NCBI GenBank assembly: GCA_034521515.1
Contig: JAXHMH010000002.1
Location: 344,379 to 408,378, forward strand
Direction: 5' to 3'
From: Candidatus Saccharimonadota bacterium
GTDB taxonomy: Bacteria; Patescibacteriota; Saccharimonadia; Saccharimonadales; JAXHMH01
Length of the DNA: 64,000 nucleotides
Numbering within the stretch: the stretch's first letter is position 1; each line of letters begins with the position of its first letter. Positions 1-64,000 of the stretch are shown in pieces. The translations under genes and the position numbers were made by a program. The notes under the pieces are model-generated. The model did no database searches and had not been told where the DNA came from. It saw only the letters and a list, made by a program, of their open reading frames with translations.

Positions 1-416
1 TTGGTGGCTTCTGGCTCACCTTGGCTCAGCATATACTTAAACCCGCCGAATATAACCATCGCGACCGCCACCAAACCGGCTATCCGCAAAATTATCTCAA
101 AAACCGCCAGTAATACACGTCCAGCAGTGGCTCCAACGTCTGTATTCCCATCTTTATCAGTCGGCAATGTTAGCGAGCAGCCTTCGATTTCGCCTTCTTG
201 CGAGCCATCCAGATATTCATACTCTAGATATTCATACCAGGTAGGGAAGCTAAAAAACCCACCACCCGACGCACACTCACCAGATGCGGCTGATGAGTCT
301 GTGCCAGATTCATTATTATCGGCATTTACAACATTAGCCGGTAAGATGACCAACGCAAAAAACATAATAAAAACAAGCACCCAGGCTAAATAATTCGCTT
401 TGAAGGAATTAACCAC
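1..416 (-). CDS. Partial (3' end runs off window) small secreted membrane protein, VirB2/TrbC-pilin-like; paralog of the adjacent gene
   Basis: Absent from the ORF track because it is incomplete. Reverse-strand translation from GTG at 416-414 (AGGAGG 5 nt upstream) gives MVNSFKANYLAWVLVFIMFFALVILPANVVNA (signal peptide), then GECASGGGFFSFPTWYEYL. A hydrophobic helix follows, LLAVFEIILRIAGLVAVAMVIFGGFKYMLSQGEPEA, matching IGGIQYSMARDNPQA of the 409..1098 product. The listed + ORF 1..393 is its antisense shadow. Confidence 0.6.
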   Translation of the reverse strand, partial: MVNSFKANYLAWVLVFIMFFALVILPANVVNADNNESGTDSSAASGECASGGGFFSFPTWYEYLEYEYLDGSQEGEIEGCSLTLPTDKDGNTDVGATAGRVLLAVFEIILRIAGLVAVAMVIFGGFKYMLSQGEPEAT

Positions 417-1098
417 CGCTACCTCCTTGGAATAATCCACCCGGCACTAACCATTGAAGTATTGCAAACATCGCAAAGAATAGTACCAGCGCCAGCACAG
501 CATTAAATATTCTCTGACGTGCCGCAGCAACTGCTTGCGGATTATCACGTGCCATAGAGTACTGTATACCGCCGATTGTAATCATAATCACGATCACGAT
601 ACCAACCAAAGCAGAAAGACCGTTGATGAACGTCAACAGATAACCCATTATTGGACAGCTGTCCGGGTCAAGACCATCCCTACAGTTTGTATTGAGACTT
701 CCGTCCTGTCTTGCTAGTTGTTGTGTGCGCTCTTCTCTGGTGGTAACACCCTGACATTCGAGGTCACTCCGTCGGTCATCAGGGCTACAGGAGTCTATAA
801 CAGATTCTATATACGCTGTTTCGCTTATTTCTTGTGGCTGCCTATTACCTAAAGCTATCTCAGTTGCCATTTCAAGGCTATCAATCCTGTAATATTTTCC
901 GTCTTCCAGTCCATCGTACCCAGCTTCAGAACATAAACTCGCCGTGTAATTATCACCTGAGCTGCTGCGCCAAGCACACTTCGCTGGATCAGCAGCACTA
1001 ACATCACCTACGTCTATAAGTGGTACCCCGACGCTAACAGCCATAAAGACAACCGCCAAAGCTACATATTTTATGTGTTTATATTTTTGCTTGAACAT
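409..1098 (-). CDS. Secreted membrane protein, VirB2/TrbC-like pilin candidate
   Basis: Signal peptide MFKQKYKHIKYVALAVVFMAVSVGVPL and a Cys-containing ectodomain. The C-terminus has two hydrophobic helices separated by a charged loop (IVIVIMITIGGIQYSMARDNPQAVAAARQRIFNAVLALVLFFAMFAILQWL), the VirB2/TrbC topology. It sits in a T4SS-like gene context. Confidence 0.5.
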   Translation of the reverse strand: MFKQKYKHIKYVALAVVFMAVSVGVPLIDVGDVSAADPAKCAWRSSSGDNYTASLCSEAGYDGLEDGKYYRIDSLEMATEIALGNRQPQEISETAYIESVIDSCSPDDRRSDLECQGVTTREERTQQLARQDGSLNTNCRDGLDPDSCPIMGYLLTFINGLSALVGIVIVIMITIGGIQYSMARDNPQAVAAARQRIFNAVLALVLFFAMFAILQWLVPGGLFQGGSGG

Positions 1099-1213
1099 TT
1101 GTCATTACTATATCCTCACATCTCTCAAAAGACAAGGCTTACTCATAAATACAATGGGGTAGACACAAGCGTTTTCATGTGGTATAATACACAAAATCCT
1201 TTGCGTAAGTTTT

Positions 1214-2293
1214 TTGTTAATGAAGGATGACAGGATCGAAAGGAAACTAACCATGAATAATCTACCAAAAGAAAACATACCAGAAGAACAAGGCGAATTG
1301 TTTAATGCTGCGCCCAATACCGAGGGCACGGGTACTGATTATCACATCCCTGAGACACGGAATGGTATTGCTACGAATGAAGCTACGCTCCTGGCCAACG
1401 ATATTAATGACTCCGACACAACTAATCGAAAAGCTGAAACGATGGAAGGCAAGGAAAGGAAAGACTATGAATCTAACCTAGGTTCAATACCAGAGTCAAA
1501 TGAACAAAAGGTAAAAAACAAAAAACCGACAAGCTGGAACCGTATGCTTGGCGCAGGGGCAGCCTTAGCGCTTGTCGCAGGGGGAGCTTTTGCAGGAAAG
1601 TCCTTGTTATCTGACGAGCGCAGCGAGACAAATGGAGATAACGCTACTGCAGACTTATCCCAAGACGTGAGTCCAGAAGACTTGCGATTCAATGGATACA
1701 CCCCTTCCGTTGCAGAATTTCCCGGCTCTGAGTATCTCACTGAAGAAAACATGGAGATATACAACAACCCAGAGATAGATGACTTGGTTGATAGGTATAA
1801 TCTACGTAAAGTATCGTTTGAATATAGCGAATACGGAAACACGGATCTAGCCGACTATGCGTGGCGTCACCAACATCCAAATCAATATGTTGACCTATCG
1901 TCACTAAGTCAAAACGGCGTTAACGAAGCCGAGGTACAAGAACTTGCCCCTATTTACCTCCACAACCATATCGTAGCCCAAAATATTGACAATGACTCCA
2001 AAGTATGGAATGTTCCCGATTTCGGATACATCACCCCCCGAACTCACCTCTTCCTAGCATCAGCCACAACATTCGAAAATCCACCCACCGTTACTACAAA
2101 TAGCGACAAGTCTATAGAGCTATCGTTCTCCGGCTTAGACATACAAGCAACTAATATTGAAAAGATCCGACCGCTGGAAACCATAGGAAACACTGGACCA
2201 AGATCCTGGACTATGGACTTAACAATAGGGATAGACCCGGAGACCGGTAAGCCAGTGTACCTACGGCATGATGCTGAAGAAGTAAAATCATAG
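1214..2293 (+). CDS. Hypothetical bitopic membrane protein of the T4SS-like locus
   Basis: Long ORF with a single hydrophobic segment (MLGAGAALALVAGGAFAG) after a charged N-terminus, then a ~230-aa C-terminal domain. This is the topology of VirB8-like subunits, but no motif was recognised. ATG 1253 (MNNLPKEN) is an alternative start. Confidence 0.45.
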   Translation: MLMKDDRIERKLTMNNLPKENIPEEQGELFNAAPNTEGTGTDYHIPETRNGIATNEATLLANDINDSDTTNRKAETMEGKERKDYESNLGSIPESNEQKVKNKKPTSWNRMLGAGAALALVAGGAFAGKSLLSDERSETNGDNATADLSQDVSPEDLRFNGYTPSVAEFPGSEYLTEENMEIYNNPEIDDLVDRYNLRKVSFEYSEYGNTDLADYAWRHQHPNQYVDLSSLSQNGVNEAEVQELAPIYLHNHIVAQNIDNDSKVWNVPDFGYITPRTHLFLASATTFENPPTVTTNSDKSIELSFSGLDIQATNIEKIRPLETIGNTGPRSWTMDLTIGIDPETGKPVYLRHDAEEVKS

Positions 2294-2357
2294 ATACTTC
2301 TGTAGTAAGAGGAAAATTTCAGATTCCATAGTGTTGTGCTTGTGGTAAGCTAATTGT

Positions 2358-5132
2358 ATGAAACGAGTCTGGCTACTCTTAGCAATGTTTTTCGTTGCTG
2401 CTATTTTTCAACCTCTTTTCGTGTATGCAATGGATGTGCGTCCACTGGATCAAGCCCAAGTCCCTTCTGGAATCGCGCCTCGCGGAGATACTGGAAATCA
2501 GCTGGCCTTTACTGGTAATGGGCTCACTTTTAATATTATTAACCGTGCGGTAATTGAAGTTGAAGTAGACAATTCCAGTGACCAAGTCTGGACTGGCGTA
2601 GAGACGAGCTCTAGCACCATCGCCAATGTGGTTGGCGGTAGACTTATACGTTCACACCATCACCGTGATCGCTCCCCTAGTAGAGACTTAACTCACTACG
2701 TACTAGATAATTCTACTGATGGCTACGGATCCAAAGGGTATACGAGATATACTGCAATCCGAGACGTTAATGCACTGACAACTAGTTCTGCTGACTTGAG
2801 CGAGAGATGGAGGAGCCTTTCAGACCAAGATATAGTAGATTCATTCGATGGCTCTTGGGCGCAAATTATATCAACGTACGAAAGAATACCGGATCCGGTA
2901 AGAGACGGGTGTCAGCTTACTGTACACGGGCGAGGAGACCTCCATCCTGGTCTAGGTTTGACAAACGCAACTGACGACACCCCAGAATTGCCAGTTGCAT
3001 GGGCGTGCAACGCTGATAGAATTTTCGAGATAACCAACGCGTTAAATAACCTAGAGAATTACAATGTAACACACGAGGCTAACGATGACGGTACGACACT
3101 TGCCATCGTTTTCCCAGAAAACGACGCATCACGCGACTCATTTGTGTATTGCGACGACAATCAGTATGCCCTTGAGAGCTGTGAGAACCCTCGCGGCAAC
3201 TGGATTATAGATGGTCACAACCCTGACGACTTCATGAAAGACTCCAATGTGCCTGTAACCGTAACAAACGGGAGCCAATCATTCCCCATGTCAGTAGCGG
3301 GGAACGAATCAGAATCCTCTACACATATAGGTGGTGGAGGTTCATCGGATCCAGACCAAGACTCCTGTGAATCAGCTGGTAATTTGTCATGGATACTTTG
3401 CGGTTTAGTCCATATGACTGGAGGTGCTCTTAACTGGGTATCTGGCCAAGTTGAGACGCTGCTTGACGTCCCTGAAGAGCGCTATCGTCATGAGGGTATA
3501 CAACAATCGTGGACACTCGTCCGTAATCTTGCTTATATATTGCTCATTCCAGCTATGCTCATCATGGTTATTAGCACTGCGCTTGGTTTTGACTTCGTCA
3601 GCTCCTACACCGTAAAAAGTGCTTTGCCAAGAATGGTAGCGGCAACAATACTGATTGCGCTGTCATGGGAGTTGACTGGGTTTATGATTGCTGTTGTACA
3701 TGCTATAGGCCAGGGTATTGCTGGACTCATATTATACCCGTTCCCAGACGCAGCAACTGAACTTTCCAATATCGTTAGCATTACAACTGGTGGAGCATTA
3801 ACTGTTGGGGTTATTGCTGCCGTTGCTGTAGCTGGCGGTCTGTCAATAATACTATCGTTCCTCGGCTCAGCACTGCTTATAATATTTATGGTATTCATGT
3901 TCCTGGTGGCTCGAGAGATGATGATTTTGGCACTTATCATTGTCGCCCCGCTGGCAATCATAGCCTGGATTTTCCCGGGGCTTAACAAGTTATGGAGTAC
4001 CTGGTGGGGATATTTCTATAAACTATTGTTTATATATCCCGTAATTATGGCAATGTTAGCAATGGGGCTCGTATTTGCCCACATGCTAGACGATGCCCAA
4101 ACTACCGGAGGAGCCGCAGGCGAAGCCCAGAACGCCCTTATCCCACTATTTCAAATTGCTGCAGTAGTTATACCGTTTGCACTTATACCGTTGGCGTTCA
4201 AACAAGCCGGGGGTGCAATGGGAAGCTTAGCTAGTGCCGTAGATCAGAGAAGGCAAGGCGTAGAAGGCAGACTCAAAAAACAACGCGGCGCCAAGGCCGC
4301 CGAAAACTTTGCCAAAACACAAAATTTCAGCCGCTTCAAGGGAGCTAACAGAATATCTAGGGGGGCAAATAGCCTGCTAGGATATACCTCTAATGCCGGT
4401 AAGGCGGGTGTAAATCCACGCAAGTGGAAAAGAAAGCTAAGCACAGTCGCTTCAGATGCATCAATTGCACAGCATGAAGCAATGCTTAAGGATGAAGGTT
4501 ATGAGCCGTGGAAAGGTAACGACGGGCTCAATAAAGCTGCGTCATCAACAAACAATGCTAGGGAGCTAAGAAAAGCACTTATTGCATCGGGTGATTACAA
4601 AGGACCTAACGCTGCTGCAAATCTAAACAGAGACGTTGAACGTGTTGAAGCTATGCGCCAGAAATATGGTAATACGGCACTCAAGCAAGCTGCATGGGTA
4701 CAAGCAATTTCCGGTGGTACTGCATTCAAAGGAACTACTGATGCCTGGGAGGCAGCTGGTAAAATTGCAAACGGTGACGATGCCGTGCTCGCTAAGCTCG
4801 TTGCTCAAGGTCGTAGTGCAGCCATGGGAGCCGGAAGAATCGACCAGGGTGGTGCAGGTTTTATGGACACTATGAAAGTCGCGCAGTCATATTATGAAGA
4901 CCCTGGGTATCGACCTGAGGATGCTGATGCAACTCACGCAGCAAATGTCATTAAATCTCAAGGCCCAGGATCTCTAGCACATGCAAGCATGAAACCTACT
5001 GCAATCAAGAATCTTGCCCCGGCTTTCCAGAAACGCATTGAGGGAGCAACAAAACAGGGCGACAGAGAGACTGCTCAAGCATTGGCATCAGCCGCTGGAT
5101 CACTGACATTGGCACGTCGCCGTGCTTACTAG
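2358..5132 (+). CDS. Large polytopic membrane protein, VirB6/TrbL-like candidate
   Basis: Signal peptide (MKRVWLLLAMFFVAAIFQPLFVYA), ~330-aa ectodomain, about 8-9 hydrophobic helices between aa ~340 and 620, and a ~300-aa soluble C-terminal region. The architecture and position next to PrgI-like/VirB4 genes fit VirB6-type channel subunits. No catalytic motif is seen. Confidence 0.45.
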   Translation: MKRVWLLLAMFFVAAIFQPLFVYAMDVRPLDQAQVPSGIAPRGDTGNQLAFTGNGLTFNIINRAVIEVEVDNSSDQVWTGVETSSSTIANVVGGRLIRSHHHRDRSPSRDLTHYVLDNSTDGYGSKGYTRYTAIRDVNALTTSSADLSERWRSLSDQDIVDSFDGSWAQIISTYERIPDPVRDGCQLTVHGRGDLHPGLGLTNATDDTPELPVAWACNADRIFEITNALNNLENYNVTHEANDDGTTLAIVFPENDASRDSFVYCDDNQYALESCENPRGNWIIDGHNPDDFMKDSNVPVTVTNGSQSFPMSVAGNESESSTHIGGGGSSDPDQDSCESAGNLSWILCGLVHMTGGALNWVSGQVETLLDVPEERYRHEGIQQSWTLVRNLAYILLIPAMLIMVISTALGFDFVSSYTVKSALPRMVAATILIALSWELTGFMIAVVHAIGQGIAGLILYPFPDAATELSNIVSITTGGALTVGVIAAVAVAGGLSIILSFLGSALLIIFMVFMFLVAREMMILALIIVAPLAIIAWIFPGLNKLWSTWWGYFYKLLFIYPVIMAMLAMGLVFAHMLDDAQTTGGAAGEAQNALIPLFQIAAVVIPFALIPLAFKQAGGAMGSLASAVDQRRQGVEGRLKKQRGAKAAENFAKTQNFSRFKGANRISRGANSLLGYTSNAGKAGVNPRKWKRKLSTVASDASIAQHEAMLKDEGYEPWKGNDGLNKAASSTNNARELRKALIASGDYKGPNAAANLNRDVERVEAMRQKYGNTALKQAAWVQAISGGTAFKGTTDAWEAAGKIANGDDAVLAKLVAQGRSAAMGAGRIDQGGAGFMDTMKVAQSYYEDPGYRPEDADATHAANVIKSQGPGSLAHASMKPTAIKNLAPAFQKRIEGATKQGDRETAQALASAAGSLTLARRRAY

Positions 5133-5358
5133 CCCTCAACTTGCTGAAGTTTTTGCAGATAATGTAATGGGCTACGAAGTTGAAGGGTATGGAACCGTTA
5201 AGGACATGATTGAGGCCTACAGAAGTGACGATAACTTTAATCAGATGAGGCGAGAATATGAAAGACAGGCAACAGCTGATGCAGTAAGAAATTCAGCAAA
5301 TCCGCCAGCCGAACCCGGAGCTGGGCCACCTACAGCACCGCAAGATAGGCTTTCTTAA
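5122..5358 (+). CDS. Small hypothetical protein (possibly a frameshifted tail of the preceding gene)
   Basis: GTG start overlaps the stop of 2358..5132 by 11 nt; alternative ATG at 5167. No recognisable domain. It ends just before the SD of the ancestral prgI-like start. Confidence 0.3.
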   Translation: MLTSPQLAEVFADNVMGYEVEGYGTVKDMIEAYRSDDNFNQMRREYERQATADAVRNSANPPAEPGAGPPTAPQDRLS

Positions 5359-5373
5359 AAGGAGAAGGAAAGA

Positions 5374-5426
5374 TGGCAACATATAAAGTAATATCAGATA
5401 TCTAAGCAGAGTATAAACTGCTCGGA
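5374..5426 (+). pseudogene. Duplicated 5' fragment of the PrgI-like gene (remnant start left upstream of an inserted TA cassette)
   Basis: These 53 nt match 6245..6297: the first 30 nt are identical, followed by 4 mismatches. One mismatch (GAA to TAA at 5404-5406) stops the reading frame after 10 codons. The fragment is preceded by a strong SD (AAGGAGAAGGAAAG) that the intact copy lacks. Confidence 0.8.
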
Positions 5427-5518
5427 CAACGGGCTTAGTACAGTAAAACTATCCGAGTAACCTTTTGCAACAACTCGTAGATTAAACACCTAAATATGTA
5501 TATGAACGGAAGTTTAAC

Positions 5519-5558
5519 TTGACTTTAAGTTTAACTCGAGTTAAACTTGAACCATATG
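5519..5558 (+). promoter_or_regulatory. Promoter/operator of the Phd-VapC operon, leaderless configuration
   Basis: TTGACT (5519-5524), 17-nt spacer, TAAACT (5542-5547), then ATG at 5556, 8 nt after the -10. There is no SD. An 18-bp perfect palindrome GTTTAACTCGAGTTAAAC (5529-5546) overlaps the spacer and the -10. Confidence 0.6.
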
Positions 5559-5822
5559 AAAACTATATCTGCTAAAGAGCTGCGTGACAACCTTGGCGAA
5601 ATAACTAAACGGGTGAGCGCCGGCGAACATATCTACGTAAGCTACAGAAATAAACTGTCTTTCAAGCTAGAACCAGCGACCCCTCCAAAGCCCGCGCGTA
5701 AAAAGCTGGCTGGCCTAGAAGCCTTTTTGGCGGCACCAAAGAAGCCTTCTCAGCACAATCCGGACAAACCCGCAAAAGAAATATATCACGAGCTTCTGGA
5801 TGAAAAATATGGCTCCAAGTAA
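5556..5822 (+). CDS. Type II antitoxin, Phd/YefM family
   Basis: The N-terminus MKTISAKELRDNLGEITKRVSAGEHIYVSYRNKLSFKLEP is typical of Phd/YefM. It is small and overlaps the downstream PIN toxin gene. The ORF-track TTG at 5547 is less likely than ATG 5556. Confidence 0.75.
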   Translation: MKTISAKELRDNLGEITKRVSAGEHIYVSYRNKLSFKLEPATPPKPARKKLAGLEAFLAAPKKPSQHNPDKPAKEIYHELLDEKYGSK

Positions 5823-6198
5823 GCTGTTTTTGGATGCCAATATCCTAATAGAGATTCTAGAATCCCGGCCAAAACATAAAAAAGCGGAAAAACTGTTGCT
5901 TTCAGGTGCGGGGAATTTGCATATCTCTACCCTGACATGCCACATTGCTGCTTATGTGTCCCGAAAAAGAATTGGTCTGGAAGTACTCGAACAATTCTTA
6001 GGCGACTATATTTGGCTAGAGCTGAAACCTGAGGACATAGCTTGGGCATTTGATAACCGCCGTGACAATGACTTTGAAGACGCCCTGCAGATTGCCATGG
6101 CTGTAAGAAGTGGTTGTAGCGTGTTTTATACCCTAGATAAGCAACTCGTCAATGCCTATGCTACCTTGCCCACCCTGGAAGTAAAGTTACTCAAATAG
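5800..6198 (+). CDS. vapC: Type II toxin, PIN-domain VapC family
   Basis: PIN acidic-residue pattern: LFLDANILIE near the N-terminus, DFEDALQIAMA, and TLDKQL near the C-terminus. 132 aa, with a 23-nt overlap with the antitoxin gene. Confidence 0.75.
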   Translation: MKNMAPSKLFLDANILIEILESRPKHKKAEKLLLSGAGNLHISTLTCHIAAYVSRKRIGLEVLEQFLGDYIWLELKPEDIAWAFDNRRDNDFEDALQIAMAVRSGCSVFYTLDKQLVNAYATLPTLEVKLLK

Positions 6199-6212
6199 CA
6201 TAAGTATTTACT

Positions 6213-6240
6213 CAGCACTCTGTACTGTGTACTCTGTACT
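6213..6240. repeat. Heptad tandem tract (cagcact ctgtact gtgtact ctgtact)
   Basis: Four consecutive 7-nt units lie directly between the TA cassette and the ATG (6245) of the PrgI-like gene. Confidence 0.75.
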
Positions 6241-6244
6241 TACA

Positions 6245-7366
6245 ATGGCAACATATAAAGTAATATCAGATATCGAAGCAGAAGATAAACTGCTGGGGCC
6301 GCTGACACTCAGACAGTTTATCTATGCATGTATTGTCGTGGTATCGGGTTATATTGCATTTCGCCTTATATTTGTTAGTTGGCTGCTAGTATTGCCGCTA
6401 CTGCCAATCATGATATTTTTTGGTTTATTGGCGTTTCCATTTACCAAAGATCAACCGGCGGAAGTCTGGTTATTGGCGCGTTTGCGGTTTTTCTTAAAAC
6501 CACACTTACGAATCTGGAGCCAAGACGGCATACAAGAGCTAGTATCTGTTACTGCCCCTAAATTACCAGAAAAGCAGCTTACCAAAGACTTTTCCCAGAC
6601 CGAAGTAAAAAGCCGTCTAAGGGCTTTGGCAGATACAATTGATAGCCGTGGATGGGCAGTCAAGAACGTCAACGTTAATCTAACTGGCCAACCATCCGCC
6701 GCAAACGGTGCATCAGATCGGCTCGTCCAGGCCACGTCAACGCCTCAACCGGTTGCCGATATCGATATTGGAGCATCCGATGACATGCTGGATGAACAGT
6801 ATAACCCCCGCGCACAGTCTCTCGATAAACTCATAAACGCCTCCGGTCAAGCGCACCGGCAGCAAATAGTGCAACAGATGAAGCAGGCTCCCCAACAGAC
6901 GCAGGAACCGGCAGCTAATTACTGGTTTATGAACCAACCATCCGGACAACCGCAACCAGGCTACAACACCGGTAAAGGTACCGTAATCACGCCAGGAAGC
7001 AACGACCAAAAACCCTCAAACCAACAACCAACCACCCAAGAGGAACAAGCCTTGCTCGAGAAAATCCATAAATCAAAACAGCAGCCACAACCTGGCTCCA
7101 GTCATATCAAGACTATCCAACCCATCGATCAGAATAACCCCAATCCTGCGCAAACAACACAACCGCAACCAGAAGCTCCTAATCAAGCCAACACCCCACA
7201 ACAAGCTACTAACGAACATCCCCAAACCAGCCCCCAAAAAACACAGCCCGATCCAGCCCTATTAGAACTTGCCCATAACGACGATCTGAATGTCGAAACC
7301 ATAGCCCGCCAGGCCAACAAGCACAACGACGATGACCCGGAGGAAGTGGTAGTATCGCTACATTAA
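6245..7366 (+). CDS. PrgI-family (VirB3-like) T4SS membrane protein with long Q/P-rich C-terminal tail
   Basis: N-terminus MATYKVISDIEAEDKLLGPLTLRQFIY followed by two hydrophobic helices, the PrgI-family pattern. It lies immediately upstream of VirB4-like genes. The C-terminal ~180 aa are Q/P/N-rich low complexity. ATG 6245 is preferred over track GTG 6227 because the duplicated fragment at 5374 begins at the same ATG. Confidence 0.55.
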   Translation: MATYKVISDIEAEDKLLGPLTLRQFIYACIVVVSGYIAFRLIFVSWLLVLPLLPIMIFFGLLAFPFTKDQPAEVWLLARLRFFLKPHLRIWSQDGIQELVSVTAPKLPEKQLTKDFSQTEVKSRLRALADTIDSRGWAVKNVNVNLTGQPSAANGASDRLVQATSTPQPVADIDIGASDDMLDEQYNPRAQSLDKLINASGQAHRQQIVQQMKQAPQQTQEPAANYWFMNQPSGQPQPGYNTGKGTVITPGSNDQKPSNQQPTTQEEQALLEKIHKSKQQPQPGSSHIKTIQPIDQNNPNPAQTTQPQPEAPNQANTPQQATNEHPQTSPQKTQPDPALLELAHNDDLNVETIARQANKHNDDDPEEVVVSLH

Positions 7367-7368
7367 GC

Positions 7369-7403
7369 TGAAGTACTTAGTACATAGTCCTCAGTACCAA
7401 GTA
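7369..7403. repeat. Heptad tandem tract (gtac-type: gaagtac ttagtac atagtcc tcagtac caagtaa)
   Basis: Five 7-nt units lie between the PrgI-like stop and the 3' end of the four-helix-bundle gene. Confidence 0.65.
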
Positions 7404-7418
7404 AAAGCCACTCAACTT

Positions 7419-7769
7419 CTACGATGGTAATTTACGTATAAACCCTGACAGAAGCTTACTGACTTCAATAACCTCAGAAAGCAGTTTCTTTTGATTTTTG
7501 TCGTTAAGATAACCTAAATCTTTAGCAACAATAAGCATCGACTCAACTTCAAACGCTGATCCTTTGGCAATATACAGATAGTTTCTGAGAGATTTGTTGC
7601 TTTGTTTTGCATAACCTTCGGCAATGTTGTTCATAATCGATACAGCTGCGCGTTGAATCTGATCCCTGAACCCGTAATCCTTGCATGTACTAAAAGAACC
7701 GTAAACATCTGTCGTTAATTCGCGAGCTTTTTGCCACGCAATTATGTCTTTAAATGATTCAATACCCAC
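7419..7769 (-). CDS. Four-helix-bundle protein (23S rRNA intervening-sequence protein family)
   Basis: Shows AWQKARELTTDVY, NNIAEGYAKQS and AKGSAFEVESML, signatures of the PF05635/TIGR02436 family. 116 aa, GTG start. It is antisense to the surrounding T4SS genes. Confidence 0.8.
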   Translation of the reverse strand: MGIESFKDIIAWQKARELTTDVYGSFSTCKDYGFRDQIQRAAVSIMNNIAEGYAKQSNKSLRNYLYIAKGSAFEVESMLIVAKDLGYLNDKNQKKLLSEVIEVSKLLSGFIRKLPS

Positions 7770-7801
7770 TAATTCATTCTACCATCATTTAGTTACTAAC
7801 A

Positions 7802-7836
7802 TGTACTAGGTACTAGGTACTGTGTACTCCGTACTT
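7802..7836. repeat. Heptad tandem tract (tgtacta ggtacta ggtactg tgtactc cgtactt)
   Basis: Five phase-locked 7-nt units lie upstream of the four-helix-bundle gene. The CTAG-containing units give stops on both strands. Confidence 0.8.
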
Positions 7837-7898
7837 GGAGGCTTTGTTCTCTCGCGATTTTCCTCTATACTTAAGCTTATAATCTCCTCTTTCTGAGG

Positions 7899-8783
7899 GT
7901 GGGAAACGTTTATTTCATGAATCCTAATTCACCAAACCAACAACCACAACAAAACCAGCCTGCTGCCAACCAACAACAGGGCTATACTCCAGCCGGACAA
8001 CCTGCCTCCGGCCAAGTTAACGCACCCCAACAGCAACCAGCTCCCGCTAAAACCAATCCAAACAGCACGCAAAACTCCATGGAAATTGCCGAAATCCGCG
8101 ATGGGCTGGTGATCATGAATGACGGCAGCTTCCGATCAGTTGTGATGGCAAAGTCAATAAACTTTGACTTGATGAGCAACGAGGAGCGCGAAGCCGTTGA
8201 GTACAGTTATCAAGGCTTTTTAAACTCTTTGTACTTTCCGGTACAGATTTTTGTAAGGTCACAAAAAGTTGATTTGCGGCCGTATATTGAACGGCTTGAT
8301 AAAATTCGCACCGAGCACGACAATATGCTATTAGCGCTCATGATGGAGGATTACATTAATTTTATCGGTGATTTAAGTATGCAGACTAATATTATGGATA
8401 AGAAGTTTTATATTATCATCCCGTATTTCCCGTCAGTTGATGTTCAAAAAGCACTTACTCAGAGCAAGAATTTATTCACCGGAATTACCAGCATGTTTAA
8501 TAAAAATGAGCAGCATGTGGTTGTCAATGAACAAGATCTCAACAAGGCCAAAGATGAACTACGCAACCGTGTTCAGGCAGTGCTCGGCGGTTTACAACAA
8601 TCTGGCGTTCAAGGTCTGCCACTAGATACTCAGGAACTTATTGAGCTGTATTACGATTCATACAATCCAGATACTGCCACCAGACAGCAGCTGAAAAACT
8701 TCAACGATCTAACTGCTCCTATTGTTACACGCGGTGAAGGTCAGGCAGTAAACCCTAGTTTAGAAAGGGAGCTTGATCAATAA
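7899..8783 (+). CDS. VirB4 N-terminal-domain-like protein (first half of an apparently split VirB4)
   Basis: After a Q/P-rich N-terminus comes EIRDGLVIMNDGSFRSVVMAKSINFDLMSNEEREAVEYSYQGFLNSLYFPVQIFVRSQKVDLRPYIERL. This resembles the N-terminal region of Gram-positive VirB4/TraE-type ATPases. The stop overlaps the next ATG (TAATG at 8781-8785). Confidence 0.5.
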   Translation: MGNVYFMNPNSPNQQPQQNQPAANQQQGYTPAGQPASGQVNAPQQQPAPAKTNPNSTQNSMEIAEIRDGLVIMNDGSFRSVVMAKSINFDLMSNEEREAVEYSYQGFLNSLYFPVQIFVRSQKVDLRPYIERLDKIRTEHDNMLLALMMEDYINFIGDLSMQTNIMDKKFYIIIPYFPSVDVQKALTQSKNLFTGITSMFNKNEQHVVVNEQDLNKAKDELRNRVQAVLGGLQQSGVQGLPLDTQELIELYYDSYNPDTATRQQLKNFNDLTAPIVTRGEGQAVNPSLERELDQ

Positions 8784-10699
8784 TGCTCGGCAAGAAGAAA
8801 TCCGATACTCAAACTGATCCGGTCGCCCTAGCGCAAGCACAACGTGCCCGTGAGCAGCAGGAGGTTACTGCCGCTTTCCAAAAGGGCATAACGGCACTGC
8901 GCGATTTTATTGCTCCTGCTTCACTGGAGTTTAAGGGTACTCACTTCCAAATCGGCACTCGTTTTGCCCGTACGTTTTACGTTTACGGATACCCACGCCA
9001 AGTATTTACCGGCTGGATATCCAGTATGGTCAACCTCGATGAGGTGATGGATTTGAGTATATTTATCTATCCGGTCGAGAGCCAGGTAATACTAGAAAAC
9101 TTGCGCAAAAAAGTTTCCCAGATGGAGGCTGGCATCCAGATCGATGCCGAGAAAGGGCGTGTCCGCGACCCCGGCAGGCAGGCCGCCATCCAAGATGCCG
9201 AAGAAATGCGCGACAAATTACAGGTAGGCGAAGAGCGTTTTTTCCGTTTCGGATTTTATTTCACAGTTTACGGTGGCAGCATGGACGAGCTTGAATTTGT
9301 CACCCATAAGGTCGAGTCAGTTCTCGGTCAACAATTAATTTACTCAAAACCTGCCAGCAGCCAACAAGAACAAGGTCTTAACAGTACATTGCCGCAGTTC
9401 AGCGATCAATTACAAATCAGGCGAAACTTCAGCACCGGCGCGTTAAGTACCAGCTTTCCATTTACCAGCGCAGACCTTACACAGGATGAGGGCATCTTGT
9501 ATGGCATAAATATGCACAATTCCGGGCTAGTTATTTTTGACCGTTTCTCTCTAGAAAACGGCAACTCGGTGGTGTTTGCAAAATCCGGTGCCGGCAAATC
9601 GTTCACTGTTAAATTAGAGGCGCTGCGTAGCATGATGTTTGGTACTGAAGTATTTATTATTGACCCGGAAAACGAGTACCAGCGCATGGCAGAAGCCGTT
9701 GGTGGAGCTTATGTCCGGCTTAGTCTTAACTCTGGCACTCGACTTAACCCATTTGATTTACCACAAGTCATAGACACCGACGAGGCGGATAACGCTTTAC
9801 GCAGCAACCTCATAACACTTCATGGGCTATTAAGATTAATGATGGGTGGAGCGCAGACGCAGATGCTTGAGGGCACCGCAACAACTATGCCCGCCCTCGC
9901 ACCATCAGAAGAAGCCGACCTAGACGCCGCGTTAATTGAAACCTATGCCAAGGCCGGTATTACCAACGACCCACTCACCCATAAATCACAGCCCCCTACC
10001 ATAAACGACCTATATGACACATTGCTACACATGGGTGGCAGCGGCCCGCAACTTGCTCAACGCCTCCGTAAATACACTACCGGTACATTCGCCGGCATAT
10101 TCAGCCAACAATCCAACGTAGATATCAACAACCAGTTTGTAGTGTTCAACATCCGTGACCTAGAGGACGAGCTGCGCCCCGTGGCTATGTATATTGTCCT
10201 AAACTACATCTGGAACAAAACCAAATCCGACCAAAAAAGGCGCATGCTAGTAGTTGATGAGGCCTGGCAGCTCATGAAATATGAAGATTCTGCTAACTTC
10301 TTGTTTAGCCTGGCAAAACGCGCTCGCAAATATAACCTTGGTATCACCACGATAACTCAGGACGTAGAGGACTTTATGGGATCGCGCATGGGTCGGGCTA
10401 TTGTGGCCAACGCCAGTATGCAGATACTACTCAAGCAGTCTCCATCGGCTGTAGATGTACTAAGTGACGTGTTCAAACTTACCAGCGAAGAAAAGAAACG
10501 CCTCAGTCAGTTCCCGGTCGGCCAAGGTCTGTTTTTTGCCGGGCAAAACCATGTCCATATCCAGATTGCCGCTAGCCCAACCGAAACCGGTTTAATCACG
10601 ACCAATCCGCAACAAGTACAAGCCGCCGAACAGGGCGGTGAGCTTAATCAGCCCCAAGGTACAATTGACCTTCAAAATCGCCTAACACCAGGCGTATAA
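8783..10699 (+). CDS. virB4: VirB4-like T4SS ATPase (middle and ATPase domains)
   Basis: Walker A is FAKSGAGKSF and Walker B is RMLVVDEAWQLM. The VirB4-type middle region is FARTFYVYGYPRQVFTGWISSMVNLDEVMDLSIFIYP. Also present is RKYNLGITTITQDVEDF. Confidence 0.85.
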   Translation: MLGKKKSDTQTDPVALAQAQRAREQQEVTAAFQKGITALRDFIAPASLEFKGTHFQIGTRFARTFYVYGYPRQVFTGWISSMVNLDEVMDLSIFIYPVESQVILENLRKKVSQMEAGIQIDAEKGRVRDPGRQAAIQDAEEMRDKLQVGEERFFRFGFYFTVYGGSMDELEFVTHKVESVLGQQLIYSKPASSQQEQGLNSTLPQFSDQLQIRRNFSTGALSTSFPFTSADLTQDEGILYGINMHNSGLVIFDRFSLENGNSVVFAKSGAGKSFTVKLEALRSMMFGTEVFIIDPENEYQRMAEAVGGAYVRLSLNSGTRLNPFDLPQVIDTDEADNALRSNLITLHGLLRLMMGGAQTQMLEGTATTMPALAPSEEADLDAALIETYAKAGITNDPLTHKSQPPTINDLYDTLLHMGGSGPQLAQRLRKYTTGTFAGIFSQQSNVDINNQFVVFNIRDLEDELRPVAMYIVLNYIWNKTKSDQKRRMLVVDEAWQLMKYEDSANFLFSLAKRARKYNLGITTITQDVEDFMGSRMGRAIVANASMQILLKQSPSAVDVLSDVFKLTSEEKKRLSQFPVGQGLFFAGQNHVHIQIAASPTETGLITTNPQQVQAAEQGGELNQPQGTIDLQNRLTPGV

Positions 10700-10703
10700 C
10701 AAG

Positions 10704-10731
10704 TTATGAGCTATGAGTGTTGAACTATGAG
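10704..10731. repeat. Heptad tandem tract (ttatgag ctatgag tgttgaa ctatgag)
   Basis: Four 7-nt units lie directly after the virB4 stop. A TGA in each unit gives stops in all three + frames. An inverted copy of the unit (ctcataa) occurs at 10945-10951 on the far side of the truncated gene. Confidence 0.65.
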
Positions 10732-10951
10732 CAAAGCAGCAGAAGGTTACGCCAAACAAATCGACCGATCTTTTAGGCGCTTTTTGCTCACTGCCAAAGG
10801 GTCAGCTTCAAAAGTGCAGTCTATGCTTATACTGGCCGATGACATACAATATACATCAGAGGAGCAACTAGGATCACGCTTCACGTTAGCGAAAGAGGCG
10901 GCAAAGATTATAGGCGGACTTAAAAATAAACTCCATTCTCAAAACTCATAA
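10727..10951 (+). pseudogene. Truncated four-helix-bundle protein gene (C-terminal ~70 aa only)
   Basis: AEGYAKQIDRSFRRFLLTAKGSASKVQSMLIL aligns with residues ~50-116 of the 7419..7769 product. About 45 N-terminal residues (helices 1-2) are missing, and only 27 nt separate it from virB4. Confidence 0.7.
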
Positions 10952-10963
10952 CACATATCTATC

Positions 10964-13789
10964 ATGGCAGTAGAAGATAAAGAAAAATCCGGATCAAAAG
11001 AGGAAATCACGCCAGATTTTTTGCGTGAGGCTACTGGCATTAACCCCGAGCAAGAACAGACTATGGATCGCGAGGCACACAGCGGCGCCGCCAAAGACAT
11101 TGCCGAACGTGAAGGTATAGCCGGCACACAGAAAACTACCGAGGCCGACAAAGCGGAGAGTGACCGGATTGGCACTCCTGACGGTCAAATTGGCGGCGGT
11201 TACAAAGCTAATGCAAAGAAAAAACGTAAGTTTTGGACCAAGAAAAAAGGTGTCGGGGCTGGAATTGCTGGTTTAGCAGTATTCGGTGGCATGGGTCTAT
11301 TCGGTATAATGAGTGGTCCTTTTGGCGTCATGCATTTTGGCCAACTACTTAATCTCAATTTTTTACCCGGAAATTCTATTTTGACTAGCCGAGCGGGCAA
11401 TTTATATAAGTGGTCACAATGGTCTGACCAACCTGAAATGAGACGGTTGGGTGCAATCGGACGCCAATCCATGCGCGGTATCGATGCAAAATTTGAAAGA
11501 GCAGGTTATAGAAAAGTTGTCGGGTCAGGCGGGCGTCTTCATGCCGTTATTGCCCCAAACAACGAAAGAATACCAGTAGATCCACCCGGTACAGGCAAGT
11601 CTGCAGCTAAACAGAACTGGCGTAGAGTTGTTAGGCGAGTTAATTTGGTAAGCACAAAGCGTATTGGCCCTGTTGGATCGCGGTTTGCAACAAGAGCTTA
11701 CGGCATGAACATGGGAAACATACTAAACCCGAGGCGCACGTTACAGGATTGGCAGGCAAAAAGAACCCGAGTTAGAGAGGCTAGGCAGGCAAATAAAACA
11801 GGTACACAACCAGCAGACGTTAGGACTACTGCAGACGACGCCGACGTCGACCGTGCGCCCGGAGATCCAGACCCAAATGAGGGTACCGGAAGACAAAATA
11901 CTACCTCAAGACGAAACACAGCAAGAGCAATAAAAACGGCCTCTGGCATTGCGCTTGGATGTATTGCGATTGAACTTGCCGATCCTGAAGGTGTAGCCCA
12001 TAAAACAAACGTGATTCTTCCGTTAATACGTGGTGCTGGCCGATACTTAACTATCATGGGTCAATTACAGTCGGGTAACGTTGACCACGAGGAGCTCGGC
12101 ATTGTATATCAAGAGCTTGTTGCTGACAACGAAGACGGGGAGCCAACCTCCGCTTTTGCCTCAGCTCCAATGCAACATCTGGCTGGACGCGCCCCTACTG
12201 GTAGAGATATACCACCTGAAGCCCACCCGGTACGTTCAAAAAACTTTTTCGAAAATATCATGGGTGGTGTTTGGAGCAGTATAGAAGGAGTCCAAGGTCC
12301 TATCAGTGCTGGATGCCAACATATCTCCAGCACTGTCGGGCAAATTATTGGCGGCGGTATAGATATAGCTTTATGCGCGGTTAGCGGTGGAGCAACCTGT
12401 GTCGCAAGAGGCGCTATCCAGACTGCGCTTATCGGAGGAGGTATGCACGTACTAGTCAATATATTAGCCGGTGAACAGACTGCTGCTTGCTTTAGTGAAA
12501 CTGTAGAAGAGCTTGACGAGGAAGACACAGAAGTCGCTGGCAACACCCCTGTTGGCGGTGATATTGTAGGTGCCTGCGCAGGGTATGGCGCCCGCATATT
12601 TGCCAATGAGAACATGCTTAACTTTGGTGGCACACAATTAAGCGACGAGGAGTTTGCTGCTGTTCAGCGTTATAGCAATGAATTGGAAACTGAGCGCTTC
12701 CAAAACCAAAGCCTATTCGCAAGATTATTTAGCCCTTATGAACACAAATCCTTGTTCTCTAATGTCGCTCGTAATACATTGGTTTTTGCTTCTGGTAATA
12801 GTGGCCATAAATTCGCACACTCGCTACTGACAGCCCCCTTTGGCATAACGCAAAACTTACTCCAACCATTTAATTCGGCAGTTTACGCGCAGGACAATCG
12901 CACGTTTGATTGGGGCGGTTATCCAGCATACGGTTTTAGTATTGATGAACTGGATGATGAACGGTTTGATAACCCGTTTGAAAACGCTTCTATCGTCGCC
13001 GATAGACTTGATGATAGCGACGTAAAAGATAAAATTGAGCGCTGTTTTGCTCTTGAGCTGCAAGACGATTACTCCTTAAAAAGGATAGATGATGAGGTTA
13101 GGTCAGTACATTCACTTGATGGCTGCGACGACCAGGACGAAGTTTGGAAGCGTATAAGGTTTTATATACTAGACACCCAAATTGCGGAGACTATGAATTG
13201 TTATGAAGGCGATCATACCAGTTGCCGAACAATCGGTTTCGATGTCGCAAACGCTGAATCCGAACAATCCACCTCGCGACCAGCTCCCGACGAAGCTATT
13301 GTGGGAGATACTTCTGACCAACCCTGCGCATCAGGCACAGATGACCTCGGAACTGCAACCGGTTACAATAACGGGGACGCTTATACTATCCGGCTGTGCT
13401 CCATACCCGGTTTTACCTCTGAATGGCCGGGTGAAGAATTCATAAGAATAAACTCAACGGTATCAGGGAATTGGCTAAACTTATTCCAAGCTGCCCGAAC
13501 AGACGGTATAGATCTCCAAGCCGTCAATTCCTTCAGAAGCATGGAACGCCAGCAAGTGCTTTACGATCGATATCTGGCAGGCCGCGGGAACTTGGCCGCT
13601 CAACCAGGACACTCTAACCATCAGCTTGGTTTTGCAGTCGATATCGTTATGGATGACCGTGGTTTAAATCTAGAACAGTGCCGAGCTAATGCTGCACAAT
13701 ATCCAATATTTAGCTGGCTGAGAGATAACTCTTCCGACTTTGGCATCGAAGCAAATGTTCCAGATGAATGCTGGCATTGGTCGTCATGA
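10964..13789 (+). CDS. Large membrane-anchored protein with C-terminal M15B (VanY-type) D,D-peptidase domain
   Basis: Charged N-terminus, hydrophobic segment GAGIAGLAVFGGMGLFGIMSGPFGV and a large uncharacterised middle. C-terminal motifs are SFRSMERQQVLY, HSNHQLGFAVDI and DECWHWS, which are zinc D-Ala-D-Ala carboxypeptidase signatures. Confidence 0.7.
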   Translation: MAVEDKEKSGSKEEITPDFLREATGINPEQEQTMDREAHSGAAKDIAEREGIAGTQKTTEADKAESDRIGTPDGQIGGGYKANAKKKRKFWTKKKGVGAGIAGLAVFGGMGLFGIMSGPFGVMHFGQLLNLNFLPGNSILTSRAGNLYKWSQWSDQPEMRRLGAIGRQSMRGIDAKFERAGYRKVVGSGGRLHAVIAPNNERIPVDPPGTGKSAAKQNWRRVVRRVNLVSTKRIGPVGSRFATRAYGMNMGNILNPRRTLQDWQAKRTRVREARQANKTGTQPADVRTTADDADVDRAPGDPDPNEGTGRQNTTSRRNTARAIKTASGIALGCIAIELADPEGVAHKTNVILPLIRGAGRYLTIMGQLQSGNVDHEELGIVYQELVADNEDGEPTSAFASAPMQHLAGRAPTGRDIPPEAHPVRSKNFFENIMGGVWSSIEGVQGPISAGCQHISSTVGQIIGGGIDIALCAVSGGATCVARGAIQTALIGGGMHVLVNILAGEQTAACFSETVEELDEEDTEVAGNTPVGGDIVGACAGYGARIFANENMLNFGGTQLSDEEFAAVQRYSNELETERFQNQSLFARLFSPYEHKSLFSNVARNTLVFASGNSGHKFAHSLLTAPFGITQNLLQPFNSAVYAQDNRTFDWGGYPAYGFSIDELDDERFDNPFENASIVADRLDDSDVKDKIERCFALELQDDYSLKRIDDEVRSVHSLDGCDDQDEVWKRIRFYILDTQIAETMNCYEGDHTSCRTIGFDVANAESEQSTSRPAPDEAIVGDTSDQPCASGTDDLGTATGYNNGDAYTIRLCSIPGFTSEWPGEEFIRINSTVSGNWLNLFQAARTDGIDLQAVNSFRSMERQQVLYDRYLAGRGNLAAQPGHSNHQLGFAVDIVMDDRGLNLEQCRANAAQYPIFSWLRDNSSDFGIEANVPDECWHWSS

Positions 13790-15006
13790 TAAAAAAACAT
13801 TTCATTATACTGGTTGCAGCCGTTGTACTTGTCTCAAGTTTCATGTCACAAAGTGTGTTGGCGATTTCTGATGAGCAAAGAAGAATACTAGAATCCAATA
13901 TACTTTTCTACAACGTTGATGCTACCGACAGTATTGCGGACTCATGCACACTCCTTGTTGCCGGAAAAGGTGACATATTTAACGAAACTCAGTTGGAACA
14001 AATTGAGCGCAACCGTCTCGTATACGAAGAGGCTGGACAAGAGGCGGATGTCCCTTGGGAGATGTTGGCGGTTATACACCTGAAGGAGTCTGGGCTAGGT
14101 CGAGAAAACCCTAGTAATGGTCAAGGTGTTTACCAATTCGTCAATAAAAACGGCGGGCCATATCCACCAGGCCCGGTTAATGAGGCTGAGTTTGTTCGTC
14201 AAACAAAACTGGCAGCTCAATTTGTCCGCTCTAAGTTACCATCAAACCTTGAACATAACCGAAATTTAACATACTCAGGGGCTTCATCTGACACTATAAA
14301 AGATACGTTCTTCAGTTATAACGGCAGGAGCAGTGGTTATGCTGACCAGGCTGAAGCTTTGGGGTTTGATCGGGAGCGACAGCCATTTGAGGGATCACCA
14401 TATGTCATGAATAAGGCAGACCCCCAGCGAGATCCAGAAATTAACACTACCACCTGGGGACAAGTCAAGGAAGACTTTGGACCAATTGAATATCCAGCAA
14501 ATAATTTTTACGGCGCCTACGTAAGCTATGCGGCACTAGCTGGCACCGGTACAGACAACTGCGACCAAAATCTCGGTATTAGGGTTGTTGAGATAGCCCA
14601 AGAAGAGCTTGCTTTGGGTGCAAACGAAGCAGATAATTCCTACTTTAAATATACAGAAGGTATAGAGGCTGCTTGGTGTGCATATTTTGTAAGCTGGGTA
14701 TTCGATAAAGCTGGAGCTCCTTTCGAAGGCGGTCCACTTCCTCAAGTTTCAACTATGCAAGCCTATGCAAGAGACCGAGGTATGTATTACGAGTCAGACG
14801 ACAGCACTTTCACACCGCAACCAGGTGATATTGTTGTCTACAAGGAAGGGGTGCTGCCTTTTGAATCGCATGTTAATATAGTCATCTCTTACAATGCGGG
14901 TACTGAAATAATTACGACAATTGGCGGTAATGAGTCCGATACAATACTAGAACTAACAAACGAACGGTCACTACCTTCAATTAGTGGCTTTATAAGGATT
15001 CAGTAA
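13786..15006 (+). CDS. Secreted peptidoglycan hydrolase with C-terminal CHAP domain
   Basis: Signal peptide MIKKHFIILVAAVVLVSSFMSQSVLA, with ATG 13786 overlapping the upstream stop as ATGA. CHAP motifs are AAWCAYFVSWVFDKAG (Cys), GDIVVY, SHVNIVISY (His) and GGNESD. The N-terminal half (PWEMLAVIHLKESGLG) may be a second, lysozyme-like module, but this is uncertain. Confidence 0.7.
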   Translation: MIKKHFIILVAAVVLVSSFMSQSVLAISDEQRRILESNILFYNVDATDSIADSCTLLVAGKGDIFNETQLEQIERNRLVYEEAGQEADVPWEMLAVIHLKESGLGRENPSNGQGVYQFVNKNGGPYPPGPVNEAEFVRQTKLAAQFVRSKLPSNLEHNRNLTYSGASSDTIKDTFFSYNGRSSGYADQAEALGFDRERQPFEGSPYVMNKADPQRDPEINTTTWGQVKEDFGPIEYPANNFYGAYVSYAALAGTGTDNCDQNLGIRVVEIAQEELALGANEADNSYFKYTEGIEAAWCAYFVSWVFDKAGAPFEGGPLPQVSTMQAYARDRGMYYESDDSTFTPQPGDIVVYKEGVLPFESHVNIVISYNAGTEIITTIGGNESDTILELTNERSLPSISGFIRIQ

Positions 15007-15008
15007 TT

Positions 15009-15722
15009 ATGTATAACGTAAATAAAAAACATATTATCCTGGCAATCTTAGTGCTGTCCGCGCTACTGTTAATATTTGGAATAAAAATATACTTGGATAA
15101 CCAACGTTTCCAAGTCTTCTCGACTACTCCATCACTTACACAAACCGTCGCAACCAGCACTTCTGTAATAAAGCTTGACTTTAATAAACCGCTTTCAGAT
15201 GATTCTTCCTATAACAGAACGCTTATTAAGGATCTTGATGAGCTAGCATATATACATGATGTTGAGCGAGCTGGTGATTCACTGCTGGTTAGGCTGGGCA
15301 CACTCAACTCCGGACAAGAATACACTGTTACATTTAATGATATTATTTCAGCTGATGGTGATGTTATATCGGACTTAAGTTATACATTTTTTGTTGACTA
15401 TATTCCGTACGATCGACTATCTGAAGCACAGAAAGCTTTGGAGCTACAAGAAACTGATCGAGGGAGTGAAGATGACCCAGTGCTTAACTATGTACCACAC
15501 TCAACATTACGGTATGAAATTAATCCTATACAGAGAACCAACAACGACGGTGTATATTCGCTTGGCTTGGACATAAAAATTATCCTTTCTAACGCCGACA
15601 GGTCTAACCAAGATGCCGCTATCGCTACATATAAAGAAATGGCTATGGATTACTTGCGTTCTGTTGACATCAACCCAGACGATTATGATATTTACTACCG
15701 TATTATTGAACCGACTCTTTAG
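15009..15722 (+). CDS. Membrane-anchored hypothetical protein, possible Ig-like ectodomain
   Basis: N-terminal TM (HIILAILVLSALLLIFGI), then TPSLTQTVATSTSVIKLDFNKPLSDDS ... GQEYTVTFNDIISADG, which resembles SbsA/Big-type Ig-like domains. It is the last gene of the + strand cluster, and its 3' end overlaps the recF 3' end convergently. Confidence 0.4.
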   Translation: MYNVNKKHIILAILVLSALLLIFGIKIYLDNQRFQVFSTTPSLTQTVATSTSVIKLDFNKPLSDDSSYNRTLIKDLDELAYIHDVERAGDSLLVRLGTLNSGQEYTVTFNDIISADGDVISDLSYTFFVDYIPYDRLSEAQKALELQETDRGSEDDPVLNYVPHSTLRYEINPIQRTNNDGVYSLGLDIKIILSNADRSNQDAAIATYKEMAMDYLRSVDINPDDYDIYYRIIEPTL

Positions 15723-16785
15723 TTTTGTTTGTCGGAATAACGTGGCACTGGTCTAGAAAATGCTGCACAACGATATCAGCATCCGTGGTAGTTATAAACG
15801 TTTGATAACCAGCCAAAAACTCGGTTAACGCCATGCGCCGGGCGCCATCCAGCTCACTAAACACATCGTCAAGTAGTAGTATCGGTTTCTCATCGCGCAC
15901 TTCCTCGACCAACCGCACTTCAACAATCTTCAACCCAAGTAGTAGCGTCCGTATCTCGCCGCGCGACCCAACCTCATCCGCCGGATGATTGTCCAACGTA
16001 ATGTGCATATCGTCACGGTGAGGGCCGTACCCGGTAAAGCCACGCTGTATATCCAAGTCCTGCGTGGCTTCCAGTTTGCTCAACATCTGTGACTCATACT
16101 GATGCCCGCTACAAGCTGTTTTATACTTAACACCCACCGTAATCTTACTGTCTGACAGTTGTCGGTAGATAGTCTGGAGTTCTTGATTAATTCGGTTCAC
16201 CAGTGCCAGTCGTTCTTTAGCGATTGCACCACCTAGTTCTGCCAGCCTGATATTCCAGGCAAAAATCTGAGTGTTAACATGGCTATCGCCAGACTTTAAT
16301 AACGCATTACGTTGCGCCAACGTCCGCTTATATTGGCGGCGAAGCTGCCCGAAACCGACCACCATCTGCTCCAACATATCGTCCATAAACTCGCGCCGGC
16401 GTTCAGGTGATCCGGTAAGCAGCCGTAAATCATCCGGCTCAAACAATACAACCGGTACGGTTTTATTCAGCGACAAACGCTTGTATGTCTTATCCGCCAA
16501 AACAAAACTTTTCTGAACCCGATCGGCACCCTCTATTGTTTCTAATTTAACCGTGCGCGTCCCGTGGCTAGTAAATGCGTCGAGGCGCGACCACGGAGCT
16601 TTGTGGCGAACCAACTCACTATCCCGAGCCCTGTATGAACTACCCAGACACGCTACCAATAGCGCCTCCAGCAAATTTGTTTTACCGCTAGCGTTTGGGC
16701 CAACCACAATGTTAACCCCAGGCTCAAACTCAAAACTATCGTTATGATATGACCTAAAGTCCTGCAAGTTAAGCGCTTCAATCAC
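15703..16785 (-). CDS. recF: DNA replication and repair protein RecF
   Basis: Walker A is GPNASGKTNLLEAL and the Walker B-like motif is ILLLDDVFSELD. GTG start. It sits in the dnaA-dnaN-recF synteny. Confidence 0.9.
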   Translation of the reverse strand: MIEALNLQDFRSYHNDSFEFEPGVNIVVGPNASGKTNLLEALLVACLGSSYRARDSELVRHKAPWSRLDAFTSHGTRTVKLETIEGADRVQKSFVLADKTYKRLSLNKTVPVVLFEPDDLRLLTGSPERRREFMDDMLEQMVVGFGQLRRQYKRTLAQRNALLKSGDSHVNTQIFAWNIRLAELGGAIAKERLALVNRINQELQTIYRQLSDSKITVGVKYKTACSGHQYESQMLSKLEATQDLDIQRGFTGYGPHRDDMHITLDNHPADEVGSRGEIRTLLLGLKIVEVRLVEEVRDEKPILLLDDVFSELDGARRMALTEFLAGYQTFITTTDADIVVQHFLDQCHVIPTNKTKESVQ

Positions 16786-17158
16786 GCTTAGTCTCCCGTC
16801 GCTTGTCGCTTGTCGCTAGCTTACCAATAAACCCTGTCAGTAATTTTGAGATCTCTATTGAGATACCTGTGAATTGTTTGTACTCATTTTGATGAATTTT
16901 ATTTGCTGCTAGCGCAATATGAAGCATGGAGCGGACTTCCGCACATGAGCCACGTGCAATTACTAAAAACTGCCTAAGCTCCTTGTCCGAACTCCTGTCA
17001 AACCCTTCGGCAATATTGTTAGTGATAGATAAGCAAGCTCTCATAATCTGATCCTTAAACGATAGATCTCTCTCATACTTCAACTCCTTACTAAGCCCTA
17101 TGTATAGCTCTTCGCCTTTTTGCCAGGCAATCACATCCTCAAAATTCCTTATACGCAT
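16778..17158 (-). CDS. Four-helix-bundle protein (23S rRNA intervening-sequence protein family) inserted between dnaN and recF
   Basis: Shows VIAWQKGEELY, NNIAEGFDRSS and ARGSCAEVRSML. The C-terminal 10 aa (ATSDKRRETKRD) are encoded by a heptad tract, and the stop overlaps the recF GTG (GTGATTGA). Confidence 0.8.
   Translation of the reverse strand: MRIRNFEDVIAWQKGEELYIGLSKELKYERDLSFKDQIMRACLSITNNIAEGFDRSSDKELRQFLVIARGSCAEVRSMLHIALAANKIHQNEYKQFTGISIEISKLLTGFIGKLATSDKRRETKRD
16797..16817. repeat. Heptad tandem tract (cgtcgct tgtcgct tgtcgct) inside the 3' end of the four-helix-bundle ORF
   Basis: Three 7-nt units, stop-free on the minus strand, are translated as a C-terminal extension. Confidence 0.7.
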
Positions 17159-17210
17159 AACTATATTGTACTGGAGACTAAAATGACTGGTAACTAGTGA
17201 CTTAAAAGCT

Positions 17211-18302
17211 TTAGCTTTTCAGTGGCATAATCACATGCAAATAATCATCAGTGGCAATATCGTAGAGCAGTGATGGCTCGAGCTTATCGTTAAACCCAAA
17301 CCGCACCGTTTCACCAGATAACACATTAAGTGCATCAAGCAAGTAGCGCGAATTTAGCGTAATAACACCATCGCCCTTAACTTCAGCCGATGCGTTAGAA
17401 GTGTTTTCACCCAACTGAGAAGCGATGGAACGAATACTGAGTTGTTGATCCTTTTCGCTTAGATTAATTGTTACACTACCGGCGCTTTCCCTGGCAAATA
17501 AGCTTGATACTTTGGTTACATTGGTCAGTTCGCTGCGTTTTAAGGTAGCACTGGTGGCAAAATCTCGCGGTATAAGTTTGCGATAATCAGGATATTTACC
17601 GTCAATCAACCTGGTCACTAACTCAACATCACCCACCTTAAACAACACCTGCTGGTCATCATGCGACACCTCGACATCATCTTCGCCGTCAGACACAATC
17701 CGTAGCAAATCTTGCATAGCGTTAGCCGGTATAAGTAGATTTATGTTTTCTTTTGTTTTGTGTAGCTTCTTTTCAGCTAAACGGTAACTATCGGTTGCAA
17801 CCATATATAAATTACCTTCGTGTGTGTGTAGATACACACCGGTTAAAACTGGGCGGGCTTCGTCGTTAGAAGCCGCTACGATGACTTGTTGTAAGGCGGT
17901 TTTTAGGGTTTTTCCGGGTATAGTCCATTTGTTAGCTTGCTTAATCGCTGGCATTACCGGAAAATCCTCGGCTGATATACCGTTGATAGTTGAATTGTAT
18001 TTATCGGTTGTGATGTGTAAGCGGTTTTCTTCAAGTTCTAAATCGATAACGCCGCTCGGTAAACTACCTACAAAATCCTGCATAAGCCTAGCTGGTACAG
18101 TAATCGACCCTTCTTCGCTAACCTTTGACCCGATGTAGTGGGTGATTGCAATATCCAGGTTTGTTGCCGCAATACTCAAACGGTTATCAACTGTTTTTAT
18201 AAGCACATTGGCAAGTACAGGGAGTGTCCCACGCGTATTAGCAACTCGAGCCACGGTTTGTAGTGCTTTTGTTAAGTTTTCCTGGGTGACTTGTAGCTTC
18301 AT
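17211..18302 (-). CDS. dnaN: DNA polymerase III beta sliding clamp
   Basis: The N-terminus MKLQVTQENLTKALQTVARVANTRGTLPVLANVLI is typical. 363 aa, downstream of dnaA. Confidence 0.92.
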   Translation of the reverse strand: MKLQVTQENLTKALQTVARVANTRGTLPVLANVLIKTVDNRLSIAATNLDIAITHYIGSKVSEEGSITVPARLMQDFVGSLPSGVIDLELEENRLHITTDKYNSTINGISAEDFPVMPAIKQANKWTIPGKTLKTALQQVIVAASNDEARPVLTGVYLHTHEGNLYMVATDSYRLAEKKLHKTKENINLLIPANAMQDLLRIVSDGEDDVEVSHDDQQVLFKVGDVELVTRLIDGKYPDYRKLIPRDFATSATLKRSELTNVTKVSSLFARESAGSVTINLSEKDQQLSIRSIASQLGENTSNASAEVKGDGVITLNSRYLLDALNVLSGETVRFGFNDKLEPSLLYDIATDDYLHVIMPLKS

Positions 18303-18580
18303 TTTAGACTCCTTATTACTGATTTATATAAATAGTTTTAGTTATAGTAAGGCCTGTGTAAACCGTGTAAAACTCATATTTTACAGTGGTGTAAATACGT
18401 AAAAACCGTAGGAAAACCCTGCGTATAGATTGGGTATAAAATGTGCGCAAGTCGGGTGTTTTGTACCAGGATAACTAACCTACAAGCGCCTGTGAACAAC
18501 TGCACCAAACTACCCACAGGTTGTACAAGTATTTGTGCACAACTTACCCCCAGGTTTTCTGTACGCGAACTATAAGACTG

Positions 18581-18664
18581 CAACCTACTAACTACCAATT
18601 CCTTCACCCCATCTACCATATACCAACTACTAACTACCAACTGCCATCTACCAACTACCAGCCT
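18581..18664. repeat. Heptad tandem tract, 12 units (ccaacta/ccatcta/ctaacta type) abutting the dnaA stop
   Basis: The tract is 84 nt in unbroken 7-nt register. On the minus (dnaA sense) strand the units read tagttgg/tagatgg, giving TAG in all frames. It is the same unit family as 54585-54605. Confidence 0.8.
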
Positions 18665-20030
18665 ACGCATAAAGGCGCTCCTTTATCTGAGTTATAGCTG
18701 TCTTAATATTAGAATCGTAGTTGGCTTCTTTTTCAATCTTCTCCACGGAATGAATGGCGGTTGTGTGGTCTTTCCGGCCAAGTTCTCGGGCAATTTTAGG
18801 GAAACTCAAATGCAACTCGCTTCTTAACATATACATAGCAACCTGTCTTGGCACGACGATATCTTTATCTCGTTTTGGCCCCAGTATGTCGTCCATAGGT
18901 AATTGGAAATGTTTAGCAGTACGCTCAATGATCTGTTTTGCACTCAAATGTTTTGGGCGAGATTTATTGCCGCCGAGAACCGCATTGGCAATATGTAAAT
19001 CTGGTTCTAAACTGCGCATTTCACAGAATGCCAGCAATTGGTTTAAGGCGCCTTCCAGCTCCCTAATGTTGGTCTGAAAATTGTTCGCTAAAAATTCTAC
19101 GACGGGAGCAGGCAATTCAACCCCATGCGTGTCCGCCTTAGTTTGAATGATCGCGCAACGAGTTTCAAAATCCGGCGTTTGCATATCAATGCTCATACCC
19201 CACGCAAATCGTGAACGGAGTCGCTCTTCCAGGGTAGGTATGTCTTTTGGCGGCTTGTCAGAGCTAATAATAATCTGTTTGTTAGCTTGATGGAGCGCGT
19301 TAAAAGTGTGAAAGAACTCTTCCTGAGTCTTTTCTTTGCCAGCTATAAACTGCACATCGTCGATGATAAGCACATCTGCGCCGCGGTAATAACCGGCAAA
19401 ATCAGTGTTCTTCTTATATCTAATGGCGTCTAGAAATTCCTGCACGAACTGTTCTGTTGAAACATACACCACGTGAGCGTTAGGGTTGTTGGCTCGCACT
19501 TCGTTGCCGACAGCTTGGATTAAATGCGTTTTGCCAATACCAACGCCACCATATAAAAACAACGGGTTATACTTTGACCCTGGTTTTTGAGCAATCGCCT
19601 GACAGGCGGCATACGCCAACTCGTTTGCCGAACCGACAATAAAATTTTCAAACGTATAGCGATCATTTAAACCTTGGCGGTAAGTGTGCGTGAGAGTTGA
19701 TTTGGTGGCTTGTTTTGATTGAGGTTTCTCGGCTCGATTCTTTAGAAGCACCGGTTCATCATAAGTGGGTTTTTTAGAAGGCGTTATGCTGGAATGGATT
19801 TTATACTCGATCTGCGACGGTGAAACACCGTTCTTTTTCAAAGTATCCGTTACCAGTTGATTATATTTCTGTTCAAGTTGTTGTTTGATAAATACATTTG
19901 GTACGCCAACTATAAATAAATCTTTCTCTTGGCGAAGGAGTCGGGTGTTCTTAAACCAGGTAACAAAACTCGCACGTGATACAGACAGCTCTATTTCGCC
20001 GAGTACAGCTTGCCATAGGCGATCTTGCAT
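18663..20030 (-). CDS. dnaA: Chromosomal replication initiator DnaA
   Basis: Walker A is GGVGIGKTHL and Walker B is LIIDDVQF. Sensor motifs are present, and the C-terminal DNA-binding helix is DHTTAIHSVEKI. Confidence 0.95.
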   Translation of the reverse strand: MQDRLWQAVLGEIELSVSRASFVTWFKNTRLLRQEKDLFIVGVPNVFIKQQLEQKYNQLVTDTLKKNGVSPSQIEYKIHSSITPSKKPTYDEPVLLKNRAEKPQSKQATKSTLTHTYRQGLNDRYTFENFIVGSANELAYAACQAIAQKPGSKYNPLFLYGGVGIGKTHLIQAVGNEVRANNPNAHVVYVSTEQFVQEFLDAIRYKKNTDFAGYYRGADVLIIDDVQFIAGKEKTQEEFFHTFNALHQANKQIIISSDKPPKDIPTLEERLRSRFAWGMSIDMQTPDFETRCAIIQTKADTHGVELPAPVVEFLANNFQTNIRELEGALNQLLAFCEMRSLEPDLHIANAVLGGNKSRPKHLSAKQIIERTAKHFQLPMDDILGPKRDKDIVVPRQVAMYMLRSELHLSFPKIARELGRKDHTTAIHSVEKIEKEANYDSNIKTAITQIKERLYA

Positions 20031-20087
20031 AATCCCTCCGTGTTTTTAGTTACCTCAACAGCACCAATGATAACAGAAATAAGGCAG

Positions 20088-20212
20088 TTTTCCACAGAGA
20101 GAATTTTTAACAATAAATTTGTATAGAAAAATCCAAAAACAGGGGCAGTTTTATACACAGGCAAAAACGACCCCTGTTAAACTGTGGATAATTACTGAGG
20201 AAAAGTGGATAA
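20088..20212. promoter_or_regulatory. oriC-type DnaA-box cluster upstream of dnaA
   Basis: Four boxes were read directly: TTTTCCACA (20088-20096), TTATACACA (20151-20159), TGTGGATAA (20183-20191, a perfect reverse-complement of TTATCCACA) and AGTGGATAA (20204-20212). An AT-rich stretch lies at 20098-20140. Confidence 0.7.
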
Positions 20213-20299
20213 ACTATAGCTTTTCGGGAAAAAACATTGTGAAAATCACTAAAAAACGACCGCAACCGGTCGTTTAATAGGCACCCTGCACAGTACCGT

Positions 20300-20437
20300 C
20301 TAAGCGGACAGTTTGGCGCGGCCTTTGTTGCGGCGGCGCTTTAGTACGGCACGACCGGTCTTGGTGTGCATACGCTTAATAAAACCGTGCACGCGAGCAC
20401 GCTTTCGTGTCTTTGGTTGGAACGTTCGTTTTGGCAT
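20300..20437 (-). CDS. rpmH: 50S ribosomal protein L34
   Basis: Below the ORF-track size cutoff. Reverse translation gives [45 protein letters not shown] (45 aa), a canonical L34 sequence. Confidence 0.92.
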
Positions 20438-20567
20438 ATAGTGCCATAGTACAATAATTAAAAACAGAGGTCAACCTCTTGGTATATCGATCAGTTGGGT
20501 TTGGCAGGTGGGGCAGAGGCATAAAACTCTGCAAGCAGCTTTACGAGAACCGGTATAATACAGGTAA

Positions 20568-20912
20568 ATGATAAGCAAAAATCATCGTTTTCACGGATAT
20601 GGCAGTCTCCGGTATGTCTATCGGAATGGTAAAACAGTTCGCGGTCCGCTCTGTTCTTTGAAGTATGTGTATAACCCAAAGCGTTCATCATATAGATTAG
20701 CAGTGGTTGTCAGCCGCAAGGTGCATAAGTCAGCCGTGGTGCGTAATCGTATACGTCGGCGAATATATGAATCAGCTCGACGGCTGGAGGATCGGTTTTT
20801 GCAGCCGCATGACATTGTGATAACCGTATTTCACGAAAATATTGCGACCATGCCGAGCGAAGAGCTTAATAAACTTATCTACGCCCAACTCAAACAAGCC
20901 AAAATTATTTAA
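20568..20912 (+). CDS. rnpA: Ribonuclease P protein component
   Basis: Shows KNHRFHGYGSLRYVYRNGKTVRG and VVVSRKVHKSAVVRNRIRRRI (RNR motif). 114 aa, upstream of yidC. TATAAT at 20554-20559 ends 8 nt before the ATG. Confidence 0.85.
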   Translation: MISKNHRFHGYGSLRYVYRNGKTVRGPLCSLKYVYNPKRSSYRLAVVVSRKVHKSAVVRNRIRRRIYESARRLEDRFLQPHDIVITVFHENIATMPSEELNKLIYAQLKQAKII

Positions 20913-20962
20913 TACAAAAATCCAAGCTGCAACAGGGACGAACACATGCTATGATATAGACA

Positions 20963-21919
20963 ATGTTTGAAAATCTTATTGTACTGCCCATATTTAACTT
21001 GCTCGTTTTTATCTATGCAATTTTGCCAGGGCATAACTTTGGGCTCGCACTGATTATATTCACGGTTGTTGTGCGCATGCTGATGTGGCCGCTCATTAGA
21101 AAACAGCTTCATCACGCTAAAGCAATGCGTAAACTTCAACCAGAGATTAAGAAAATTAAACAGGCTACCAAGGGCGATCGACAAAAAGAGTCCATGATGC
21201 TCATGCAGCTGTACAAGGAACGTGAAGTTAGTCCGTTTAGTAGTCTCGGTGTTCTGGCAGTCCAGCTGGTTATATTCATAGGGCTCTACCAGGGTTTGAT
21301 CCGAGTTATTGAGGATCCGCAGGCGCTAATTGTGCACTCCTATAGCTGGATTGCAAACCTAGGGTGGATGCAACAACTGGCTGCCGATATCGGGCAATTT
21401 GACGCCACGCTTTTTGGACTGGTTGATTTGTCGCGGAGTGCTCTAGGATCCGGCGGTCTGTATATCCCAGCTCTACTACTAGTAATCGGTAGTGCCGCCA
21501 CACAGTATTATCAGAGCAAGCAACTCATGCCCGATGATAAAAATTCACGCGGTTTGCGGCAGATTATGCGTGAAGCCAGTGCTACTGGTAAACAAGCCGA
21601 CCAATCCGAAGTACAGGCTGCTACCGGGCGTATGATGCGCTACTTTATACCCGTTATGATATTCGTTGTTACTATTGGGCTGGCTTCAGCACTGGCGCTT
21701 TATTGGTTCACTAGCGGTATAGTTGCCTATCTCCAGCAATCTCGTATCTTAGGCCAGGATAAGGATGAGCTGGAAGAGCTAGCCCATAAAGACGACAAGA
21801 AGAACGATAAACAAAACGCCAAGAAACAAGTCATAGAAGGCGAAGTTATCCAAAAACCAAAAACCAAAAACCAAAAGACCAAAAAGACCTCCAAATCTAA
21901 AAAAAGGAGGAAACGATGA
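20963..21919 (+). CDS. yidC: Membrane protein insertase YidC (short, Gram-positive type) with lysine-rich tail
   Basis: Shows GLALIIFTVVVRMLMWPLIRKQLHHAKAMRKLQPEIKKIKQ and multiple TM helices. The basic C-terminal tail is KPKTKNQKTKKTSKSKKRRKR. It follows rnpA. Confidence 0.88.
   Translation: MFENLIVLPIFNLLVFIYAILPGHNFGLALIIFTVVVRMLMWPLIRKQLHHAKAMRKLQPEIKKIKQATKGDRQKESMMLMQLYKEREVSPFSSLGVLAVQLVIFIGLYQGLIRVIEDPQALIVHSYSWIANLGWMQQLAADIGQFDATLFGLVDLSRSALGSGGLYIPALLLVIGSAATQYYQSKQLMPDDKNSRGLRQIMREASATGKQADQSEVQAATGRMMRYFIPVMIFVVTIGLASALALYWFTSGIVAYLQQSRILGQDKDELEELAHKDDKKNDKQNAKKQVIEGEVIQKPKTKNQKTKKTSKSKKRRKR
21850..21884. repeat. Heptad tandem tract inside the yidC tail-coding region ((ccaaaaa)x3, ccaaaag, accaaaa)
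   Basis: Three perfect and two imperfect 7-nt units encode QKPKTKNQKTK. Confidence 0.75.
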
Positions 21920-22437
21920 GCGAAGACAAGCAATCAATTGACGAGGCTATTTTATACGCCAAAAAATACCTAGAGGATATATTGTCATTTTTTGGGTTAA
22001 ATACAGATGTTTACGCCACCACAGAGGATAGTGAAGTAATCGAGCTTAACGTGCCGAGCACGCACCTCAACGGGTTTCTTATCGGACAACGCGGTGACAC
22101 GATGCGGGCTTTGCAATTTTTGGTATCGAGCGCTCTAAAAAACAACGGTTATCAATACACGCGGGTCAATATAGATGTAGCTGACTATAAAAAGGTTCGC
22201 GCCAATCGGCTTGCCGAAACTGCGGCAGAGTGGGTTAAAAAAGTTAAGGACAGTGGTGAGCCAATGCACCTCAAACCAATGAGCCCGGCTGATCGTCGAA
22301 CCATTCACAAGTTTGCTGATGAGGAAGGTCTAGTAACTACCTCAGAAGGAGAGGGACGCGATCGCCACGTTGTCCTAAAGCCGTCTGTAGACAAAACCGA
22401 ACCCACCGAAGACACCGAAGAAACCGAAGAAGAGTAA
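21916..22437 (+). CDS. jag: Jag/KhpB-type RNA-binding protein (KH + R3H domains)
   Basis: KH-like FLIGQRGDTMRALQFL and R3H region MSPADRRTIHKFADEEGLVTTSEGEGRDRHVVLKP. There is an ATGA overlap with yidC. Confidence 0.8.
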   Translation: MSEDKQSIDEAILYAKKYLEDILSFFGLNTDVYATTEDSEVIELNVPSTHLNGFLIGQRGDTMRALQFLVSSALKNNGYQYTRVNIDVADYKKVRANRLAETAAEWVKKVKDSGEPMHLKPMSPADRRTIHKFADEEGLVTTSEGEGRDRHVVLKPSVDKTEPTEDTEETEEE

Positions 22438-22672
22438 CCACCGTAAATACACCTTCTTTATTTGTAGCAGCGTTACTCTGCTGTATAGCCAACCAACGGC
22501 TATCCGTATAAATCCTGCAAATAAAGGACTGCGACGCGCACCAAACAAATAGTTAATTCGCCAAAAACTAGTCGTGCAGAAGTCCCATACAGACTAAGTA
22601 TCACCCAAAAACTTAAAAATGTTTCCAACTTCCAAGACACCCTAGTTTTAGCCAATGGTAGCTATCAAGGCT

Positions 22673-22698
22673 AAACGCGCCAGTCGAGTGGCGCGTTT
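22673..22698. terminator. Perfect 10-bp-stem hairpin (AAACGCGCCA-gtcgag-TGGCGCGTTT); copy 1 of a 41-bp direct repeat
   Basis: The inverted repeat was read directly. It lies downstream of jag (+) and of the minus-strand block ending at 22871. The same sequence recurs at 27014-27039. Confidence 0.6.
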
Positions 22699-22870
22699 AT
22701 GGTTCGCTCATTTTGCGCGCCACAGATTAAGTAATTAAGCCACCAAAACTTTATAAGTTCACAAAAATTCCACACTTCACAACCAAAACCTTCTGACAAT
22801 TTGACGCATATGTGCAAAATTGTCAGAAGGTTTGTACTATAAACTAGTTGGCCGGACAAATGGATTTAAG

Positions 22871-23467
22871 TTACTTTTTGGCAGTGGAAAGAAGGTGTTT
22901 AAACCGCGAACGGAGTTTTTTCTCCGCGTCAATGTGCGATACCTCCAGATATGTAATATATCTACGCACACCAAGCGTAGTCGCGACCACTTCGATTTCG
23001 TGCCGGCACGGAAAGGGGTGTATCCAGATGCTTTTTTGTAGCTGTTTAAACCCGAGCTCGCGGAGCTTTATCGTTAGGCTTCTTCGGGCGCGATTTTTGT
23101 CAACGGGTATATCAAAAAGTACGAGGCGCCAACACTTGTCCCACGTATCAGGAGTAGGGATAGAAACATTATCATAATTAGCTTTTTGCAACCGTTTTCT
23201 GCCGCGTCTTGTAATTTGGAGACCATGTTCATAATCTTCGGCAGTTAGGCGTATTAAACCTCGTTGCTTCATATAGTAAACTACTCTACGTAGTTCACGT
23301 TCGCGTTCGCGTTCATCGAGCTTTTCGAGCATCTTTCTAGTTGGTTTGTCGACAGCTGGTAAGGCTAGTGGCGACAGAAAAGCAATACTAATCATCCCGC
23401 CGGCTGCCACAAATCGTAGCAGCCCGTCTACAATCGCGCTGGTGGTATCTTTGTTGGTTTGCTTCAT
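22871..23467 (-). CDS. PaaX-like / Cas2-fold putative transcriptional regulator
   Basis: WRLVLFDIPVDKNRARRSLTIKLRELGFKQLQKSIWIHP matches the ferredoxin-like (Cas2-like) core of PaaX C-terminal domains. The preceding YYMKQRGLIRL...GLQITRRGRKRL is wHTH-like. There is an N-terminal hydrophobic segment. Confidence 0.45.
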   Translation of the reverse strand: MKQTNKDTTSAIVDGLLRFVAAGGMISIAFLSPLALPAVDKPTRKMLEKLDERERERELRRVVYYMKQRGLIRLTAEDYEHGLQITRRGRKRLQKANYDNVSIPTPDTWDKCWRLVLFDIPVDKNRARRSLTIKLRELGFKQLQKSIWIHPFPCRHEIEVVATTLGVRRYITYLEVSHIDAEKKLRSRFKHLLSTAKK

Positions 23468-23484
23468 AAAATTTTATACCTTTT

Positions 23485-23498
23485 TGCACATATGTGCA
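23485..23498. promoter_or_regulatory. 14-bp perfect palindrome TGCACATATGTGCA upstream of the PaaX-like gene (candidate operator)
   Basis: It lies 18 nt upstream of the start codon at 23467. A related copy, GCATATGTGCA, is at 22806-22816. Confidence 0.45.
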
Positions 23499-23613
23499 TT
23501 TTAGTAATATGTAATGTTAATTAGTTTGTGGGGATTAGGGGGCGTGGTTTTTGGTGTGGAGAGTGGGTGGTCGATAGGGGGAGGTGTGTAGTTGGCTTGC
23601 ATGTCAAACGGGC

Positions 23614-26289
23614 TTAAAAGCGAGGATGCCAGAAAAATTTTGGTGTTGTATGTGGCTTGTTAATAGATCGTCGACTTTGCGCTGGGTGTTGCGATTCATC
23701 TGTTGGCTTGCCTTTGCGATTGGCGCGAGCCGGATGTTCGCCAAGGTTGTCTGTTAAATTACCGAGTACCAGCTCAAACGCACGACGTAATTTGTGCTTG
23801 ATTGAGCGAATAGCTTTTATAGCGGGGTGCACTTCTGGGCTTTCCTCAGGGGGATCATCTTCAACTGGTTCCTCTGGTGGTTCGTCAATAAAGCCGTCGC
23901 AGGCATCGTCTATACCGTCTTGGTCGTAATCTACGCCGCTTGGTTCAAACACCAAGCAGGAGTCTTGATCATTGGGGACACCGTCGCCGTCAAAATCATC
24001 TTCTGAGTGGGCGATATATACTGTCTTATAACGCGAAATATCTTCGCCGCCAAGTGTCGGCCCGTTTAGATGAAAGGTATGAAACCCGGGTTCAATATCC
24101 TCCGGGAGTGTGAACTCAATGTCCAGGTTGCCTTTGCTGTCAGTTGTGAAGTCACCAAGGTGTACTGGATCGGAAAAGAGCTGCAGTCCATACGCCGTAT
24201 TTGGCATAAGAGATGTGATACGGGTCAGGTGTGTTTCTCCGAAGTAAATAATGTCGTCAAACAAGTCATCAACATAACCATTGCTGCGAATCTGCGCTCC
24301 AATAACCGGTGCATCTATTAAATATTGCAAGAACTCATCATCTGTCATGCTCGGACGCGCAGCAAATAAAAACGGTTCGGGCATTTCTTTAGTGAGGCTA
24401 TCGGTTTCTTCAAGTATCCGTTGGGCGAGCAATCTTTGGCCGATATCTGTCGGGTGATAGCTGGCATTGCTCAAAACCTGCAATTTGTCACGTCCGGCGG
24501 TTACACCGTGTACGGCCAGCTCGCTAGACGGTCCGTCACAAAGCTGTCTGCCATGGAAGGCATCCTCCACGTCGACATACAATAACCCGGTTTGGGTAGC
24601 AGCAACTCTGATGGTTTTGTTCAAATAGCTAACAATACCGCGTGCAAACTCGCGCTCTTGCTGGTTGAGCTCCACGTTCAGTGCGCACTGATCATTGTCG
24701 GTTGCCGCCGCAATCTGTGGATAGCCCACCACATAATATCTGGTATCCGGCGAGGTTTGTTTAAGACGGAAAAGCGTCATATACATTTGATTAAACTGGC
24801 GGTCAATCTCTGTAAACACCTCCACGCGGCTCTCATAGGAGCTAAAACAGGTAGTTGGCGAACCAATACACCGCGAAAGCTTGTTGCCAAAACCAATATC
24901 GTTTCCGCCAATAGTTATGGTACTAGCGGCGGGAGAGTAAGCTGCCGGGAAATTAATTTGAGGTCGATATCCAGGGAGGAAATTGGTCATAATATGGTTA
25001 TCGAAACCAGGGTCTTGCATTAAGTTAATTTGAGGTAAGAACCCATTTACATTGTCTAGTTTTGCGCCACTACAAGCCACGCTATTAAATATCCCGTCAG
25101 TTTGGGGTGTTCTTTCCGGACCCTCGTGTATCCCGAGTTGCTCAGCCAGAATATACGGATAGCTGCGCTGACTTATCCGGCAGGTGTTTTCATCATTATT
25201 GCTGTAGTCTTCATAACTGCCTGCTCCCTCGCCACTAGAGAACGAATCACCCAGAGCTATATATTCCTTATCTGGTTTAACGTAGTCTGATCGGTATATT
25301 TCGGTGTACTTCTGAAGACTATCTTCTATCCGCGAGAGAGCCATTATTTTTTGGCCGTCGTGACTGAAGTGTATAAAGGTCAGAAAATTAAAGTCTGGGA
25401 TCTTGTCACGTAGAGTCAGGCGTAAATTACGGACGCCGCAGCCGGGTGACGTATCAACATCAATTTCTAGTGCATCGCTTGGTTCACAGCTAGCAAGATC
25501 GTACACAAAAGGCGTACCGCCATCATTTCTACTAACGTATTGGCTGAATGCAAACTGCCCATCATTGCTAATAGCAAGCTTATAGTTAGTGCCGTTATTT
25601 GTTGAAGCCTTAGCTATGGTCTGCATTGACATGGTAGGTATATGCACGCGCATAATAACCCGCTTAACACGAGCAATCATCCATTCACCGTTTTTAGAAA
25701 ACGCATGGTTGGATACGCCAATAATTTCACCTTCCTCATCAGTAAGATAATCCGGCTCAAAGTTTACACGGTAGGTTGCCTCACCGTGAATGATGTGCTC
25801 GCCAATATAGGGCAGGTCATCTATGAAGTACGCTTTATACGGGCTGTTGCCGTCATATCGGTTCAGTCCACCGCCAGCATATACTGTCGACTGCCCGGGT
25901 ATCGGCTTTACTCTACTGGCACCGACTATGTCTATCTTTTGAGCGTACTCACTACCGCTGAACTTAACGTAACCACTTTTTGAGATAAGCCCAAAAGGAG
26001 TCTGTACGGCGCACACAGATTTTTCTTCTGGGCTAGAGGTTGCTTCCTGGGGTATGTCGCGCCGGTGCGAGTAGATTTTTACCTTGAATGTTGTCGGGAA
26101 ACAGTCTTGACTCCTGTCAATTAAGCTTTCAACATCTGCATAATCATCAGAAACATCAATCTCTAGATCTGATCCGTCTGTCCAGGTTAGCTCGCTGTTG
26201 GCCTCGGCCGGCCGTTGAGTTCCGCTAAGCAATATACTTGTAAAAAATAGTACCACTAATAAGGCTGTACCTACACGTTTCATAAACAC
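23614..26289 (-). CDS. Large secreted SGNH/GDSL hydrolase with thrombospondin-type-3-like Ca-binding repeats
   Basis: Signal peptide MKRVGTALLVVLFFTSILLSG. SGNH blocks are YIALGDSFSSGEG (I), VACSGAKL (II), TIGGNDIGF (III) and SYHPTDIGQ (V). C-terminal DGDGVPNDQDSC...DYDQDGIDDACD is followed by a P/E-rich and basic tail. Confidence 0.7.
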   Translation of the reverse strand: MFMKRVGTALLVVLFFTSILLSGTQRPAEANSELTWTDGSDLEIDVSDDYADVESLIDRSQDCFPTTFKVKIYSHRRDIPQEATSSPEEKSVCAVQTPFGLISKSGYVKFSGSEYAQKIDIVGASRVKPIPGQSTVYAGGGLNRYDGNSPYKAYFIDDLPYIGEHIIHGEATYRVNFEPDYLTDEEGEIIGVSNHAFSKNGEWMIARVKRVIMRVHIPTMSMQTIAKASTNNGTNYKLAISNDGQFAFSQYVSRNDGGTPFVYDLASCEPSDALEIDVDTSPGCGVRNLRLTLRDKIPDFNFLTFIHFSHDGQKIMALSRIEDSLQKYTEIYRSDYVKPDKEYIALGDSFSSGEGAGSYEDYSNNDENTCRISQRSYPYILAEQLGIHEGPERTPQTDGIFNSVACSGAKLDNVNGFLPQINLMQDPGFDNHIMTNFLPGYRPQINFPAAYSPAASTITIGGNDIGFGNKLSRCIGSPTTCFSSYESRVEVFTEIDRQFNQMYMTLFRLKQTSPDTRYYVVGYPQIAAATDNDQCALNVELNQQEREFARGIVSYLNKTIRVAATQTGLLYVDVEDAFHGRQLCDGPSSELAVHGVTAGRDKLQVLSNASYHPTDIGQRLLAQRILEETDSLTKEMPEPFLFAARPSMTDDEFLQYLIDAPVIGAQIRSNGYVDDLFDDIIYFGETHLTRITSLMPNTAYGLQLFSDPVHLGDFTTDSKGNLDIEFTLPEDIEPGFHTFHLNGPTLGGEDISRYKTVYIAHSEDDFDGDGVPNDQDSCLVFEPSGVDYDQDGIDDACDGFIDEPPEEPVEDDPPEESPEVHPAIKAIRSIKHKLRRAFELVLGNLTDNLGEHPARANRKGKPTDESQHPAQSRRSINKPHTTPKFFWHPRF

Positions 26290-26350
26290 CCCACATTTAT
26301 TTATAGTGTAAAGTGTCTCAAATACATTATTTTATTACAAGAACTAAAAA

Positions 26351-26965
26351 TTATCGTACCGGAAAATGCTCCGTAAGGGCTCTTTGGGTGTAGGTTAAAG
26401 TAGTGGTGAGTGTTTCTTCTTCATCTTGATAATTTTGTGTTGCATGGGTAAACCTCATTGCTACTCTAATTTCTGGATTATTTTTAAATGTGAAGCCAAC
26501 ACTAGCTTTGTTTTGATGGCTATTGAGAGGTTGAAACGCGTCATCAGCTGCCAAATAATATAATTCACTGGTGCGGACTATAGTATCATCCTGTTCATCA
26601 ATAAATTTATCTAGCTGATTGACCATCCTATTCGCGTCTAAATAATCGTTTACACCAGTCTTAAGCTCAAAAGAAACCGAACAATTAAGGGGTCCCCTAC
26701 CTTCTTTATGCGAATCATAATGGCAATAACTAGACGGCGTCATAATATCAATATTATAAATTGAGCTGATTGTGGAGCTCAGTTCTGCTAGTTGTTCCTT
26801 TGCGTGGTCGAATTTAGCTCGTTCTTCGGAGATCTGGATTTGGTTGAATACAAAGTTGCCAATAAGCAGCAGCAAAATAACCAGCGGGACTGCTATGAGC
26901 AGGGTGCGTTTCATGTTTGGTTTTGATTCTTGTTCCTTTTGAGTTTTGCTCGTGCTTTTTGTCAT
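26351..26965 (-). CDS. Membrane-anchored hypothetical protein
   Basis: N-terminal basic region plus TM (TLLIAVPLVILLLLIGNFVF), then a ~150-aa ectodomain with no recognised motif. Confidence 0.45.
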   Translation of the reverse strand: MTKSTSKTQKEQESKPNMKRTLLIAVPLVILLLLIGNFVFNQIQISEERAKFDHAKEQLAELSSTISSIYNIDIMTPSSYCHYDSHKEGRGPLNCSVSFELKTGVNDYLDANRMVNQLDKFIDEQDDTIVRTSELYYLAADDAFQPLNSHQNKASVGFTFKNNPEIRVAMRFTHATQNYQDEEETLTTTLTYTQRALTEHFPVR

Positions 26966-27013
26966 GAGTAGTATTGTAGCAGCTTAATAAACACAAAATA
27001 CCAACCAAAAGCT

Positions 27014-27045
27014 AAACGCGCCAGTCGAGTGGCGCGTTTATTTTT
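27014..27045. terminator. Hairpin AAACGCGCCA-gtcgag-TGGCGCGTTT followed by a T-run; copy 2 of the 41-bp direct repeat
   Basis: Identical to 22673-22698. The flanks gctaaacgcg...cgtttat..cgctca are shared (22670-22710 vs 27011-27051). Confidence 0.6.
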
Positions 27046-27123
27046 ACGCTCAAAAACTAGTAGACTCAGTTAAGCAAAGTATTTTGTCGATGGTTGTGTT
27101 TTGAGTGGGGTATAATAAGGGCT

Positions 27124-27390
27124 ATGAAAAAACTATTGTCAACAACAGGTTTATTAGTGGCATTAATTGCTCTAACGGCATCCTGGACTGCGGTTCATGC
27201 GCCGGAGGTTGTGGCTCATGATGGAGTTGATTATAGCCAAGTCGGTGGTTTGTCCGAGGAAGAAACCGAATCATTTACAGAACACCAGAGTCTCAGAGAT
27301 CGTTACATGGACGTATCTGTGGTGGTTGCCGGAGCAACCTTCTTGTTTGCCGGCTTTTGGTTTATCCGCAAATCACTCAAAGATCGTTAG
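27124..27390 (+). CDS. Small secreted/membrane-anchored hypothetical protein
   Basis: ATG 27124 gives MKKLLSTTGLLVALIALTASWTAVHA (signal peptide) and a C-terminal TM plus basic tail (VVVAGATFLFAGFWFIRKSLKDR). Confidence 0.45.
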   Translation: MKKLLSTTGLLVALIALTASWTAVHAPEVVAHDGVDYSQVGGLSEEETESFTEHQSLRDRYMDVSVVVAGATFLFAGFWFIRKSLKDR

Positions 27391-27509
27391 ACGTACGAGA
27401 CCCTAACTGCAAGAACTCGATTATTTTCGGCGACAATACCGTTTTAGCAAGTAACTAGATACTCCCATTTAATCTACGTTAGTAGGAGAGTAAACTACCG
27501 AATAATTTT

Positions 27510-28601
27510 TTAAGACATTATAAGTCGGAGTAAATCCGTATAAATATATACAGTTGCGCCTTTTCGGCCTTTAAACTCAGTATATATTTCTATAACTTTA
27601 TCTTTAAGTAAGGCTTCAATTAAAGTCTTAGTAGTGTTCCTGTTGATTGATAGGTTGGCTGTGACTTCACTTGCCGTAAACACAGGATTCTCAAAAATAT
27701 AATCTACAATTCTCCGGATATTTGGTGACTGGCTACTTCCATAGCTGTTTTGTAATTCACCATTTAAATCAAGCATTGCATCAACAAGTGAAACCGAAAT
27801 CTCACTTTGTTTAACAATTGATTCAAGAAAGAAGCAAGTCCAAGCATTTAAATCTCTTGTCTTGTCCGTTTCTCGCAGTTTGTTTTTATAAAGCTCCTTA
27901 TTTTTTTCAAAGTACTGGCTGGTATATAAAACTGGTTCCGATAATACCCCTTGATAATTTAGCAGCGCTGGAATTAACATACGTCCAATACGGCCATTGC
28001 CGTCTTCAAAAGGGTGTATTGCTTCGAACATATAGTGAAAAATCGCTGTTTTTACGAGAGGCGACTCATCTTCACCATTGATATAACTTAGTAGGTTTTC
28101 CATCCTACTGTCTATCTGTGAAAAATGTGGAGTAACATACAGAGCTTCTTCAATGGGAGTTGTTTCGTTATTGCCAATCCAGGCATCTTTTTCTCTATAC
28201 TTTCCTAATTCACCTTTGTGGTGTGTGCCTTCAAGTAATACATGATGTATCTGCCTAATCTTAGTGTTACTAAGACCTTCGGTTTTATTGAACTCAGAAG
28301 CTAGTTTTAGGGCTTTTCTATAGTTTGCTACTACTGGTGTATCTTCCTTAGGCGATTTACCAGTAGCATCAAGAACAAACACGTCTTTTGAGTCTGTTAT
28401 GGTGCCTTCAATTTTTGAGCTAAGAGACGCCTCTCTTGTCAAGAGCGGCTTAATTAAATGATCTGAGTTTGCAATTTTTTTGTGGGCAATCTGAAGTTTT
28501 CCTAGCGCATAAGATGCTTGTTCCAGTTCTCTGTAATACCGTTCGGGTTTAAGCGTTATTGGTAAGTGAGGGGGGTTCCCATAGATTATTTTGTCTGACA
28601 T
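27510..28601 (-). CDS. Fic-family protein (AMPylase-type) with N-terminal inhibitory motif and C-terminal wHTH-like region
   Basis: Fic motif HPFEDGNGRIGRMLIPALL. An inhibitory-helix-like SSKIEG, matching (S/T)xxxE(G/N), lies upstream. ATG 28601 (MSDKIIYGNPP) is preferred over the track start at 28649. Confidence 0.8.
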   Translation of the reverse strand: MSDKIIYGNPPHLPITLKPERYYRELEQASYALGKLQIAHKKIANSDHLIKPLLTREASLSSKIEGTITDSKDVFVLDATGKSPKEDTPVVANYRKALKLASEFNKTEGLSNTKIRQIHHVLLEGTHHKGELGKYREKDAWIGNNETTPIEEALYVTPHFSQIDSRMENLLSYINGEDESPLVKTAIFHYMFEAIHPFEDGNGRIGRMLIPALLNYQGVLSEPVLYTSQYFEKNKELYKNKLRETDKTRDLNAWTCFFLESIVKQSEISVSLVDAMLDLNGELQNSYGSSQSPNIRRIVDYIFENPVFTASEVTANLSINRNTTKTLIEALLKDKVIEIYTEFKGRKGATVYIYTDLLRLIMS

Positions 28602-28826
28602 GATGCCTAATTTTATCAAATAATTAAGCGTTACGCAATAATCATGCATAATTGTTAACCATCATTATTTTAATCTGTGTTTTTCTCTTTTGAGCCCAGC
28701 TCCAAAACAATTTATTTTTGCCCAATGTCGAATAACAGAATTATGAGTAAGAAGCTATTTAAGAAAGCTTCGACGTTCGTTCCGAAAAAACAGGGCAAAT
28801 AGCTACTTTTTCTAGGTTAAGTCGCC

Positions 28827-29924
28827 TTATTTTATAACCGATTTATAAACGGCTAAGGTTTGTTCGGCCATTCTCTTCCACGAATACTTTTTAACCTGAG
28901 CGTAGCCCTTGCTTATGAGAGATTTACGCAGCCCAGTATCTTCAATAACCTCAGCAATTTTTTCGGCCATGTCTGCCGGTTCGTTGGGGTCAAAGTAATG
29001 CGCAGCGTCACCATAAACTTCCGGCAAACTGGTCGCATTGCTAGAAACCACCGGGCAGCCGTGCACCATCGCCTCTAACCCTGGCAGGCCAAACCCCTCG
29101 CTTAAAGACGGGAACACATACGCTTCGGCGTTTTGATACAACCATTTGAGCTCTTCATCAGGTATAAAGCCAGTAAGCACGACGTTTGAGATGTTATTTT
29201 CGCCGATATGATCCGCCAGTTTATCGTAGTATTGCTCTTGTTTGCCGGCTAGAACCAGCATCAAATCCGGACGGCGTTCTTGCAGCATCATAAACGCATC
29301 AACCAGCTTATCAAGGTTTTTGTGAGGGAACGCCGTGCCGACATAAAAAATAAACGGACGTTTAATACCTTCAGGTATCATCGTCTCGGTATCTAGCGGT
29401 GGCTCGCTGGCGCAGTGCGTGACCGTCACTTTGCCATCAGTAAATGGGTAGTGAGTTTGAAGATCCTTTTTAACGAACTTGCTGATAGTAATAATGTGTT
29501 TGGAGCGTTTATTGCCCAGCCAAAACAAGAACCGATAGGCCGCCATTTTGAGCCAGAATATCGGCAACGGTGTTTTGCCGGGGCGAGTAAAACGCAGCAT
29601 GGTTAAATCCATGGTGGTGGTGACGGATGGGCGCCAATAAAAAATTGGCTGGGCGTTAGTCGTAAAATGCACTAAATCGGCCTTGAGCTTATAGAGCTGC
29701 CGGGCAAACCCCAGTTCATGTAACGGGTTAAGCGAGAACTGTCCGTACTTTGTCTTAGCAACGCTGAAGTTGGAAGATTTTGGCTGCCACGGATCGTCTT
29801 GCTGCAAGAGGAATGTATAACGGTTGGTTTTATCTATATTTTGCAGATGTTCAACCAATCTATCTATGTAGCGGCCGGTGCTGCTACGTCGAATTCGTCC
29901 ATCTATAACAATATGCTTACTCAT
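28827..29924 (-). CDS. Glycosyltransferase, GT4 family
   Basis: C-terminal FPSLSEGFGLPGLEAMVHGCPVVSSNATSLPEV (EX7E-type GT4 motif); 365 aa. Confidence 0.8.
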   Translation of the reverse strand: MSKHIVIDGRIRRSSTGRYIDRLVEHLQNIDKTNRYTFLLQQDDPWQPKSSNFSVAKTKYGQFSLNPLHELGFARQLYKLKADLVHFTTNAQPIFYWRPSVTTTMDLTMLRFTRPGKTPLPIFWLKMAAYRFLFWLGNKRSKHIITISKFVKKDLQTHYPFTDGKVTVTHCASEPPLDTETMIPEGIKRPFIFYVGTAFPHKNLDKLVDAFMMLQERRPDLMLVLAGKQEQYYDKLADHIGENNISNVVLTGFIPDEELKWLYQNAEAYVFPSLSEGFGLPGLEAMVHGCPVVSSNATSLPEVYGDAAHYFDPNEPADMAEKIAEVIEDTGLRKSLISKGYAQVKKYSWKRMAEQTLAVYKSVIK

Positions 29925-30258
29925 TTTTTAGCGGTCCAAATACGTCTACAATATTTTTGCAGACCTTTCGTTTAGTAGATCCACCGATACGGCCAATTTT
30001 TCTAGTAATAAGCCCAGGGTCGGCTGTAAAAATCTTATCTGGTCGCACAAAGCTGATGCGGTTTAAGCCGCTATTATCAGTTTTGCCGTCAATCTGTACA
30101 GACGCGCCAGTTATCGGTGGCTTGCTGGTAATTTGGCAGACAATGACATTATCAAAATCAGAAAGTGCAGCAACTAAGACTGGCCTAACCTTTGAGCTTT
30201 GCAAGCCCGAGAAAGGGAAACGAACAAGCAGAACGTCTCCTACTGCAAATGTGCCCAT
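29917..30258 (-). CDS. mazF: Type II toxin, MazF/PemK family
   Basis: GDVLLVRFPFSG...KVRPVLVAA and ISFVRPDKIFTAD are typical of PemK/MazF. It overlaps the MazE-like gene upstream and the GT4 start downstream. Confidence 0.75.
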   Translation of the reverse strand: MGTFAVGDVLLVRFPFSGLQSSKVRPVLVAALSDFDNVIVCQITSKPPITGASVQIDGKTDNSGLNRISFVRPDKIFTADPGLITRKIGRIGGSTKRKVCKNIVDVFGPLKNE

Positions 30259-30479
30259 GCCTCATCCTCTTCCGGGTTATTCCAGTCACTGAGAGTTGCT
30301 TCGCTCAGCAGTGCCATTTCGCGAGCCGACATACCCTCAAAGCCGATATCTGATTTTATAACAATGGTGTTATTGCTAACTTCTAGCAGAACCTTATCAC
30401 CCAAATTAGTCTGTTCTAGAATCGCTTTAGGGATTCTAATGCCTTTGGAGTTGCCGATTCTAACAATTTTTGTACGCAT
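30240..30479 (-). CDS. mazE: Type II antitoxin, AbrB/MazE/SpoVT family
   Basis: MRTKIVRIGNSKGIRIPKAILEQ is a swapped-hairpin AbrB-type DNA-binding motif. Confidence 0.75.
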   Translation of the reverse strand: MRTKIVRIGNSKGIRIPKAILEQTNLGDKVLLEVSNNTIVIKSDIGFEGMSAREMALLSEATLSDWNNPEEDEAWAHLQ

Positions 30480-30488
30480 AGTAATTAC

Positions 30489-30517
30489 ATTGTAATTACA
30501 TACGCATTACTTGTCAA
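30489..30517 (-). promoter_or_regulatory. Promoter of the mazEF-like operon
   Basis: On the minus strand: TTGACA (30517-30512), 17 nt, TACAAT (30494-30489), then ATG 9 nt downstream. There is no SD. A GTAATTAC direct repeat overlaps the -10. Confidence 0.55.
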
Positions 30518-30533
30518 CCTTTTGTTTGTGGAA

Positions 30534-30794
30534 TCATCTGTAGAGTTTGCTGTGCGTTCCTATCAGCTTAAAGAGTATCAGTTCATCATCCATTTCTATA
30601 TAGACAGCTCTAATGTCACCGCCTATATTAATGCTGTATAAACCAGTATATTTACCCTTCAAAACATGACGGCGTAGTTGCGCATGATCAGGATTTTGGA
30701 TAAATAGTTCAAGTCGCTCCCAGAAACGTTTTTGCTCGTTTTTCTTGAGTGCCTGAAACTGTTTCTTGAAACGCCTAGTGTATCTAATCGTCAT
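30534..30794 (-). CDS. Type II toxin, RelE/YafQ family
   Basis: MTIRYTRRFKKQFQALKK...LRRHVLKGKYTGLYSINIGGDIRAVYIEMDDELILFKLIGTHSKLY follows the RelE/YafQ pattern. It is a paralog of 55098..55364. Confidence 0.75.
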   Translation of the reverse strand: MTIRYTRRFKKQFQALKKNEQKRFWERLELFIQNPDHAQLRRHVLKGKYTGLYSINIGGDIRAVYIEMDDELILFKLIGTHSKLYR

Positions 30795-31071
30795 TGGCTG
30801 CTTCCAGCCATCGCTTCATGTTTTTAGTGTCATGCACTTCAAACGCAGGGGATAGTTTGCCTTTTGCGATATCCTCAAACGATTCATCGAGCAGTTTTTC
30901 AAGTTGTGGCGTAATAGGTTCAGCAGGCAGGGTAACAGCGTTGCCTTGGGCAAAGCTGTACAGTTGGGTGTGGAGGACGCTACTCAGGGGCACGCCAAGT
31001 TTTTTGGCGCGTTTTTGAGCCAGAGCTTTAAGCTTGGGGTCTACTTTGAAGTTAATTACAGCTGTTTTCAT
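30784..31071 (-). CDS. Type II antitoxin, RelB/DinJ family
   Basis: The real start is ATG at 31071 (MKTAVINFKVDPKLKALAQKRAKKLGVPLSSVL, RHH-type). The track ORF extends to 31404 through non-coding-looking sequence. Confidence 0.7.
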   Translation of the reverse strand: MKTAVINFKVDPKLKALAQKRAKKLGVPLSSVLHTQLYSFAQGNAVTLPAEPITPQLEKLLDESFEDIAKGKLSPAFEVHDTKNMKRWLEAANDD

Positions 31072-31078
31072 ATCTAAA

Positions 31079-31106
31079 AGTATACACATTATATACACTT
31101 TGTAAA
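31079..31106 (-). promoter_or_regulatory. Promoter of the relBE-like operon
   Basis: On the minus strand: TTTACA (31106-31101), 16 nt, TATACT (31084-31079), then ATG 7 nt downstream. There is no SD. Confidence 0.55.
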
Positions 31107-31205
31107 CACCCAAACGTTTTAAGGTACAATTATAGTGTGAAATTAAAAATAACCAGAACTTTGTCGTTTTGGAGCAGTACAAGGCGTTGGCGAGGAGCAG
31201 ACTAA

Positions 31206-32705
31206 ATGGTACGAAAAAGTACAGTTCGGGAGCACCGCAGCCAACAACGCAGTAATGACCAAAAAGGGCTACGGCATGTCGAGCTTGGCTCGGCAACAGG
31301 TAGCCAGGCGCAAAGTGTCTGGAAACACATACCACTCTGGGGGAGCTACGCGCTGCTGGTGTACATGCCGTTTCATATCTTTTTGAGCCAGTGGTTGAGC
31401 ACATTTACCGGCGGTCTGGAAGCCTGGAAAATTGCCAAAGATGTAATAACGCTTGCCCTGGTAGTGGTTAGTCTGGGCTTAGTTTTATGGACCGGCGCGT
31501 ACAAACAACGAGTATTTATATGGGCTGCCGGGTTGTCGGTGGCGTACGTTGCACTGCATATTATTACCTACGCCATAAACCAGGACACCACACCGGAAGT
31601 TGCGGCGTTGGCCACGGTTTATAACAATCGCCTCCTGTGGTATTTGATAATCGGCCTGAGTGCTTGGTTGCTGACGCCAAAAAGTTTCACTATCAATAAA
31701 ATCACCAAGCTGGTGCTGATCGTCAGCACCATAACCGCCGGGTTAGGAGTGTTGCAGTATTTTGCGCCCGCTAACATCATGACGTATTTTGGCTACAGCT
31801 TGGATCGCGGCGTTTGGCCGGCATTCTTTATTGATAGCAAACCGGACTTGCCGCGGATTATGAGCACCGTGCGCGACCCCAACTCCTACGGGGCGTACTT
31901 AATCCTACCTCTTACTCTCCTCTGGACGCTGCTTTTGCAGAGTTTAAAAGTAAAAAGTAAAAAGTACAAAGCTCAAGTCTCAAAGCTCAAGTCTCCAGTC
32001 TCATCTATTAACTATCATCTATCAACTATGAGCAGCGCCACGCTGCTCCTCAGTGGCCTCTTCATGCTGCACGGTCTCGCGTTGTTTTTGACTTTTTCAC
32101 GGTCGGCTTGGATCGGGGCATTTGTCAGCTTGGTCATCGTCAGTTTAGTGGCAGAACGCCGGTTTATGAAACAGTGGTTTAAGCGGTTGTGGCCGTTTGT
32201 GACAGCGGCGATATTCGTGCTGGCGTTTGGAATACTCATGCTAAGGGATACCTACGTGGTGCAAAACATTATCTTTCATGCCGATGACAGCACAACTGCC
32301 GAAATGGACTCCAACGCACTGCATATTCATGCGCCACTAGAGGGGTTACGGCAGGCCGGCCAAAAACCACAAGGCTACGGTCCGGGCACTGCGGGTATTG
32401 TCTCGATCCAGAATGAGTCCGGCAGCTTTTTGACAGAAAACTACTACATACAGATATTGCACGAGGTCGGCATTGCCGGACTGGCGGTCTTTGGGGCGGC
32501 GCTGTTGTTTGTAGTGCGGCAACTACGGGTTGAGAGCAAACTTGGCGCAGCTTTGTTTGCATCGTTTTGGGGCTACTTCTTGATGAGCATGATTATGCAT
32601 TTATGGACCAATGAAGCAGTTGCTGCGCAGTGGTGGCTGGCGGCTGGCTTGCTGATCGGGGCGCAGATGGCAGCCAATGAGCACAAGCCAAAGCGACAGA
32701 ACTGA
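31206..32705 (+). CDS. O-antigen ligase/polymerase-like (Wzy_C-type) polytopic membrane protein
   Basis: At least 10 hydrophobic helices. LALFLTFSRSAWIGAFVSLVIV is typical of the O-antigen ligase family loop region. GAGGAG SD 7 nt before the ATG. Confidence 0.6.
   Translation: MVRKSTVREHRSQQRSNDQKGLRHVELGSATGSQAQSVWKHIPLWGSYALLVYMPFHIFLSQWLSTFTGGLEAWKIAKDVITLALVVVSLGLVLWTGAYKQRVFIWAAGLSVAYVALHIITYAINQDTTPEVAALATVYNNRLLWYLIIGLSAWLLTPKSFTINKITKLVLIVSTITAGLGVLQYFAPANIMTYFGYSLDRGVWPAFFIDSKPDLPRIMSTVRDPNSYGAYLILPLTLLWTLLLQSLKVKSKKYKAQVSKLKSPVSSINYHLSTMSSATLLLSGLFMLHGLALFLTFSRSAWIGAFVSLVIVSLVAERRFMKQWFKRLWPFVTAAIFVLAFGILMLRDTYVVQNIIFHADDSTTAEMDSNALHIHAPLEGLRQAGQKPQGYGPGTAGIVSIQNESGSFLTENYYIQILHEVGIAGLAVFGAALLFVVRQLRVESKLGAALFASFWGYFLMSMIMHLWTNEAVAAQWWLAAGLLIGAQMAANEHKPKRQN
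31950..32033. repeat. Heptad tract (12 units = 84 nt = 28 codons) embedded in-frame in the ligase-like CDS, inverted relative to the intergenic tracts
   Basis: The units read gtaaaaa gtaaaaa gtacaaa gctcaag tctcaaa gctcaag tctccag tctcatc tattaac tatcatc tatcaac tatgagc. The reverse complement contains gatgata, gttaata, ctggaga and cttgaga, units also found at 55383-55501 and 56054-56186. It encodes VKSKKYKAQVSKLKSPVSSINYHLSTMS. Confidence 0.8.
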
Positions 32706-32774
32706 TATACTAAAAGCTACAAAGACGATTATTTTTGGTTTTATACAAACGGTTAAGGAGGGACAAACAGCAAC

Positions 32775-33779
32775 ATGAAAAAACGAGCACTTATTACCGG
32801 TATTACTGGTCAGGACGGCGCACATTTAGCCCAACTGCTGCACGATAAAAACTATGAAGTGTTCGGTGTTATCCGCGGGCAACGCAACCCGCGCCGCGAG
32901 GCTACAGAGCAGCTTTTGCCTTACGTCACCCTAATAGAAGCTGATCTAACCGATTTATCCTCACTAGTCCGCGCCATGGAAACTTCCAAGCCTGATGAGG
33001 TGTATAACTTGGCTGCCATCAGTCATGTCGGTTATTCGTTCAAGGATCCTATTTTAACTGCAGAGGTTACTGGTAAGGGCGTGCTCAACATGCTGGAGGC
33101 AATACGTCTTAGCGGCGGCGAAAAAACCGTTAAGTTTTATCAGGCATCAACCTCAGAAATGTTTGGCGGCCTAGAATACAACCGTCCAGACAAAGGCTAT
33201 AACGAGGATGCTATCTTCCATCCGCGCAGCCCTTACGGCGTGGCTAAGCTATACGGTCACTGGATAGCTCGCAATTACCGCGAAAGTTACGGTATGTTCG
33301 TATCGTGCGGAATCTTATTCAATCATGAGGGCGAACACCGCGGGCTAGAGTTTGTGACCCGCAAAATTACCAACGCCGTGGCACGTATCAAGCTCGGCAA
33401 ACAAGACCATATAGAGCTTGGTGATCTATGGCCTAAGCGTGACTGGGGTTACGCCGGCGACTACACAGAAGGCATGTGGCGTATGTTGCAGCAAGACAAA
33501 CCTGATGATTATGTGCTGGCAACCGGTGAAACGCATTCTATTGAGGAGTTTTTGACCCTAGCGTTTAAAGAAATTGGCATTGATGACTGGAAACCATACG
33601 TCAAACAAAACCCGGCGTTTATGCGCCCGGCAGAGGTTGACGTATTGCTTGGTGATCCGTCCAAGGCAGAAAAGCAGCTTGGCTGGAAGCGCAAAGTCGA
33701 CTTTCCAGGTCTCGTCAAACTGATGGTCAAACACGATCTAGAGTTAGAGAAGCTTGATCAATCTGACAACAAAATCTGA
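32775..33779 (+). CDS. gmd: GDP-mannose 4,6-dehydratase
   Basis: MKKRALITGITGQDGAHLAQLL, SEMFG, YGVAKLY (YxxxK) and LFNHEGEHRG are all Gmd hallmarks. AAGGAGGG SD. Confidence 0.92.
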   Translation: MKKRALITGITGQDGAHLAQLLHDKNYEVFGVIRGQRNPRREATEQLLPYVTLIEADLTDLSSLVRAMETSKPDEVYNLAAISHVGYSFKDPILTAEVTGKGVLNMLEAIRLSGGEKTVKFYQASTSEMFGGLEYNRPDKGYNEDAIFHPRSPYGVAKLYGHWIARNYRESYGMFVSCGILFNHEGEHRGLEFVTRKITNAVARIKLGKQDHIELGDLWPKRDWGYAGDYTEGMWRMLQQDKPDDYVLATGETHSIEEFLTLAFKEIGIDDWKPYVKQNPAFMRPAEVDVLLGDPSKAEKQLGWKRKVDFPGLVKLMVKHDLELEKLDQSDNKI

Positions 33780-34706
33780 TTACTGGTTAACTATGTCTTT
33801 GATGGTTTGTTCAAATGGGATTTCCGGCTCCCAGCCGGTTTCGTCACTTAGGCGTTCAAAACTGCCGTATAAATCGGCCGGATCGTTTGGCCGGATTAGT
33901 GACTGATCAACATCAATTGTAACCTTATCTTTTAGCCCCATCTCGCTCACCAACGCATCTAGCACACTTTGGCCGGTGCGGCTGGTGCCGCTGCAGACGT
34001 TAAATAAGTTGTCTTGCAGGGTTTCGGCTGTGGCCAGGTCGCTGTAGGCGCGCACTACATCGCGCACATCGGTATAGTCACGCTTGGTGGTCAAATTGCC
34101 AACAGTTACTGGCTTACCAGTCTCTTTTGCATCAAGCAGTTTTTGGTATAAGTCTGGCAGCAAGAAACCAGGTGCTTGGCCAGGGCCAACGTGATTAAAC
34201 GGCCGTACGATAATACAGTCCAGCCCCTGTTTTTGGAGTTCTTGGGCGGCCTCTTCCATCATGATCTTGCTGAGTGCGTACGGCGAGCCTTCGGTTATAA
34301 GTTTGGATTCTTCAGTTAGCGGGGTCTGCTGTTTTGGGTCATAAACTGCACCGGTACTAACTGCTATCAGCCGGGCTTTTTCTTTGCTATCGAGCAGCCG
34401 TTCGCCTAAGGTAGTTAGCACCTCTACGTTTACTTTTTTATATAACTCTTCTGCACCAAAAGAGGCGCCAACATTGGCTAGGCCGGCCAAGTTTATAATC
34501 GTATCAACATTTTCTAGAGGCAGGGCGTCCACCTGGATTTTATCGGTCAGATCGCAGCTAAAATAGTCGTCCAGTTGATCGGCAATTTCAGGTGAGGGCA
34601 CGTCTTCTGTACCAAGCCCGAGCACCTCAAGTTCACGCGCTTTTAGCTCGCGCACTAGGTGTTTGCCGACAAAACCATTTACTCCGGTGACAAGTATTTT
34701 AAGCAT
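33780..34706 (-). CDS. NAD-dependent SDR, probable GDP-4-keto-6-deoxy-D-mannose reductase (Rmd-like)
   Basis: MLKILVTGVNGFVGKHL (Rossmann fold, Rmd-like GFVGKHL) and YALSKIMME (YxxxK). It is convergent with and abuts gmd. ATG 34706 is preferred over 34745. Confidence 0.55.
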   Translation of the reverse strand: MLKILVTGVNGFVGKHLVRELKARELEVLGLGTEDVPSPEIADQLDDYFSCDLTDKIQVDALPLENVDTIINLAGLANVGASFGAEELYKKVNVEVLTTLGERLLDSKEKARLIAVSTGAVYDPKQQTPLTEESKLITEGSPYALSKIMMEEAAQELQKQGLDCIIVRPFNHVGPGQAPGFLLPDLYQKLLDAKETGKPVTVGNLTTKRDYTDVRDVVRAYSDLATAETLQDNLFNVCSGTSRTGQSVLDALVSEMGLKDKVTIDVDQSLIRPNDPADLYGSFERLSDETGWEPEIPFEQTIKDIVNQ

Positions 34707-34798
34707 ACATAAGTAGCCTAACACGACAACTGCTCCCTGCCGCAATAAAATCTATCGTCCTTGTGGTACAGAGGTAAAACCTATAAAATAGACGCAAC

Positions 34799-35602
34799 GT
34801 GAAAAGACTTCAACAACGCTATCGATATTCCTTGATTTTGCTCAAGCAGCTGGTAAAAACGGATTTTAAATTGCGTTATCAAGGCTCCTTTTTGGGGTAT
34901 CTTTGGTCACTTCTGCGGCCGCTGGCGTTATTTGTCATTTTGTACATTGTGTTCGCGCGGTTTTTGCGGTTTGGCGAAGCTGTTCCAAACTTCCCGGTTT
35001 ACCTGTTGTTTGGCATTGTGCTGTGGAACTATTTTGTGGAGGTCACCAGCAACAGTGTCAGTGCTATCGTCGGCAAGGGCGACTTGATCCGCAAACTCAA
35101 CTTTCCTAAATACGTAATTATTATGTCCGGCTCGTTATCGGCGCTGATCAACCTAGGCATTAACATGATAGTCTTAGCGGCCTTTATGTGGTTTACCGGA
35201 GTAGATTTAAGGATCGAGGCTTTGCTGTTGCCAATTGTGTTGGCCGAGTTGTTCGTGTTTGCGCTGGCGCTAGCCTTTTTACTCAGCGCGCTGTTCGTGA
35301 AGTTCCGTGACATTACCTACATCTGGGAGGTCGTGTTGCAAGCTGGGTTTTACGCCACCCCGATCATTTATCCGCTAAGCTTAATCCCGGATATTGCCGC
35401 CAAACTGTTGTTGCTTAGCCCGGTGGCACAGATAATCCAAGATGCTCGATACCTGTTAATTACGCCAGAAACAACCACCCTAAGTCAGTTGTACGGTACG
35501 CATCTGGTGCGCCTGATACCATTGTCGGTTATTTTGGTCATATGTATTTTTTCTGTGACGTATTTCCGCAAGCGATCTAAATACTTTGCGGAGGAGGTGT
35601 AG
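34799..35602 (+). CDS. wzm: ABC-2 type polysaccharide export permease (Wzm/TagG-like)
   Basis: 267 aa with six hydrophobic helices. The N-terminal LVKTDFKLRYQGSFLGYLWSLLRP is the ABC-2 polysaccharide-exporter signature. It lies directly upstream of the ATPase. Confidence 0.8.
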   Translation: MKRLQQRYRYSLILLKQLVKTDFKLRYQGSFLGYLWSLLRPLALFVILYIVFARFLRFGEAVPNFPVYLLFGIVLWNYFVEVTSNSVSAIVGKGDLIRKLNFPKYVIIMSGSLSALINLGINMIVLAAFMWFTGVDLRIEALLLPIVLAELFVFALALAFLLSALFVKFRDITYIWEVVLQAGFYATPIIYPLSLIPDIAAKLLLLSPVAQIIQDARYLLITPETTTLSQLYGTHLVRLIPLSVILVICIFSVTYFRKRSKYFAEEV

Positions 35603-35604
35603 GT

Positions 35605-36810
35605 ATGGCCACCAAGAAAGACGCCGTTATCAAGGTGCAAAATGTCTCTAAGGACTTTCGGTTTGCTAGCAATCGTTCTGGCACACTCAAGAGTCTGTTT
35701 ACCGGATTATTACAGCGCAAAGAGGACGAAGAGGCTAAAATCCAGCACGCCCTAAAAGATATTAGTTTCGAGATCAAAAAAGGCGAGTTTTTTGGCATTG
35801 TCGGGCGTAATGGCAGTGGCAAGAGTACGTTGCTTAAGATGTTGGCGGGTATTTATCAGCCATCAGAGGGCAATATTCAGGTAGAGGGTAAGTTGGTGCC
35901 GTTTATTGAGCTCGGTGTAGGGTTTAATCCAGAACTAACCGGCAAAGAAAACGTCTATCTTAATGGTGCGCTATTGGGCTTTAGCGAAGATGAGGTAGAC
36001 AAATTTTATGATGAAGTAGTGGAGTTTGCCGAGCTAGAACAGTTCATGGACAAAAAGCTCAAAAACTACTCATCCGGCATGCAAGTGCGCCTGGCGTTTT
36101 CTATGGCCATCCGCGCCCAAGCCGACATTCTGCTAATTGACGAAGTATTAGCAGTCGGCGACGCCGATTTCCAGCGTAAGTGCTTTGAGTATTTTAATCA
36201 CCTGAAAAAAGTGAAAAGTACCGTTATATTTGTGAGTCACGATATGGAAGCCATTCGTCAATATTGTGATAGAGCGGTACTAGTAGAAGACAGTGTCTTA
36301 ATAGAAGAAGGTAGCGCGGAAACTGTAGCACAAGCCTACACAAGACAATTCACTGAGACGCAAACTAGCGTACGCGAGGATAATTCTGGTGAAGACAATC
36401 CAAAAAGATGGGGTGAGGGCGGCATTATTACAAAATCCGTCGCAGTGGATATCACTGAACAAAAAATTACCATGACGCAAACTTTACAAGCCAATGAAGA
36501 CATGAAGAGCTACATAGCCGGGATTAGACTGAAAAATACGGCTAACCAGTACATTACTGGCACAAACACAAAGATTGAACATAAAAAAGTTAACCCCCTT
36601 AAGGCTGGCGAAACGGTGGATATAATCTGGGAAATGTCGAACATACTAAGCGACGGTGACTACCTTATTGATCCAGCGGTACTTTATTCAAACGAGATTA
36701 CAGTCGGGGATTGGTGGGACGATGCAGTACAGTTCACAGTTAAGAGAAACAGAAAGATACCCTATATAATAGACCCGGGTTTTAAAGTACATGTAAAGGA
36801 TGTGCAGTAA
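35605..36810 (+). CDS. wzt: Polysaccharide ABC exporter ATP-binding protein (Wzt/TagH-like) with C-terminal extra domain
   Basis: Walker A is GRNGSGKSTLLKML, the signature motif is YSSGMQVRLAF and Walker B is ILLIDEVLAVGD. A ~150-aa C-terminal domain sits in the position of Wzt glycan-terminus-binding domains. Confidence 0.8.
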   Translation: MATKKDAVIKVQNVSKDFRFASNRSGTLKSLFTGLLQRKEDEEAKIQHALKDISFEIKKGEFFGIVGRNGSGKSTLLKMLAGIYQPSEGNIQVEGKLVPFIELGVGFNPELTGKENVYLNGALLGFSEDEVDKFYDEVVEFAELEQFMDKKLKNYSSGMQVRLAFSMAIRAQADILLIDEVLAVGDADFQRKCFEYFNHLKKVKSTVIFVSHDMEAIRQYCDRAVLVEDSVLIEEGSAETVAQAYTRQFTETQTSVREDNSGEDNPKRWGEGGIITKSVAVDITEQKITMTQTLQANEDMKSYIAGIRLKNTANQYITGTNTKIEHKKVNPLKAGETVDIIWEMSNILSDGDYLIDPAVLYSNEITVGDWWDDAVQFTVKRNRKIPYIIDPGFKVHVKDVQ

Positions 36811-36812
36811 AC

Positions 36813-37706
36813 ATGAAACCAATAATCTACTATGGTCAAAACCGTGAAGACCTTATTTTGTCAGCATTTTTTCCTGATGAGAAAGATGGGTTTTATGTTG
36901 ATGTCGGAGCTCATCATCCAGTAAAAGATTCGGTTACTAAATTGTTTTACGACAAGGGTTGGACGGGTATTAATATTGAACCCCAGCCTAAACAACATAA
37001 ACTTTTGAAACAAAAAAGACCTAGAGACATCAATTTACAGATTGGTATATCTGATAAGCCAGGCAAATTACAGCTGCGAAGCTATGCCATGGATGGGTTC
37101 TCTACCTTTTCGGATAGTATTAAAAAAGAGCACAAGCAAGGCAAAATAGAGGGCACAAAAAAATATCGTGACTATGAAGTAGAAGTTGATACGCTAGGCA
37201 ATGTATTTAAAAAGCACGGTGTCAAAAAGATTTCATTTTTAAAGGTGGACGTAGAAGGTCTTGAGTATGAGGTACTTGCTGGTAATAACTGGAATAAATT
37301 TAGGCCAGAAGTACTCTGCATTGAAGCCAATCATATAGTGAAAGACTGGCGGAGTTTACTAAAGCAAAACAGGTACTCTTATGTATTATTTGATGGATTA
37401 AATGAATATTTTGTATCACACGAAGCAGAATTCCGTATAGAACTATTCAGAAAAACCTATCCAGATATTCTTGTATCATCTTCAGTTCTGTCATATGGGT
37501 GGTCGCAACAAATCGATAAACTTTCGGCGCAATTACAGAAAGTGCAGGCAACTCTAGATAATCAAATGCACGCAAACAAACAACTACAAGAAACAATCAA
37601 TCAACAAGAAAAAGAGTTGCGCAGCGTAATCGCCTTGTCGAAACGGCTGGCGAAAAGAACAGTAAAAAAATTACTGCCAATAAAAAATAATTTTAACAAA
37701 GACTAG
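36813..37706 (+). CDS. FkbM-family methyltransferase with C-terminal coiled-coil
   Basis: GFYVDVGAHHPVKDS and ISFLKVDVEGLEYEVL are FkbM-type motifs. The C-terminal QLQKVQATLDNQMHANKQLQETINQQEKEL looks like a coiled coil. Confidence 0.65.
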   Translation: MKPIIYYGQNREDLILSAFFPDEKDGFYVDVGAHHPVKDSVTKLFYDKGWTGINIEPQPKQHKLLKQKRPRDINLQIGISDKPGKLQLRSYAMDGFSTFSDSIKKEHKQGKIEGTKKYRDYEVEVDTLGNVFKKHGVKKISFLKVDVEGLEYEVLAGNNWNKFRPEVLCIEANHIVKDWRSLLKQNRYSYVLFDGLNEYFVSHEAEFRIELFRKTYPDILVSSSVLSYGWSQQIDKLSAQLQKVQATLDNQMHANKQLQETINQQEKELRSVIALSKRLAKRTVKKLLPIKNNFNKD

Positions 37707-39031
37707 TTTTTTATAGCACGGATAATACTATCAGCCGTCTTATTCCAGCCAAATTTCTTTGCTTGTTTCTTTCCAGTCAAAGAGAACTTACTTGAGTCTG
37801 TGCTGTTAGATACCAAGTCTCTAACTGTGCGAGTAATACCCATAAAATCGTCTGCATAGATTGCCGCATCTTCAGCTACCTCTAAAATAGAAGTGTTGCG
37901 ATAAGTAATGACTGGCGTACCGTGGCGCATGGCTTCAAGTACCGGCAAACCAAACCCCTCATACACGCTAGGATATACAAATGCGACTGCATGTTTATAA
38001 AGCCATTCACGTTGGTAATCTTCTACGAACCCAAGGAAGTAAACATCGTCTAAATATGAGGTGTTTCTGAAGTAATCCTGCAAAGCTGGAACCGGTATGT
38101 CAAAAGGGCCTTTGGAAGTGTCGCCGGCAAGTACAAGTTTTATATCATGGCCTTGTGCACGCAAATTATTAAAAGCAGCTACAAGGTCAACAAGTTTTCT
38201 TCTGGGGTCAGCTCCGCCCAAAAACAACAAGAACTTCTTATCATTCAGGTCTAATTTACGGGGTATGGTTCCCCAGCTTGTATAGGTGTATCTGTGTAAC
38301 TGTGGGTCTTTATCTGTCTTCTTGGTTTTGCTGCCGTCTACCCCTAGCAAACAAACTTGTATTTTTTTGGCCGGCACCGATAGGCGGGTCACAAAATCTT
38401 TTTTAGTATGCTTTGAAATAGCTAATAAATAGTCAGCTCGTTTGCAATTAAACTTTAGGCGGCTTTTGTATTGCCGGCGGTGCAGGGCATGATTAAGCGC
38501 GCTTCTTCTGGTGCATCCTTTATTACGTGCAGTAGAGTAAGACAGTAAGTAATCTGCCTCCATGACGTAGGGGATCATGTCATATAAAACCAGCGCGACT
38601 TTACCTTTGGCGTGGCGTGGCAAATGTTGCTCTTGGTTAAACTGGATAAATTTATCAATATCACGCAATGAACCTAGACGCGTGTCTCCGAGGTAATAAT
38701 CTTTGTAAATTCTAAACTGATGTAGGGCAACTTTAAAGGGTGCTTTGATTATAGCCGGTACAAACCTACCCAATTGTTTGGCGATGTGTTTTAGCTTGTT
38801 TCTTCTTGGATTAGCTAGTGGGTTAGGTATCGAAACAATGCTATGGTTTACGCCTTTTAATTCTAGTAAATTGAGCGCTTGATCTTTGTCTTGTTCATAT
38901 AAGTACAGTACAAAATGGTGCTTAGTTTTTGCTTCTTTTGGCAGGTGGTTTATAAAGTTGATAAGCGTATAGCCAATGCCGCGCATCCGGTGCGGGCCTT
39001 GCAGCACAGTGGCGTCGATACCTATCTTCAT
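37703..39031 (-). CDS. Glycosyltransferase, GT4 family
   Basis: YPSVYEGFGLPVLEAMRHGTPVITYRNTSILEV. Confidence 0.8.
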   Translation of the reverse strand: MKIGIDATVLQGPHRMRGIGYTLINFINHLPKEAKTKHHFVLYLYEQDKDQALNLLELKGVNHSIVSIPNPLANPRRNKLKHIAKQLGRFVPAIIKAPFKVALHQFRIYKDYYLGDTRLGSLRDIDKFIQFNQEQHLPRHAKGKVALVLYDMIPYVMEADYLLSYSTARNKGCTRRSALNHALHRRQYKSRLKFNCKRADYLLAISKHTKKDFVTRLSVPAKKIQVCLLGVDGSKTKKTDKDPQLHRYTYTSWGTIPRKLDLNDKKFLLFLGGADPRRKLVDLVAAFNNLRAQGHDIKLVLAGDTSKGPFDIPVPALQDYFRNTSYLDDVYFLGFVEDYQREWLYKHAVAFVYPSVYEGFGLPVLEAMRHGTPVITYRNTSILEVAEDAAIYADDFMGITRTVRDLVSNSTDSSKFSLTGKKQAKKFGWNKTADSIIRAIKN

Positions 39032-40209
39032 TTGGTTTTCTCCATAATCAAATCCCAGTATTGTTGGGCACTCTTTTCCCAGGCGAAGTTGCTGGCTTGT
39101 TCCGGGCCGGCGGTTATTGTTTTAGCTGAGACTGCTTCAATGTTGTCCAGGTGGTGTTTTATGTGTTTTACAAAGCCGTCTAAATCAGTGCAATTTAACA
39201 AAACACCAGCATCACCTACAACCTCAGGCAAGGATGAATTATCCGCAGAGATAACCGGTACTCCGCATGCCAGTGCTTCAAGCGGTGGCATACCAAAGCC
39301 CTCGTAGTGGCTCGGATATACCAGCATTTTAGCTCCAGAAATAATCGCCGGCTTGTCTTTGTCCGATACATATTCAGATGGTCGTACAATATCGTAGCCA
39401 TCTTTAACTAGCTCAACAATTTTGGCAAACAATGCGTCGGTCTTCCAGCCACTCACACCAACAAGCAACAAACTGATATCTTTACGGTATTTTTCTGGAA
39501 GTTTGCAGTAGGCATCAACCAAAAGATCTAAATTTTTGCGCGGCTCTAGGTTTGATAGGGCTAGAATATAGTTTTTCTTTATACCGTATTTTTGCTTTAC
39601 CTTGTTTATCTCTTGCTCCGAGCGGCGGTAAAAGTAGCGTTGGTCGGCCGCAGGAGTAGCCACGATAACATCATTTTTAGGTAGGTTATAAAAACTAGCA
39701 ATTTCTTGTTTGCCGTTTTCTGATATGGCAAAAACTTTCTCTACCTGCTTTATAGACTTCTTAACACCTTTGGAGAGGAAGTTAGCATTGCGCTCATCGG
39801 AGTATTGGCGGTAATGCTCATAAGACAGGTCATATATAACTACCGAAGATTTACTAAAAACTAATGGCATCGTCACAAAACGCGTGAATATGTAGTAGCC
39901 ACGGCCGCACCAAAGGTCTAAAGGCGGCATAAGGTTGTGATGCCATAGCCGAGCCATGGTTCTGAATGTTATAGGCAACCGTTTGGCACGTATGTGTTTA
40001 AACTTATATGACTGGAATTTGTCTAGGGTATTGTAAGGGATAATAACCCGAACGTCTGGCACAGGGTTACCAGCAAGCTTCTCTCGCTCTAGTATGGCGT
40101 CTATACCGCGCAACGTGCCGAGAATATATTGACCAATACCGCTAAAATGCCCCTCAACGAGGCCAAGCCCTTCAAAATATATTCTTTTTTTGATCATGTA
40201 CCATAACAT
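39028..40209 (-). CDS. Glycosyltransferase, GT4 family
   Basis: YPSHYEGFGMPPLEALACGVPVISADNSSLPEV; 4-nt overlap with the downstream GT4 gene. Confidence 0.8.
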   Translation of the reverse strand: MLWYMIKKRIYFEGLGLVEGHFSGIGQYILGTLRGIDAILEREKLAGNPVPDVRVIIPYNTLDKFQSYKFKHIRAKRLPITFRTMARLWHHNLMPPLDLWCGRGYYIFTRFVTMPLVFSKSSVVIYDLSYEHYRQYSDERNANFLSKGVKKSIKQVEKVFAISENGKQEIASFYNLPKNDVIVATPAADQRYFYRRSEQEINKVKQKYGIKKNYILALSNLEPRKNLDLLVDAYCKLPEKYRKDISLLLVGVSGWKTDALFAKIVELVKDGYDIVRPSEYVSDKDKPAIISGAKMLVYPSHYEGFGMPPLEALACGVPVISADNSSLPEVVGDAGVLLNCTDLDGFVKHIKHHLDNIEAVSAKTITAGPEQASNFAWEKSAQQYWDLIMEKTK

Positions 40210-40375
40210 TCTATCAAATTATTAGAGGTACACGCATCAACTACTATTTATTCATAGTCCACGTAGCCCGGACTGATTACTTTACCGCCAGTATTTTATA
40301 GCTAATTCTCATAATTCGGCACAGACTAGCATTGCCCCTGAGTATCTAAAGACAACCAGATTGTGTAAGCCATTG

Positions 40376-42466
40376 TTAATATGTACCGGTGTGCCAGGTT
40401 GGTCGTCCGGTACTTTTCCGGTACAAAACTAAATTGTTATCTTCCTGTAAGACCAACCTCGAAGACCCCATGCCGTTTGTATTTGTGTACCAAACAGGGT
40501 CTCCATCAGTGTTGTAGAGCACCAAATTACCGTCGCTCTGCATGGCGAGATATTTAATGTTTTCTCCAACAGTGTACGTTGCCCATAGCGCCTTGCCTTG
40601 GTCATATAACACCAAGTTCCCGTCACTTTGTATTACTAGTTTTCGTTTACGGTCAGCGGTTTCTAATTTTTGGCCGGGGAAAAGTTTATAAGCAGGCAGG
40701 GTAGGGGTAACATGTTTAAGCATGTGCGGCCTTTGTACAGTATTACTTGCCCATAAGGGCACATTATCTTCGCTATACACAACCATATTCCCATCATGCT
40801 GTACGGCGAACCAAGCTCCTGCATTGCCATATGTTCCAGTGTGCCAAACAGGGTTTCCGCTGGTGTTGTACAACACTAAATTGCCATCCCCCTGCATAAC
40901 CAACCTTTTTAGTTGGTTATGGGGGCTCTTTTGCCAGATTTCTTCAAAACTACTCATTAGTCTTAAGCTCTTCTTCTCAAGACGTAGTACGTTATATCTA
41001 TCAGAAGAAAGTAGATGTTCGCCAAAGTTAATTTGTTCGCCAGGCTCCAGAATGTTTTTTGTATTAGCCGGATTAAGCTCACTAGTAACATGGACTGTAA
41101 AAGTAAGTCCATTTGCTTTCATCCACTTCTTGCCCTCAACAACCATGTTGAACGATTCTTTGTATGTCCCGAGTTCTTGGGGTGCAGTTATAGAAAATTC
41201 GTAAGTACCAAAAGTGCCTGGTACGACTTCGGTTTCGGCAAGCTTAGATGCGCGCGTAGAGCTAAGCCAGCTTTCATCTGCGAAAATGCTGCTTCTATCT
41301 TGTTTGTTCCAGGTTCCTAGATGAGTCTTTGATTGTGTCCAGCTCTTATTGCCTATGTTGTGAACTTTGACTCGTATATAGGCGGTTTCACCAGGAAGGA
41401 GAGAGATATCTTTTTTTGTAAATTTTGTTGTTCGCTGAGAATTTATGTATACCTCACTTGTCTCGAGTGACCATCCATAATCAATGTTGGAGTGCGTAGA
41501 CCCGAACCAGTCATTATACATGCGCCAGAAGTTCCGGTTACCGTAAGCGCTACAACCATTTCCGGTACCATAAAGATTATCCAGTGCGGCTTTGTTGGGT
41601 TGATAAGGCGTGTAGTTATAAAGCCCGGCGGTTGCTTGTGAGCGCAGAAGTAAATCGGTGCCACCACAACCAGTATTGGGATTGTATTGGACGTAGTTAA
41701 CAAATCCGACGCGATAATTCGGCCCGTCAACCTTATCATAGTGTTTGTAAACTCGGCCTGCATAGTATACCTGGTTGAAAAATCCTTCATACTGGTCATA
41801 GCAACCGTTTTGATTGCTATCAACCTTGCTGGACAGTTTGGTATCTGGGCAACCATAGCCGGTTGCCTTTGTATACTGGATGCCCCATGGCCATGTGTCT
41901 TTAATCAAGCTTTGCTCCTTTTGTAGCAGTACAAGCAACACTCTGGTGCTAACTCCGCAAGCTTTGGAGACATCATGGATTATTTGAGCAGCAGGCTGAT
42001 CGCTTTTGGAGCTGATCGCTTTACACAATCCTGACTCGGCAGGCTTTGACGGTGTGTTTATCCTGTAATCTTTGAGGCAAGTGTACGGTGCACGAGACCC
42101 GTAGGTCGGGCCAAGGTCATCATAAACCCGCTGTCCGTAGATAGCACGAGATGTCGTAACCCACTGGTCTCCATTCCATTCACCATCACGGTTGTTTACT
42201 TCTCCTGTGTCTGGGTTGTAATAATAAGATCGAGACTTCTCACCATCTGTATCACAAACTGGTACTTTACTATTTAAAAACGTCTGAATTTGTGAAACAG
42301 TCAAGTCGCCGGCTCTGAAAAACACCGTGTCGTCCATGATTCTTTCAGGATTGAATTGGCTGCCGGATAAGGCGCTTGTTGGTGTAGTTTGCAGGGTGGT
42401 AAATATGCCAGACAAGACGAGGACTGTCAAAAGTGTTATCGATAAGTATTTGTGTAAGGTTTTCAT
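40376..42466 (-). CDS. Secreted multidomain protein with two C-terminal bulb-type (GNA-like) mannose-binding lectin domains
   Basis: Signal peptide present. Five QxDxNxVxY motifs occur: QGDGNLVLY, QHDGNMVVY, QSDGNLVLY, QSDGNLVLY and QEDNNLVLY. A central Ig-like/NBR1-FW-like segment is GETAYIRVKVHNIGNKSW...GTYEFSITAP. The N-terminal ~330 aa contain RVLLVLLQKEQSLI; their function was not assigned. Confidence 0.7.
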   Translation of the reverse strand: MKTLHKYLSITLLTVLVLSGIFTTLQTTPTSALSGSQFNPERIMDDTVFFRAGDLTVSQIQTFLNSKVPVCDTDGEKSRSYYYNPDTGEVNNRDGEWNGDQWVTTSRAIYGQRVYDDLGPTYGSRAPYTCLKDYRINTPSKPAESGLCKAISSKSDQPAAQIIHDVSKACGVSTRVLLVLLQKEQSLIKDTWPWGIQYTKATGYGCPDTKLSSKVDSNQNGCYDQYEGFFNQVYYAGRVYKHYDKVDGPNYRVGFVNYVQYNPNTGCGGTDLLLRSQATAGLYNYTPYQPNKAALDNLYGTGNGCSAYGNRNFWRMYNDWFGSTHSNIDYGWSLETSEVYINSQRTTKFTKKDISLLPGETAYIRVKVHNIGNKSWTQSKTHLGTWNKQDRSSIFADESWLSSTRASKLAETEVVPGTFGTYEFSITAPQELGTYKESFNMVVEGKKWMKANGLTFTVHVTSELNPANTKNILEPGEQINFGEHLLSSDRYNVLRLEKKSLRLMSSFEEIWQKSPHNQLKRLVMQGDGNLVLYNTSGNPVWHTGTYGNAGAWFAVQHDGNMVVYSEDNVPLWASNTVQRPHMLKHVTPTLPAYKLFPGQKLETADRKRKLVIQSDGNLVLYDQGKALWATYTVGENIKYLAMQSDGNLVLYNTDGDPVWYTNTNGMGSSRLVLQEDNNLVLYRKSTGRPTWHTGTY

Positions 42467-42471
42467 AATTT

Positions 42472-42987
42472 TTATTTTACCGTAACCTCTTTAGTGTCTG
42501 ACAAACCTGAAGCTACTTCTGACGAGTATTCTACAATTGCTGTCCATTTACCGGGTGTTAGTTTTGACAGAGGTACTTTTATAAAACCACAGGAGACATC
42601 GGAAACGTTGCGTGTTGCTGTACTCGTTGCTTTAACTTCTTTGGATCCGCTTTTCAGAGTGAGTTCGCAGGTGCCACCGTCTTCAAATATGCTCGGAACA
42701 CGTGCCGCAAGCTCGAAGTACTCACCAGATTGACCCCAAGAAGTAATTTGTGGGGTTACCTGGCTACTACTATTTGAAGTAGTGTTGTTTTCTTCACTGG
42801 GCTGATTTGCTAGTTCTTCCTTGTGCTTTTCAGCTTCCTGTAAATCAGTTTCGTCAATGCCTGGTTGTTCGACGCTATTATTGGATGAAGTAGCGTATAT
42901 ATAAGCGGCAGAAAGAATAACAAGCAACAGGGCTAGTAAAATTAAGCCGATGCGTTTATTAGTGCGCGATTTTGTAGAATATTTCAT
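42472..42987 (-). CDS. Membrane-anchored hypothetical protein
   Basis: N-terminal TM (IGLILLALLLVILSAAYIY), a low-complexity linker and a ~90-aa beta-rich C-terminal domain. It is co-oriented with the lectin gene and 5 nt from it. Confidence 0.45.
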   Translation of the reverse strand: MKYSTKSRTNKRIGLILLALLLVILSAAYIYATSSNNSVEQPGIDETDLQEAEKHKEELANQPSEENNTTSNSSSQVTPQITSWGQSGEYFELAARVPSIFEDGGTCELTLKSGSKEVKATSTATRNVSDVSCGFIKVPLSKLTPGKWTAIVEYSSEVASGLSDTKEVTVK

Positions 42988-43413
42988 TTTTTGTTTTACT
43001 TTACGTATCTGTATGATATCATATTATTCTCCAAAAAGCAATAGCTAAAATTAAGAATTAGCGGATTGTAATTATAGCACATAATAATCAAGAAATCCTG
43101 ACAACGGCATCTATCTGCATGTTATGATAAGTGGCAAATGAGAGATAGAAAACTTTTAAGAACTAGATTTCAGGATAATTTTTGGTCTTGGGTTGAGGCG
43201 TTACCTATCATATTGCCAGTATTCTTGGCTTCTTTCGGCTTGGTTATTATGCTTTTACTTTTGCTGGGAGTTTTTTATGCGAGCTACGTATATATTTCGG
43301 GCTACCAATTGCAGCGCTTTCATGTTTGATGGTCTACCGCTTAGATAAAACACCACATATCGTATGTGTTTTTGAATCTGCTTAGACATCTTTCATGATA
43401 TTATCGTTATCGT

Positions 43414-44898
43414 ATGAGGAAAACGAAAAAAACACTTGATGTTATCACAAACAAAGCAATAGACATCCTTGGCAAAAAAGAGTTATTTTATTTTATTTTA
43501 TTTATTGCGGTATTCCAGGGCGTATGGTACGCACTTTCAATCATTCCTGGGATGTTTGACGAAGTAAGACATATCGACGCTATAATGTTCCAAAAAGAGC
43601 TAATAAATCCCTTTATAGATAGTCAGCCAGAGCATTGGGATATTATTGGTAATGGTATTAGAGATCCAAGTTATTTATTCTACTACCTTATGAGTTGGCC
43701 GGTCCGGTTAATTGCAGCAATTACGAACAACCAAGCTGCCCAGGTAATTGCATTGCGCTTGATTATGGTCGGGTTTTTTACATGGGCGTTATTTTTGTGG
43801 AGGAAAGCGCTTCTCAGGCTATCTATAAGTCCTATATCTATAAATGTCGGGCTACTATTTGTCGTTTTAACACCTGCAACAGCACCATTAGCGGGGACCA
43901 TTAATTACGACAACCTTATATTTTTCGCTACAGCCCTGTGCCTACTTTTCTCAATAAAGGTTATTAACACAAAGAGGATAGAGATTAACTCGCTTATTGG
44001 CCTACTCGCTACCGGTATGTTTTTTAGTGTTATAAAATATACATTTTTAGCAATATTTATCCCTATTTTGGCATATACTCTGTGGCGTCTATTTTCGAGC
44101 TACGGTAAAAAATTACCCTCATTGTTGAGAAGTTCGTTTAAGCAACTATCAAGCGCCGGGAAGATAGTTGGTGTATTATTGCTCGTAATCTCTTTTGGTC
44201 TTTTTTTGGAGAGGCCGATATACAATACCGTTAGATATGGCAATCCAAAGCCCGCCTGCAAACAGATAATTGATGAACGTAGATGTTCGGCTAATGATTT
44301 GATCAAGAGCAGAATCACACTACAAAAAAATCGTCCGGCCGATTTCAAACCCAAAAGTCCATTTGAATATGGGTTGAAAAACTGGGCTCCAATAATGATT
44401 ACTGGGAGCAGCCGAGTGATAAATGCCCAAACTCCAACGATCGTCATGCATTTTTTGTATTATTCTTTTGCCTTTACCGGAATAGGTATGGTTATTTATT
44501 ATCTAAGAGACCACCTGCAGTTTAAAGCGAATATACTATTACTAATTGTTGTACTTACTTATTTAGCAGTACTCTTTCTTACCAATTATTCATCTTACAA
44601 TAAAAATGCAGGAGTTGTGGCGGTCAATGCGAGATATTTTTTGCCAGTATTGCCAATTCTACTCGTGTTTGTGGCTGAGTCGTTTTTAAGGGCACTCAGA
44701 AAATACAGAGCAGTATCAACAGTCCTATTGACTGTTATTATTTTGAGCTTTTCGCAAGGTGGAGGGTTGATAAGTACGTTAATTGTATTTAACCAGCAGC
44801 ATTATTGGAACAATAGCCTAGTAATACAGGTGAATAATAAAACAAAAAAAGCTTTGCACAATATTGTATTTGAAAGAACTCCATTTCGTAGACTGTAG
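43414..44898 (+). CDS. Polytopic membrane protein, GT-C-fold glycosyltransferase candidate
   Basis: More than 10 hydrophobic helices. An acidic motif in the first extracytoplasmic loop (GMFDEVRHID) recalls the DE/DxD loop of PMT/ArnT/DUF2142-type enzymes. It sits in the glycan locus. Confidence 0.4.
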   Translation: MRKTKKTLDVITNKAIDILGKKELFYFILFIAVFQGVWYALSIIPGMFDEVRHIDAIMFQKELINPFIDSQPEHWDIIGNGIRDPSYLFYYLMSWPVRLIAAITNNQAAQVIALRLIMVGFFTWALFLWRKALLRLSISPISINVGLLFVVLTPATAPLAGTINYDNLIFFATALCLLFSIKVINTKRIEINSLIGLLATGMFFSVIKYTFLAIFIPILAYTLWRLFSSYGKKLPSLLRSSFKQLSSAGKIVGVLLLVISFGLFLERPIYNTVRYGNPKPACKQIIDERRCSANDLIKSRITLQKNRPADFKPKSPFEYGLKNWAPIMITGSSRVINAQTPTIVMHFLYYSFAFTGIGMVIYYLRDHLQFKANILLLIVVLTYLAVLFLTNYSSYNKNAGVVAVNARYFLPVLPILLVFVAESFLRALRKYRAVSTVLLTVIILSFSQGGGLISTLIVFNQQHYWNNSLVIQVNNKTKKALHNIVFERTPFRRL

Positions 44899-45019
44899 CC
44901 ATTAATAAATGGATGCAGTTGCGATGGTTGTCGCAGCTACGATGAGGTCATGTTGGGGAATTGTCTGTCCTGATTTTATGATGCGCAATGAAAACAGTAA
45001 ACACTGATATACTAGTTGA

Positions 45020-46159
45020 ATGAAGATAACGGTTTTAAGTAGTCTTCCGCCTACAAAAGGGGTGAGTAAATATACCGCGGGATTGCTCGGAGGTTTACAC
45101 AAACACACAGAAGTTGAGGCCGTTGGATTTAAACGGATGTATCCTGAATTTTTGTATCCTGGTGGCACAAAAGACGACAGCCTAAAACCTATTTATCTAG
45201 AGGGCGTCAAAGTTAGGAACACATTGACATGGTATAACCCGTTCGGTTGGGTTTGGGCAGGGCTCACAATAAAAGGTGACGTCGTTCACGCCCAGTGGTG
45301 GAGCTACGTATTAGCACCGGTGTATGCCACCATTTTGTTTATAGCTAAGTTTATAAGACGAAAAAAAATCATCATCACCATACATAACGTAAAACCTCAC
45401 GAACAAGGATTTATAAAAAACCTGGCCAATAAGATTATTTTTGCACTCGGTGATAAGTTTATAGTTCATACCAAACAGAATAAAAAAGAGCTAACCAAAA
45501 GTTTCAAAATACCAGCTAGTAAAGTAACAGTTATCTCCCATGGTGTACTGATGCCGGACGTTCCAATAAGGGACACAACCAAAAAACAGGCAAGGAAACA
45601 ACTTGGTATTGCAGATAACAAAAAAGTTCTGTTATTTTTTGGTATAATCCGCGACTACAAAGGATTGGACGTACTGTTGAGTGCGCTTGCTGAAGTGAAA
45701 AAGCAAGTCCCTGAAGTCCTTTTGCTTATAGCAGGGAAACCGTGGGAAGGATGGAGTAAATATCAGAGAATAATCGATAAAAATAATTTACAAGATACCG
45801 TAAAAACCGATCTACGTTTTATCCCTGAGGAAGATATCGAGATGTACTTTGCTGCCACTGATCTAGTTGTCTTGCCCTATAAACATTTTGACGCGCAAAG
45901 CGGAGCAGGCTCATTGGCTTTACCATTCGGCAAGGCAATGCTTGTAACTGATAACGGCGGTTTAAGTGAACTGGTTAAAGATGAAGCAGCAGTCGTTGAA
46001 CCAAATAGCAAAAAAGATCTTTCAAAAAAGATTGTCAGTGTACTCAATGACTCAGAATTAAGAAAAAAGCTGGATAAAGACTCTCTTGATTTGGCTAAAC
46101 AACTCTCTTGGGATGAAATTGCCAAAGAAACACGAAAATTATACAAAAAACTAATGTAG
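45020..46159 (+). CDS. Glycosyltransferase, GT4/GT1-like
   Basis: MKITVLSSLPPTKGVSKY, and a C-terminal Glycos_transf_1-like region (LIAGKPWEG...DLVVLPYKHFDAQSGAGSLALPFGKAMLVTDNGGLSELV). Confidence 0.65.
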   Translation: MKITVLSSLPPTKGVSKYTAGLLGGLHKHTEVEAVGFKRMYPEFLYPGGTKDDSLKPIYLEGVKVRNTLTWYNPFGWVWAGLTIKGDVVHAQWWSYVLAPVYATILFIAKFIRRKKIIITIHNVKPHEQGFIKNLANKIIFALGDKFIVHTKQNKKELTKSFKIPASKVTVISHGVLMPDVPIRDTTKKQARKQLGIADNKKVLLFFGIIRDYKGLDVLLSALAEVKKQVPEVLLLIAGKPWEGWSKYQRIIDKNNLQDTVKTDLRFIPEEDIEMYFAATDLVVLPYKHFDAQSGAGSLALPFGKAMLVTDNGGLSELVKDEAAVVEPNSKKDLSKKIVSVLNDSELRKKLDKDSLDLAKQLSWDEIAKETRKLYKKLM

Positions 46160-46305
46160 GAAGATGGCTTACCCACGAACTTGTAAAACTTTGCATCTAA
46201 CGGCAAATAATATTGTGCTTTTAACCGAGAGTGAAAAGCAGACTTATTGCTCCAATTGTATTACAATAACTTACTGTGTTGTTTAAGTAGTATTAACACT
46301 TATCT

Positions 46306-47391
46306 ATGAAAAAAATTATAAAGCTAATAGCCTCAATACCTCTAGTGCGACCAGCACATAAAATGTTTAAACGGACACTCTTTTCTGTTGCTTCAATAAA
46401 TAGAGTGGCAAGTACGCTATATCACCAGATATCATTTTTTACTTATAACAGGGAGCAGTATGCTGTCCTTAAGGGTGCTAAAGCGTATTTTAATAATATA
46501 AAGAAGTCTAGGCCGAGCAGGGTTGAGTTGCGCAGGAACATTCATCGTATCGAAAAAGGCTTACTCATGAGGCCCCGAAGAAAAGTTTTTGCTAAAGACT
46601 ATATTTATGAAACGGTTGTATCATATAAAGCTGTTGCACAAGATATAGCAAAGGGTATTGTAGTTGATGAAAGCGAAGCTCAGTGGGCTCACGATGTTTT
46701 AGACGAATATTTTAACGTTATACAGGTAGATGGTGATAAGCAAGTTCGCAAGGCACATGACGTGTTCGAGGGGATGCAAAGGAAAAGCAAAGTAAAAACA
46801 CAAAACAACAAACCGTACAATTATAAAGAAATTAAAAAGTCAGAAATAGGCTACGAAGAGTTTCTTAAGCTTTCTTTGCAACGTAGGTCAGTACGTTGGT
46901 TTAAAAAGAAAAAGGTACCCAGAGAACTAGTTGACAAGGCGGTTATCGTTGGAAGACAAGCTCCTACAGCATGCAACCGCATACCTTATGAGTTTAGGAT
47001 TTATGACGATCCTGAGTTAGTACGTAAGATTGCAGGAATCCCTTTCGGTACAGCTGGTTACGCCCACAACATACCGATGATTATAGTATTGGTCGGAAGA
47101 CTGGACAGCTATTTTGAGGCCAGTGATAGACATGCAATTTATATTGACGCCTCACTTGCAGCGATGTCATTCATGTTTGCCCTAGAAACACTGGGTCTCA
47201 ATTCATTGGCTATACACTGGCCGGCATACGAGTTTATGGAACGTAAAATGCAAAAACTTTTAGGGCTTAAGGTTTACGAAAGACCGATATTTCTAATGGG
47301 GGTAGGGTATGCAGAGCCAGAAGGCATGATAGCTTTCTCCCAAAAGAAACCTCTAGATATTCTTAGGTCATACAATAAGATAGATAATTGA
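46306..47391 (+). CDS. Nitroreductase-family protein
   Basis: LQRRSVRWFKKKKVPRELVDKAVIVGRQAPTACNRIPYEFRIY is an FMN nitroreductase signature. It has an extended N-terminal domain. Confidence 0.6.
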   Translation: MKKIIKLIASIPLVRPAHKMFKRTLFSVASINRVASTLYHQISFFTYNREQYAVLKGAKAYFNNIKKSRPSRVELRRNIHRIEKGLLMRPRRKVFAKDYIYETVVSYKAVAQDIAKGIVVDESEAQWAHDVLDEYFNVIQVDGDKQVRKAHDVFEGMQRKSKVKTQNNKPYNYKEIKKSEIGYEEFLKLSLQRRSVRWFKKKKVPRELVDKAVIVGRQAPTACNRIPYEFRIYDDPELVRKIAGIPFGTAGYAHNIPMIIVLVGRLDSYFEASDRHAIYIDASLAAMSFMFALETLGLNSLAIHWPAYEFMERKMQKLLGLKVYERPIFLMGVGYAEPEGMIAFSQKKPLDILRSYNKIDN

Positions 47392-47423
47392 AGCCGAAGA
47401 AACTGCGATAAACAGGCTTTCCG

Positions 47424-48662
47424 CTAGTTGTTTTTTAGAATATTGTTTATTTTGTTTACATTTTCCAAAGAGCTTTTCTTTATCTTTTCATTTTTCGATT
47501 TTAGTGTTTTTGTCATCGAGTCGTGGTTTTCTAAGATGTCATTCAACTTTTCATTAACTGTGAATCTATCAATATATTTTGCATCGATTATATATTCCTG
47601 CATACCCAAAGTACTCATTATACCCAAAGTCTTGTGGCTATAGCTCAACGCGATGGTTGGAACGTTGGTTGATAATGCTGCTATGTTTGAATGCATACGA
47701 GAACCTAAAAAAACCTTACAGAAGGATATTATGCCCTTTACTTCCTGTGGCCCATAGTCGTCATTGAGTGCAAACGCATTTTTTCTATTTTTCATGTTAG
47801 CAAGAATGCTATTCGCCACGATTCGGTCATCCTTTTCGTCTGTAGGCCCCGTCACGTGACTAACAAATAAAACGTTAACTCCAAAATTATCTATTACATC
47901 GTCAAGAATATTTGCAAAACTAATATCAAAGTATTCTTTATTTACTTTATTAAATCTTTTTTGAATTATACCGCTAACAGTAATCCCTAACAGAGGTTTA
48001 GATAAATCGACTTTTTCTTTCTGAAGTACTTTATTTATTTTTATTTTTGGTATTGGCTCTAGTAGAAAGGCCATGTCTGACTCTAGATACAATTTGTTTT
48101 TCGGTAGTCCCAAGCTTTCTAGATATTCATAAGTAACTCTTTCACGTGCCGTAATACCAGCACATCCTCGCAAAGTTAACTTTACCAACCATCTAGTTAA
48201 CTTAAACGGCCCCATAGATTGGGCGCAGATATAGACCGGTGTTCCGAGTAGATGAGCAGACATAATTGGTAAAAGGTGAGAGTAGGTTACATGAGGCCCG
48301 TAATCTTCCGTAATGGTATCTCCGCTAAGATCAATCAGTATATCGGCTTCTTTTATAGCTTTTAATTCTTTGGTCAGAAGTAAGAAATTCAGATTTATTC
48401 CGACTTTTGAGAGCGCCCAATAAATCGACAATGGCAACAATAAAAAACTAGAGCTTATTATTTTTCGACGACGAGATCTGACTATATTGTAGTTTCTATA
48501 TAAATTCTTGTCATATTCTGGGAAAGGAGCGCTTATAGTAATCTCACAATTTGGCCATCGCTTTTTTAATGCTCCAGCCGTGGCGAGTTGCATCGCAGCA
48601 TCACCTTTATTGTATGAGGAATAGGTGCCTGTCAATAAAAAACTAAACTTCTTATTTTCCAT
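47424..48662 (-). CDS. Polysaccharide pyruvyl transferase family protein
   Basis: LLTGTYSSYNKGDAAMQLATAGALKKRWP and LGSRMHSNIAALSTNVPTIALSY are WcaK/CsaB-type PS_pyruv_trans motifs. Confidence 0.7.
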   Translation of the reverse strand: MENKKFSFLLTGTYSSYNKGDAAMQLATAGALKKRWPNCEITISAPFPEYDKNLYRNYNIVRSRRRKIISSSFLLLPLSIYWALSKVGINLNFLLLTKELKAIKEADILIDLSGDTITEDYGPHVTYSHLLPIMSAHLLGTPVYICAQSMGPFKLTRWLVKLTLRGCAGITARERVTYEYLESLGLPKNKLYLESDMAFLLEPIPKIKINKVLQKEKVDLSKPLLGITVSGIIQKRFNKVNKEYFDISFANILDDVIDNFGVNVLFVSHVTGPTDEKDDRIVANSILANMKNRKNAFALNDDYGPQEVKGIISFCKVFLGSRMHSNIAALSTNVPTIALSYSHKTLGIMSTLGMQEYIIDAKYIDRFTVNEKLNDILENHDSMTKTLKSKNEKIKKSSLENVNKINNILKNN

Positions 48663-48883
48663 TCCGGTAAACCCTTAATTAAAATACTCAGTCAGACTAT
48701 AGTCTACACTAATGACTTGCCTAATAGTAACCTGTAACGGGCTTTATAATCATTAAGGTGCCACTGTAATTCAAGTAGCGCATTTCTTTTGTAGCAAGTC
48801 TGTTCTAGTATAATAGAGATGAGCGATTTGTCTGTATAATGTCTATCGTAGTCTGATATTGCAAATAAGAGGAGCTTTTTTTA

Positions 48884-49921
48884 GTGAAAAATGCCAAACC
48901 TAAATTCAATGGTCCCCTATTTGTTATCGGGATGTCACGGAGCGGGACAAAGCTTCTCATGAATATTCTTAATAACAGTCCAGAGATATGCATACCTAGC
49001 TCTGAGTCCCATTTTATTCCTTATTTGGTAGAGAATTTCTCCAAAAACCGTTTTCCGCTTAATAAACGTGATAAAAATAAGCTTAAGTATATTCTTACAG
49101 AGGGCATTTTTTACCATGAAGTTAAGAGAGAAACTAAAGAATTTGATGAGCTGCATATCGACAGTATATTAAAAGCAAAAAATGTACAAGAAGTCATTGA
49201 AAATACCATACGCCAGACAAGCAAGGATCAATCTAAAAAAGATGCGACTATTTGGGGCGATAAAACCCCAAACAATTTATTGCACATCTGCCTCTTAAAA
49301 AAAGCTTTTCCAGAGGCAAAGTTTGTCCATATTATTCGTGACCCCCGGGAGCGTGCCTTATCGGCGCATAAAGCATGGGGAGCAAATATGTATTTATCGG
49401 CTGATCGGTGGCGTAGAAGCGTAGAGTCAGCGAGACGACAAGGTCAGGCTATAGGAGCGGACTATATAGAGGTGCAGTACGAAAAATTAGTAAATCATCC
49501 GGAAAAAGAAGTAGAAAAGGTATGCACTTTCTTGAATATTAGGTTTTCTAATAGTCTTTTATATTTCGAAGACCCCCTAGAGAACCATAATACTGCGGGG
49601 AGCAAGACCAATGCTGCACAAACAATTGTAAAAAATAATACTGAAAAATTCAGAACAGAAGTAAGTTCAGATATAGTTAAACGTATGGAAATGATTGCTA
49701 GTCCGACAATAATACAACTAGGGTATTCAAGAAAAACCAGTAACAATAAAGAGCCTTCGTTAAGTAAAAATCATAGGAAGTTTTTAATGGCACAAGATTA
49801 TGTTCGCTCTGTCATGTACCACATGCGAAGGTGGGGTGTCTGGAACGGTTTACGTTTCGTCAAGTGGAGAAGTATTATAAATAAAGTAGGCAGAGCGAAC
49901 AAAAATGATAATCAGCGATAA
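48884..49921 (+). CDS. Sulfotransferase (PAPS-dependent)
   Basis: The 5'-PSB-like loop is FVIGMSRSGTKLLMNIL and the 3'-PB-like motif is HIIRDPRERALS. Confidence 0.7.
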   Translation: MKNAKPKFNGPLFVIGMSRSGTKLLMNILNNSPEICIPSSESHFIPYLVENFSKNRFPLNKRDKNKLKYILTEGIFYHEVKRETKEFDELHIDSILKAKNVQEVIENTIRQTSKDQSKKDATIWGDKTPNNLLHICLLKKAFPEAKFVHIIRDPRERALSAHKAWGANMYLSADRWRRSVESARRQGQAIGADYIEVQYEKLVNHPEKEVEKVCTFLNIRFSNSLLYFEDPLENHNTAGSKTNAAQTIVKNNTEKFRTEVSSDIVKRMEMIASPTIIQLGYSRKTSNNKEPSLSKNHRKFLMAQDYVRSVMYHMRRWGVWNGLRFVKWRSIINKVGRANKNDNQR

Positions 49922-50660
49922 ACATAAGTATGTCTTTCTTGAAACCCCGCATACAGGGTCAACAGCTATAAGCAAAGAATTGCGAGAAAATTATTCTGGG
50001 GAAGAAGTGCTGCACAAACATGCAAATTACCACGAGTTTCTTAAGGTTGCTTCACCTGAGCAGAAAAAATACTTTGTTTTTGCTGGGCTAAGGAATCCGC
50101 TCGATGAAGCAACGAGCGTGTATAGTAAATTTTTATTCAATCATAAAGGCAACTATACAAATAATAAAAAAGAACTTGACCGAGGTGGCTGGGTGACCAA
50201 AAGAAAAGTAGAAATATTTAAGCTGGTTGCTTCAGGAGGAAGTTTTTGCCAATTTTTGGAGAAATACTACCCGCGCACCTACACCAGTAATATTAATATC
50301 AATAAAAGACATGTAGATCACGTTATTAGGTTTGAAGATATCAACAAAGATTTCATGGAAGTGCTTGAAAAACTTAACATTAAACCACTAAGAGATTTGC
50401 CGGTGGTCAATAAGACAAAGAAAGAAGGTAATTTTAAAGAATATTATGACTATGAATGTAGGGGCTATGCGATAAAGATTTTTAGTCCGTTCATGAAGGA
50501 GTGGGGTTACGAGTTGCCAAAAGGGTGGCCAAATAAAAAAGTACGTGCATGGAGTCTAGGCGTCTATAGTTTTAACAAGATTGGCAGGGTTGCTTACTCT
50601 AGTCACATAAAAACTGGTCCGCTTAAAAAACTTACAGCACTTCGCAACATATTGGAATAA
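49905..50660 (+). CDS. Sulfotransferase family 2-like protein
   Basis: KYVFLETPHTGSTAISKEL (PKTGGT-like PAPS loop) and GLRNPLDEATSVYSK (RNPxDR-like). It overlaps the upstream sulfotransferase gene by 17 nt. Confidence 0.6.
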   Translation: MIISDKHKYVFLETPHTGSTAISKELRENYSGEEVLHKHANYHEFLKVASPEQKKYFVFAGLRNPLDEATSVYSKFLFNHKGNYTNNKKELDRGGWVTKRKVEIFKLVASGGSFCQFLEKYYPRTYTSNININKRHVDHVIRFEDINKDFMEVLEKLNIKPLRDLPVVNKTKKEGNFKEYYDYECRGYAIKIFSPFMKEWGYELPKGWPNKKVRAWSLGVYSFNKIGRVAYSSHIKTGPLKKLTALRNILE

Positions 50661-50663
50661 CGG

Positions 50664-51632
50664 CTATTTAAAACGACTAATTTTTGTAAGTGATGTGTTG
50701 AGGAGTGCAGGAGCGAAATATCCAGATAAAGCACTTACTAGCAAGAAAGTTAAAAGACGGTTAAGAATTGCAACAGTTAGAGTTATTGGTACGGGCACTT
50801 GCATTAATGTGGCGCCTAGTGCCATAAGACTTTCTTTCACGCCTATGCCAGCGGGCGTAATTGAAAATATCATAGTCCAGCTTGATAAGGCGGCGATAAA
50901 CAGCGACTGAGCTATACCTATTTCAAATCCCAGGACTCTATAAAGGAGGAATAGGTTAACACCAGTGGTAACTAGAGTGATTAAAGCCCAGAAAGCTGAG
51001 CGATAAATAAATTTGGGGTGTTTCCTTACTTTGTCGTACTCTTCTGCTGCCGCATGAAGTCTCTCCAGCACCTTATAGGAGTGTTTATTGTGTAGTCGTA
51101 TAAGGCCACCAATAAGCTTTGATAACGGCGCGTAGAGTGTTGTTAAGAACAAAGATACAGCAATAATTATCAACAACATCGGCAAAGAGTAAGCGCCCGG
51201 CTGGCTATGTAGCGATGTGAATATTAAAATTGCCAGCAGACCTGACATGACGAACTGTAAAATGTTACTTAATACTAGACTGGACGAGAACTTAGCATAA
51301 GAGACCCCGTAACTCTTTTTTAAATAGAAGGCGCGTACAGTTAGCCCGATATAGCCAGGCGTTACCTGCTTGCTGAATCTTGTTAATGCTGATAAGCCAA
51401 AAATTTCTTTTTTGCTTAGCTTAACTCCGTGTGGCTCAATCGCCAGCTCGATTAGGTAGCCCATAGTGTAGATATTTAGTGCAATAAATAGTATTACAGG
51501 CAGCAATAGCCATGGATTTGTTAGAGAAATTTGCTGGAAATTATCCCAGTTAGTGTTTATGTACCAAAAGAAAACCGCTAACAATACGGATACAGTGGTG
51601 ATGCTTAATATGCGTTTATATTTTTTACTCAT
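50664..51632 (-). CDS. UPF0104/LPG-synthase-TM-type (flippase-like) membrane protein
   Basis: 322 aa with ~8 hydrophobic helices. It is paired with an upstream GT2 polyprenyl-phosphate glycosyltransferase gene, a recurrent arrangement for this family. Confidence 0.4.
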   Translation of the reverse strand: MSKKYKRILSITTVSVLLAVFFWYINTNWDNFQQISLTNPWLLLPVILFIALNIYTMGYLIELAIEPHGVKLSKKEIFGLSALTRFSKQVTPGYIGLTVRAFYLKKSYGVSYAKFSSSLVLSNILQFVMSGLLAILIFTSLHSQPGAYSLPMLLIIIAVSLFLTTLYAPLSKLIGGLIRLHNKHSYKVLERLHAAAEEYDKVRKHPKFIYRSAFWALITLVTTGVNLFLLYRVLGFEIGIAQSLFIAALSSWTMIFSITPAGIGVKESLMALGATLMQVPVPITLTVAILNRLLTFLLVSALSGYFAPALLNTSLTKISRFK

Positions 51633-51649
51633 TGCGTGAATGGATTTGT

Positions 51650-52591
51650 CTAATCATCTATCTGGATAGTTTTTAATCGTTCCAAAGTATCTTCGAGCAG
51701 CGTTCGGTTGGTTTTAATAAGGTCTGCAATTACGGCGAGTGCGTAGGCTAGTACCGAAACAAATATCAGTACAGCGCCAAGCAGCAACGACTGAATGTGC
51801 TCGCCCCTATCACCACCGGCGTAGAGCACCAAATAGCGCGCAAAAGGAATAATACCAAGCACTAGGAAGAAAGTGCCAAGCGAAATAAACAGCAAATGAG
51901 GGCGGTACATAATATAGCTGCGCACAATGGCACTGCCGGACTTAAACATATGCTGCCAGATGTTTTTGAATAACCTAGATTCACGAGTCTTGGGGTTGGT
52001 CTTAATCTTAATGCTGGTTATTGGTATGCGCTTGTTGCCAGCCTGGATAATGGTCTCCATGCAGTAACTAAACTCAGTCACGATGTTTAGACGCATTAAA
52101 GATTCTTTTGAGTAAGCACGGAAGCCGCTAGCTGCATCTGGCAAGTTGGTGCGCGCAGCTTTGTTAACTACGGCGCTACCAATGCGCTGCATCAGCTTTT
52201 TAAACCCGGAAAAGTGCTCTATTTTACTAGTTTGGCGGTCGCCAATAACAATCTCTGACTCGCCATTAATTATCGGCTGCACTAGATCACCAATAACCTC
52301 TTGCGGGTACTGGTTGTCGCCATCGGTGTTAACAACTATATCTGCGCCGTGGGCGAGGGCGTAGTTTACGCCATCGTGAAACGAGCGAGCCAAACCCATG
52401 TTTTTGCTGTGCAGTACAAAGTGCTTTACGCCGTGACGTTTGGCAACCTCGACAGTTTTATCAGTACTGCCATCATCAATAATTAACACTTCTACGCTAT
52501 CAACGCCCTTGATTTTTTTGGGGATGGTTTTGAGGACCAATGGCAAGGTCTGTTCCTCATTAAGGCAAGGTATCTGAATGTAAACTTTCAC
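51650..52591 (-). CDS. GT2 glycosyltransferase, polyprenyl-phosphate sugar synthase (GtrB/DPM1-like)
   Basis: VKVYIQIPCLNEEQTLP, LIIDDGSTDKT and NTDGDNQY (DxD), with two C-terminal TM helices. GTG 52591 with GGAG 7 nt upstream is preferred over the track start at 52663. Confidence 0.75.
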   Translation of the reverse strand: MKVYIQIPCLNEEQTLPLVLKTIPKKIKGVDSVEVLIIDDGSTDKTVEVAKRHGVKHFVLHSKNMGLARSFHDGVNYALAHGADIVVNTDGDNQYPQEVIGDLVQPIINGESEIVIGDRQTSKIEHFSGFKKLMQRIGSAVVNKAARTNLPDAASGFRAYSKESLMRLNIVTEFSYCMETIIQAGNKRIPITSIKIKTNPKTRESRLFKNIWQHMFKSGSAIVRSYIMYRPHLLFISLGTFFLVLGIIPFARYLVLYAGGDRGEHIQSLLLGAVLIFVSVLAYALAVIADLIKTNRTLLEDTLERLKTIQIDD

Positions 52592-52678
52592 CGTTTTTCT
52601 CCGTTTTGCTTCCAGTGTATTGTACCAGAGAAGTATTACCCGTAATATAGGTATGTTGATCAAAAAGAAAGGGAGTTG

Positions 52679-54406
52679 ATGTCCGGACAGCTAAACACGC
52701 CGCATGGCGGCAAACTTATAGACCTTATTGCAGGTGATAAAAAGGCAGCAGAATTAAAGAACAAAGCCCAAGATTATAAAAGCTGGGATCTAACACCGCG
52801 TCAGATTTGCGACACAGAGATGATTATTAACGGCGCATTCTCTCCGTTAACCGGTTTTATGAACCAGGCAGATTACGAGAGTGTTTGTAGTGACATGCGT
52901 CTCAGTGACAGTACGCTGTGGCCGATACCGATAACACTGGATGTTAGCGAAGAGTTTGGCAAAAGCCTCAAAAAGGGTGAAAAGGTCGCGCTGCGCGATC
53001 AAGAAGGCGTTATCTTGGCGATACTAGAGGTTGGTGACGTGTGGCAGCCTGATAAAGCCAAAGAGGCCGAGCAAGTGTATGGGGCTAATGATACAGCGCA
53101 TCCAGCCGTACATCACATGCACAATGAAGCACACGATATGTATGTAGGCGGTACGCTGACAGGTCTAGAGCTACCGAGTTATTATGATTTTAAAGAGCTA
53201 CGCAACTCGCCAAAAGAGCTACGGACATATTTTGAAAAAATGGGCTGGACCAAAGTGGTGGCTTTTCAGACGCGTAACCCGATGCACCGTGCTCATGTTG
53301 AGTTAACGCTGCGGGCTGCCAAACAGACCGAGGCCAACCTATTGATTCATCCAGTTGTCGGTATGACAAAGCCGGGTGATATAGATCATTACACCCGAGT
53401 GCGTATTTATAAGAAGCTCCAAGAACGCTATCCGGCGTCAACCGCCATGATTTCTCTACTGCCGCTGGCAATGCGCATGGGTGGCCCGCGCGAGGCAGTT
53501 TGGCACGCTATAATCCGCAAAAATTACGGTGTAACCCACTTTATCGTTGGCCGTGACCACGCCGGACCGGGCAAGAACTCTAAAGGCGAGGACTTTTACG
53601 GTCCGTACGACGCGCAAAAACTTGTCGAGGAATATAAGGACGAACTCGGCATAGAGATTGTGCCGTTCCAGATGATGGTGTATGTACCGAGCAAAGATAT
53701 GTACATGGCTATTGATGAAGTGCCGGAAGGTACGGAGTTTGCCAGTATCTCTGGCACAGAACAGCGTGAGCGGCTGGCTACTGGCCGGGAGTTGCCTGAA
53801 TGGTTCACCTATCCGGAGGTTGAGCAAGAATTACGGCGAACCACCAAGCCGCTGCATCAGCGAGGTTTTACAGTGTTTTTCACAGGGCTTTCTGGTTCTG
53901 GCAAGTCAACCGTAGCAAACGCCTTGCGTATTAAACTGCTAGAACAGGGTGATAAAACCGTGTCGTTACTAGACGGGGATGTGGTGCGCAAGCACTTGTC
54001 ATCTGAACTTGGATTTAGCAAAGAGCATCGGGATCTAAATGTGCTAAGAATTGGATATGTGGCTTCTGAGATTGCCAAACACGGCGGCGTAGCTATATGT
54101 GCCCCGATTGCACCATATGACAAAACCAGAAAACAGGTGCGCCAGATGGTAGAAGAAACCAATGCCAAGTTCATTTTGGTGCATGTTGCGACCTCGCTGG
54201 AAGTGTGCGAGGAGCGTGACCGCAAAGGACTCTACGCTGCGGCGCGTGCCGGGAAAATCAAGGAGTTCACCGGGATATCAGACCCGTACGAAGAACCGAC
54301 CGACGCGGATTTGGTGCTAGATACGGTAGATACAACACCGGAAGCTTTGGCGCAAGAAGTGCTATTGCATCTGGAAAAAGAAGGTCTGTTGCACGACGAA
54401 GCATAA
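52679..54406 (+). CDS. sat: Bifunctional sulfate adenylyltransferase (ATP sulfurylase) / adenylylsulfate (APS) kinase
   Basis: The ATP-sulfurylase part has QTRNPMHRAHVEL and VGRDHAGPG. The C-terminal APS kinase has FFTGLSGSGKSTVANAL (P-loop) and LDGDVVRKHL. Confidence 0.9.
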   Translation: MSGQLNTPHGGKLIDLIAGDKKAAELKNKAQDYKSWDLTPRQICDTEMIINGAFSPLTGFMNQADYESVCSDMRLSDSTLWPIPITLDVSEEFGKSLKKGEKVALRDQEGVILAILEVGDVWQPDKAKEAEQVYGANDTAHPAVHHMHNEAHDMYVGGTLTGLELPSYYDFKELRNSPKELRTYFEKMGWTKVVAFQTRNPMHRAHVELTLRAAKQTEANLLIHPVVGMTKPGDIDHYTRVRIYKKLQERYPASTAMISLLPLAMRMGGPREAVWHAIIRKNYGVTHFIVGRDHAGPGKNSKGEDFYGPYDAQKLVEEYKDELGIEIVPFQMMVYVPSKDMYMAIDEVPEGTEFASISGTEQRERLATGRELPEWFTYPEVEQELRRTTKPLHQRGFTVFFTGLSGSGKSTVANALRIKLLEQGDKTVSLLDGDVVRKHLSSELGFSKEHRDLNVLRIGYVASEIAKHGGVAICAPIAPYDKTRKQVRQMVEETNAKFILVHVATSLEVCEERDRKGLYAAARAGKIKEFTGISDPYEEPTDADLVLDTVDTTPEALAQEVLLHLEKEGLLHDEA

Positions 54407-54410
54407 TGAT

Positions 54411-54724
54411 TAATAGGAAATAGGAAATAGGAAATAGGAAATAGGAAATAGGAAATAGGAAATAGGAGTTGGGAGGGGTGAGACTAGAGACTAGAGACTA
54501 GAGAATTGATAGTTAATAGATGATAATTAATAGGTGATAGATAATAGGTGAGAATTGATAGTTGATAGGTGATGGAAGGTGGAAGATGGTAGTTGGTAGG
54601 TGGTAGGCGGGGTGGTGAGACTTGAGACTAGAGACGTGAGGGGTGATAGATAATAGGTGAGAATTAATAGATGATAGGGGGTGGAAGTTGTCAGTGGGCT
54701 GTGGTCTGTTGTCAGTTGTCTGTC
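54411..54724. repeat. Heptad tract of ~45 phase-locked 7-nt units in several sequence blocks
   Basis: The blocks are: (aaatagg)x8 perfect at 54411-54466; gagacta x3 plus one degenerate unit at 54480-54507; gatagtt/aataggt-type units; gatggta/ggtggta-type units; acttgag/actagag/acgtgag; and gtcagtg/gtctgtt/gtcagtt/gtctgtc. The tract was parsed by hand with no register loss. Confidence 0.9.
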
Positions 54725-54774
54725 CACAACCTGTTCACTGACGACTGATTACGGGCTACTAGCGAATGCTACAA

Positions 54775-54813
54775 TTGACATAAATCCTTCCGTTATATAT
54801 ACTTTGGTATATG
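54775..54813 (+). promoter_or_regulatory. Promoter of the DinJ/YafQ-like operon, leaderless configuration
   Basis: TTGACA (54775-54780), 17 nt, TATACT (54798-54803), then ATG at 54811, 7 nt after the -10. There is no SD. Confidence 0.6.
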
Positions 54814-55101
54814 AAAACCGATGATAGTAAGAACACCATCTTAAACATTAAGTTAAGCAAATCGCTAAAGCTAGAGGCTCAAAGTATTGCCAAAGAAATG
54901 GGCATACCGCTAACTACTGTCGTTAAGGCCGGCCTTAACGACTTTGTTAGAAGTAGATCGGTCACTTTATCTACATCTCCTAAACTTAAGCCAGAAGTTG
55001 AGCGTAAACTAGTTGAAGCGGCGCAAGAAGCCAGACAAGGAAAGAATATATCTGACAAGTTCACTACACTAGAAGAAGGATTCGACTGGCTGGATGCATG
55101 A
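54811..55101 (+). CDS. Type II antitoxin, RelB/DinJ-like
   Basis: 96 aa. ILNIKLSKSLKLEAQSIAKEMGIPLTTVVKAGLNDFV is RHH/DinJ-like. There is a 4-nt overlap with the toxin gene. Confidence 0.65.
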   Translation: MKTDDSKNTILNIKLSKSLKLEAQSIAKEMGIPLTTVVKAGLNDFVRSRSVTLSTSPKLKPEVERKLVEAAQEARQGKNISDKFTTLEEGFDWLDA

Positions 55102-55364
55102 TCGAAGATATTCGTTATTCCAAAAAGTTCAAGAAACAGTACAAAAAGTTACCATTTAAAATCCAACAACGGACAAAAGAGCGCATTAGGTTGCTTTATG
55201 AAGATCCGTTTAATCCTATTTTGAAGCACCACATACTATCAGGTAATCTCAGGGGCGTACATAGTATAAATATAACCGCCGATTACAGAGCGCTTTACAT
55301 AGAAATAAACAATAAGAAAATAATGTTCGATATGATAGGGGCTCACTCACAATTGTATAAATAG
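55098..55364 (+). CDS. Type II toxin, RelE/YafQ family
   Basis: IRYSKKFKKQYKKL...LKHHILSGNLRGVHSINITADYRALYIEINNKKIMFDMIGAHSQLY. It is a paralog of 30534..30794. Confidence 0.75.
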   Translation: MIEDIRYSKKFKKQYKKLPFKIQQRTKERIRLLYEDPFNPILKHHILSGNLRGVHSINITADYRALYIEINNKKIMFDMIGAHSQLYK

Positions 55365-55382
55365 AATATAGTATTTCGTATC

Positions 55383-55501
55383 TAGGAGGTAGTAGATGGG
55401 GGCGGTGAGACTAGAGACGTGAGACTAGAGACTAGAGACTTGAGACTTGAGACTAGAGAGGTGAGGGGTGATAGATGATAGTTAATAGATGATAGTTAAT
55501 A
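55383..55501. repeat. Heptad tract of ~17 units (ggtgaga ctagaga cgtgaga ... gatgata gttaata)
   Basis: A gagac-type block is followed by a gata/taata-type block, forming the spacer between two TA cassettes. Confidence 0.85.
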
Positions 55502-55518
55502 TTCTACTTCCGTATATT

Positions 55519-55556
55519 TTGACAGCATGCCGTCATGACGGTAAAATGGCATCATG
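55519..55556 (+). promoter_or_regulatory. Promoter/operator of the RHH/RelE operon, leaderless configuration
   Basis: TTGACA (55519-55524), 17 nt, TAAAAT (55542-55547), then ATG at 55554, 6 nt after the -10. A 12-bp palindrome CCGTCATGACGG (55530-55541) lies in the spacer. Confidence 0.6.
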
Positions 55557-55784
55557 ACTAAAAAAACTACTCTTTATCTGGATCCGAGCCTGTATAAAGG
55601 CATAAAGTTACGCGCCGTGGAAACTGGCCAATCGGTTTCTGCCCTAATGAACGAAGCTCTGCGTGATCAGCTGAGTGAAGATTTGTCGGATATCACCAGC
55701 ATCAGAAACCGCCTTGCCAAAAAAGACAAGCCTTTGACCTATGACCAAGCGCTGAGTGAGCTTAAGAGAGATGGCCTCATATAA
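55554..55784 (+). CDS. Type II antitoxin, ribbon-helix-helix (CopG-like)
   Basis: MTKKTTLYLDPSLYKGIKLRAVETGQSVSALMNEALRDQL shows the RHH pattern. Confidence 0.7.
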   Translation: MTKKTTLYLDPSLYKGIKLRAVETGQSVSALMNEALRDQLSEDLSDITSIRNRLAKKDKPLTYDQALSELKRDGLI

Positions 55785-56031
55785 CGTTCTGATCCTGCCA
55801 GTTGTTATCAAAAAGGATTTGCCTAAAATTCCTAAGAACGACGTTCGCAAAATCATGAGCCGTATTGAATCACTTGGCGAAAACCCCCGACCAGATTGGT
55901 CTAAAAAGCTGTCTGGCAGAGAGGAATACCGAGCTAGGTCAGGCAACTACCGGATACTGTATGTCATTGATGACGGCATAAAGATTGTGCAAGTAACTAA
56001 AGTCAGAGATCGCAAGAAAGTATATAAATGA
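55771..56031 (+). CDS. Type II toxin, RelE/ParE family
   Basis: YRARSGNYRILYVIDDGIKIVQVTKVRDRKKVY. ATG 55771 overlaps the antitoxin 3' end; the track start at 55756 is less likely. Confidence 0.7.
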   Translation: MASYNVLILPVVIKKDLPKIPKNDVRKIMSRIESLGENPRPDWSKKLSGREEYRARSGNYRILYVIDDGIKIVQVTKVRDRKKVYK

Positions 56032-56053
56032 ATAGCACCTATTAACTAAAATT

Positions 56054-56186
56054 GTAGACGCATGAGACATGAGACTGGAGACTAGAGACATGAGACGTGA
56101 GACTAGAGACTAGAGGGGTAATAGATGATAGGTAATAGGTAATAGGTAATAGATAATAGATGATAGGTAATAGGTAATAGATGATG
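56054..56186. repeat. Heptad tract of ~19 units (catgaga ctggaga ctagaga ... ggtaata gatgata)
   Basis: A gagac-type block is followed by ggtaata/gataata/gatgata units. The cysQ ATG codons (56181-56189) lie in the last units. Confidence 0.85.
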
Positions 56187-56951
56187 ATGGATAAATTACT
56201 AGAGCAAGTTATAGGGATCGCGCAGCAAGCCGGGGACGCCATTATGGAGGTTTATCACTCTGATGAGCACGGTGTAGAAACAAAAGAAGATGATTCACCG
56301 CTCACCATTGCCGATAAAGCGGCCAACGACATCATTGTGCGGGAGCTAGAAAAAATATCTAAACTCCCGATTATTTCTGAAGAAAACGAGCAACGCGAAG
56401 GTGCAGACACCTTCTGGTTAGTAGATCCGTTGGATGGTACCAAGGAATTCATTAAGAAAAACGGCGAATTTACCGTTAATATCGGGCTTATTCATAATAA
56501 AAAGCCGATACTTGGCGTGGTATACGCACCGGACAAAGGTGTGACTTACGTTGGCTCCGAGGCTGGTGCTTTCAAATATGAGGCCGGTCAAGAAACCAAA
56601 ATTACCGCGCACCATGATGAGGCGATGCCAACAATCGTCGCTAGCCGTTCGCACCGTGACGAACGAGTCGATGCGCTACTTGAGAATATTGGCGAGCACA
56701 AGATTGTGAGTATGGGATCATCCTTCAAACTATGCCTCGTAGCGGACGGTACAGCCATGCTATATCCGCGCTTAGCTCCGACCTACCTATGGGATACGGC
56801 TGCAGCCGATGCAGTTGTACGGGCGGCAGGCGGGAGAGTGCAAAACCTGGCTGGCGAGGATTTGACGTATGACCCAGCAAAAGATATGAAAAACCCATTT
56901 TTTGTGGTTAGTACTAAAAACTGTATTGATTGGCAAAGATACTTAGGCTAA
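56181..56951 (+). CDS. cysQ: 3'(2'),5'-bisphosphate nucleotidase CysQ (PAP phosphatase)
   Basis: Inositol-monophosphatase-family motifs ISEE and WLVDPLDGTKEF, with C-terminal WDTAAADAVV. 256 aa. Confidence 0.8.
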   Translation: MMMDKLLEQVIGIAQQAGDAIMEVYHSDEHGVETKEDDSPLTIADKAANDIIVRELEKISKLPIISEENEQREGADTFWLVDPLDGTKEFIKKNGEFTVNIGLIHNKKPILGVVYAPDKGVTYVGSEAGAFKYEAGQETKITAHHDEAMPTIVASRSHRDERVDALLENIGEHKIVSMGSSFKLCLVADGTAMLYPRLAPTYLWDTAAADAVVRAAGGRVQNLAGEDLTYDPAKDMKNPFFVVSTKNCIDWQRYLG

Positions 56952-58708
56952 AAGCTTAGCCCAAAACCAAAGCTCAACAACACGGTCAAACTAATGGTAG
57001 TGATGATATTGAGCCAGATACCCAGACGCATAAAATCGCTGAATTTATAGGCTCCGGCACTGTAGACCATGGTGTTGGTTTGATAACCGAGCGGACTTAT
57101 GAATGAAAGTGAGGCAGCAATAGCAATGGCAATGGCGAACATACGCGGGTCAGCCGAACTCTGCACAGCCGTAGCTATGGCGATAGGGAACACTAACAAC
57201 GCAGCAGCCGCATTAGTAATAAGCTCGGTCAAAATTGAGGTGGCAATAATAACACCGAGCAATAGACCAATTGTGCCAAACACACCCATGTAATCAATAA
57301 TTGTTTGGCTGAGTGCAGTAGCCAGCCCCGAGGCATCAACACCTTTGGCTACACCGATGGCGGCGGCAATCATAACCAGCAGATCAAAATCTATGGCGTT
57401 GCGCGCCTGGGTGGTGCTATTGAGTCGCAGTAGGATAGTAGATAAAGCACCACTGAGCACGGCGATGGATAGCGGCACGCCAAGAGCAATCAGGCCGATA
57501 ATTAGCCCGACGGTGACGGTTATTAGGAAGCTACCTTTGTCGTTGCTGGTTTTTGTTTTGCTGACATAGCGCATGTATAAGAAATCGCTGCGATCTTGCC
57601 AACGAGGAATAAACGCTTCGTCACTGACGATAAGCAAGCTATCGCCAGGGCGAAGGGCTACGTTGCCCAGCGATCCGCTGATCTTTTCACCGGCACGGAA
57701 AATAGCCAACACAGCTGCTTGGTACTTGGAGCGGAAGCCAATTTCTGCCAGCGTACTGCCAACCAGTGATTTGTTGTGGCCAACCACTACTTCTATGTAG
57801 CTAGTTTTATGCGCCAGTCGACTGGCGTGTTTATCTTCAACTGCTTTTAAGCTTGTATGATGAGCCAGTTCAATTAGTGAGTCTGCGTTGCCGGAAAATC
57901 GAAGTACATCACCGGGCTGAATAGTCGTGGCGGGGTTTACCGGAGCGAGCACATCGCCGTTTTGCCGAATAAGCTCCACCAAAAACACGTCTTTTAGGTT
58001 GCGCAGACCAGCCTGGTTGATGCTCTTGCCGATCACGGTTTTTTTAGGCAGCATGTCTATGGTAAAGCGTTTTTCTATGTCTGCTGCATCAATATCTGCC
58101 AGTGTCCGCTCCGGAATGAGTCGGGGCGCAAACAGCACGATAAAACCAATGCCAATGATTGCGAGTGGCAGGCTGTAGGCGGTGAGTTCAAAAAATGAAA
58201 AACCCTCGAACCCGTAATCTGTCAGTAAACCAGATACGACCAGGTTGGTGGAGGTGCCAATTAGTGTCAATGCTCCGCCAAATATGGCTGCGTACGATAG
58301 CGGGATTAAAAACTTAGATGATGGCAGGTGGTTCTTTTTAGACCAGGTGATAATGGGGTTAATCAGCATAGCCACCACAGGCGTATTATTAACAAACGCC
58401 GAGCTGATGCTTACTGGAGCCATGATTCTAATTAACCCGCGCCGGATGCTTTTTGAGGCACCAAATAATTTAGCAGTTATTTTATCTACCTGGACGGTGT
58501 TTTCTATGGCACGGGCAATCACAAACAGCGAAGCAATGGTGATAAGGCTCTGGTTGCTAAAGCCAACAAAAGCCTCGTTAATAGATACAATGTCGGTTAT
58601 AACCAAAGCAGCCAAGCCGATCAAGAATGCGACTGATGGCGCGACCAAACCCCTTAAAAGGCTAATAAATATCCCCGCAAGTACAAGCAAGGTTATGAGT
58701 TCTTGCAT
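56948..58708 (-). CDS. SLC13/DASS-family anion permease with two central TrkA-C (RCK_C) domains; probable sulfate transporter by context
   Basis: 586 aa with N- and C-terminal polytopic halves. The central soluble region has two repeats of the GxxLxExxFR-type pattern (GSTLAEIGFRSKYQAAVLAIFR, GKSINQAGLRNLKDVFLVELIR). It has a 4-nt overlap with cysQ, convergent. Confidence 0.6.
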   Translation of the reverse strand: MQELITLLVLAGIFISLLRGLVAPSVAFLIGLAALVITDIVSINEAFVGFSNQSLITIASLFVIARAIENTVQVDKITAKLFGASKSIRRGLIRIMAPVSISSAFVNNTPVVAMLINPIITWSKKNHLPSSKFLIPLSYAAIFGGALTLIGTSTNLVVSGLLTDYGFEGFSFFELTAYSLPLAIIGIGFIVLFAPRLIPERTLADIDAADIEKRFTIDMLPKKTVIGKSINQAGLRNLKDVFLVELIRQNGDVLAPVNPATTIQPGDVLRFSGNADSLIELAHHTSLKAVEDKHASRLAHKTSYIEVVVGHNKSLVGSTLAEIGFRSKYQAAVLAIFRAGEKISGSLGNVALRPGDSLLIVSDEAFIPRWQDRSDFLYMRYVSKTKTSNDKGSFLITVTVGLIIGLIALGVPLSIAVLSGALSTILLRLNSTTQARNAIDFDLLVMIAAAIGVAKGVDASGLATALSQTIIDYMGVFGTIGLLLGVIIATSILTELITNAAAALLVFPIAIATAVQSSADPRMFAIAIAIAASLSFISPLGYQTNTMVYSAGAYKFSDFMRLGIWLNIITTISLTVLLSFGFGLSF

Positions 58709-58713
58709 ATTAT

Positions 58714-60069
58714 TTACCTGCCGACACCGATATATTTAAGAGACGCGCCACTAATCGCCCTGGTATCAAATGAGTTTACGGCGTCTACAAATAACTTGCC
58801 CTTCATGTTTTTGGCTAGTTTCGTCAGGTCATATTCTATAAATTCTGGCCAGCCAGTAGCGATAAACACGGCATCTACTTGCTTAACGCACTCTTCTGCT
58901 GAGCTACAAATCGTAATTCCTTTGCGCAGGTCGTCTTTGGCTTCTTGGTTTGCCTGAGGATCGTAGGCTCTTACATCTGCGCCATTTTTGCTGAGGATAT
59001 TGGCCAATTTAACGCCAGGGGATTTACGAGCGTCACTGGTACCGGGCTTGAAAGCCAGGCCAAGTACCGCAACTTTTTTAGCTTTAAGCGAGCCGCCAAG
59101 GGCTTCTTGCGCCTTGTTGGCGATATAGCCGGGCATGGTTTCATTAAGGTCGGCAGCTGCAGTCATGATGCCTAGATCTACGCCATAATCAGTGGCGCTG
59201 CTAATAAGCCCGGACACGTCTTTAGGGAAACATCCGCCGCCATAGCCACGCCCAGCACTCAAAAACGCTCGACCAATCCGTTTGTCGGCACCAACTGCAT
59301 CCATTACTTCGTTAACATCCGCTCCGGTTTCATCGGCCAGTTTGGCGATAGAGTTAGCAAAAGATATTTTAAGTGCCAAAAATGCGTTGGAGGTAACCTT
59401 AATGAGCTCCGCACTGTTTCGGTTGGTGCCGATGTAGTGACCATCGTGGTCAACTGGGCCGGTTAGCCCGGCGCGGTTAGCTATGGTGTCGCGGTGCTTT
59501 TCTATTGTGCGGTATAGATCCATGGCGGATTCAACCGCTTTGGCGTCCTCGCCGCCAACCACAATCCGGTCAAACCACAGAGTGTCTGAGATTGCCGTGC
59601 CTTCGCGCAAAAACTCCGGGTTTGACAGGTAGGTTATGCGTTTGCCAAGCTCTTTAAATAACTTTTCTACCTGTTGGCCGGTGCCGACGGGCACGGTGCT
59701 TTTCTGGATGTAAATCGTACCGGGCTGCATGTGTTTGGCGGCTTCTTCGGCGGCACTAAATACGTAGCTGAGATTAGAGCTGCCATCCGGATTGTCTGGC
59801 GTGCCAACACAAGAGAAAACGTAGCCGCTAGAAGGAATCGCCTTTGCATAAGAATCGGTCGGTATTAGCTTGCCGCTATCTACTGCGTGCTTGACGAGCG
59901 GATCTATACCAGCCTCATAAAAGAATGAGCGGCCTTTGCGGATAGCATCAAGCCGCTCTTGATTAATGTCCAGGGCGTACACCGTATAGCCAGCTTCTGC
60001 TAGTAGAGTTGCAGTAGTTAGTCCAACGTAGCCTGTCCCAATAACTGTAATAGTTTCAGCTTTTGCCAT
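58714..60069 (-). CDS. ugd: UDP-glucose/GDP-mannose 6-dehydrogenase family protein
   Basis: ITVIGTGYVGLTTATLLAEAG (Rossmann fold) and the catalytic GGGCFPKD. Substrate (UDP-Glc vs GDP-Man) was not resolved. Confidence 0.8.
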   Translation of the reverse strand: MAKAETITVIGTGYVGLTTATLLAEAGYTVYALDINQERLDAIRKGRSFFYEAGIDPLVKHAVDSGKLIPTDSYAKAIPSSGYVFSCVGTPDNPDGSSNLSYVFSAAEEAAKHMQPGTIYIQKSTVPVGTGQQVEKLFKELGKRITYLSNPEFLREGTAISDTLWFDRIVVGGEDAKAVESAMDLYRTIEKHRDTIANRAGLTGPVDHDGHYIGTNRNSAELIKVTSNAFLALKISFANSIAKLADETGADVNEVMDAVGADKRIGRAFLSAGRGYGGGCFPKDVSGLISSATDYGVDLGIMTAAADLNETMPGYIANKAQEALGGSLKAKKVAVLGLAFKPGTSDARKSPGVKLANILSKNGADVRAYDPQANQEAKDDLRKGITICSSAEECVKQVDAVFIATGWPEFIEYDLTKLAKNMKGKLFVDAVNSFDTRAISGASLKYIGVGR

Positions 60070-60140
60070 ATCTATACATACATCTTAATGCAGCGGGGCA
60101 CGAATATACAGTGTACTTTTTACAGTCGATGGCGAGGTAG

Positions 60141-60386
60141 CTATAAGCCTTTGTAAGTTTTATCGTTTCTGCGGTCTATGCGAATAATATGCATTTTTGA
60201 GGCCGATTTGCGGTAAACAATACGTAGACGCCCTTTACGGACACGGAATAAATCAGAGTGCCCTCTGAGCTGTTTTATATCTAGACCTTCTGTATCGTCT
60301 AGCTTTAAGCGCAAGATAAGTAATTTGATAAGCTCGCGTTCTTTAGGGGACAGTTTGGCGAGGAGTTTTGTTATTTTGTCGACCAT
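60141..60386 (-). CDS. Type II toxin, RelE/ParE-like
   Basis: LRGHSDLFRVRKGRLRIVYRKSASKMHIIRIDRRNDKTY. It lies downstream of a Phd-type antitoxin gene. Confidence 0.6.
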   Translation of the reverse strand: MVDKITKLLAKLSPKERELIKLLILRLKLDDTEGLDIKQLRGHSDLFRVRKGRLRIVYRKSASKMHIIRIDRRNDKTYKGL

Positions 60387-60398
60387 GAAGATTAAGCC

Positions 60399-60629
60399 CT
60401 AAAGTTTGGCTAGTATTTCGTCTGCTGGAACGCCGTCAGGGTTGAGTTGTGTAAAATCGGCAATAGTTTGCCAATCTCCCTCGTCGCCCACCGGGTTAAT
60501 CTGAAATATCGGCTTAGATCGTTTAACTACCGTGAAGCTCTGGCCTTGGGCAATAGCCTCGATATATTTTGGGAACTGTTCCCGCAATTCTTTGAGGCTA
60601 ACTGTGTTGTTGGGTGTCATCTTACTCAT
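60399..60629 (-). CDS. Type II antitoxin, Phd/YefM family
   Basis: VSLKELREQFPKYIEAIAQGQSFTVVKRSKPIFQINP. Confidence 0.7.
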   Translation of the reverse strand: MSKMTPNNTVSLKELREQFPKYIEAIAQGQSFTVVKRSKPIFQINPVGDEGDWQTIADFTQLNPDGVPADEILAKL

Positions 60630-60636
60630 GCCACGA

Positions 60637-60665
60637 AGTTTAACTTAACGTTAACCTGTAGTCAA
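60637..60665 (-). promoter_or_regulatory. Promoter/operator of the Phd/RelE operon, leaderless configuration
   Basis: On the minus strand: TTGACT (60665-60660), 17 nt, TAAACT (60642-60637), then ATG 7 nt downstream. A palindrome TTAACGTTAA (60645-60654) lies in the spacer. The hexamers are the same as in the Phd promoter at 5519. Confidence 0.6.
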
Positions 60666-60752
60666 TGCCACGGATATTAACAGACATACGCGCGGGGTTT
60701 GGCTTAGGCTGGAGTATAGGTATTACTCGCTAGCTTTGCTATGATATAAATC

Positions 60753-61802
60753 ATGATTACTGTCATCATCGCGGGAGGGAGTGGAACGAGGCTGTGGCCG
60801 CTATCTACGCCGGATTATCCAAAACACCTGCTGAATGTTAATAGCGATGATAAATCTCTTTTGCAGCATACCTACGAGCGTGCCAAAACAATTAGTAACA
60901 AAGTATATGTGATTACAGAGGCTGGGCACGCCCACCATATCAAAGACCAGCTACCGGAGCTTGATGATGACGCCTTTGTGATTGAACCTGCACGGCGCGG
61001 CACAGCCAACTGCTACTTAGCGGCTATTAACCATGTAAAAAAACGCCATGATGAAAACGAGGCAATTGCTATGCTTTCTGCCGATCACTTTATACGTGAC
61101 ACGGTTGGGTTTGCGCATAGTTTTAAGGTTGCTTCAGATGTTTCTGAAAAAGAAGGCCGGATTGTACTGGTCGGAGTGGAGCCTGATCACCCGGCAACTG
61201 GGTTTGGCTATATCCAGAAGGACGGCATATTTGACGAAGACAGTCTGGTTTATAGTGTGCACTCATTTAAGGAAAAGCCAGACTATAACACGGCTCTTAA
61301 ATTCATGAAGAGTGGTAAGTACCTATGGAACTGTGGGTATTTTGTCGGCTCCGTTAAAACGTTCAGCAATAAAATAAAGGCAGCCTCTCCAGTTTTGCAG
61401 AGTAATTTAACCAAACTCAAGTCAGCCAAAGATCGCGCCGAATTTGAAAAGATATATCTAGATTTTGATAATGATGCCATAGAGTTCGCATTAATGGAAA
61501 AACTAGACGATTTACTTGTGGTGCCGGCTACTTTTGACTGGATGGATGTAGGTTCGTTTACTGATTTACATAAAGCAGTCGGAGCCGACAAACAAGGCAA
61601 TTATGTGGGCAGCGGCTCGGTAGAGTTAGAAGGCGTAGAAAACTCATATATCGAGAACCATGAAGAAAAGCCAGTGGCAGTTATTGGTTTGGACAATATA
61701 GTGGTGGTTAACACCAAGAGCGGTGTGTTGGTTGCTCGCAAAGACCTCGGCCAAAAAGTCGGCGAAGTAGCCAAAAGAATCGCCAAGAAAGATTCCGATT
61801 GA
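60753..61802 (+). CDS. manC: Mannose-1-phosphate guanylyltransferase
   Basis: MITVIIAGGSGTRLWPLS is the NTP-transferase signature. 349 aa, without the C-terminal cupin, which is encoded separately at 62679. Confidence 0.8.
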   Translation: MITVIIAGGSGTRLWPLSTPDYPKHLLNVNSDDKSLLQHTYERAKTISNKVYVITEAGHAHHIKDQLPELDDDAFVIEPARRGTANCYLAAINHVKKRHDENEAIAMLSADHFIRDTVGFAHSFKVASDVSEKEGRIVLVGVEPDHPATGFGYIQKDGIFDEDSLVYSVHSFKEKPDYNTALKFMKSGKYLWNCGYFVGSVKTFSNKIKAASPVLQSNLTKLKSAKDRAEFEKIYLDFDNDAIEFALMEKLDDLLVVPATFDWMDVGSFTDLHKAVGADKQGNYVGSGSVELEGVENSYIENHEEKPVAVIGLDNIVVVNTKSGVLVARKDLGQKVGEVAKRIAKKDSD

Positions 61803-61926
61803 AGTATAAAAAAAGCCAGCATCGGCGGTCGGTCGAAACCTTAGGCCTATCTGGCAATGGTGATAAAAGGATTATAACGAAAAAGAGTAAAAAAAGCAGC
61901 ACTAAGCGAAAGGGAGAATCAAGCAA

Positions 61927-62682
61927 ATGAAGAAAGTTATCGCGTTTGATCTGGACGATACGTTAGCAGTCACAAAATCACCAATTACTGACCGAATGGC
62001 GGAGCTGCTGGGCGAATTATTAGAAACGCATCAGGTTTGTGTGATTTCTGGGGGCAACTTCGAACAATTTAAAAAACAAGTGGTAGACAACTTGCCAATT
62101 GAGCACCACTTGTTACTTAACATGCACCTTATGCCGACATGTGGCACACGGTATTATCGGTTTAACGACATCAAGCAAGAATGGGTCTGTGTCTATGCTG
62201 AGGATATACCGGAAACCGACAAGAAGCGGATAATTGACGCGTTATTTTATGCAGCAGAAGAAACCGGCTATCTAGAGAAGGAACCGTACGGGGAGATTAT
62301 AGAAGATCGCCAAAGCCAAATAACCTTTTCTGCCTGTGGCCAGCAAGCTCCACCAAAAGTGAAATATGCCTGGGATCCTGACATGAAAAAACGGATGAAG
62401 ATACGTGAAAAAATTGCACCGGTGCTGACGGACTACGAGGTCCGGATTGGCGGCACGACTTCAATTGACGTCACCAAACCTGGCATTGATAAAGCTTATG
62501 GCATGGAAAAACTTATGAATGTACTAGAAGTGGGCAAAGAAGAAATATTATTTGTGGGCGACAAATTAGAAGAGGGTGGAAACGATTATCCAGTTAAAAC
62601 TATCGGCATAGAGACTATTGCGGTTGAAGACTGGGAAGATACAGCGTTGGTAGTTGAAACAATAATCAAAAGTACGCGATGA
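61927..62682 (+). CDS. HAD-IIB family hydrolase, probable eukaryotic-type phosphomannomutase
   Basis: VIAFDLDDTLA (DxDxT) and VISGGNFEQFKKQV, with C-terminal FVGDKLEEGGNDYP. It sits between manC and the PMI cupin. Confidence 0.55.
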   Translation: MKKVIAFDLDDTLAVTKSPITDRMAELLGELLETHQVCVISGGNFEQFKKQVVDNLPIEHHLLLNMHLMPTCGTRYYRFNDIKQEWVCVYAEDIPETDKKRIIDALFYAAEETGYLEKEPYGEIIEDRQSQITFSACGQQAPPKVKYAWDPDMKKRMKIREKIAPVLTDYEVRIGGTTSIDVTKPGIDKAYGMEKLMNVLEVGKEEILFVGDKLEEGGNDYPVKTIGIETIAVEDWEDTALVVETIIKSTR

Positions 62683-63182
62683 TGTCCAAAGAAGAACTAA
62701 AGCAAGTAAAAACTGAGCTTATTGAAGCGAAGGGCTACCGCATTGCCGATGTAGATGAGGAAAAGCCGTGGGGGGCGTATTTTCGGCTGGCTGATGATTG
62801 TGCAGAGCAGTTTGTGGAAGAATATTTTCCAGGCAGAACCGTAGAGGAGCTAGGGCAAGGCGGCAGTTTAAGCCCCAAGTTTTTGGTGTTTGAACCGGGT
62901 AAAAAACTGAGCCTGCAGTATCACCATAGACGGGCTGAAATATGGCGGGTTATCTCTGGTACATTAACCGCAGCTATCTCTGATACCGACCAAGAGGGTG
63001 AGTGGAAAGAATATACTGCCGGCGAAGAATTATCCTACGGAGCTGGTGTGCGTCACCGCGCCGGAGCACCAGAAGGGGGTGAATGGGTGGTTGTAGCCGA
63101 AATCTGGCAACACACTGACCCAGACAACCCAACCGACGAATCAGATATAGTCCGCCTAGCCGATGACTTCGGCCGCGCATAA
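62679..63182 (+). CDS. Cupin, type II phosphomannose isomerase C-terminal-domain-like
   Basis: EKPWGAYFRL, and PGKKLSLQYHHRRAEIWRVISG (cupin motif 1). Confidence 0.6.
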   Translation: MMSKEELKQVKTELIEAKGYRIADVDEEKPWGAYFRLADDCAEQFVEEYFPGRTVEELGQGGSLSPKFLVFEPGKKLSLQYHHRRAEIWRVISGTLTAAISDTDQEGEWKEYTAGEELSYGAGVRHRAGAPEGGEWVVVAEIWQHTDPDNPTDESDIVRLADDFGRA

Positions 63183-63201
63183 GTTTAGCCAGACATTCAT
63201 T

Positions 63202-63250
63202 GAATAGTTGATAGATAATAATTGCTATTTGAGACAGGAAGTTGTTACAA
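63202..63250. repeat. Short heptad tract (gaatagt tgataga taataat tgctatt tgagaca ggaagtt gttacaa)
   Basis: About seven degenerate 7-nt units of the same families (gata, gagac, ggaagtt) lie immediately upstream of the VapBC promoter. Confidence 0.5.
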
Positions 63251-63278
63251 AGAACGTCCTTGTACAGTGGGGTTTAGA

Positions 63279-63317
63279 TTGACAAAATGCAGGCATGCAT
63301 GCTATCATGCCTGCATG
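63279..63317 (+). promoter_or_regulatory. Promoter/operator of the VapBC operon, leaderless configuration
   Basis: TTGACA (63279-63284), 18 nt, TATCAT (63303-63308), then ATG at 63315, 6 nt after the -10. A 10-bp inverted repeat, TGCAGGCATG (63288-63297) and CATGCCTGCA (63306-63315), spans the spacer, the -10 and the start. Confidence 0.6.
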
Positions 63318-63587
63318 AATACAAAGCAATACACTGTCCGAAATATCCCAAGTAAAGTTGACAGATATCTACGCAAGCGTGCACAGCTAAGTGGCAAGAG
63401 CTTAAACCAGGTTGTGATTGATGAACTGTCCGAACGCGCTGGCATGCCTTCAGAAAGTTTGGCGGATTCACTGGACTGGTTTATTGGCAGTGGCACAATC
63501 GAAGATGCCTCCATACAGGCCATTGAAGATAAGGACGCTCACCAAAAGCAAACTCTACGCAAACAGTGGGATAGCGAGGGTAAGTAA
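63315..63587 (+). CDS. vapB: Type II antitoxin, RHH (VapB/FitA-like)
   Basis: MNTKQYTVRNIPSKVDRYLRKRAQLSGKSLNQVVIDEL is RHH. The track start at 63222 is upstream of the promoter. Confidence 0.7.
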   Translation: MNTKQYTVRNIPSKVDRYLRKRAQLSGKSLNQVVIDELSERAGMPSESLADSLDWFIGSGTIEDASIQAIEDKDAHQKQTLRKQWDSEGK

Positions 63588-63588
63588 C

Positions 63589-63981
63589 ATGCTGATTGAC
63601 ACAAACGTATATAGCGCGCTGAACAAAGGTCACCAGGCGGCTGCCAGGCTTATAGGTGCACAGCAGTCAATATATGTGCCAGTGGTGGTTGTCGGGGAGC
63701 TACGGTACGGCTTTGCGTACGGGACTAAGCAGGTTGAAAACGAGGAGCAGCTGAACCGGTTTATTGCGAGTACAGCGGTTGAGTTATTGTATATTTCGCA
63801 CAAAACCACCGAGTTATATGCCGAGCTGGCTGCTTATTGCCGAAGGTCTGGCAGGGTATTGTCAGACAATGACCTATGGATTGCAGCGTTAGCTCAAGAG
63901 CACGGCCTAAGCCTTGCGACTTATGACAAAGATTTTGAAGTGCTAAGAAGCGAGTTTGGCTCTCGTCTTAAGATACTCTAG
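63589..63981 (+). CDS. vapC: Type II toxin, PIN-domain VapC
   Basis: MLIDTNVYSAL (first Asp), VVVGELRYG (Glu), LSDNDLWIAALA (Asp) and ATYDKDF (Asp). ATG 63589 lies 1 nt after the antitoxin stop. Confidence 0.8.
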   Translation: MLIDTNVYSALNKGHQAAARLIGAQQSIYVPVVVVGELRYGFAYGTKQVENEEQLNRFIASTAVELLYISHKTTELYAELAAYCRRSGRVLSDNDLWIAALAQEHGLSLATYDKDFEVLRSEFGSRLKIL

Positions 63982-64000
63982 CTAAGAACTGGTAAGTTCC

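What the first reader, a model, noticed from the sequence alone, without database searches (positions are those of the whole stretch)
40376..42987. Secreted protein with five intact GNA-type mannose-binding motifs embedded in the mannose/rhamnose glycan locus
QGDGNLVLY, QHDGNMVVY, QSDGNLVLY (x2) and QEDNNLVLY match the QxDxNxVxY mannose-binding signature of bulb-type lectins, consistent with two beta-prism II domains. They are preceded by an Ig-like module and a ~330-aa N-terminal domain containing LLQKEQSLI, of unknown function.

A secreted lectin next to genes that build a mannose-derived glycan could organise the cell's own envelope. In an episymbiont it could instead bind host surface mannans or glycoproteins. 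Bacterial B-lectin proteins are also known as bacteriocins (LlpA-type), which gives an alternative antagonistic role.
Basis: partly seen in the sequence, partly recalled or inferred. Interest (0 to 1): 0.6.

Follow-up and report, generated by a model that had tools for sequence, protein, structure and literature searches.

The report
Lectin-tethered secreted cell-wall enzyme cassette
A secreted protein of a Saccharibacteria-like bacterium joins two rhamnose/mannose-binding lectin domains to a widespread, uncharacterised domain that probably cuts cell wall; it is encoded with a small membrane-anchored partner inside the gene cluster that builds a D-rhamnose surface glycan, so it is most likely an enzyme held on the cell's own sugar coat.

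Summary
ORF 40376-42466(-) encodes a 696-aa Sec-type secreted protein. It has five exact QxDxNxVxY motifs plus one degenerate sixth site, two high-confidence beta-prism II domains (best fold match: pyocin L1 bound to D-rhamnose), and an NBR1-like Ig module.

The adjacent locus makes GDP-D-rhamnose (GMD + RMD) and exports a glycan through Wzm/Wzt. D-rhamnose, rather than mannose, is therefore the likelier ligand.

The ~293-aa N-terminal domain is the conserved core of a very large orphan family (4,467 50%-identity clusters). The family occurs in Saccharibacteria, other CPR bacteria and cultured Actinobacteria (Microbacteriaceae). It always follows a signal peptide and carries interchangeable C-terminal binding modules.

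In 61 of 80 genomes the gene is preceded by a homologue of the window's 171-aa anchored protein. It is also enriched next to Wzm/Wzt glycan loci. All eight lectin-type loci examined lie in a glycan locus; seven show Wzm/Wzt, and the eighth's flank ends at the GT4 pair.

Weak but specific signals suggest a lysozyme-superfamily (GH23-like) glycosidase: an invariant Glu on an SLT-like helix, and sub-threshold fold hits dominated by murein glycosidases.

Best reading: an autolysin-like enzyme tethered to the cell's own rhamnan, with a partner protein. It is not an LlpA bacteriocin. A host-directed or antagonistic lysin remains possible.

The parts
42472..42987 (-). 171-aa partner protein: N-terminal membrane anchor (aa 9-31, nt 42895-42963), low-complexity linker (aa 32-84), and a ~87-aa globular domain with two conserved Cys (C107, C133; nt 42475-42735)
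   Evidence: ORF. One hydrophobic segment. Its stop codon lies 5 nt before the 696-aa gene's ATG, and a TGcTATAAT extended -10 sits upstream. Homologues of the globular domain lie immediately upstream, on the same strand, in 61 of 80 family loci. Pairwise against the Leifsonia poae lipoprotein-like neighbour: E=4e-8 with both Cys aligned.
42371..42466 (-). Predicted Sec signal peptide (aa 1-32, cleavage TSA|LSG)
   Evidence: Only hydrophobic segment in the protein. The family consensus A-x-A|LSGS sits directly before the conserved domain. The cleavage site is inferred.
41489..42367 (-). Orphan N-terminal domain (aa 34-326), 8 Cys, invariant Glu184 (nt 41915-41917) in LLQKEQSL and invariant Asp208 (nt 41843-41845) in GCPD; probable lysozyme-superfamily glycosidase
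   Evidence: No Pfam, NCBIfam, PHROG or PDB sequence match. 2,165 homologues and 4,467 50%-identity clusters. AF2 pLDDT 92.9. Sub-threshold fold hits are dominated by murein glycosidases. hhalign to E. coli SLT enzymes gives P=2.6e-4 over 26 columns, placing Glu184 on the MltC/MltE catalytic Glu; controls were negative. Invariant residues.
41087..41461 (-). NBR1-like Ig (beta-sandwich) spacer module (aa 336-460)
   Evidence: Pfam N_BRCA1_IG E=3.8e-4, below cutoff here and above cutoff in homologues. All-beta with high confidence in the model.
40697..41056 (-). Beta-prism II (B-lectin) domain 1 (aa 471-590): degenerate site aa 496-504 (nt 40955-40981), intact motifs QGDGNLVLY (nt 40868-40894) and QHDGNMVVY (nt 40775-40801)
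40379..40696 (-). Beta-prism II (B-lectin) domain 2 (aa 591-696): three intact motifs QSDGNLVLY (nt 40604-40630), QSDGNLVLY (nt 40514-40540) and QEDNNLVLY (nt 40421-40447)
   Evidence: The best PDB sequence match of this domain is 4oit (1.5e-20).
32775..40209 (.). Syntenic glycan genes downstream of the cassette: GT4 (39028-40209 -), GT4 (37703-39031 -), FkbM methyltransferase (36813-37706 +), Wzt with Wzt_C (35605-36810 +), Wzm (34799-35602 +), RMD-type reductase (33780-34745 -), GMD (32775-33779 +)
   Evidence: Pfam and NCBIfam. RMD assignment from PDB 2pk3 5.6e-41 and 6x3b 2.6e-27. Same gene order in L002, L003, L092 and L094.

Best explanation
The two genes form a small operon. It encodes (i) a membrane-anchored Ig-like protein and (ii) a Sec-secreted modular wall enzyme.

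The enzyme's N-terminal domain belongs to a very large uncharacterised family. It is most likely a lysozyme-superfamily (GH23/lytic-transglycosylase-like) glycosidase acting on peptidoglycan glycan strands, with Glu184 at the end of an SLT-like helix as the catalytic acid and Asp208 as a possible second carboxylate. An NBR1-type Ig module acts as a spacer.

The tandem beta-prism II lectins, with five functional QxDxNxVxY sites, hold the enzyme non-covalently on the D-rhamnose-containing surface glycan. That glycan is built from GDP-D-rhamnose by the adjacent GMD, RMD, GT4 and FkbM genes and exported by Wzm/Wzt. The enzyme would therefore work on the producer's own envelope (remodelling, growth or division, or making room for glycan attachment), as AtlA and EpaU do in Firmicutes.

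The small anchored protein is a cognate partner of the N-terminal domain: a regulator, inhibitor or docking site at the membrane surface.

Shown: domain anatomy, lectin fold and motifs, family size and distribution, cassette conservation, synteny, the GDP-D-rhamnose genes.

Inferred: catalytic activity and substrate, D-rhamnan as the ligand, self-directed action, and the partner's role.
For: Lectin fold and motifs. The top structural match is pyocin L1 with D-rhamnose bound.

Ligand: for pyocin L1 and putidacin L1 the physiological ligand of these motifs is D-rhamnan (PMC3916391). The locus encodes GMD and an RMD-type reductase, Wzm/Wzt with Wzt_C, an FkbM methyltransferase and GT4s.

Synteny: the order small gene -> lectin enzyme -> GT4 -> GT4 -> (FkbM) -> Wzt -> Wzm -> RMD -> GMD is conserved in L002, L003, L092 and L094, and as far as the flank reaches in L021. 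The divergent L091 and L093 lie in Wzm/Wzt + WsaF-type rhamnan loci. That makes 8 of 8 lectin-type loci inside glycan loci.

Family-wide context: 20 of 82 loci have Wzm/Wzt within 4 kb, including 11 of 20 with the actinobacterial-type C-terminus.

Architecture: the N-terminal domain is the constant module directly after the signal peptide. Its variable C-terminal partners are binding or surface modules: DUF5648, NBR1-Ig, LGFP, FG-GAP, Tectonin, SlpA, dockerin, and occasionally CHAP. This is the catalytic + wall-binding layout of murein hydrolases. Tandem B-lectins are also fused to CHAP, NlpC/P60, M23, VanY and Rv2525c-like domains in other proteins.

Enzyme-type evidence:
- Invariant E184 and D208 and many invariant Tyr, Asn and Gln.
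- Foldseek sub-threshold lists from the PDB and BFVD are dominated by lytic transglycosylases, GH73, GH23 and tail lysins.
- hhalign P=2.6e-4 (probability 42%) to E. coli SLT. MltC and MltE rank 1 and 2 of 58 E. coli ORFs, and the reversed control gives P=0.45.

Partner: adjacent in 61 of 80 loci. The partner type follows the N-terminal subfamily, not the C-terminal module.

Precedents: AtlA binds polyrhamnose (bioRxiv 10.1101/2020.06.26.173716). EpaU is an autolysin encoded in the EPA cluster and binds EPA (PMC13343894).
Against: - No significant sequence or fold match ties the N-terminal domain to any enzyme family. Pfam finds nothing at E<=10, the PDB profile search gives only a spurious PP2A hit, and Foldseek's best E is ~1 with TM 0.2-0.35.
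- The hhalign signal covers only 26 columns. Slt70, MltD, MltF and FlgJ did not score.
- Ligand specificity is by analogy. Two divergent lectin-type relatives sit next to dTDP-L-rhamnose/WsaF-type genes, whereas pyocin L1 does not bind L-rhamnose.
- Most Saccharibacteria family members without lectins are not within 4 kb of Wzm/Wzt.
- A small upstream anchored protein is equally typical of an immunity protein.
- Nothing here measures activity, binding or localisation.
Confidence: 0.45

Rival explanations
1. Antagonistic or host-directed lysin. The lectins target rhamnose-containing wall polymers of the actinobacterial host or of competitors. The N-terminal domain breaches that wall, for feeding, attachment or killing. 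The small anchored protein is an immunity protein or inhibitor that protects the producer. This would work like albusin B (B-lectin + M15 peptidase bacteriocin) or the lectin-guided Umb toxins.
For: [quoted passage not shown]
- The B-lectin of Streptomyces UmbA4 is solved bound to teichuronic acid (9oee).
- Microbacteriaceae make rhamnose-rich wall polymers, and free rhamnose blocks TM7x-host binding (PMC11623550).
- The conserved small upstream gene resembles an effector-immunity pair.
- The enzyme family is shared between Saccharibacteria and the host phylum.
Against: - The gene is a fixed syntenic member of the producer's own rhamnan locus in 8 of 8 lectin-type loci. The producer's own glycan would compete for the lectin.
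- The cassette is single-copy in the window.
- The cassette is widespread in free-living Actinobacteria next to their own Wzm/Wzt loci.
- It is absent from phage and plasmid collections.
- The C-terminal partners are binding modules rather than polymorphic toxin domains.
Confidence: 0.2
2. The N-terminal domain acts on the surface glycan itself or on its attachment, not on peptidoglycan. It could be an endo-rhamnanase or lyase that trims or releases chains, or an extracytoplasmic transferase that completes the Wzm/Wzt pathway. The lectins would hold the substrate.
For: - Enrichment of the whole family next to Wzm/Wzt glycopolymer loci in two phyla.
- An invariant Glu/Asp pair and many Tyr/Asn/Gln fit any glycoside-active cleft.
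- No significant match forces a peptidoglycan substrate.
Against: - The only specific remote signals point to murein glycosidases.
- The catalytic domain is highly conserved (40-60% identity) across genomes whose neighbouring glycan genes differ: GMD/RMD, Rml/WsaF, or none nearby. That fits an invariant substrate such as peptidoglycan better than strain-variable glycans.
- The CHAP co-fusion is typical of peptidoglycan hydrolases.
Confidence: 0.12
3. Non-enzymatic surface lectin or adhesin. The N-terminal domain is a structural or binding module, and the protein cross-links or organises the glycan layer, or mediates cell-cell adhesion.
For: - Five intact sugar sites give multivalency.
- No enzyme family match for the N-terminal domain.
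- The Ig spacer and anchored partner could form a surface scaffold.
Against: - Strict invariance of a buried-type polar set (E184, D208, Q, Y, N) across two phyla is more typical of an active site.
- The N-terminal domain, not the lectins, is the conserved constant.
- Some family members carry 3-4 tandem copies or a CHAP domain.
Confidence: 0.12
4. LlpA-type lectin-like bacteriocin that kills relatives without a toxin domain.
For: - Tandem MMBL domains with the best structural matches to pyocin L1 and LlpA.
- NCBIfam LLB_putidacin E=1e-39.
Against: - The score of 136.6 bits is far below the family cutoff of 275.
- The protein has 470 extra N-terminal residues, including a conserved enzyme-like domain.
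- LlpA selectivity and killing depend on outer-membrane BamA (PMC6240691). From general knowledge, Saccharibacteria and Actinobacteria lack such an outer membrane.
- LlpAs have no partner gene.
Confidence: 0.02

Closest known systems
Pyocin L1 / putidacin L1 (LlpA) tandem MMBL bacteriocins of Pseudomonas
   Same: Two tandem beta-prism II domains with QxDxNxVxY sites and Trp triads. These are the best fold matches (4led, 3m7h). Their ligand is a D-rhamnan made by GMD/RMD/GT4/Wzm-Wzt genes, the same gene set that flanks this gene.
   Different: - LlpAs are stand-alone proteins of ~250-280 aa with no catalytic domain and no partner gene. They act through BamA of Gram-negative targets.
- Here the tandem is the C-terminal third of a 696-aa Sec-secreted modular protein.
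- Five of six sites are intact here, against two or three in LlpAs.
- The NCBIfam cutoff is not reached.
EpaU (E. faecalis) and AtlA (S. mutans): autolysins tethered to rhamnose-rich wall polysaccharide
   Same: A secreted peptidoglycan hydrolase whose wall-binding domain recognises the cell's own rhamnan-type polysaccharide. EpaU is encoded inside the polysaccharide biosynthesis cluster. This is the same logic as proposed here.
   Different: - They use different binding modules (not B-lectins) and known catalytic domains.
- Their polymer contains L-rhamnose.
- No conserved small anchored partner is described for them.
- Here the catalytic activity is only inferred.
Albusin B (Ruminococcus albus) and database proteins with B-lectin + CHAP / NlpC-P60 / M23 / VanY
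   Same: B-lectin module(s) fused to a wall-hydrolase domain in monoderm bacteria.
   Different: - Albusin B has one lectin domain N-terminal to a peptidase M15 and acts as a bacteriocin.
- Here the putative catalytic domain is an orphan family at the N-terminus, and the gene is syntenic with the producer's own glycan locus.
GH23 lytic transglycosylases / goose-type lysozymes (SLT domain; MltC, MltE)
   Same: The helix-loop-helix '...GV(D/N)P.LL.AI...E(S)' that ends in the catalytic Glu aligns with the family's '...CGINPxVLLVLLQKEQS' (P=2.6e-4). Weak fold hits go to the same superfamily.
   Different: - No Pfam SLT match.
- Only 26 columns align.
- The domain is about twice as large.
- It is stabilised by four probable disulfides and has an extra N-terminal subdomain.
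- It has its own invariant motifs (GCPD, GFFNQ, LYNYTPY, YGNRNF).
MSL, the LysM + B-lectin protein of Mycobacterium smegmatis (PDB 4oit)
   Same: Closest solved sequence relative of lectin domain 2 (1.5e-20, ~43% identity). It is an actinobacterial B-lectin joined to a peptidoglycan-related module.
   Different: MSL has a single lectin domain that forms a domain-swapped dimer, a LysM binding domain rather than an enzyme-like domain, and no glycan-locus context known to me.

Membership tests
B_lectin / bulb-type (GNA) beta-prism II lectin domain (PF01453) | Profile match above the curated threshold | tested here: met
   53.2 bits against a cutoff of 32.4, E=4.8e-14, two stretches.
B_lectin / bulb-type (GNA) beta-prism II lectin domain (PF01453) | Three QxDxNxVxY subsites per domain | tested here: met
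   Domain 2 has 3 of 3 intact. Domain 1 has 2 of 3 intact plus one degenerate site.
B_lectin / bulb-type (GNA) beta-prism II lectin domain (PF01453) | Beta-prism II fold with a central Trp triad | tested here: met
   Model pLDDT 96.2. TM 0.85-0.88 and rmsd 1.3-1.8 A to 1xd5, 1xd6 and 4tkc. Triads W511/541/572 and W628/659/691.
B_lectin / bulb-type (GNA) beta-prism II lectin domain (PF01453) | Binds mannose or D-rhamnose | not testable with these tools
   Needs a glycan array, ITC or NMR.
LlpA / putidacin L1 lectin-like bacteriocins (NF033557) | Tandem MMBL domains | tested here: met
LlpA / putidacin L1 lectin-like bacteriocins (NF033557) | Whole-protein score above NCBIfam's curated cutoff | tested here: not met
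   136.6 bits against 275.
LlpA / putidacin L1 lectin-like bacteriocins (NF033557) | Stand-alone two-domain protein (~250-280 aa) with no toxin or enzyme module and no partner gene | tested here: not met
   696 aa with an extra conserved 293-aa domain, an Ig module and a co-transcribed partner. Family definition from PMC6240691.
LlpA / putidacin L1 lectin-like bacteriocins (NF033557) | Kills via outer-membrane BamA of the target | not testable with these tools
The likely producer and host phyla are monoderm (general knowledge), which makes this unlikely.
GH23 / SLT lytic transglycosylase-lysozyme superfamily | Profile match to an SLT, lysozyme-like or glucosaminidase Pfam model | tested here: not met
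   No family at E<=10 for the window domain. Among 67 diverse members only one SLT_4 hit, at E=0.12.
GH23 / SLT lytic transglycosylase-lysozyme superfamily | Catalytic Glu at the C-terminal end of a helix in the '...LL.AI...ES' motif | tested here: inconclusive
   E184 is invariant and lies at the end of predicted helix 141-152 of the domain. hhalign puts it on MltC E217 and the MltE catalytic Glu: P=2.6e-4 to 4e-4, probability 35-42%, 26 columns. Reversed control P=0.45. MltC and MltE rank 1-2 of 58 ORFs.
GH23 / SLT lytic transglycosylase-lysozyme superfamily | Lysozyme-like fold | tested here: inconclusive
GH23 / SLT lytic transglycosylase-lysozyme superfamily | Cleaves the MurNAc-GlcNAc bond | not testable with these tools
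   Needs an enzyme assay.
Albusin B-type lectin bacteriolysin | B-lectin fused to a peptidase M15 domain | tested here: not met
   No M15 or VanY match in this protein. Definition from PMC6240691.
Wall-polysaccharide-tethered autolysin encoded in the polysaccharide cluster (EpaU-like; a functional class) | Gene located within the glycan biosynthesis/export cluster | tested here: met
   Window. Seven further lectin-type loci.
Wall-polysaccharide-tethered autolysin encoded in the polysaccharide cluster (EpaU-like; a functional class) | Binding domain recognises the cluster's own polymer; catalytic domain hydrolyses peptidoglycan | not testable with these tools
   Inferred from the GMD+RMD genes, the D-rhamnose preference of pyocin L1 sites, and the weak SLT-like signals.
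NBR1-like Ig domain (PF16158) | Profile match above the curated threshold | tested here: inconclusive
   21.4 bits against 28 in the window protein. Homologues pass: P0121 28.9 and P0052 30.3 bits, with a best E of 3e-17 in the family sample.
Gmad2 Ig-like domain (PF10648), for the small partner | Profile match above the curated threshold | tested here: not met
   The window 171-aa protein has no Gmad2 hit. The non-homologous small protein of L003 scores 24.3 bits against 25.7.

The most novel reading that the evidence does not exclude
The cassette (small membrane-anchored Ig-like protein + secreted orphan-domain enzyme) is an unrecognised, widely conserved extracytoplasmic component of Wzm/Wzt-type wall-glycopolymer systems in monoderm bacteria. 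It is shared, possibly by horizontal transfer, between Saccharibacteria/CPR episymbionts and the actinobacterial phylum that hosts them. The orphan domain would be a new glycoside-active enzyme family with its own fold elaboration. Its interchangeable C-terminal lectin-type modules are matched to each lineage's surface glycan, and its activity is gated by the cognate anchored partner.
Probability: 0.3. Interest if true: 0.75.

Novelty: new variant of a known kind. Interest (0 to 1): 0.55.

Why it matters
Saccharibacteria and other CPR bacteria are largely uncharacterised. How they build, remodel and use their envelope during episymbiosis is an open question.

This locus links three things that can now be tested together:
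- a D-rhamnose glycan pathway;
- a lectin tandem whose closest solved relatives bind D-rhamnan;
- a very large orphan domain family (>4,000 sequence clusters) that is probably a new branch of wall glycosidases with a dedicated partner protein.

The same cassette occurs in cultured, genetically tractable Microbacteriaceae (Leifsonia, Plantibacter, Agromyces). The function of a 'dark-matter' CPR domain could therefore be determined in a model organism.

If the enzyme proves to be host-directed instead, it would be a candidate effector of the epibiotic lifestyle and a lectin-guided lysin.

Tried and rejected
Tried without result:
- Pfam, NCBIfam and PHROG scans of the N-terminal domain, including E<=10 on 67 diverse members: nothing consistent.
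- Profile searches of the PDB with two alignments: only a spurious 27-residue PP2A match.
- Foldseek against the PDB and BFVD: no significant hit.
- tblastn of the N-terminal domain against phage and plasmid collections: no match.
- Exact-sequence look-up of the 696-aa protein: not on record.
- Third large search, with the divergent N-terminal subfamily, hoping for a bridge to an annotated family: every named hit is 'hypothetical' and none carries a catalytic Pfam domain.
- hhalign against FlgJ (GH73): nothing. Slt70, MltD and MltF as single templates: not in the top 15.
- tRNA and Rfam scans of the window: nothing.
- Promoter/terminator consensus scan: counts no higher than in shuffled sequence.

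Corrected:
- An early full-length HMM seemed to link the upstream small proteins of the divergent lectin-type relatives to the window's 171-aa protein.
- Re-testing with the globular domain alone gave no hit for them.
- That similarity was therefore due to the anchor and linker.
- The 61-of-80 figure rests on the globular domain only.

Rejected:
- LlpA membership (cutoff and architecture not met).
- GDP-L-fucose synthase identity for the SDR: Fcl model 44.9 bits against 500, while RMD 2pk3 is the best match.

Full report
OBSERVATION

The minus strand carries a 696-aa ORF (40376..42466) and, 5 nt upstream of its ATG, the stop codon of a 171-aa ORF (42472..42987).

The protein's composition predicts about 0.0005 such matches. 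Homologues carry six motifs. In the window protein the first subsite of lectin domain 1 has decayed to LEKKSLRLM (aa 496-504).

Evidence for the lectin domains:
- Pfam B_lectin scores 53.2 bits against a cutoff of 32.4.
- The PDB sequence search returns the M. smegmatis lectin 4oit (1.5e-20), pyocin L1, snowdrop agglutinin and putidacin L1.
- An AlphaFold2 model of aa 336-696 built on 49 homologues has pLDDT 96.2 and is all-beta.
- Foldseek's best matches are pyocin L1 with bound D-rhamnose (4led, 5.6e-12), LlpA (3m7h) and the two-domain SCAfet lectin.
- Single domains superpose on monocot lectins at TM 0.85-0.88 and rmsd 1.3-1.8 A.
- Both domains keep the Trp triad.

The module at aa 336-460 is an NBR1-type Ig domain. 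It is sub-threshold here and above threshold in homologues. The N-terminus has a single hydrophobic segment followed by TSA|LSG, consistent with a Sec signal peptide (cleavage site inferred).

THE N-TERMINAL DOMAIN IS THE CORE OF THE PROTEIN

Residues 34-326 match nothing in Pfam, NCBIfam or PHROGs, even at E<=10. They nevertheless define a very large family:
- 2,165 proteins in the word-indexed search.
- 4,467 50%-identity cluster representatives in the exhaustive profile search, 2,326 of them below 1e-30.

The domain always follows the signal peptide directly. Some proteins carry 3-4 tandem copies.

What follows the domain varies: DUF5648 (most common), NBR1-Ig, LGFP, FG-GAP, Fn3, Tectonin, SlpA, FIMAH, Big_5, dockerin, occasionally CHAP, and B-lectins in a minority. 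This is the constant-catalytic-domain plus interchangeable-binding-domain layout of secreted wall hydrolases. Conversely, tandem B-lectins homologous to the window's are fused elsewhere to CHAP, NlpC/P60, M23, VanY and Rv2525c-like hydrolase domains.

No member carries an informative name; those named are 'hypothetical protein'.

TAXONOMIC DISTRIBUTION

In GTDB species representatives at least 596 loci encode the domain. The best 80 are mostly Candidatus Saccharibacteria MAGs, with a few other CPR bacteria. At 40-45% identity they also include cultured Actinobacteria, mainly Microbacteriaceae (Agromyces, Leifsonia, Plantibacter, Cryobacterium, Agrococcus, Agreia, Humidisolicoccus, Aurantimicrobium), plus Phycicoccus and Demequina. 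A divergent subfamily extends to Berkelbacteria and other Patescibacteria.

There is no match in 50,697 phage or 72,556 plasmid records. The exact window protein is not on record, and the best relatives are 55-62% identical. The window's Saccharibacteria origin is therefore inferred from its nearest relatives, not shown.

WHAT THE DOMAIN MIGHT DO

The AF2 model (pLDDT 92.9, pTM 0.89) is alpha+beta. Foldseek finds no significant match in the PDB or BFVD (best E 0.4-1, TM 0.2-0.35). The sub-threshold lists are nonetheless dominated by lysozyme-superfamily murein glycosidases:
- PDB: phage P68 lysin, Andhra tail tip, GH23 chitinase, phiKZ gp144, Slt35, goose lysozyme, MltF, AtlE and a C. perfringens autolysin. 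These make up 20 of the top 50 hits.
- BFVD: murein transglycosylases, endo-beta-N-acetylglucosaminidases, LT_GEWL proteins and tail lysins.

In a 67-sequence alignment spanning both phyla and the divergent subfamily, the invariant polar residues reduce to Q61, E184, D208, Q232, T279, Y283, Y285, T286 and N312 (ORF numbering). E184 closes a predicted helix.

A profile of 430 family sequences compared by hhalign with E. coli enzymes gave these results:
- Against an alignment of E. coli SLT domains: P=2.6e-4, probability 42%, over 26 columns. 'IIHDVSKACGVSTRVLLVLLQKEQSL' aligns to '[26 protein letters not shown]', with E184 on MltC Glu217.
- Reversed SLT sequences: P=0.45.
- Among 58 E. coli ORFs used as single templates, MltC (P=4e-4) and MltE (P=0.002) rank first and second. 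The next ORF has P=0.045.
- Slt70, MltD, MltF and FlgJ did not score.

I read this as a specific but short signal. A GH23-like glycosidase is the best available hypothesis (about 55-60% for the enzyme class), not a demonstrated membership.

THE PARTNER GENE

The 171-aa protein has an N-terminal membrane anchor, a ~50-aa low-complexity linker and an ~87-aa domain with two Cys.
- Searching the 80 loci with the globular domain alone finds a homologue in 61. All 61 lie immediately upstream on the same strand: 44 of 47 non-actinobacterial loci and 17 of 33 actinobacterial loci.
- The Leifsonia poae neighbour is a lipoprotein-like 167-aa protein that aligns at E=4e-8 with both Cys conserved.
- Relatives with the divergent N-terminal subfamily (P0121/P0126/P0141 type) also have a 175-190-aa anchored protein directly upstream. 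Its globular domain is not detectably homologous to the window's: it is Gmad2-like in L003 and has a C-x8-C pattern in L091-L093.
- L021 has the window-type N-terminal domain plus lectins and carries the window-type small protein.

The partner type therefore follows the N-terminal subfamily, not the C-terminal module. This suggests a cognate interaction with the enzyme-like domain (inference from few cases).

CONTEXT

Downstream of the gene lie, in order:
- two GT4 glycosyltransferases;
- an FkbM methyltransferase;
- Wzt (with the Wzt_C glycan-cap-binding domain);
- Wzm;
- an SDR;
- a GDP-mannose 4,6-dehydratase.

The SDR's best solved relatives are GDP-6-deoxy-D-lyxo-4-hexulose reductase (RMD, 2pk3, 5.6e-41, full length) and GDP-6-deoxy-D-mannose reductase (6x3b). 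The GDP-L-fucose synthase model scores only 44.9 bits against a cutoff of 500. The locus thus most likely makes GDP-D-rhamnose and exports a methyl-capped D-rhamnose-containing polymer. This is the gene logic of the P. aeruginosa CPA cluster (PMC3560663, abstract seen).

Exactly this gene order recurs around the same-architecture proteins in L002, L003, L092 and L094, where GMD and RMD were confirmed by phmmer at 1e-182 and 1e-74 or better. It also recurs in L021 as far as that flank reaches. Two divergent lectin-type relatives (L091, L093) sit instead in Wzm/Wzt loci with a WsaF-like rhamnosyltransferase, methyltransferases and, in L091, RmlA-D-like genes.

So all 8 lectin-type loci are inside 6-deoxyhexose-type glycan loci. 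Seven show Wzm/Wzt; the flank of the eighth (L021) ends at the GT4 pair.

Family-wide, 20 of 82 loci have Wzm/Wzt within 4 kb, including 11 of 20 with the actinobacterial-type C-terminus. This is far above what a random gene would show in a 1-4 Mb genome (my estimate is 1-2%; not measured).

LINKING LECTIN AND LOCUS

For pyocin L1 and putidacin L1 the QxDxNxVxY sites bind D-rhamnose about tenfold better than D-mannose, do not bind L-rhamnose, and recognise the D-rhamnan CPA (PMC3916391). The window's lectin tandem is structurally closest to these proteins, and its gene sits next to D-rhamnose synthesis. The economical reading is that the lectins tether the enzyme to the producer's own D-rhamnan.

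This is how S. mutans AtlA uses the polyrhamnose backbone of SCC. It is also how E. faecalis EpaU, an autolysin encoded inside the EPA cluster, binds EPA.

The L091/L093 context (probable L-rhamnose) warns that specificity may differ among lineages.

RIVALS

- Host-directed or antagonistic lysin. This remains plausible for four reasons. Albusin B is a B-lectin + M15 bacteriocin. UmbA4's B-lectin binds teichuronic acid (9oee). Microbacteriaceae make rhamnose-rich wall polymers and free rhamnose blocks TM7x attachment. A small upstream anchored protein could also be an immunity factor. Against it stand the fixed synteny with the producer's own glycan genes, the presence of the cassette in free-living Actinobacteria at their own Wzm/Wzt loci, and the absence of toxin-type polymorphism.
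- Glycan-processing enzyme. This fits the context but not the high conservation of the domain across loci with different sugars.
- Pure adhesin. This does not explain the invariant acidic and polar set.
- LlpA membership. It fails two defining features: the NCBIfam cutoff (136.6 vs 275 bits) and the stand-alone architecture.

NOVELTY AND VERDICT

The lectin half is a textbook fold. Lectin + hydrolase fusions and polysaccharide-tethered autolysins are known concepts. What is new:
- this particular combination;
- the conserved two-gene cassette;
- its systematic association with Wzm/Wzt glycan loci in two phyla;
- the size of the orphan domain family at its core.

I rate it a new variant of a known kind, of moderate-to-good interest. 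It has a clear experimental route through the cultured actinobacterial homologues.

Noticed in passing
window 31206-32705 (+): A 499-aa multi-pass membrane protein with a Wzy_C / O-antigen-ligase-like domain lies directly upstream of GMD. Together with Wzm/Wzt(Wzt_C), FkbM and GMD/RMD, this resembles ABC-dependent, methyl-capped glycan pathways that end in a ligase or O-oligosaccharyltransferase. The rhamnan may be attached to a surface protein or lipid rather than to peptidoglycan.
   Followed up: partly
window 43414-44898 (+); L002/L003 3171-5303 (-); L092 and L094 ~6100-8300 (-): Divergently transcribed from the cassette is a 494-aa multi-TM protein with no Pfam or NCBIfam match. Relatives have a 674-710-aa no-Pfam protein in the same position. 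It may be a GT-C-like membrane glycosyltransferase or another conserved unknown of the locus.
   Followed up: partly
window 47424-48662 (-), 52676-54406 (+), 58714-60069 (-): A polysaccharide pyruvyl transferase, an ATP-sulfurylase/APS-kinase fusion (PAPS synthesis) and a UDP-glucose dehydrogenase lie nearby. The region may also encode pyruvylated, sulfated or uronic-acid-containing glycans.
   Followed up: no
window 2358-13789 (+): A TraG/VirB4-like P-loop ATPase (8783-10699) is followed by a 941-aa protein with a C-terminal VanY D-Ala-D-Ala peptidase domain (10964-13789). It is preceded by a 924-aa protein with no Pfam match (2358-5132). This looks like a type-IV-secretion-like cluster with its own wall peptidase.
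   Followed up: no
window 18663-20030 (-): A DnaA gene, so the window lies near the chromosomal replication origin. No tRNA or Rfam family was found anywhere in the 64 kb.
   Followed up: no
window 23614-26289 (-): An 891-aa protein with a GDSL lipase/acylhydrolase domain embedded in a much larger unannotated protein.
   Followed up: no
P0241-P0243: Some family members (824-1,116 aa) carry three or four tandem copies of the orphan N-terminal domain. That is unusual for a catalytic domain and unexplained.
   Followed up: no
L047 3908-6181, L057 3890-6166 (Leifsonia poae, Plantibacter sp.): Actinobacterial homologues (~757 aa) have a ~450-aa C-terminal region of repeated 'ATVYLV.G.K..I' type segments with no Pfam match. 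It is probably a second uncharacterised wall-binding repeat. Their genes lie beside Wzm, sugar-nucleotide genes and a 691-aa multi-TM protein.
   Followed up: partly
L091 382-2686 and 13543-16875; L093 13551-19109: Divergent lectin-type relatives sit next to RmlA/C/D-like dTDP-L-rhamnose genes, a WsaF_C rhamnosyltransferase, GtrA and Wzm/Wzt. B-lectin tandems may have been re-matched to L-rhamnose glycans, which pyocin L1-type sites do not bind.
   Followed up: partly
PDB 9oee_A: A 2025 structure of Streptomyces UmbA4 ('secreted esterase', also 696 aa) bound to teichuronic acid matches lectin domain 2. It is a precedent for B-lectins reading Gram-positive wall polymers in antagonism.
   Followed up: no
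L094 17366-17884: A ParE/YafQ-type toxin-antitoxin pair is inserted between the RMD-like and GMD genes of one syntenic locus.
   Followed up: no

Follow-up and report, generated by a model that had tools for sequence, protein, structure and literature searches.

The genes for a Sat/CysC fusion protein and a CysQ-type phosphatase in a metagenome-assembled genome (MAG) of Candidatus Saccharibacteria (the Sat/CysC protein is a 100% match to a protein of a Candidatus Saccharibacteria MAG) are separated by two toxin-antitoxin (TA) operons and three long tracts of 7-nt units. What kind of repeat are these tracts, how did they come into being, and how are they related to the accessory genes that they bracket? 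We addressed these questions in a 64-kb stretch of DNA (hereafter, the window) out of the 706-kb contig. The tracts are heptanucleotide simple-sequence-repeat (SSR) arrays, a long-known kind of repeat (long 7-nt SSRs, STRR-like), and the account of their origin that we favor, with a probability of roughly 0.6, is that they arise by 7-nt slippage and point mutation, are copied between loci and are kept only where they are harmless.

The locus between sat/cysC and cysQ

The locus comprises the following features:
52676-54406, plus strand, sat/cysC fusion gene (ATP sulfurylase and APS kinase; Pfam PUA_2, ATP-sulfurylase and APS_kinase)
54411-54724, plus strand, tract 1, a heptad array of 314 nt with at least six blocks and up to about 45 units
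54775-54803, plus strand, promoter of TA operon 1 (TTGACA-17-TATACT)
54811-55364, plus strand, TA cassette 1 (antitoxin, 54811-55101; YafQ/RelE-type toxin, 55098-55364)
55398-55501, plus strand, tract 2, one composite module: G-rich leader, (GAGACNN)x8, GAGGGGT, (RATAGNT)x4
55519-55547, plus strand, promoter of TA operon 2 (TTGACA-17-TAAAAT), 6 nt before the ATG
55554-56031, plus strand, TA cassette 2 (RHH antitoxin, 55554-55784; ParE/RelE-type toxin, 55771-56031)
56018-56048, plus strand, right arm of an inverted repeat (31 nt, 74% complementary; left arm, 55479-55509)
56054-56186, plus strand, tract 3, one composite module: (GAGACNN)x7, GAGGGGT, (RATAGNT)x9
56181-56951, plus strand, cysQ-type 3'-phosphoadenosine phosphatase gene (Inositol_P family)

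The gene identities given in the preliminary description of this DNA (Sat/CysC fusion, YafQ/RelE-type and ParE-type toxins with their antitoxins, CysQ-type phosphatase of the Inositol_P family) hold, as do the bracketing of both TA operons by tracts and the consensus promoter of each cassette, with 11 of the 12 sigma-70 positions matched at both. The antitoxin of TA operon 1 has no Pfam match. The TAA stop codon of sat/cysC lies 5 nt ahead of tract 1, and the 3' end of tract 3 overlaps the ATGATGATG start of cysQ. In TA operon 1, the distance from the end of the -10 hexamer to the ATG is 7 nt, so that a leaderless mRNA is predicted. No intrinsic terminator was found after sat/cysC, TA1 or TA2. 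The left arm of the 31-nt inverted repeat is the end of tract 2, and the two arms enclose TA cassette 2.

The orthologous interval in the closest relative (L088), a comparison that the preliminary description had called for, lacks both the cassettes and the tracts: the cysQ orthologue follows sat/cysC after only 42 bp. Judging from this genome comparison, the 1.77 kb that encompass the tracts and the two TA operons are therefore an insertion between sat/cysC and cysQ, and the TA genes around which the arrays sit are recently inserted.

Internal structure of the tracts

The 7-nt periodicity is pronounced in all three tracts, with lag-7 self-match of 0.71, 0.71 and 0.75 in tracts 1, 2 and 3, respectively, compared with 0.12-0.40 when the lag is not a multiple of 7. 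Tract 1 consists of (AATAGGA)x8 (54412-54467), composite module A (54468-54570), a GRTGGWA block (54571-54605), the phase-shifted module B (54606-54680) and a GTCWGTN block (54690-54724). Tandem Repeats Finder (TRF) reports (AATAGGA)x8.0 at 100% (54412-54467) and (GAGACTA)x3.6 at 100%, along with higher-order periods of 14, 21 and 28 nt, including a perfect 14-mer present 2.2 times; copies match at 89-92% with periods of 21 and 28 nt, compared with 83-85% at 7 nt. The composite module, that is, a G-rich leader, (GAGACNN)n, GAGGGGT and (RATAGNT)n, is present in four copies within 1.8 kb, all with the same order of blocks and the same +1 phase offset.

The unit vocabulary is limited, with a common GA.A core, and adjacent units are graded variants of each other: neighbors differ, on average, at 1.5-2.6 positions, compared with 3.4 for random pairs of units and 4.8 for composition-matched random 7-mers. 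Intermediates are seen at the block transitions, as in GAGACTA>GAGAATT>GATAGTT and GAGACGT>GAGGGGT>GATAGAT. Distant tracts have exact 22-24-mers in common, the longest being 24 nt.

Several structural claims of the preliminary description did not withstand this dissection. Tract 1 was said to be readable with no loss of register, but the register is lost twice, with the phase of GAGAC changing from 6 to 3 and that of ATAG from 2 to 0 to 4; because the two slips (+4 at about 54606-54616 and +3 at about 54680-54689) bound a segment of 84 nt (12x7), a blind 7-nt parse re-synchronises. The spacers, described as built entirely of heptads, are occupied by the tracts to about 78%, 55% and 85%, the remainder being promoter DNA. 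The formula G-N4-T-(A/T), supposed to fit most units, fits 14 of 44, 8 of 16 and 9 of 19 units of tracts 1, 2 and 3, respectively, in the best phase.

Heptad arrays across the window and in related genomes

The period-7 signal extends beyond this locus. At a threshold of 0.70, the 64-kb window contains 10 lag-7 segments (822 nt), with zero segments at lags 2-6, 8, 10 and 11 and zero lag-7 segments in 50 first-order Markov simulations; across the window scans, there were 0-6 segments at other lags compared with 10-14 at lag 7. Against these controls, the signal in the window is real and far above chance. There are at least 10 heptad loci in the 64 kb, 8 of them intergenic, which draw on common unit families (GAGACNN, RATAGNT, GGTAGNT and GTACTNN) and have 13-24-mers in common. 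Besides tracts 1-3, these sequences include:
6206-6241, plus strand, GTACTNN heptad tract, which closes a Phd/PIN TA insertion 872 bp long
7372-7407, plus strand, left GTACNNN heptad tract flanking an inserted four-helix-bundle (23S_rRNA_IVP) gene, IVP1 (7419-7769, minus strand)
7787-7836, plus strand, right GTACNNN heptad tract flanking the same IVP1 gene
16790-16819, minus strand, (GCGACAA)x3 mini-array directly before the recF start, where a second inserted IVP gene (16778-17158) has its 3' end
18576-18667, minus strand, dnaA tract of the GGTAGTT family, directly 3' of the dnaA stop codon and upstream of the oriC-like dnaA-dnaN spacer
21842-21891, plus strand, (CCAAAAA)n repeat within yidC, in its lysine-rich 3' end, present also in a contig of the Logan assembly (L081)
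31945-32028, minus strand, Wzy tract (84 nt, 12 units, 28 codons) inside a Wzy_C-family ORF (31206-32705)
63201-63242, plus strand, short stretch of tract vocabulary (AATAGTT, GATAGAT, AATAATT, GCTATTT, GAGACAG, GAAGTTG) between the stop codon of a cupin gene and the promoter of a FitA/PIN TA operon

On either side of the Phd/PIN TA insertion lies one copy of a 53-nt stretch from the prgI 5' end, duplicated in direct orientation (5373-5425 and 6245-6297), and the tract of this insertion ends 4 nt before the prgI ATG. The two tracts around IVP1 form an imperfect inverted repeat (25 nt at 80% and 14 nt at 93%) and are oriented like the host operon, not like the inserted IVP1 gene. In one relative (L082), the dnaN-recF spacer, which here contains the second IVP gene, is only 10 bp long.

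The Wzy tract is in frame on the stop-free strand, so that the 499-aa ORF is kept open, and compared with nine homologues, the Wzy-family protein has a clean 26-27-residue insertion at the array. The tract is heterogeneous, with at most three identical units in succession, and has an exact 24-mer, TGATAGATGATAGTTAATAGATGA, in common with tract 2, 23 kb away and in antisense orientation. The 12 units, 84 nt and stop-free strand of this array appear to make a selective filter visible. It is also the sole tract that could, in principle, switch a gene by copy number.

Could the tracts be artefacts of assembling low-complexity reads? Tracts 2 and 3 and the dnaA tract recur, equal in length and with every base the same except for a G/A mismatch at 55477 in tract 2, in the Logan assembly of SRR26473340, an independent assembly of the one sample that carries the organism. 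This confirmation covers these three tracts; tract 1 was not found in the second assembly, the short contigs of which end at 54973 and 51820. The equal lengths, the open 499-aa Wzy ORF and the limit of 24 nt on the strings common to different tracts make an artefact extremely unlikely.

The preliminary description also raised the possibility that the arrays are an accretion of 7-bp target-site-duplication footprints, such as a transposon would leave by inserting and excising again and again. Seven base pairs is a possible size for such a duplication, and the tracts adjoin inserted genes, but this scenario explains neither the eight perfect copies and the 14-, 21- and 28-nt higher-order repeats nor the graded unit transitions and the in-frame 84-nt coding array. 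The window contains no transposase and no element ends, and the one clear insertion scar is the 53-nt duplication, not a 7-bp one. We reject this scenario, the probability of which is negligible.

Among the relatives, the arrays are patchy. At the loose threshold, array density is 17.3 nt/kb in the window compared with 1.97 nt/kb in relatives (eight loci, 132 kb), and at the strict threshold, 9.4 nt/kb compared with 0.58 nt/kb in 1.39 Mb from other phyla. The loose threshold yields no heptad segments in four relatives (loci L082, L088, L089/L090 and L282) and one weak, degenerate segment in L083; the dnaA tract is missing from L082 and L083, and the corresponding spacers of relatives, 10-52 bp long, are array-free. 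These comparisons indicate that the arrays are recent and lineage-specific. In the relative represented by L280/L281, with a DnaA protein about 81% identical, the same site after the dnaA stop codon is occupied by (ATTAGGA)x5, that is, by different units; a different heptad array in the same position hints at a site-specific role or a hotspot.

Arrays and accessory genes

Within the window, 6 of the 15 junctions next to accessory genes contain a period-7 tract, compared with 2 of the 42 others (Fisher p = 0.003), and when only spacers of at least 40 nt are considered, the ratio is 6/13 to 1/19 (p = 0.01); this is a small sample, with junctions that are not independent of each other. The link between tracts and accessory-gene junctions is, then, one of enrichment in the window, not an obligatory association. 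Similarly, the formula by which each cassette consists of a tract, a promoter and two genes applies to TA1 and TA2, but elsewhere tract and cassette are separable. There are tracts without a cassette, namely, 3' of the dnaA stop codon, inside the Wzy-family ORF and at the yidC 3' end. Conversely, the MazEF and YafQ-type TA genes at 29917-31074, inserted between the GT4 and Wzy genes (19 bp apart in relative L282), have no tract, and neither does the gene pair at 60.1 kb. The YafQ-type toxin of this tract-less insertion, part of a paralogous TA operon at 30534-31074, is 44% identical to the tract-flanked TA1 toxin.

The enrichment at accessory junctions lends some circumstantial support to the earlier proposal of a cassette-junction recombination substrate. 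The arrays would be recombination or landing sites such that TA operons and IVP genes integrate into existing arrays or swap between them, through homology-facilitated or microhomology-mediated events, for example, after natural transformation, with attachment-like sites but no dedicated integrase. Consistent with this possibility, the same unit family in the same orientation occurs on both sides of an insert (GTACNNN around IVP1, GAGAC/RATAG modules around TA1 and TA2); the orientation of the IVP1 tracts, which follows the host operon, fits a pre-existing array split by insertion; four composite modules lie within 1.8 kb; the 31-nt inverted repeat pairs the end of tract 2 with the 3' flank of TA2; and a tract forms the end of the Phd/PIN insertion, around which the 53-nt target duplication lies. 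The cassettes without tracts, including the TA1 paralogue, and the tracts without cassettes speak against it, and no recombinase or integrase was found among the window proteins scanned. Furthermore, spacer length is a confounder given that inserted DNA makes the only roomy spacers, and among the relatives compared, there is no empty array or array-less cassette at the same site. On balance, we consider landing sites rather unlikely. The junction enrichment and the inverted tract ends around IVP1 and TA2 nevertheless fit a recombination role at least as well as the slippage account.

Strand composition and predicted RNA properties

The sense strands of the tracts contain 4-7% C (4% in tract 1), and in every intergenic tract, it is the C-poor strand that is the sense strand; in the arrays of other genomes, the bias toward a G-rich sense strand is modest (62 vs 37, p = 0.015). 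The density of stop trinucleotides in the sense strands is three to four times the background, with 14-17 stops in each plus frame of tract 1. The stops in all three plus frames and the two 66-aa minus-strand ORFs pointed out earlier are present, and an all-frame translational insulator holds as arithmetic, but it is not discriminating because any long spacer has stops. The predicted RNA MFE per nucleotide is -0.062 for tract 1 and -0.068 for tract 3, compared with the background of -0.237, which places the tract 1 core and tract 3 among the least structured predicted RNAs of the window (0/150 and 1/150 background segments, respectively, are less stable). Tracts 1 and 2 show an approximately ten-fold enrichment of Shine-Dalgarno (SD)-like 5-mers; tract 3 contains none.

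These properties suggest an alternative under which the arrays, transcribed together with the genes around them, are functional RNA spacers, C-poor, unstructured and with stops in every frame, that would keep the translation of adjacent cistrons uncoupled, evade Rho and offer a single-stranded platform to ribosomes, S1 or proteins of the KH or cold-shock type; SD-independent initiation of cysQ, prgI and recF would then be possible. The uniform sense orientation, the extremely low predicted structure, the enrichment of SD-like 5-mers in tracts 1 and 2, the lack of intrinsic terminators after sat/cysC, TA1 and TA2, and the tracts that run into the cysQ start, end 4 nt before prgI or adjoin the recF start are all compatible with such a role. 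Translational roles have been proposed for the TAACTGA repeats (PMC4679880), and in Nostoc, deletion of heptamer repeats altered reporter output (bioRxiv 10.1101/2022.06.06.494920). However, tract 1 lies between a stop codon and a promoter that predicts a leaderless transcript, so that it has no cistron to serve; tract 3 lacks SD-like 5-mers, and the position of tracts relative to start codons varies. The spacers of relatives make do with 10-52 bp without arrays, the units are not conserved between this genome and L280, and any spacer this long should contain stops in every frame. A functional RNA spacer accordingly seems to us fairly improbable.

By analogy with known operators, the arrays could instead be bound cooperatively by a protein, either nucleoid-associated or regulatory, that recognizes direct repeats of 7 bp. 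The limited vocabulary with its common GA.A core would suit such a protein, and there are precedents, such as the SARP regulators in Streptomyces and ToxT/H-NS at the TTTTGAT repeats of ctxAB, with heptameric direct-repeat operators reported in the literature (PMC5930380; bioRxiv 10.1101/2021.05.14.444153). Known operators, however, consist of 2-4 units next to a promoter, compared with 17-45 units here, and the tracts lie at least 50 nt upstream of the -35 hexamer or downstream of genes. Several unrelated unit families occur together, the same units are tolerated in a coding region, and no candidate binding protein is encoded nearby. A protein-binding array is thus very unlikely.

Origin of the arrays

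Under the slippage account, the anatomy of the tracts would reflect slipped-strand mispairing that gains or loses 7, 14, 21 or 28 nt, with point mutations creating variant units that are then amplified locally, hence blocks with graded transitions. Ectopic recombination or duplication would copy stretches between loci, which would yield one genome-wide vocabulary and the four copies of the composite module. In keeping with this account, the window encodes no reverse transcriptase, recombinase or transposase. Purely local slippage explains neither the block order that recurs four times with the same +1 phase offset nor the single vocabulary at loci 23-40 kb apart; these features require a process of copying or templating.

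Selection would act solely as a filter. In untranslated operon spacers, the surviving arrays would be those that are C-poor, stop-rich and unstructured in the sense RNA, possibly because C-rich unstructured RNA is a loading site for the termination factor Rho, and inside genes, arrays would survive only as multiples of 21 nt on a stop-free strand. The sense orientation of every intergenic tract could, however, have a functional cause instead of being the outcome of a filter. Most of the unconstrained spacer DNA of this compact genome seems, as is in part shown, to have been made by insertion of accessory cassettes, so that arrays and cassettes would gather at the same junctions. Arrays and cassettes probably also recombine through each other.

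A more radical, and distinctly unlikely, possibility is that a dedicated process in this lineage makes or uses heptad arrays and moves small accessory genes, either by integrase-free capture of cassettes, with the arrays as attachment or homology sites, or by synthesis of 7-nt units on a template at DNA ends, after which cassettes insert. If real, such a process would account for the four copies of the module, for a vocabulary common to the whole genome and for the arrays on both sides of TA and IVP genes, and comparison of an array-rich genome with array-free relatives could reveal the factor behind heptanucleotide arrays, which have been unexplained since 1990.

Comparison with known repeats

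The preliminary description found no described repeat class with this organisation. Heptanucleotide SSR arrays, including those of mixed units, are documented in cyanobacteria, Beggiatoaceae, Bacteroidetes, Xanthomonas and Geobacter (PMC4679880, PMC4692102, PMC2700814), and 185 public viral loci contain 534 period-7 arrays, of which 86 (16%) have at least two blocks in one register. The longest of the viral arrays is 301 nt, compared with 314 nt for tract 1, which, with its six or more blocks, is at the long end of heptanucleotide SSRs. No earlier report of heptad arrays in Saccharibacteria or the candidate phyla radiation (CPR) was found in the literature searched.

Other candidate classes were rejected. 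CRISPR, with its repeats of 23-50 nt and unique spacers, is incompatible with contiguous 7-mers without spacers, REP/BIME and MITE with the absence of palindromic units and terminal inverted repeats from the tracts, and Rfam yields no match at the gathering threshold in the whole window. The layout, and the layout alone, resembles integron cassette arrays, with small accessory genes, with or without a promoter, between recurring non-coding elements, but the cassettes here carry their own promoters; attC sites, in which imperfect inverted repeats (R''-L''/L'-R') fold into a recombinogenic hairpin, are rejected on the hairpin (no intra-tract inverted repeats; fold z-score, -0.83), and no integron integrase or attI was found in the 64 kb. 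Like contingency SSR loci, of which neuO and hmw1A are heptanucleotide examples, the tracts have slippage-prone units that are not a multiple of three in length. As phase-variation loci, however, tracts 1-3 are rejected because they lie outside ORFs and -35/-10 spacers, so that a change in copy number is no on/off switch.

STRRs sensu stricto belong to (heterocystous) cyanobacteria, with the canonical units CCCCAGT, TTGGTCA and CAACAGT, and were reportedly described as heptamers of Calothrix and Nostoc by Mazel and colleagues in 1990. The present tracts, with a Saccharibacteria host and different units, are not STRRs in this strict sense but the same kind of repeat. Cyanobacterial STRR heptamers are mentioned in PMC4692102 and the mixed heptamer arrays of Microcystis in PMC4679880; like these, the tracts combine several heptamers per genome, often adjoining, intergenic and with no assigned function, but they reside in another phylum, consist of other units, and belong to a reduced genome of about 0.7 Mb with a far smaller intergenic fraction.

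The TAACTGA repeats of marine Beggiatoaceae (PMC4679880) are similar in that they occur in forward orientation just upstream of starts, with stop-bearing units, weak or absent Shine-Dalgarno sequences nearby and occasional reverse copies in ORFs. There, however, one dominant unit is present in 2-6 copies per site, whereas the arrays here comprise many families, reach about 45 units and occur immediately 3' of stop codons as well. The GGGAATC and GGGGA(T/C)T repeats of Xanthomonas and Nostoc (PMC4692102) and the elements of four or five heptanucleotides in Geobacter metallireducens (PMC2700814) are likewise dispersed between and sometimes within genes, variable between close relatives and found in inverted pairs. 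These arrays are G-quadruplex candidates, unlike the tracts here: between 54300 and 56300, there is no canonical motif (at least four G3+ runs with loops of 1-7 nt), only weak G2 patterns.

The closest likeness is to prokaryotic long heptanucleotide SSRs in general. Heptanucleotides are the commonest long SSRs in most genomes, and polymerase slippage has been proposed as their origin (Mrazek et al. 2007, as relayed in PMC4679880 and PMC4692102); arrays can be heterogeneous, as in (GGGANTN)n, and mixed heptamer assemblages are known in Microcystis, Gramella and Elizabethkingia (PMC4679880). The tracts of this genome have the same hallmarks, with head-to-tail 7-nt units beyond chance, a mostly intergenic and dispersed distribution, a limited genome-specific vocabulary, and fast turnover and patchy presence among related genomes.

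Periodicity and internal organization of the tracts

The cysC-cysQ locus encodes a Sat/CysC fusion, an antitoxin with a YafQ/RelE-type toxin (TA1, 54811-55364), an RHH antitoxin with a ParE-type toxin (TA2, 55554-56031) and an Inositol_P (CysQ-type) phosphatase, with an SLC13/CitMHS permease encoded on the opposite strand. The two toxin-antitoxin (TA) operons are bracketed by three tracts of 7-nt units (heptads), and the sequence at 54411-54724 (tract 1), 55383-55501 (tract 2, here delimited as 55398-55501) and 56054-56186 (tract 3) matches the preliminary description. The strong 7-nt periodicity reported there is confirmed for all three tracts: the lag-7 self-identity is 0.71, 0.71 and 0.75, respectively, compared with 0.12-0.40 at lags other than multiples of 7, and Tandem Repeats Finder detects (AATAGGA)x8.0 and (GAGACTA)x3.6, both at 100%. 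At a threshold of 0.70, the 64-kb window contains 10 lag-7 segments (stretches whose 7-nt-shifted self-match exceeds the threshold) comprising 822 nt, with none at lags 2-6, 8, 10 and 11 and no lag-7 segments in 50 Markov simulations; a looser threshold yields 14 lag-7 segments (1110 nt), compared with 1-6 segments for other lags. Tandem Repeats Finder also detects longer periods (14, 21 and 28 nt), which in these terms fit tracts 2 and 3 better, matching at 89-100% compared with 83-85% for period 7. Sample SRR26473340 was also assembled independently by Logan, and in that assembly the dnaA-adjacent tract and tracts 2 and 3 have the same length as in the MAG, with a single G/A difference at 55477, within tract 2; this confirmation covers these three tracts, with tract 1 outside it (the adjacent Logan contig ends at 51820). 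A small indel cluster (net 2 nt) distinguishes the MAG from the Logan contig in the oriC-like dnaA-dnaN spacer (18459-18472), where the adjoining heptad tract is identical.

The core of the original observation is robust, and its details were overstated. Tract 1 does not keep its register throughout, as had been claimed: GAGAC units shift from phase 6 to phase 3 and ATAG units occur at phases 2, 0 and 4, with slips of +4 near 54606-54616 and +3 near 54680-54689. Because the out-of-phase segment is 84 nt (12x7) long, a blind 7-nt parse re-synchronizes. The spacers are not built entirely of heptads, the tracts accounting for about 78%, 55% and 85% of the three and promoter DNA for the remainder, and the template G-N4-T-(A/T), said to fit most units, fits at the best phase 14 of 44, 8 of 16 and 9 of 19 units in tracts 1, 2 and 3, respectively.

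A composite module, which runs from a G-rich leader through (GAGACNN)n and GAGGGGT to (RATAGNT)n, is common to four copies, with a GAGAC-to-ATAG phase offset of +1 in each:

54468-54570, composite module copy
54606-54680, composite module copy
55395-55501, composite module copy
56054-56186, composite module copy

Neighboring units differ on average at 1.5-2.6 positions, compared with 3.4 for random unit pairs, and intermediate units link the blocks within tracts. The module pattern (GAGAC units, then RATAG units) has 0 matches in viral contigs and 3 in JGI metagenomes, all in high-GC, unrelated contigs:

L277 113-184, (GAGACCT)n then (GATAGCT)n
L278 8478-8549, (GAGACCT)n then (GATAGCT)n
L276 1-63, (GAGACCT)n then (GATAGCT)n

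Hence, within these collections, the module cannot be recognized as a dispersed mobile element. The block transition in the metagenome contigs may be due to chance, given the search pattern, or else mutation may connect the GAGAC units with the GATAG units.

Composition, RNA structure and promoters

The sense strands of the tracts contain 4-7% C and 32-37% G, and on this strand stop trinucleotides reach 3-4 times the background density, whereas the antisense strand is depleted of them. Almost no RNA structure is predicted for the core of tract 1 or for tract 3 (MFE per nt of -0.062 and -0.068, compared with -0.24 and -0.21 for size-matched background, with 0 of 150 and 1 of 150 background segments, respectively, being less stable). 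No significant structure was detected when tract 1 was folded together with the promoter region (z-score -0.83), and neither palindromic organization, in an inverted-repeat search, nor a canonical G-quadruplex motif was found in the tracts. Given that Rfam yields no match at the gathering threshold and no tRNA or tmRNA genes were found in the entire window, the tracts are neither a known RNA family nor a tRNA-linked island. Target-site-duplication footprints, CRISPR, REP and MITE were rejected as readings of the tracts, and enrichment of SD-like motifs was dropped as a general explanation, being ten-fold in tracts 1 and 2 and zero in tract 3. Only the dnaA tract can discriminate whether replication-strand bias is the source of the G-richness: its G-rich strand follows transcription and not the leading strand, but the number of informative loci is too small for a decision.

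Each of TA1 and TA2 is preceded by an 11/12 match to the sigma-70 promoter, with 6-7 nt between the -10 hexamer and the ATG, so that leaderless mRNAs are predicted; the same prediction holds for a third TA operon. Near-consensus promoters, with the -10 element ending 6-8 nt before the ATG, are located at:

54775-54811, promoter of TA1 (promoter scan)
55519-55554, promoter of TA2 (promoter scan)
63278-63315, promoter of the third TA operon (identified by eye)

No intrinsic terminator was found after sat/cysC, TA1 or TA2.

Heptad arrays and insertions across the window

In L088, the closest available relative (Sat/CysC 84% identical), sat/cysC and cysQ are 42 bp apart, so that the 1.77 kb of tracts and TA operons is an insertion in the window lineage. 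Among species-representative genomes, the best Sat/CysC matches show 68% identity or less and come from non-Saccharibacteria; these were used as controls. The locus belongs to a sulfation gene set (47424-58708) with sat/cysC, cysQ, the SLC13-type permease, two or three sulfotransferases and a polysaccharide pyruvyl transferase, embedded in a glycan-synthesis region of a reduced Saccharibacteria genome, which suggests a sulfated surface polysaccharide.

Further arrays are scattered across the window:

6206-6241, GTACTNN array, the final element of the 872-bp insertion that carries a Phd/PIN TA operon
7372-7407 and 7787-7836, GTACNNN arrays on either side of IVP1, a four-helix-bundle (23S_rRNA_IVP) gene inserted between prgI and a traC-like gene
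16790-16819, GCGACAA x3 array at the end of another IVP gene, whose insertion site is between dnaN and recF
18576-18667, minus strand, GGTAGTT-family array directly 3' of the dnaA stop
21842-21891, (CCAAAAA)n array in the 3'-terminal coding part of yidC
31945-32028, heptad array inside the Wzy_C-family (O-antigen-ligase family) ORF 31206-32705
63201-63242, short stretch with the same unit vocabulary, preceding the FitA/PIN TA promoter

In the relative L082, prgI is separated from the traC-like gene by 52 bp and dnaN from recF by 10 bp; the dnaA tract is not present in L082 and L083. The Phd/PIN insertion is flanked by a 53-nt direct repeat (5373-5425 and 6245-6297, 92% identical), a copy of the prgI 5' end (MATYKVISDI...), of which the upstream copy now holds a stop codon. 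The unusual size of this duplication suggests integration via recombination, not transposition. The arrays around IVP1 double as an imperfect inverted repeat, GTAC being palindromic. The stand-alone 23S_rRNA_IVP genes (7419-7769 and 16778-17158, both on the minus strand, and 12911-13270 in the relative L280) are inserted between conserved neighbors and flanked by imperfect inverted repeats, a layout like the stem-plus-ORF organization of rRNA intervening sequences; the inter-arm distance is exactly 407 nt for both IVP1 and the L280 gene.

The array in the Wzy gene is the most informative case. Its 12 units, 84 nt or 28 codons, correspond to a clean insertion of 26-27 residues in the alignment of the protein with nine homologs. 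On the antisense strand, the units are CATAGTT GATAGAT GATAGTT AATAGAT GAGACTG GAGACTT GAGCTTT GAGACTT GAGCTTT GTACTTT TTACTTT TTACTTT; the array includes (AAAAGTA)x3 and has an exact 24-mer in common with tract 2, at a distance of 23 kb. Slippage by 7 nt here would put a surface-glycan gene out of frame, and the array could, in principle, be a phase-variation site. The yidC array, which encodes a Lys/Thr/Pro-rich tail, is a second case of 7-nt periodicity within an ORF.

The window also encodes, at 40376-42466 and 27510-28649 (both minus strand), a 696-aa protein with three matches to the putidacin L1 lectin-like bacteriocin family and, nearby, a Fic/DOC protein, which could be relevant to an epibiotic lifestyle.

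Association with accessory genes

Tracts are present at 6 of the 15 junctions adjoining TA or IVP genes, compared with 2 of the 42 others (curated gene list; Fisher p=0.003), and, when only spacers of at least 40 nt are considered, at 6 of 13 accessory junctions and 1 of 19 others (p=0.01). Because the junctions lack independence and the longest spacers arise from inserted DNA, this enrichment is suggestive only, and it is at this strength that the proposed association of tracts with accessory-gene junctions holds. The link is not obligatory: the MazEF and YafQ-type TA genes (29917-31074), which are also an insertion given the 19-bp GT4-Wzy gap in the relative L282, have no tracts, and the YafQ-type toxin among them is 44% identical to the toxin of the tract-flanked TA1. 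The window lacks genes for reverse transcriptases, recombinases and transposases. Arrays and cassettes may merely build up in the same permissive junctions, or cassettes may integrate via the arrays, and the present evidence fits either route.

Distribution in relatives and other genomes

At a strict threshold, the window contains 9.4 nt/kb of period-7 sequence, whereas loci from other phyla, 1.39 Mb in total, contain 0.58 nt/kb; at a loose threshold, the values are 17.3 nt/kb for the window and 1.97 nt/kb for 132 kb from eight related Saccharibacteria loci. Five of these eight (L082, L088, L089, L090 and L282) have no lag-7 segments and L083 has one weak segment, with a terminator-like hairpin after the dnaA stop in place of the array. 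In the remaining two, L280 and L281 (DnaA 81% identical), there are two tracts, of which the one after the dnaA stop has its position, though not its unit, in common with the window:

L280 11366-11419 (also L281), (ATTAGGA)x5 directly after the dnaA stop
L280 9669-9709 (also L281), GAAATAG-like tract upstream of dnaA

Among the acidobacterial controls, CAGTTCT/AGAACTG arrays, often in inverted pairs, are located directly downstream of sat/cysC:

L012 11737-11764
L036 11735-11830 and 12612-12693
L066 14451-14605

Heptad arrays trailing sat/cysC thus recur across unrelated phyla. In IMG/VR, (GAGACNN)x4 occurs in 71 contigs and (RATAGNT)x4 in 114, and these loci contain 534 period-7 arrays of at least 42 nt, the longest being 301 nt; 86 of the 534 (16%) are multi-block, with at least two blocks of at least three units in one register. 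Two high-GC IMG/VR contigs (L121 and L123) have an array in almost every spacer (12-13 arrays in about 12 kb), with a small vocabulary per contig and often in inverted pairs for which hairpins are predicted.

Origin of the arrays

The arrays were probably generated by slippage combined with mutation, which fits the perfect runs, the 14-, 21- and 28-nt higher-order copies, the graded transitions, the mostly phase-keeping indels and the lineage-specific presence and absence. Copying between loci would add shared strings and repeated modules, and the shared 22-24-mers together with the fourfold module imply that some such copying is also required. Selection would then act as a filter on arrays already generated. 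Inside genes, the only arrays tolerated would be multiples of 21 nt on the stop-free strand, and the Wzy array is exactly of this kind. In untranslated operon spacers, arrays are observed solely with the C-poor strand as sense, possibly because the reverse orientation would produce C-rich, unstructured RNA prone to Rho-dependent polarity. A modest bias of this type also exists outside the window genome, arrays between co-directional ORFs having the G-rich strand as sense in 62 cases and the C-rich strand in 37 (p=0.015, with crude gene calls). It is very unlikely that this lineage has a dedicated process for making arrays or capturing cassettes.

Relation to known heptanucleotide repeats

Heptanucleotide arrays are among the commonest long simple repeats in bacteria, and their generator and function are not established. 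Within the literature library searched, no paper ties Saccharibacteria or Patescibacteria to heptad repeats. As a discovery, the present case is incremental. It is a compact example, a reduced genome of ~0.7 Mb in which heptad arrays make up about 1-2% of the examined DNA, with little or none in most close relatives, with insertions that can be polarized against these relatives and with one array in frame in a conserved gene, and it is thereby well suited to comparative work on which gene gains and losses track array proliferation and on whether arrays promote accessory-gene capture. Natural transformation has been reported for Saccharibacteria (PMC10633639).

The tracts belong to the known heptanucleotide repeat class, not to a new one: the preliminary description recognized no described class of this organization, but descriptions already exist of the class itself, of arrays with mixed units and of positions close to start and stop codons. 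Heptanucleotides were reported to be the commonest of the long SSR classes in the majority of prokaryotic genomes, and polymerase slippage was proposed to generate them (Mrazek et al. 2007, as cited in section 3 of PMC4679880 and in PMC4692102). Three distinct tandem heptanucleotides are cited for Calothrix PCC 7601 in PMC4692102, and section 10 of PMC4679880 lists several heptamer repeats within spacers of Gramella, Aequorivita and Elizabethkingia. In Xanthomonas, (GGGANTN)n arrays are heterogeneous and inverted pairs occur (PMC4692102); the 49 four-heptanucleotide elements of Geobacter metallireducens are both intergenic and intragenic (PMC2700814); and in Nostoc, deletion of heptamer repeats altered reporter output (bioRxiv 10.1101/2022.06.06.494920).
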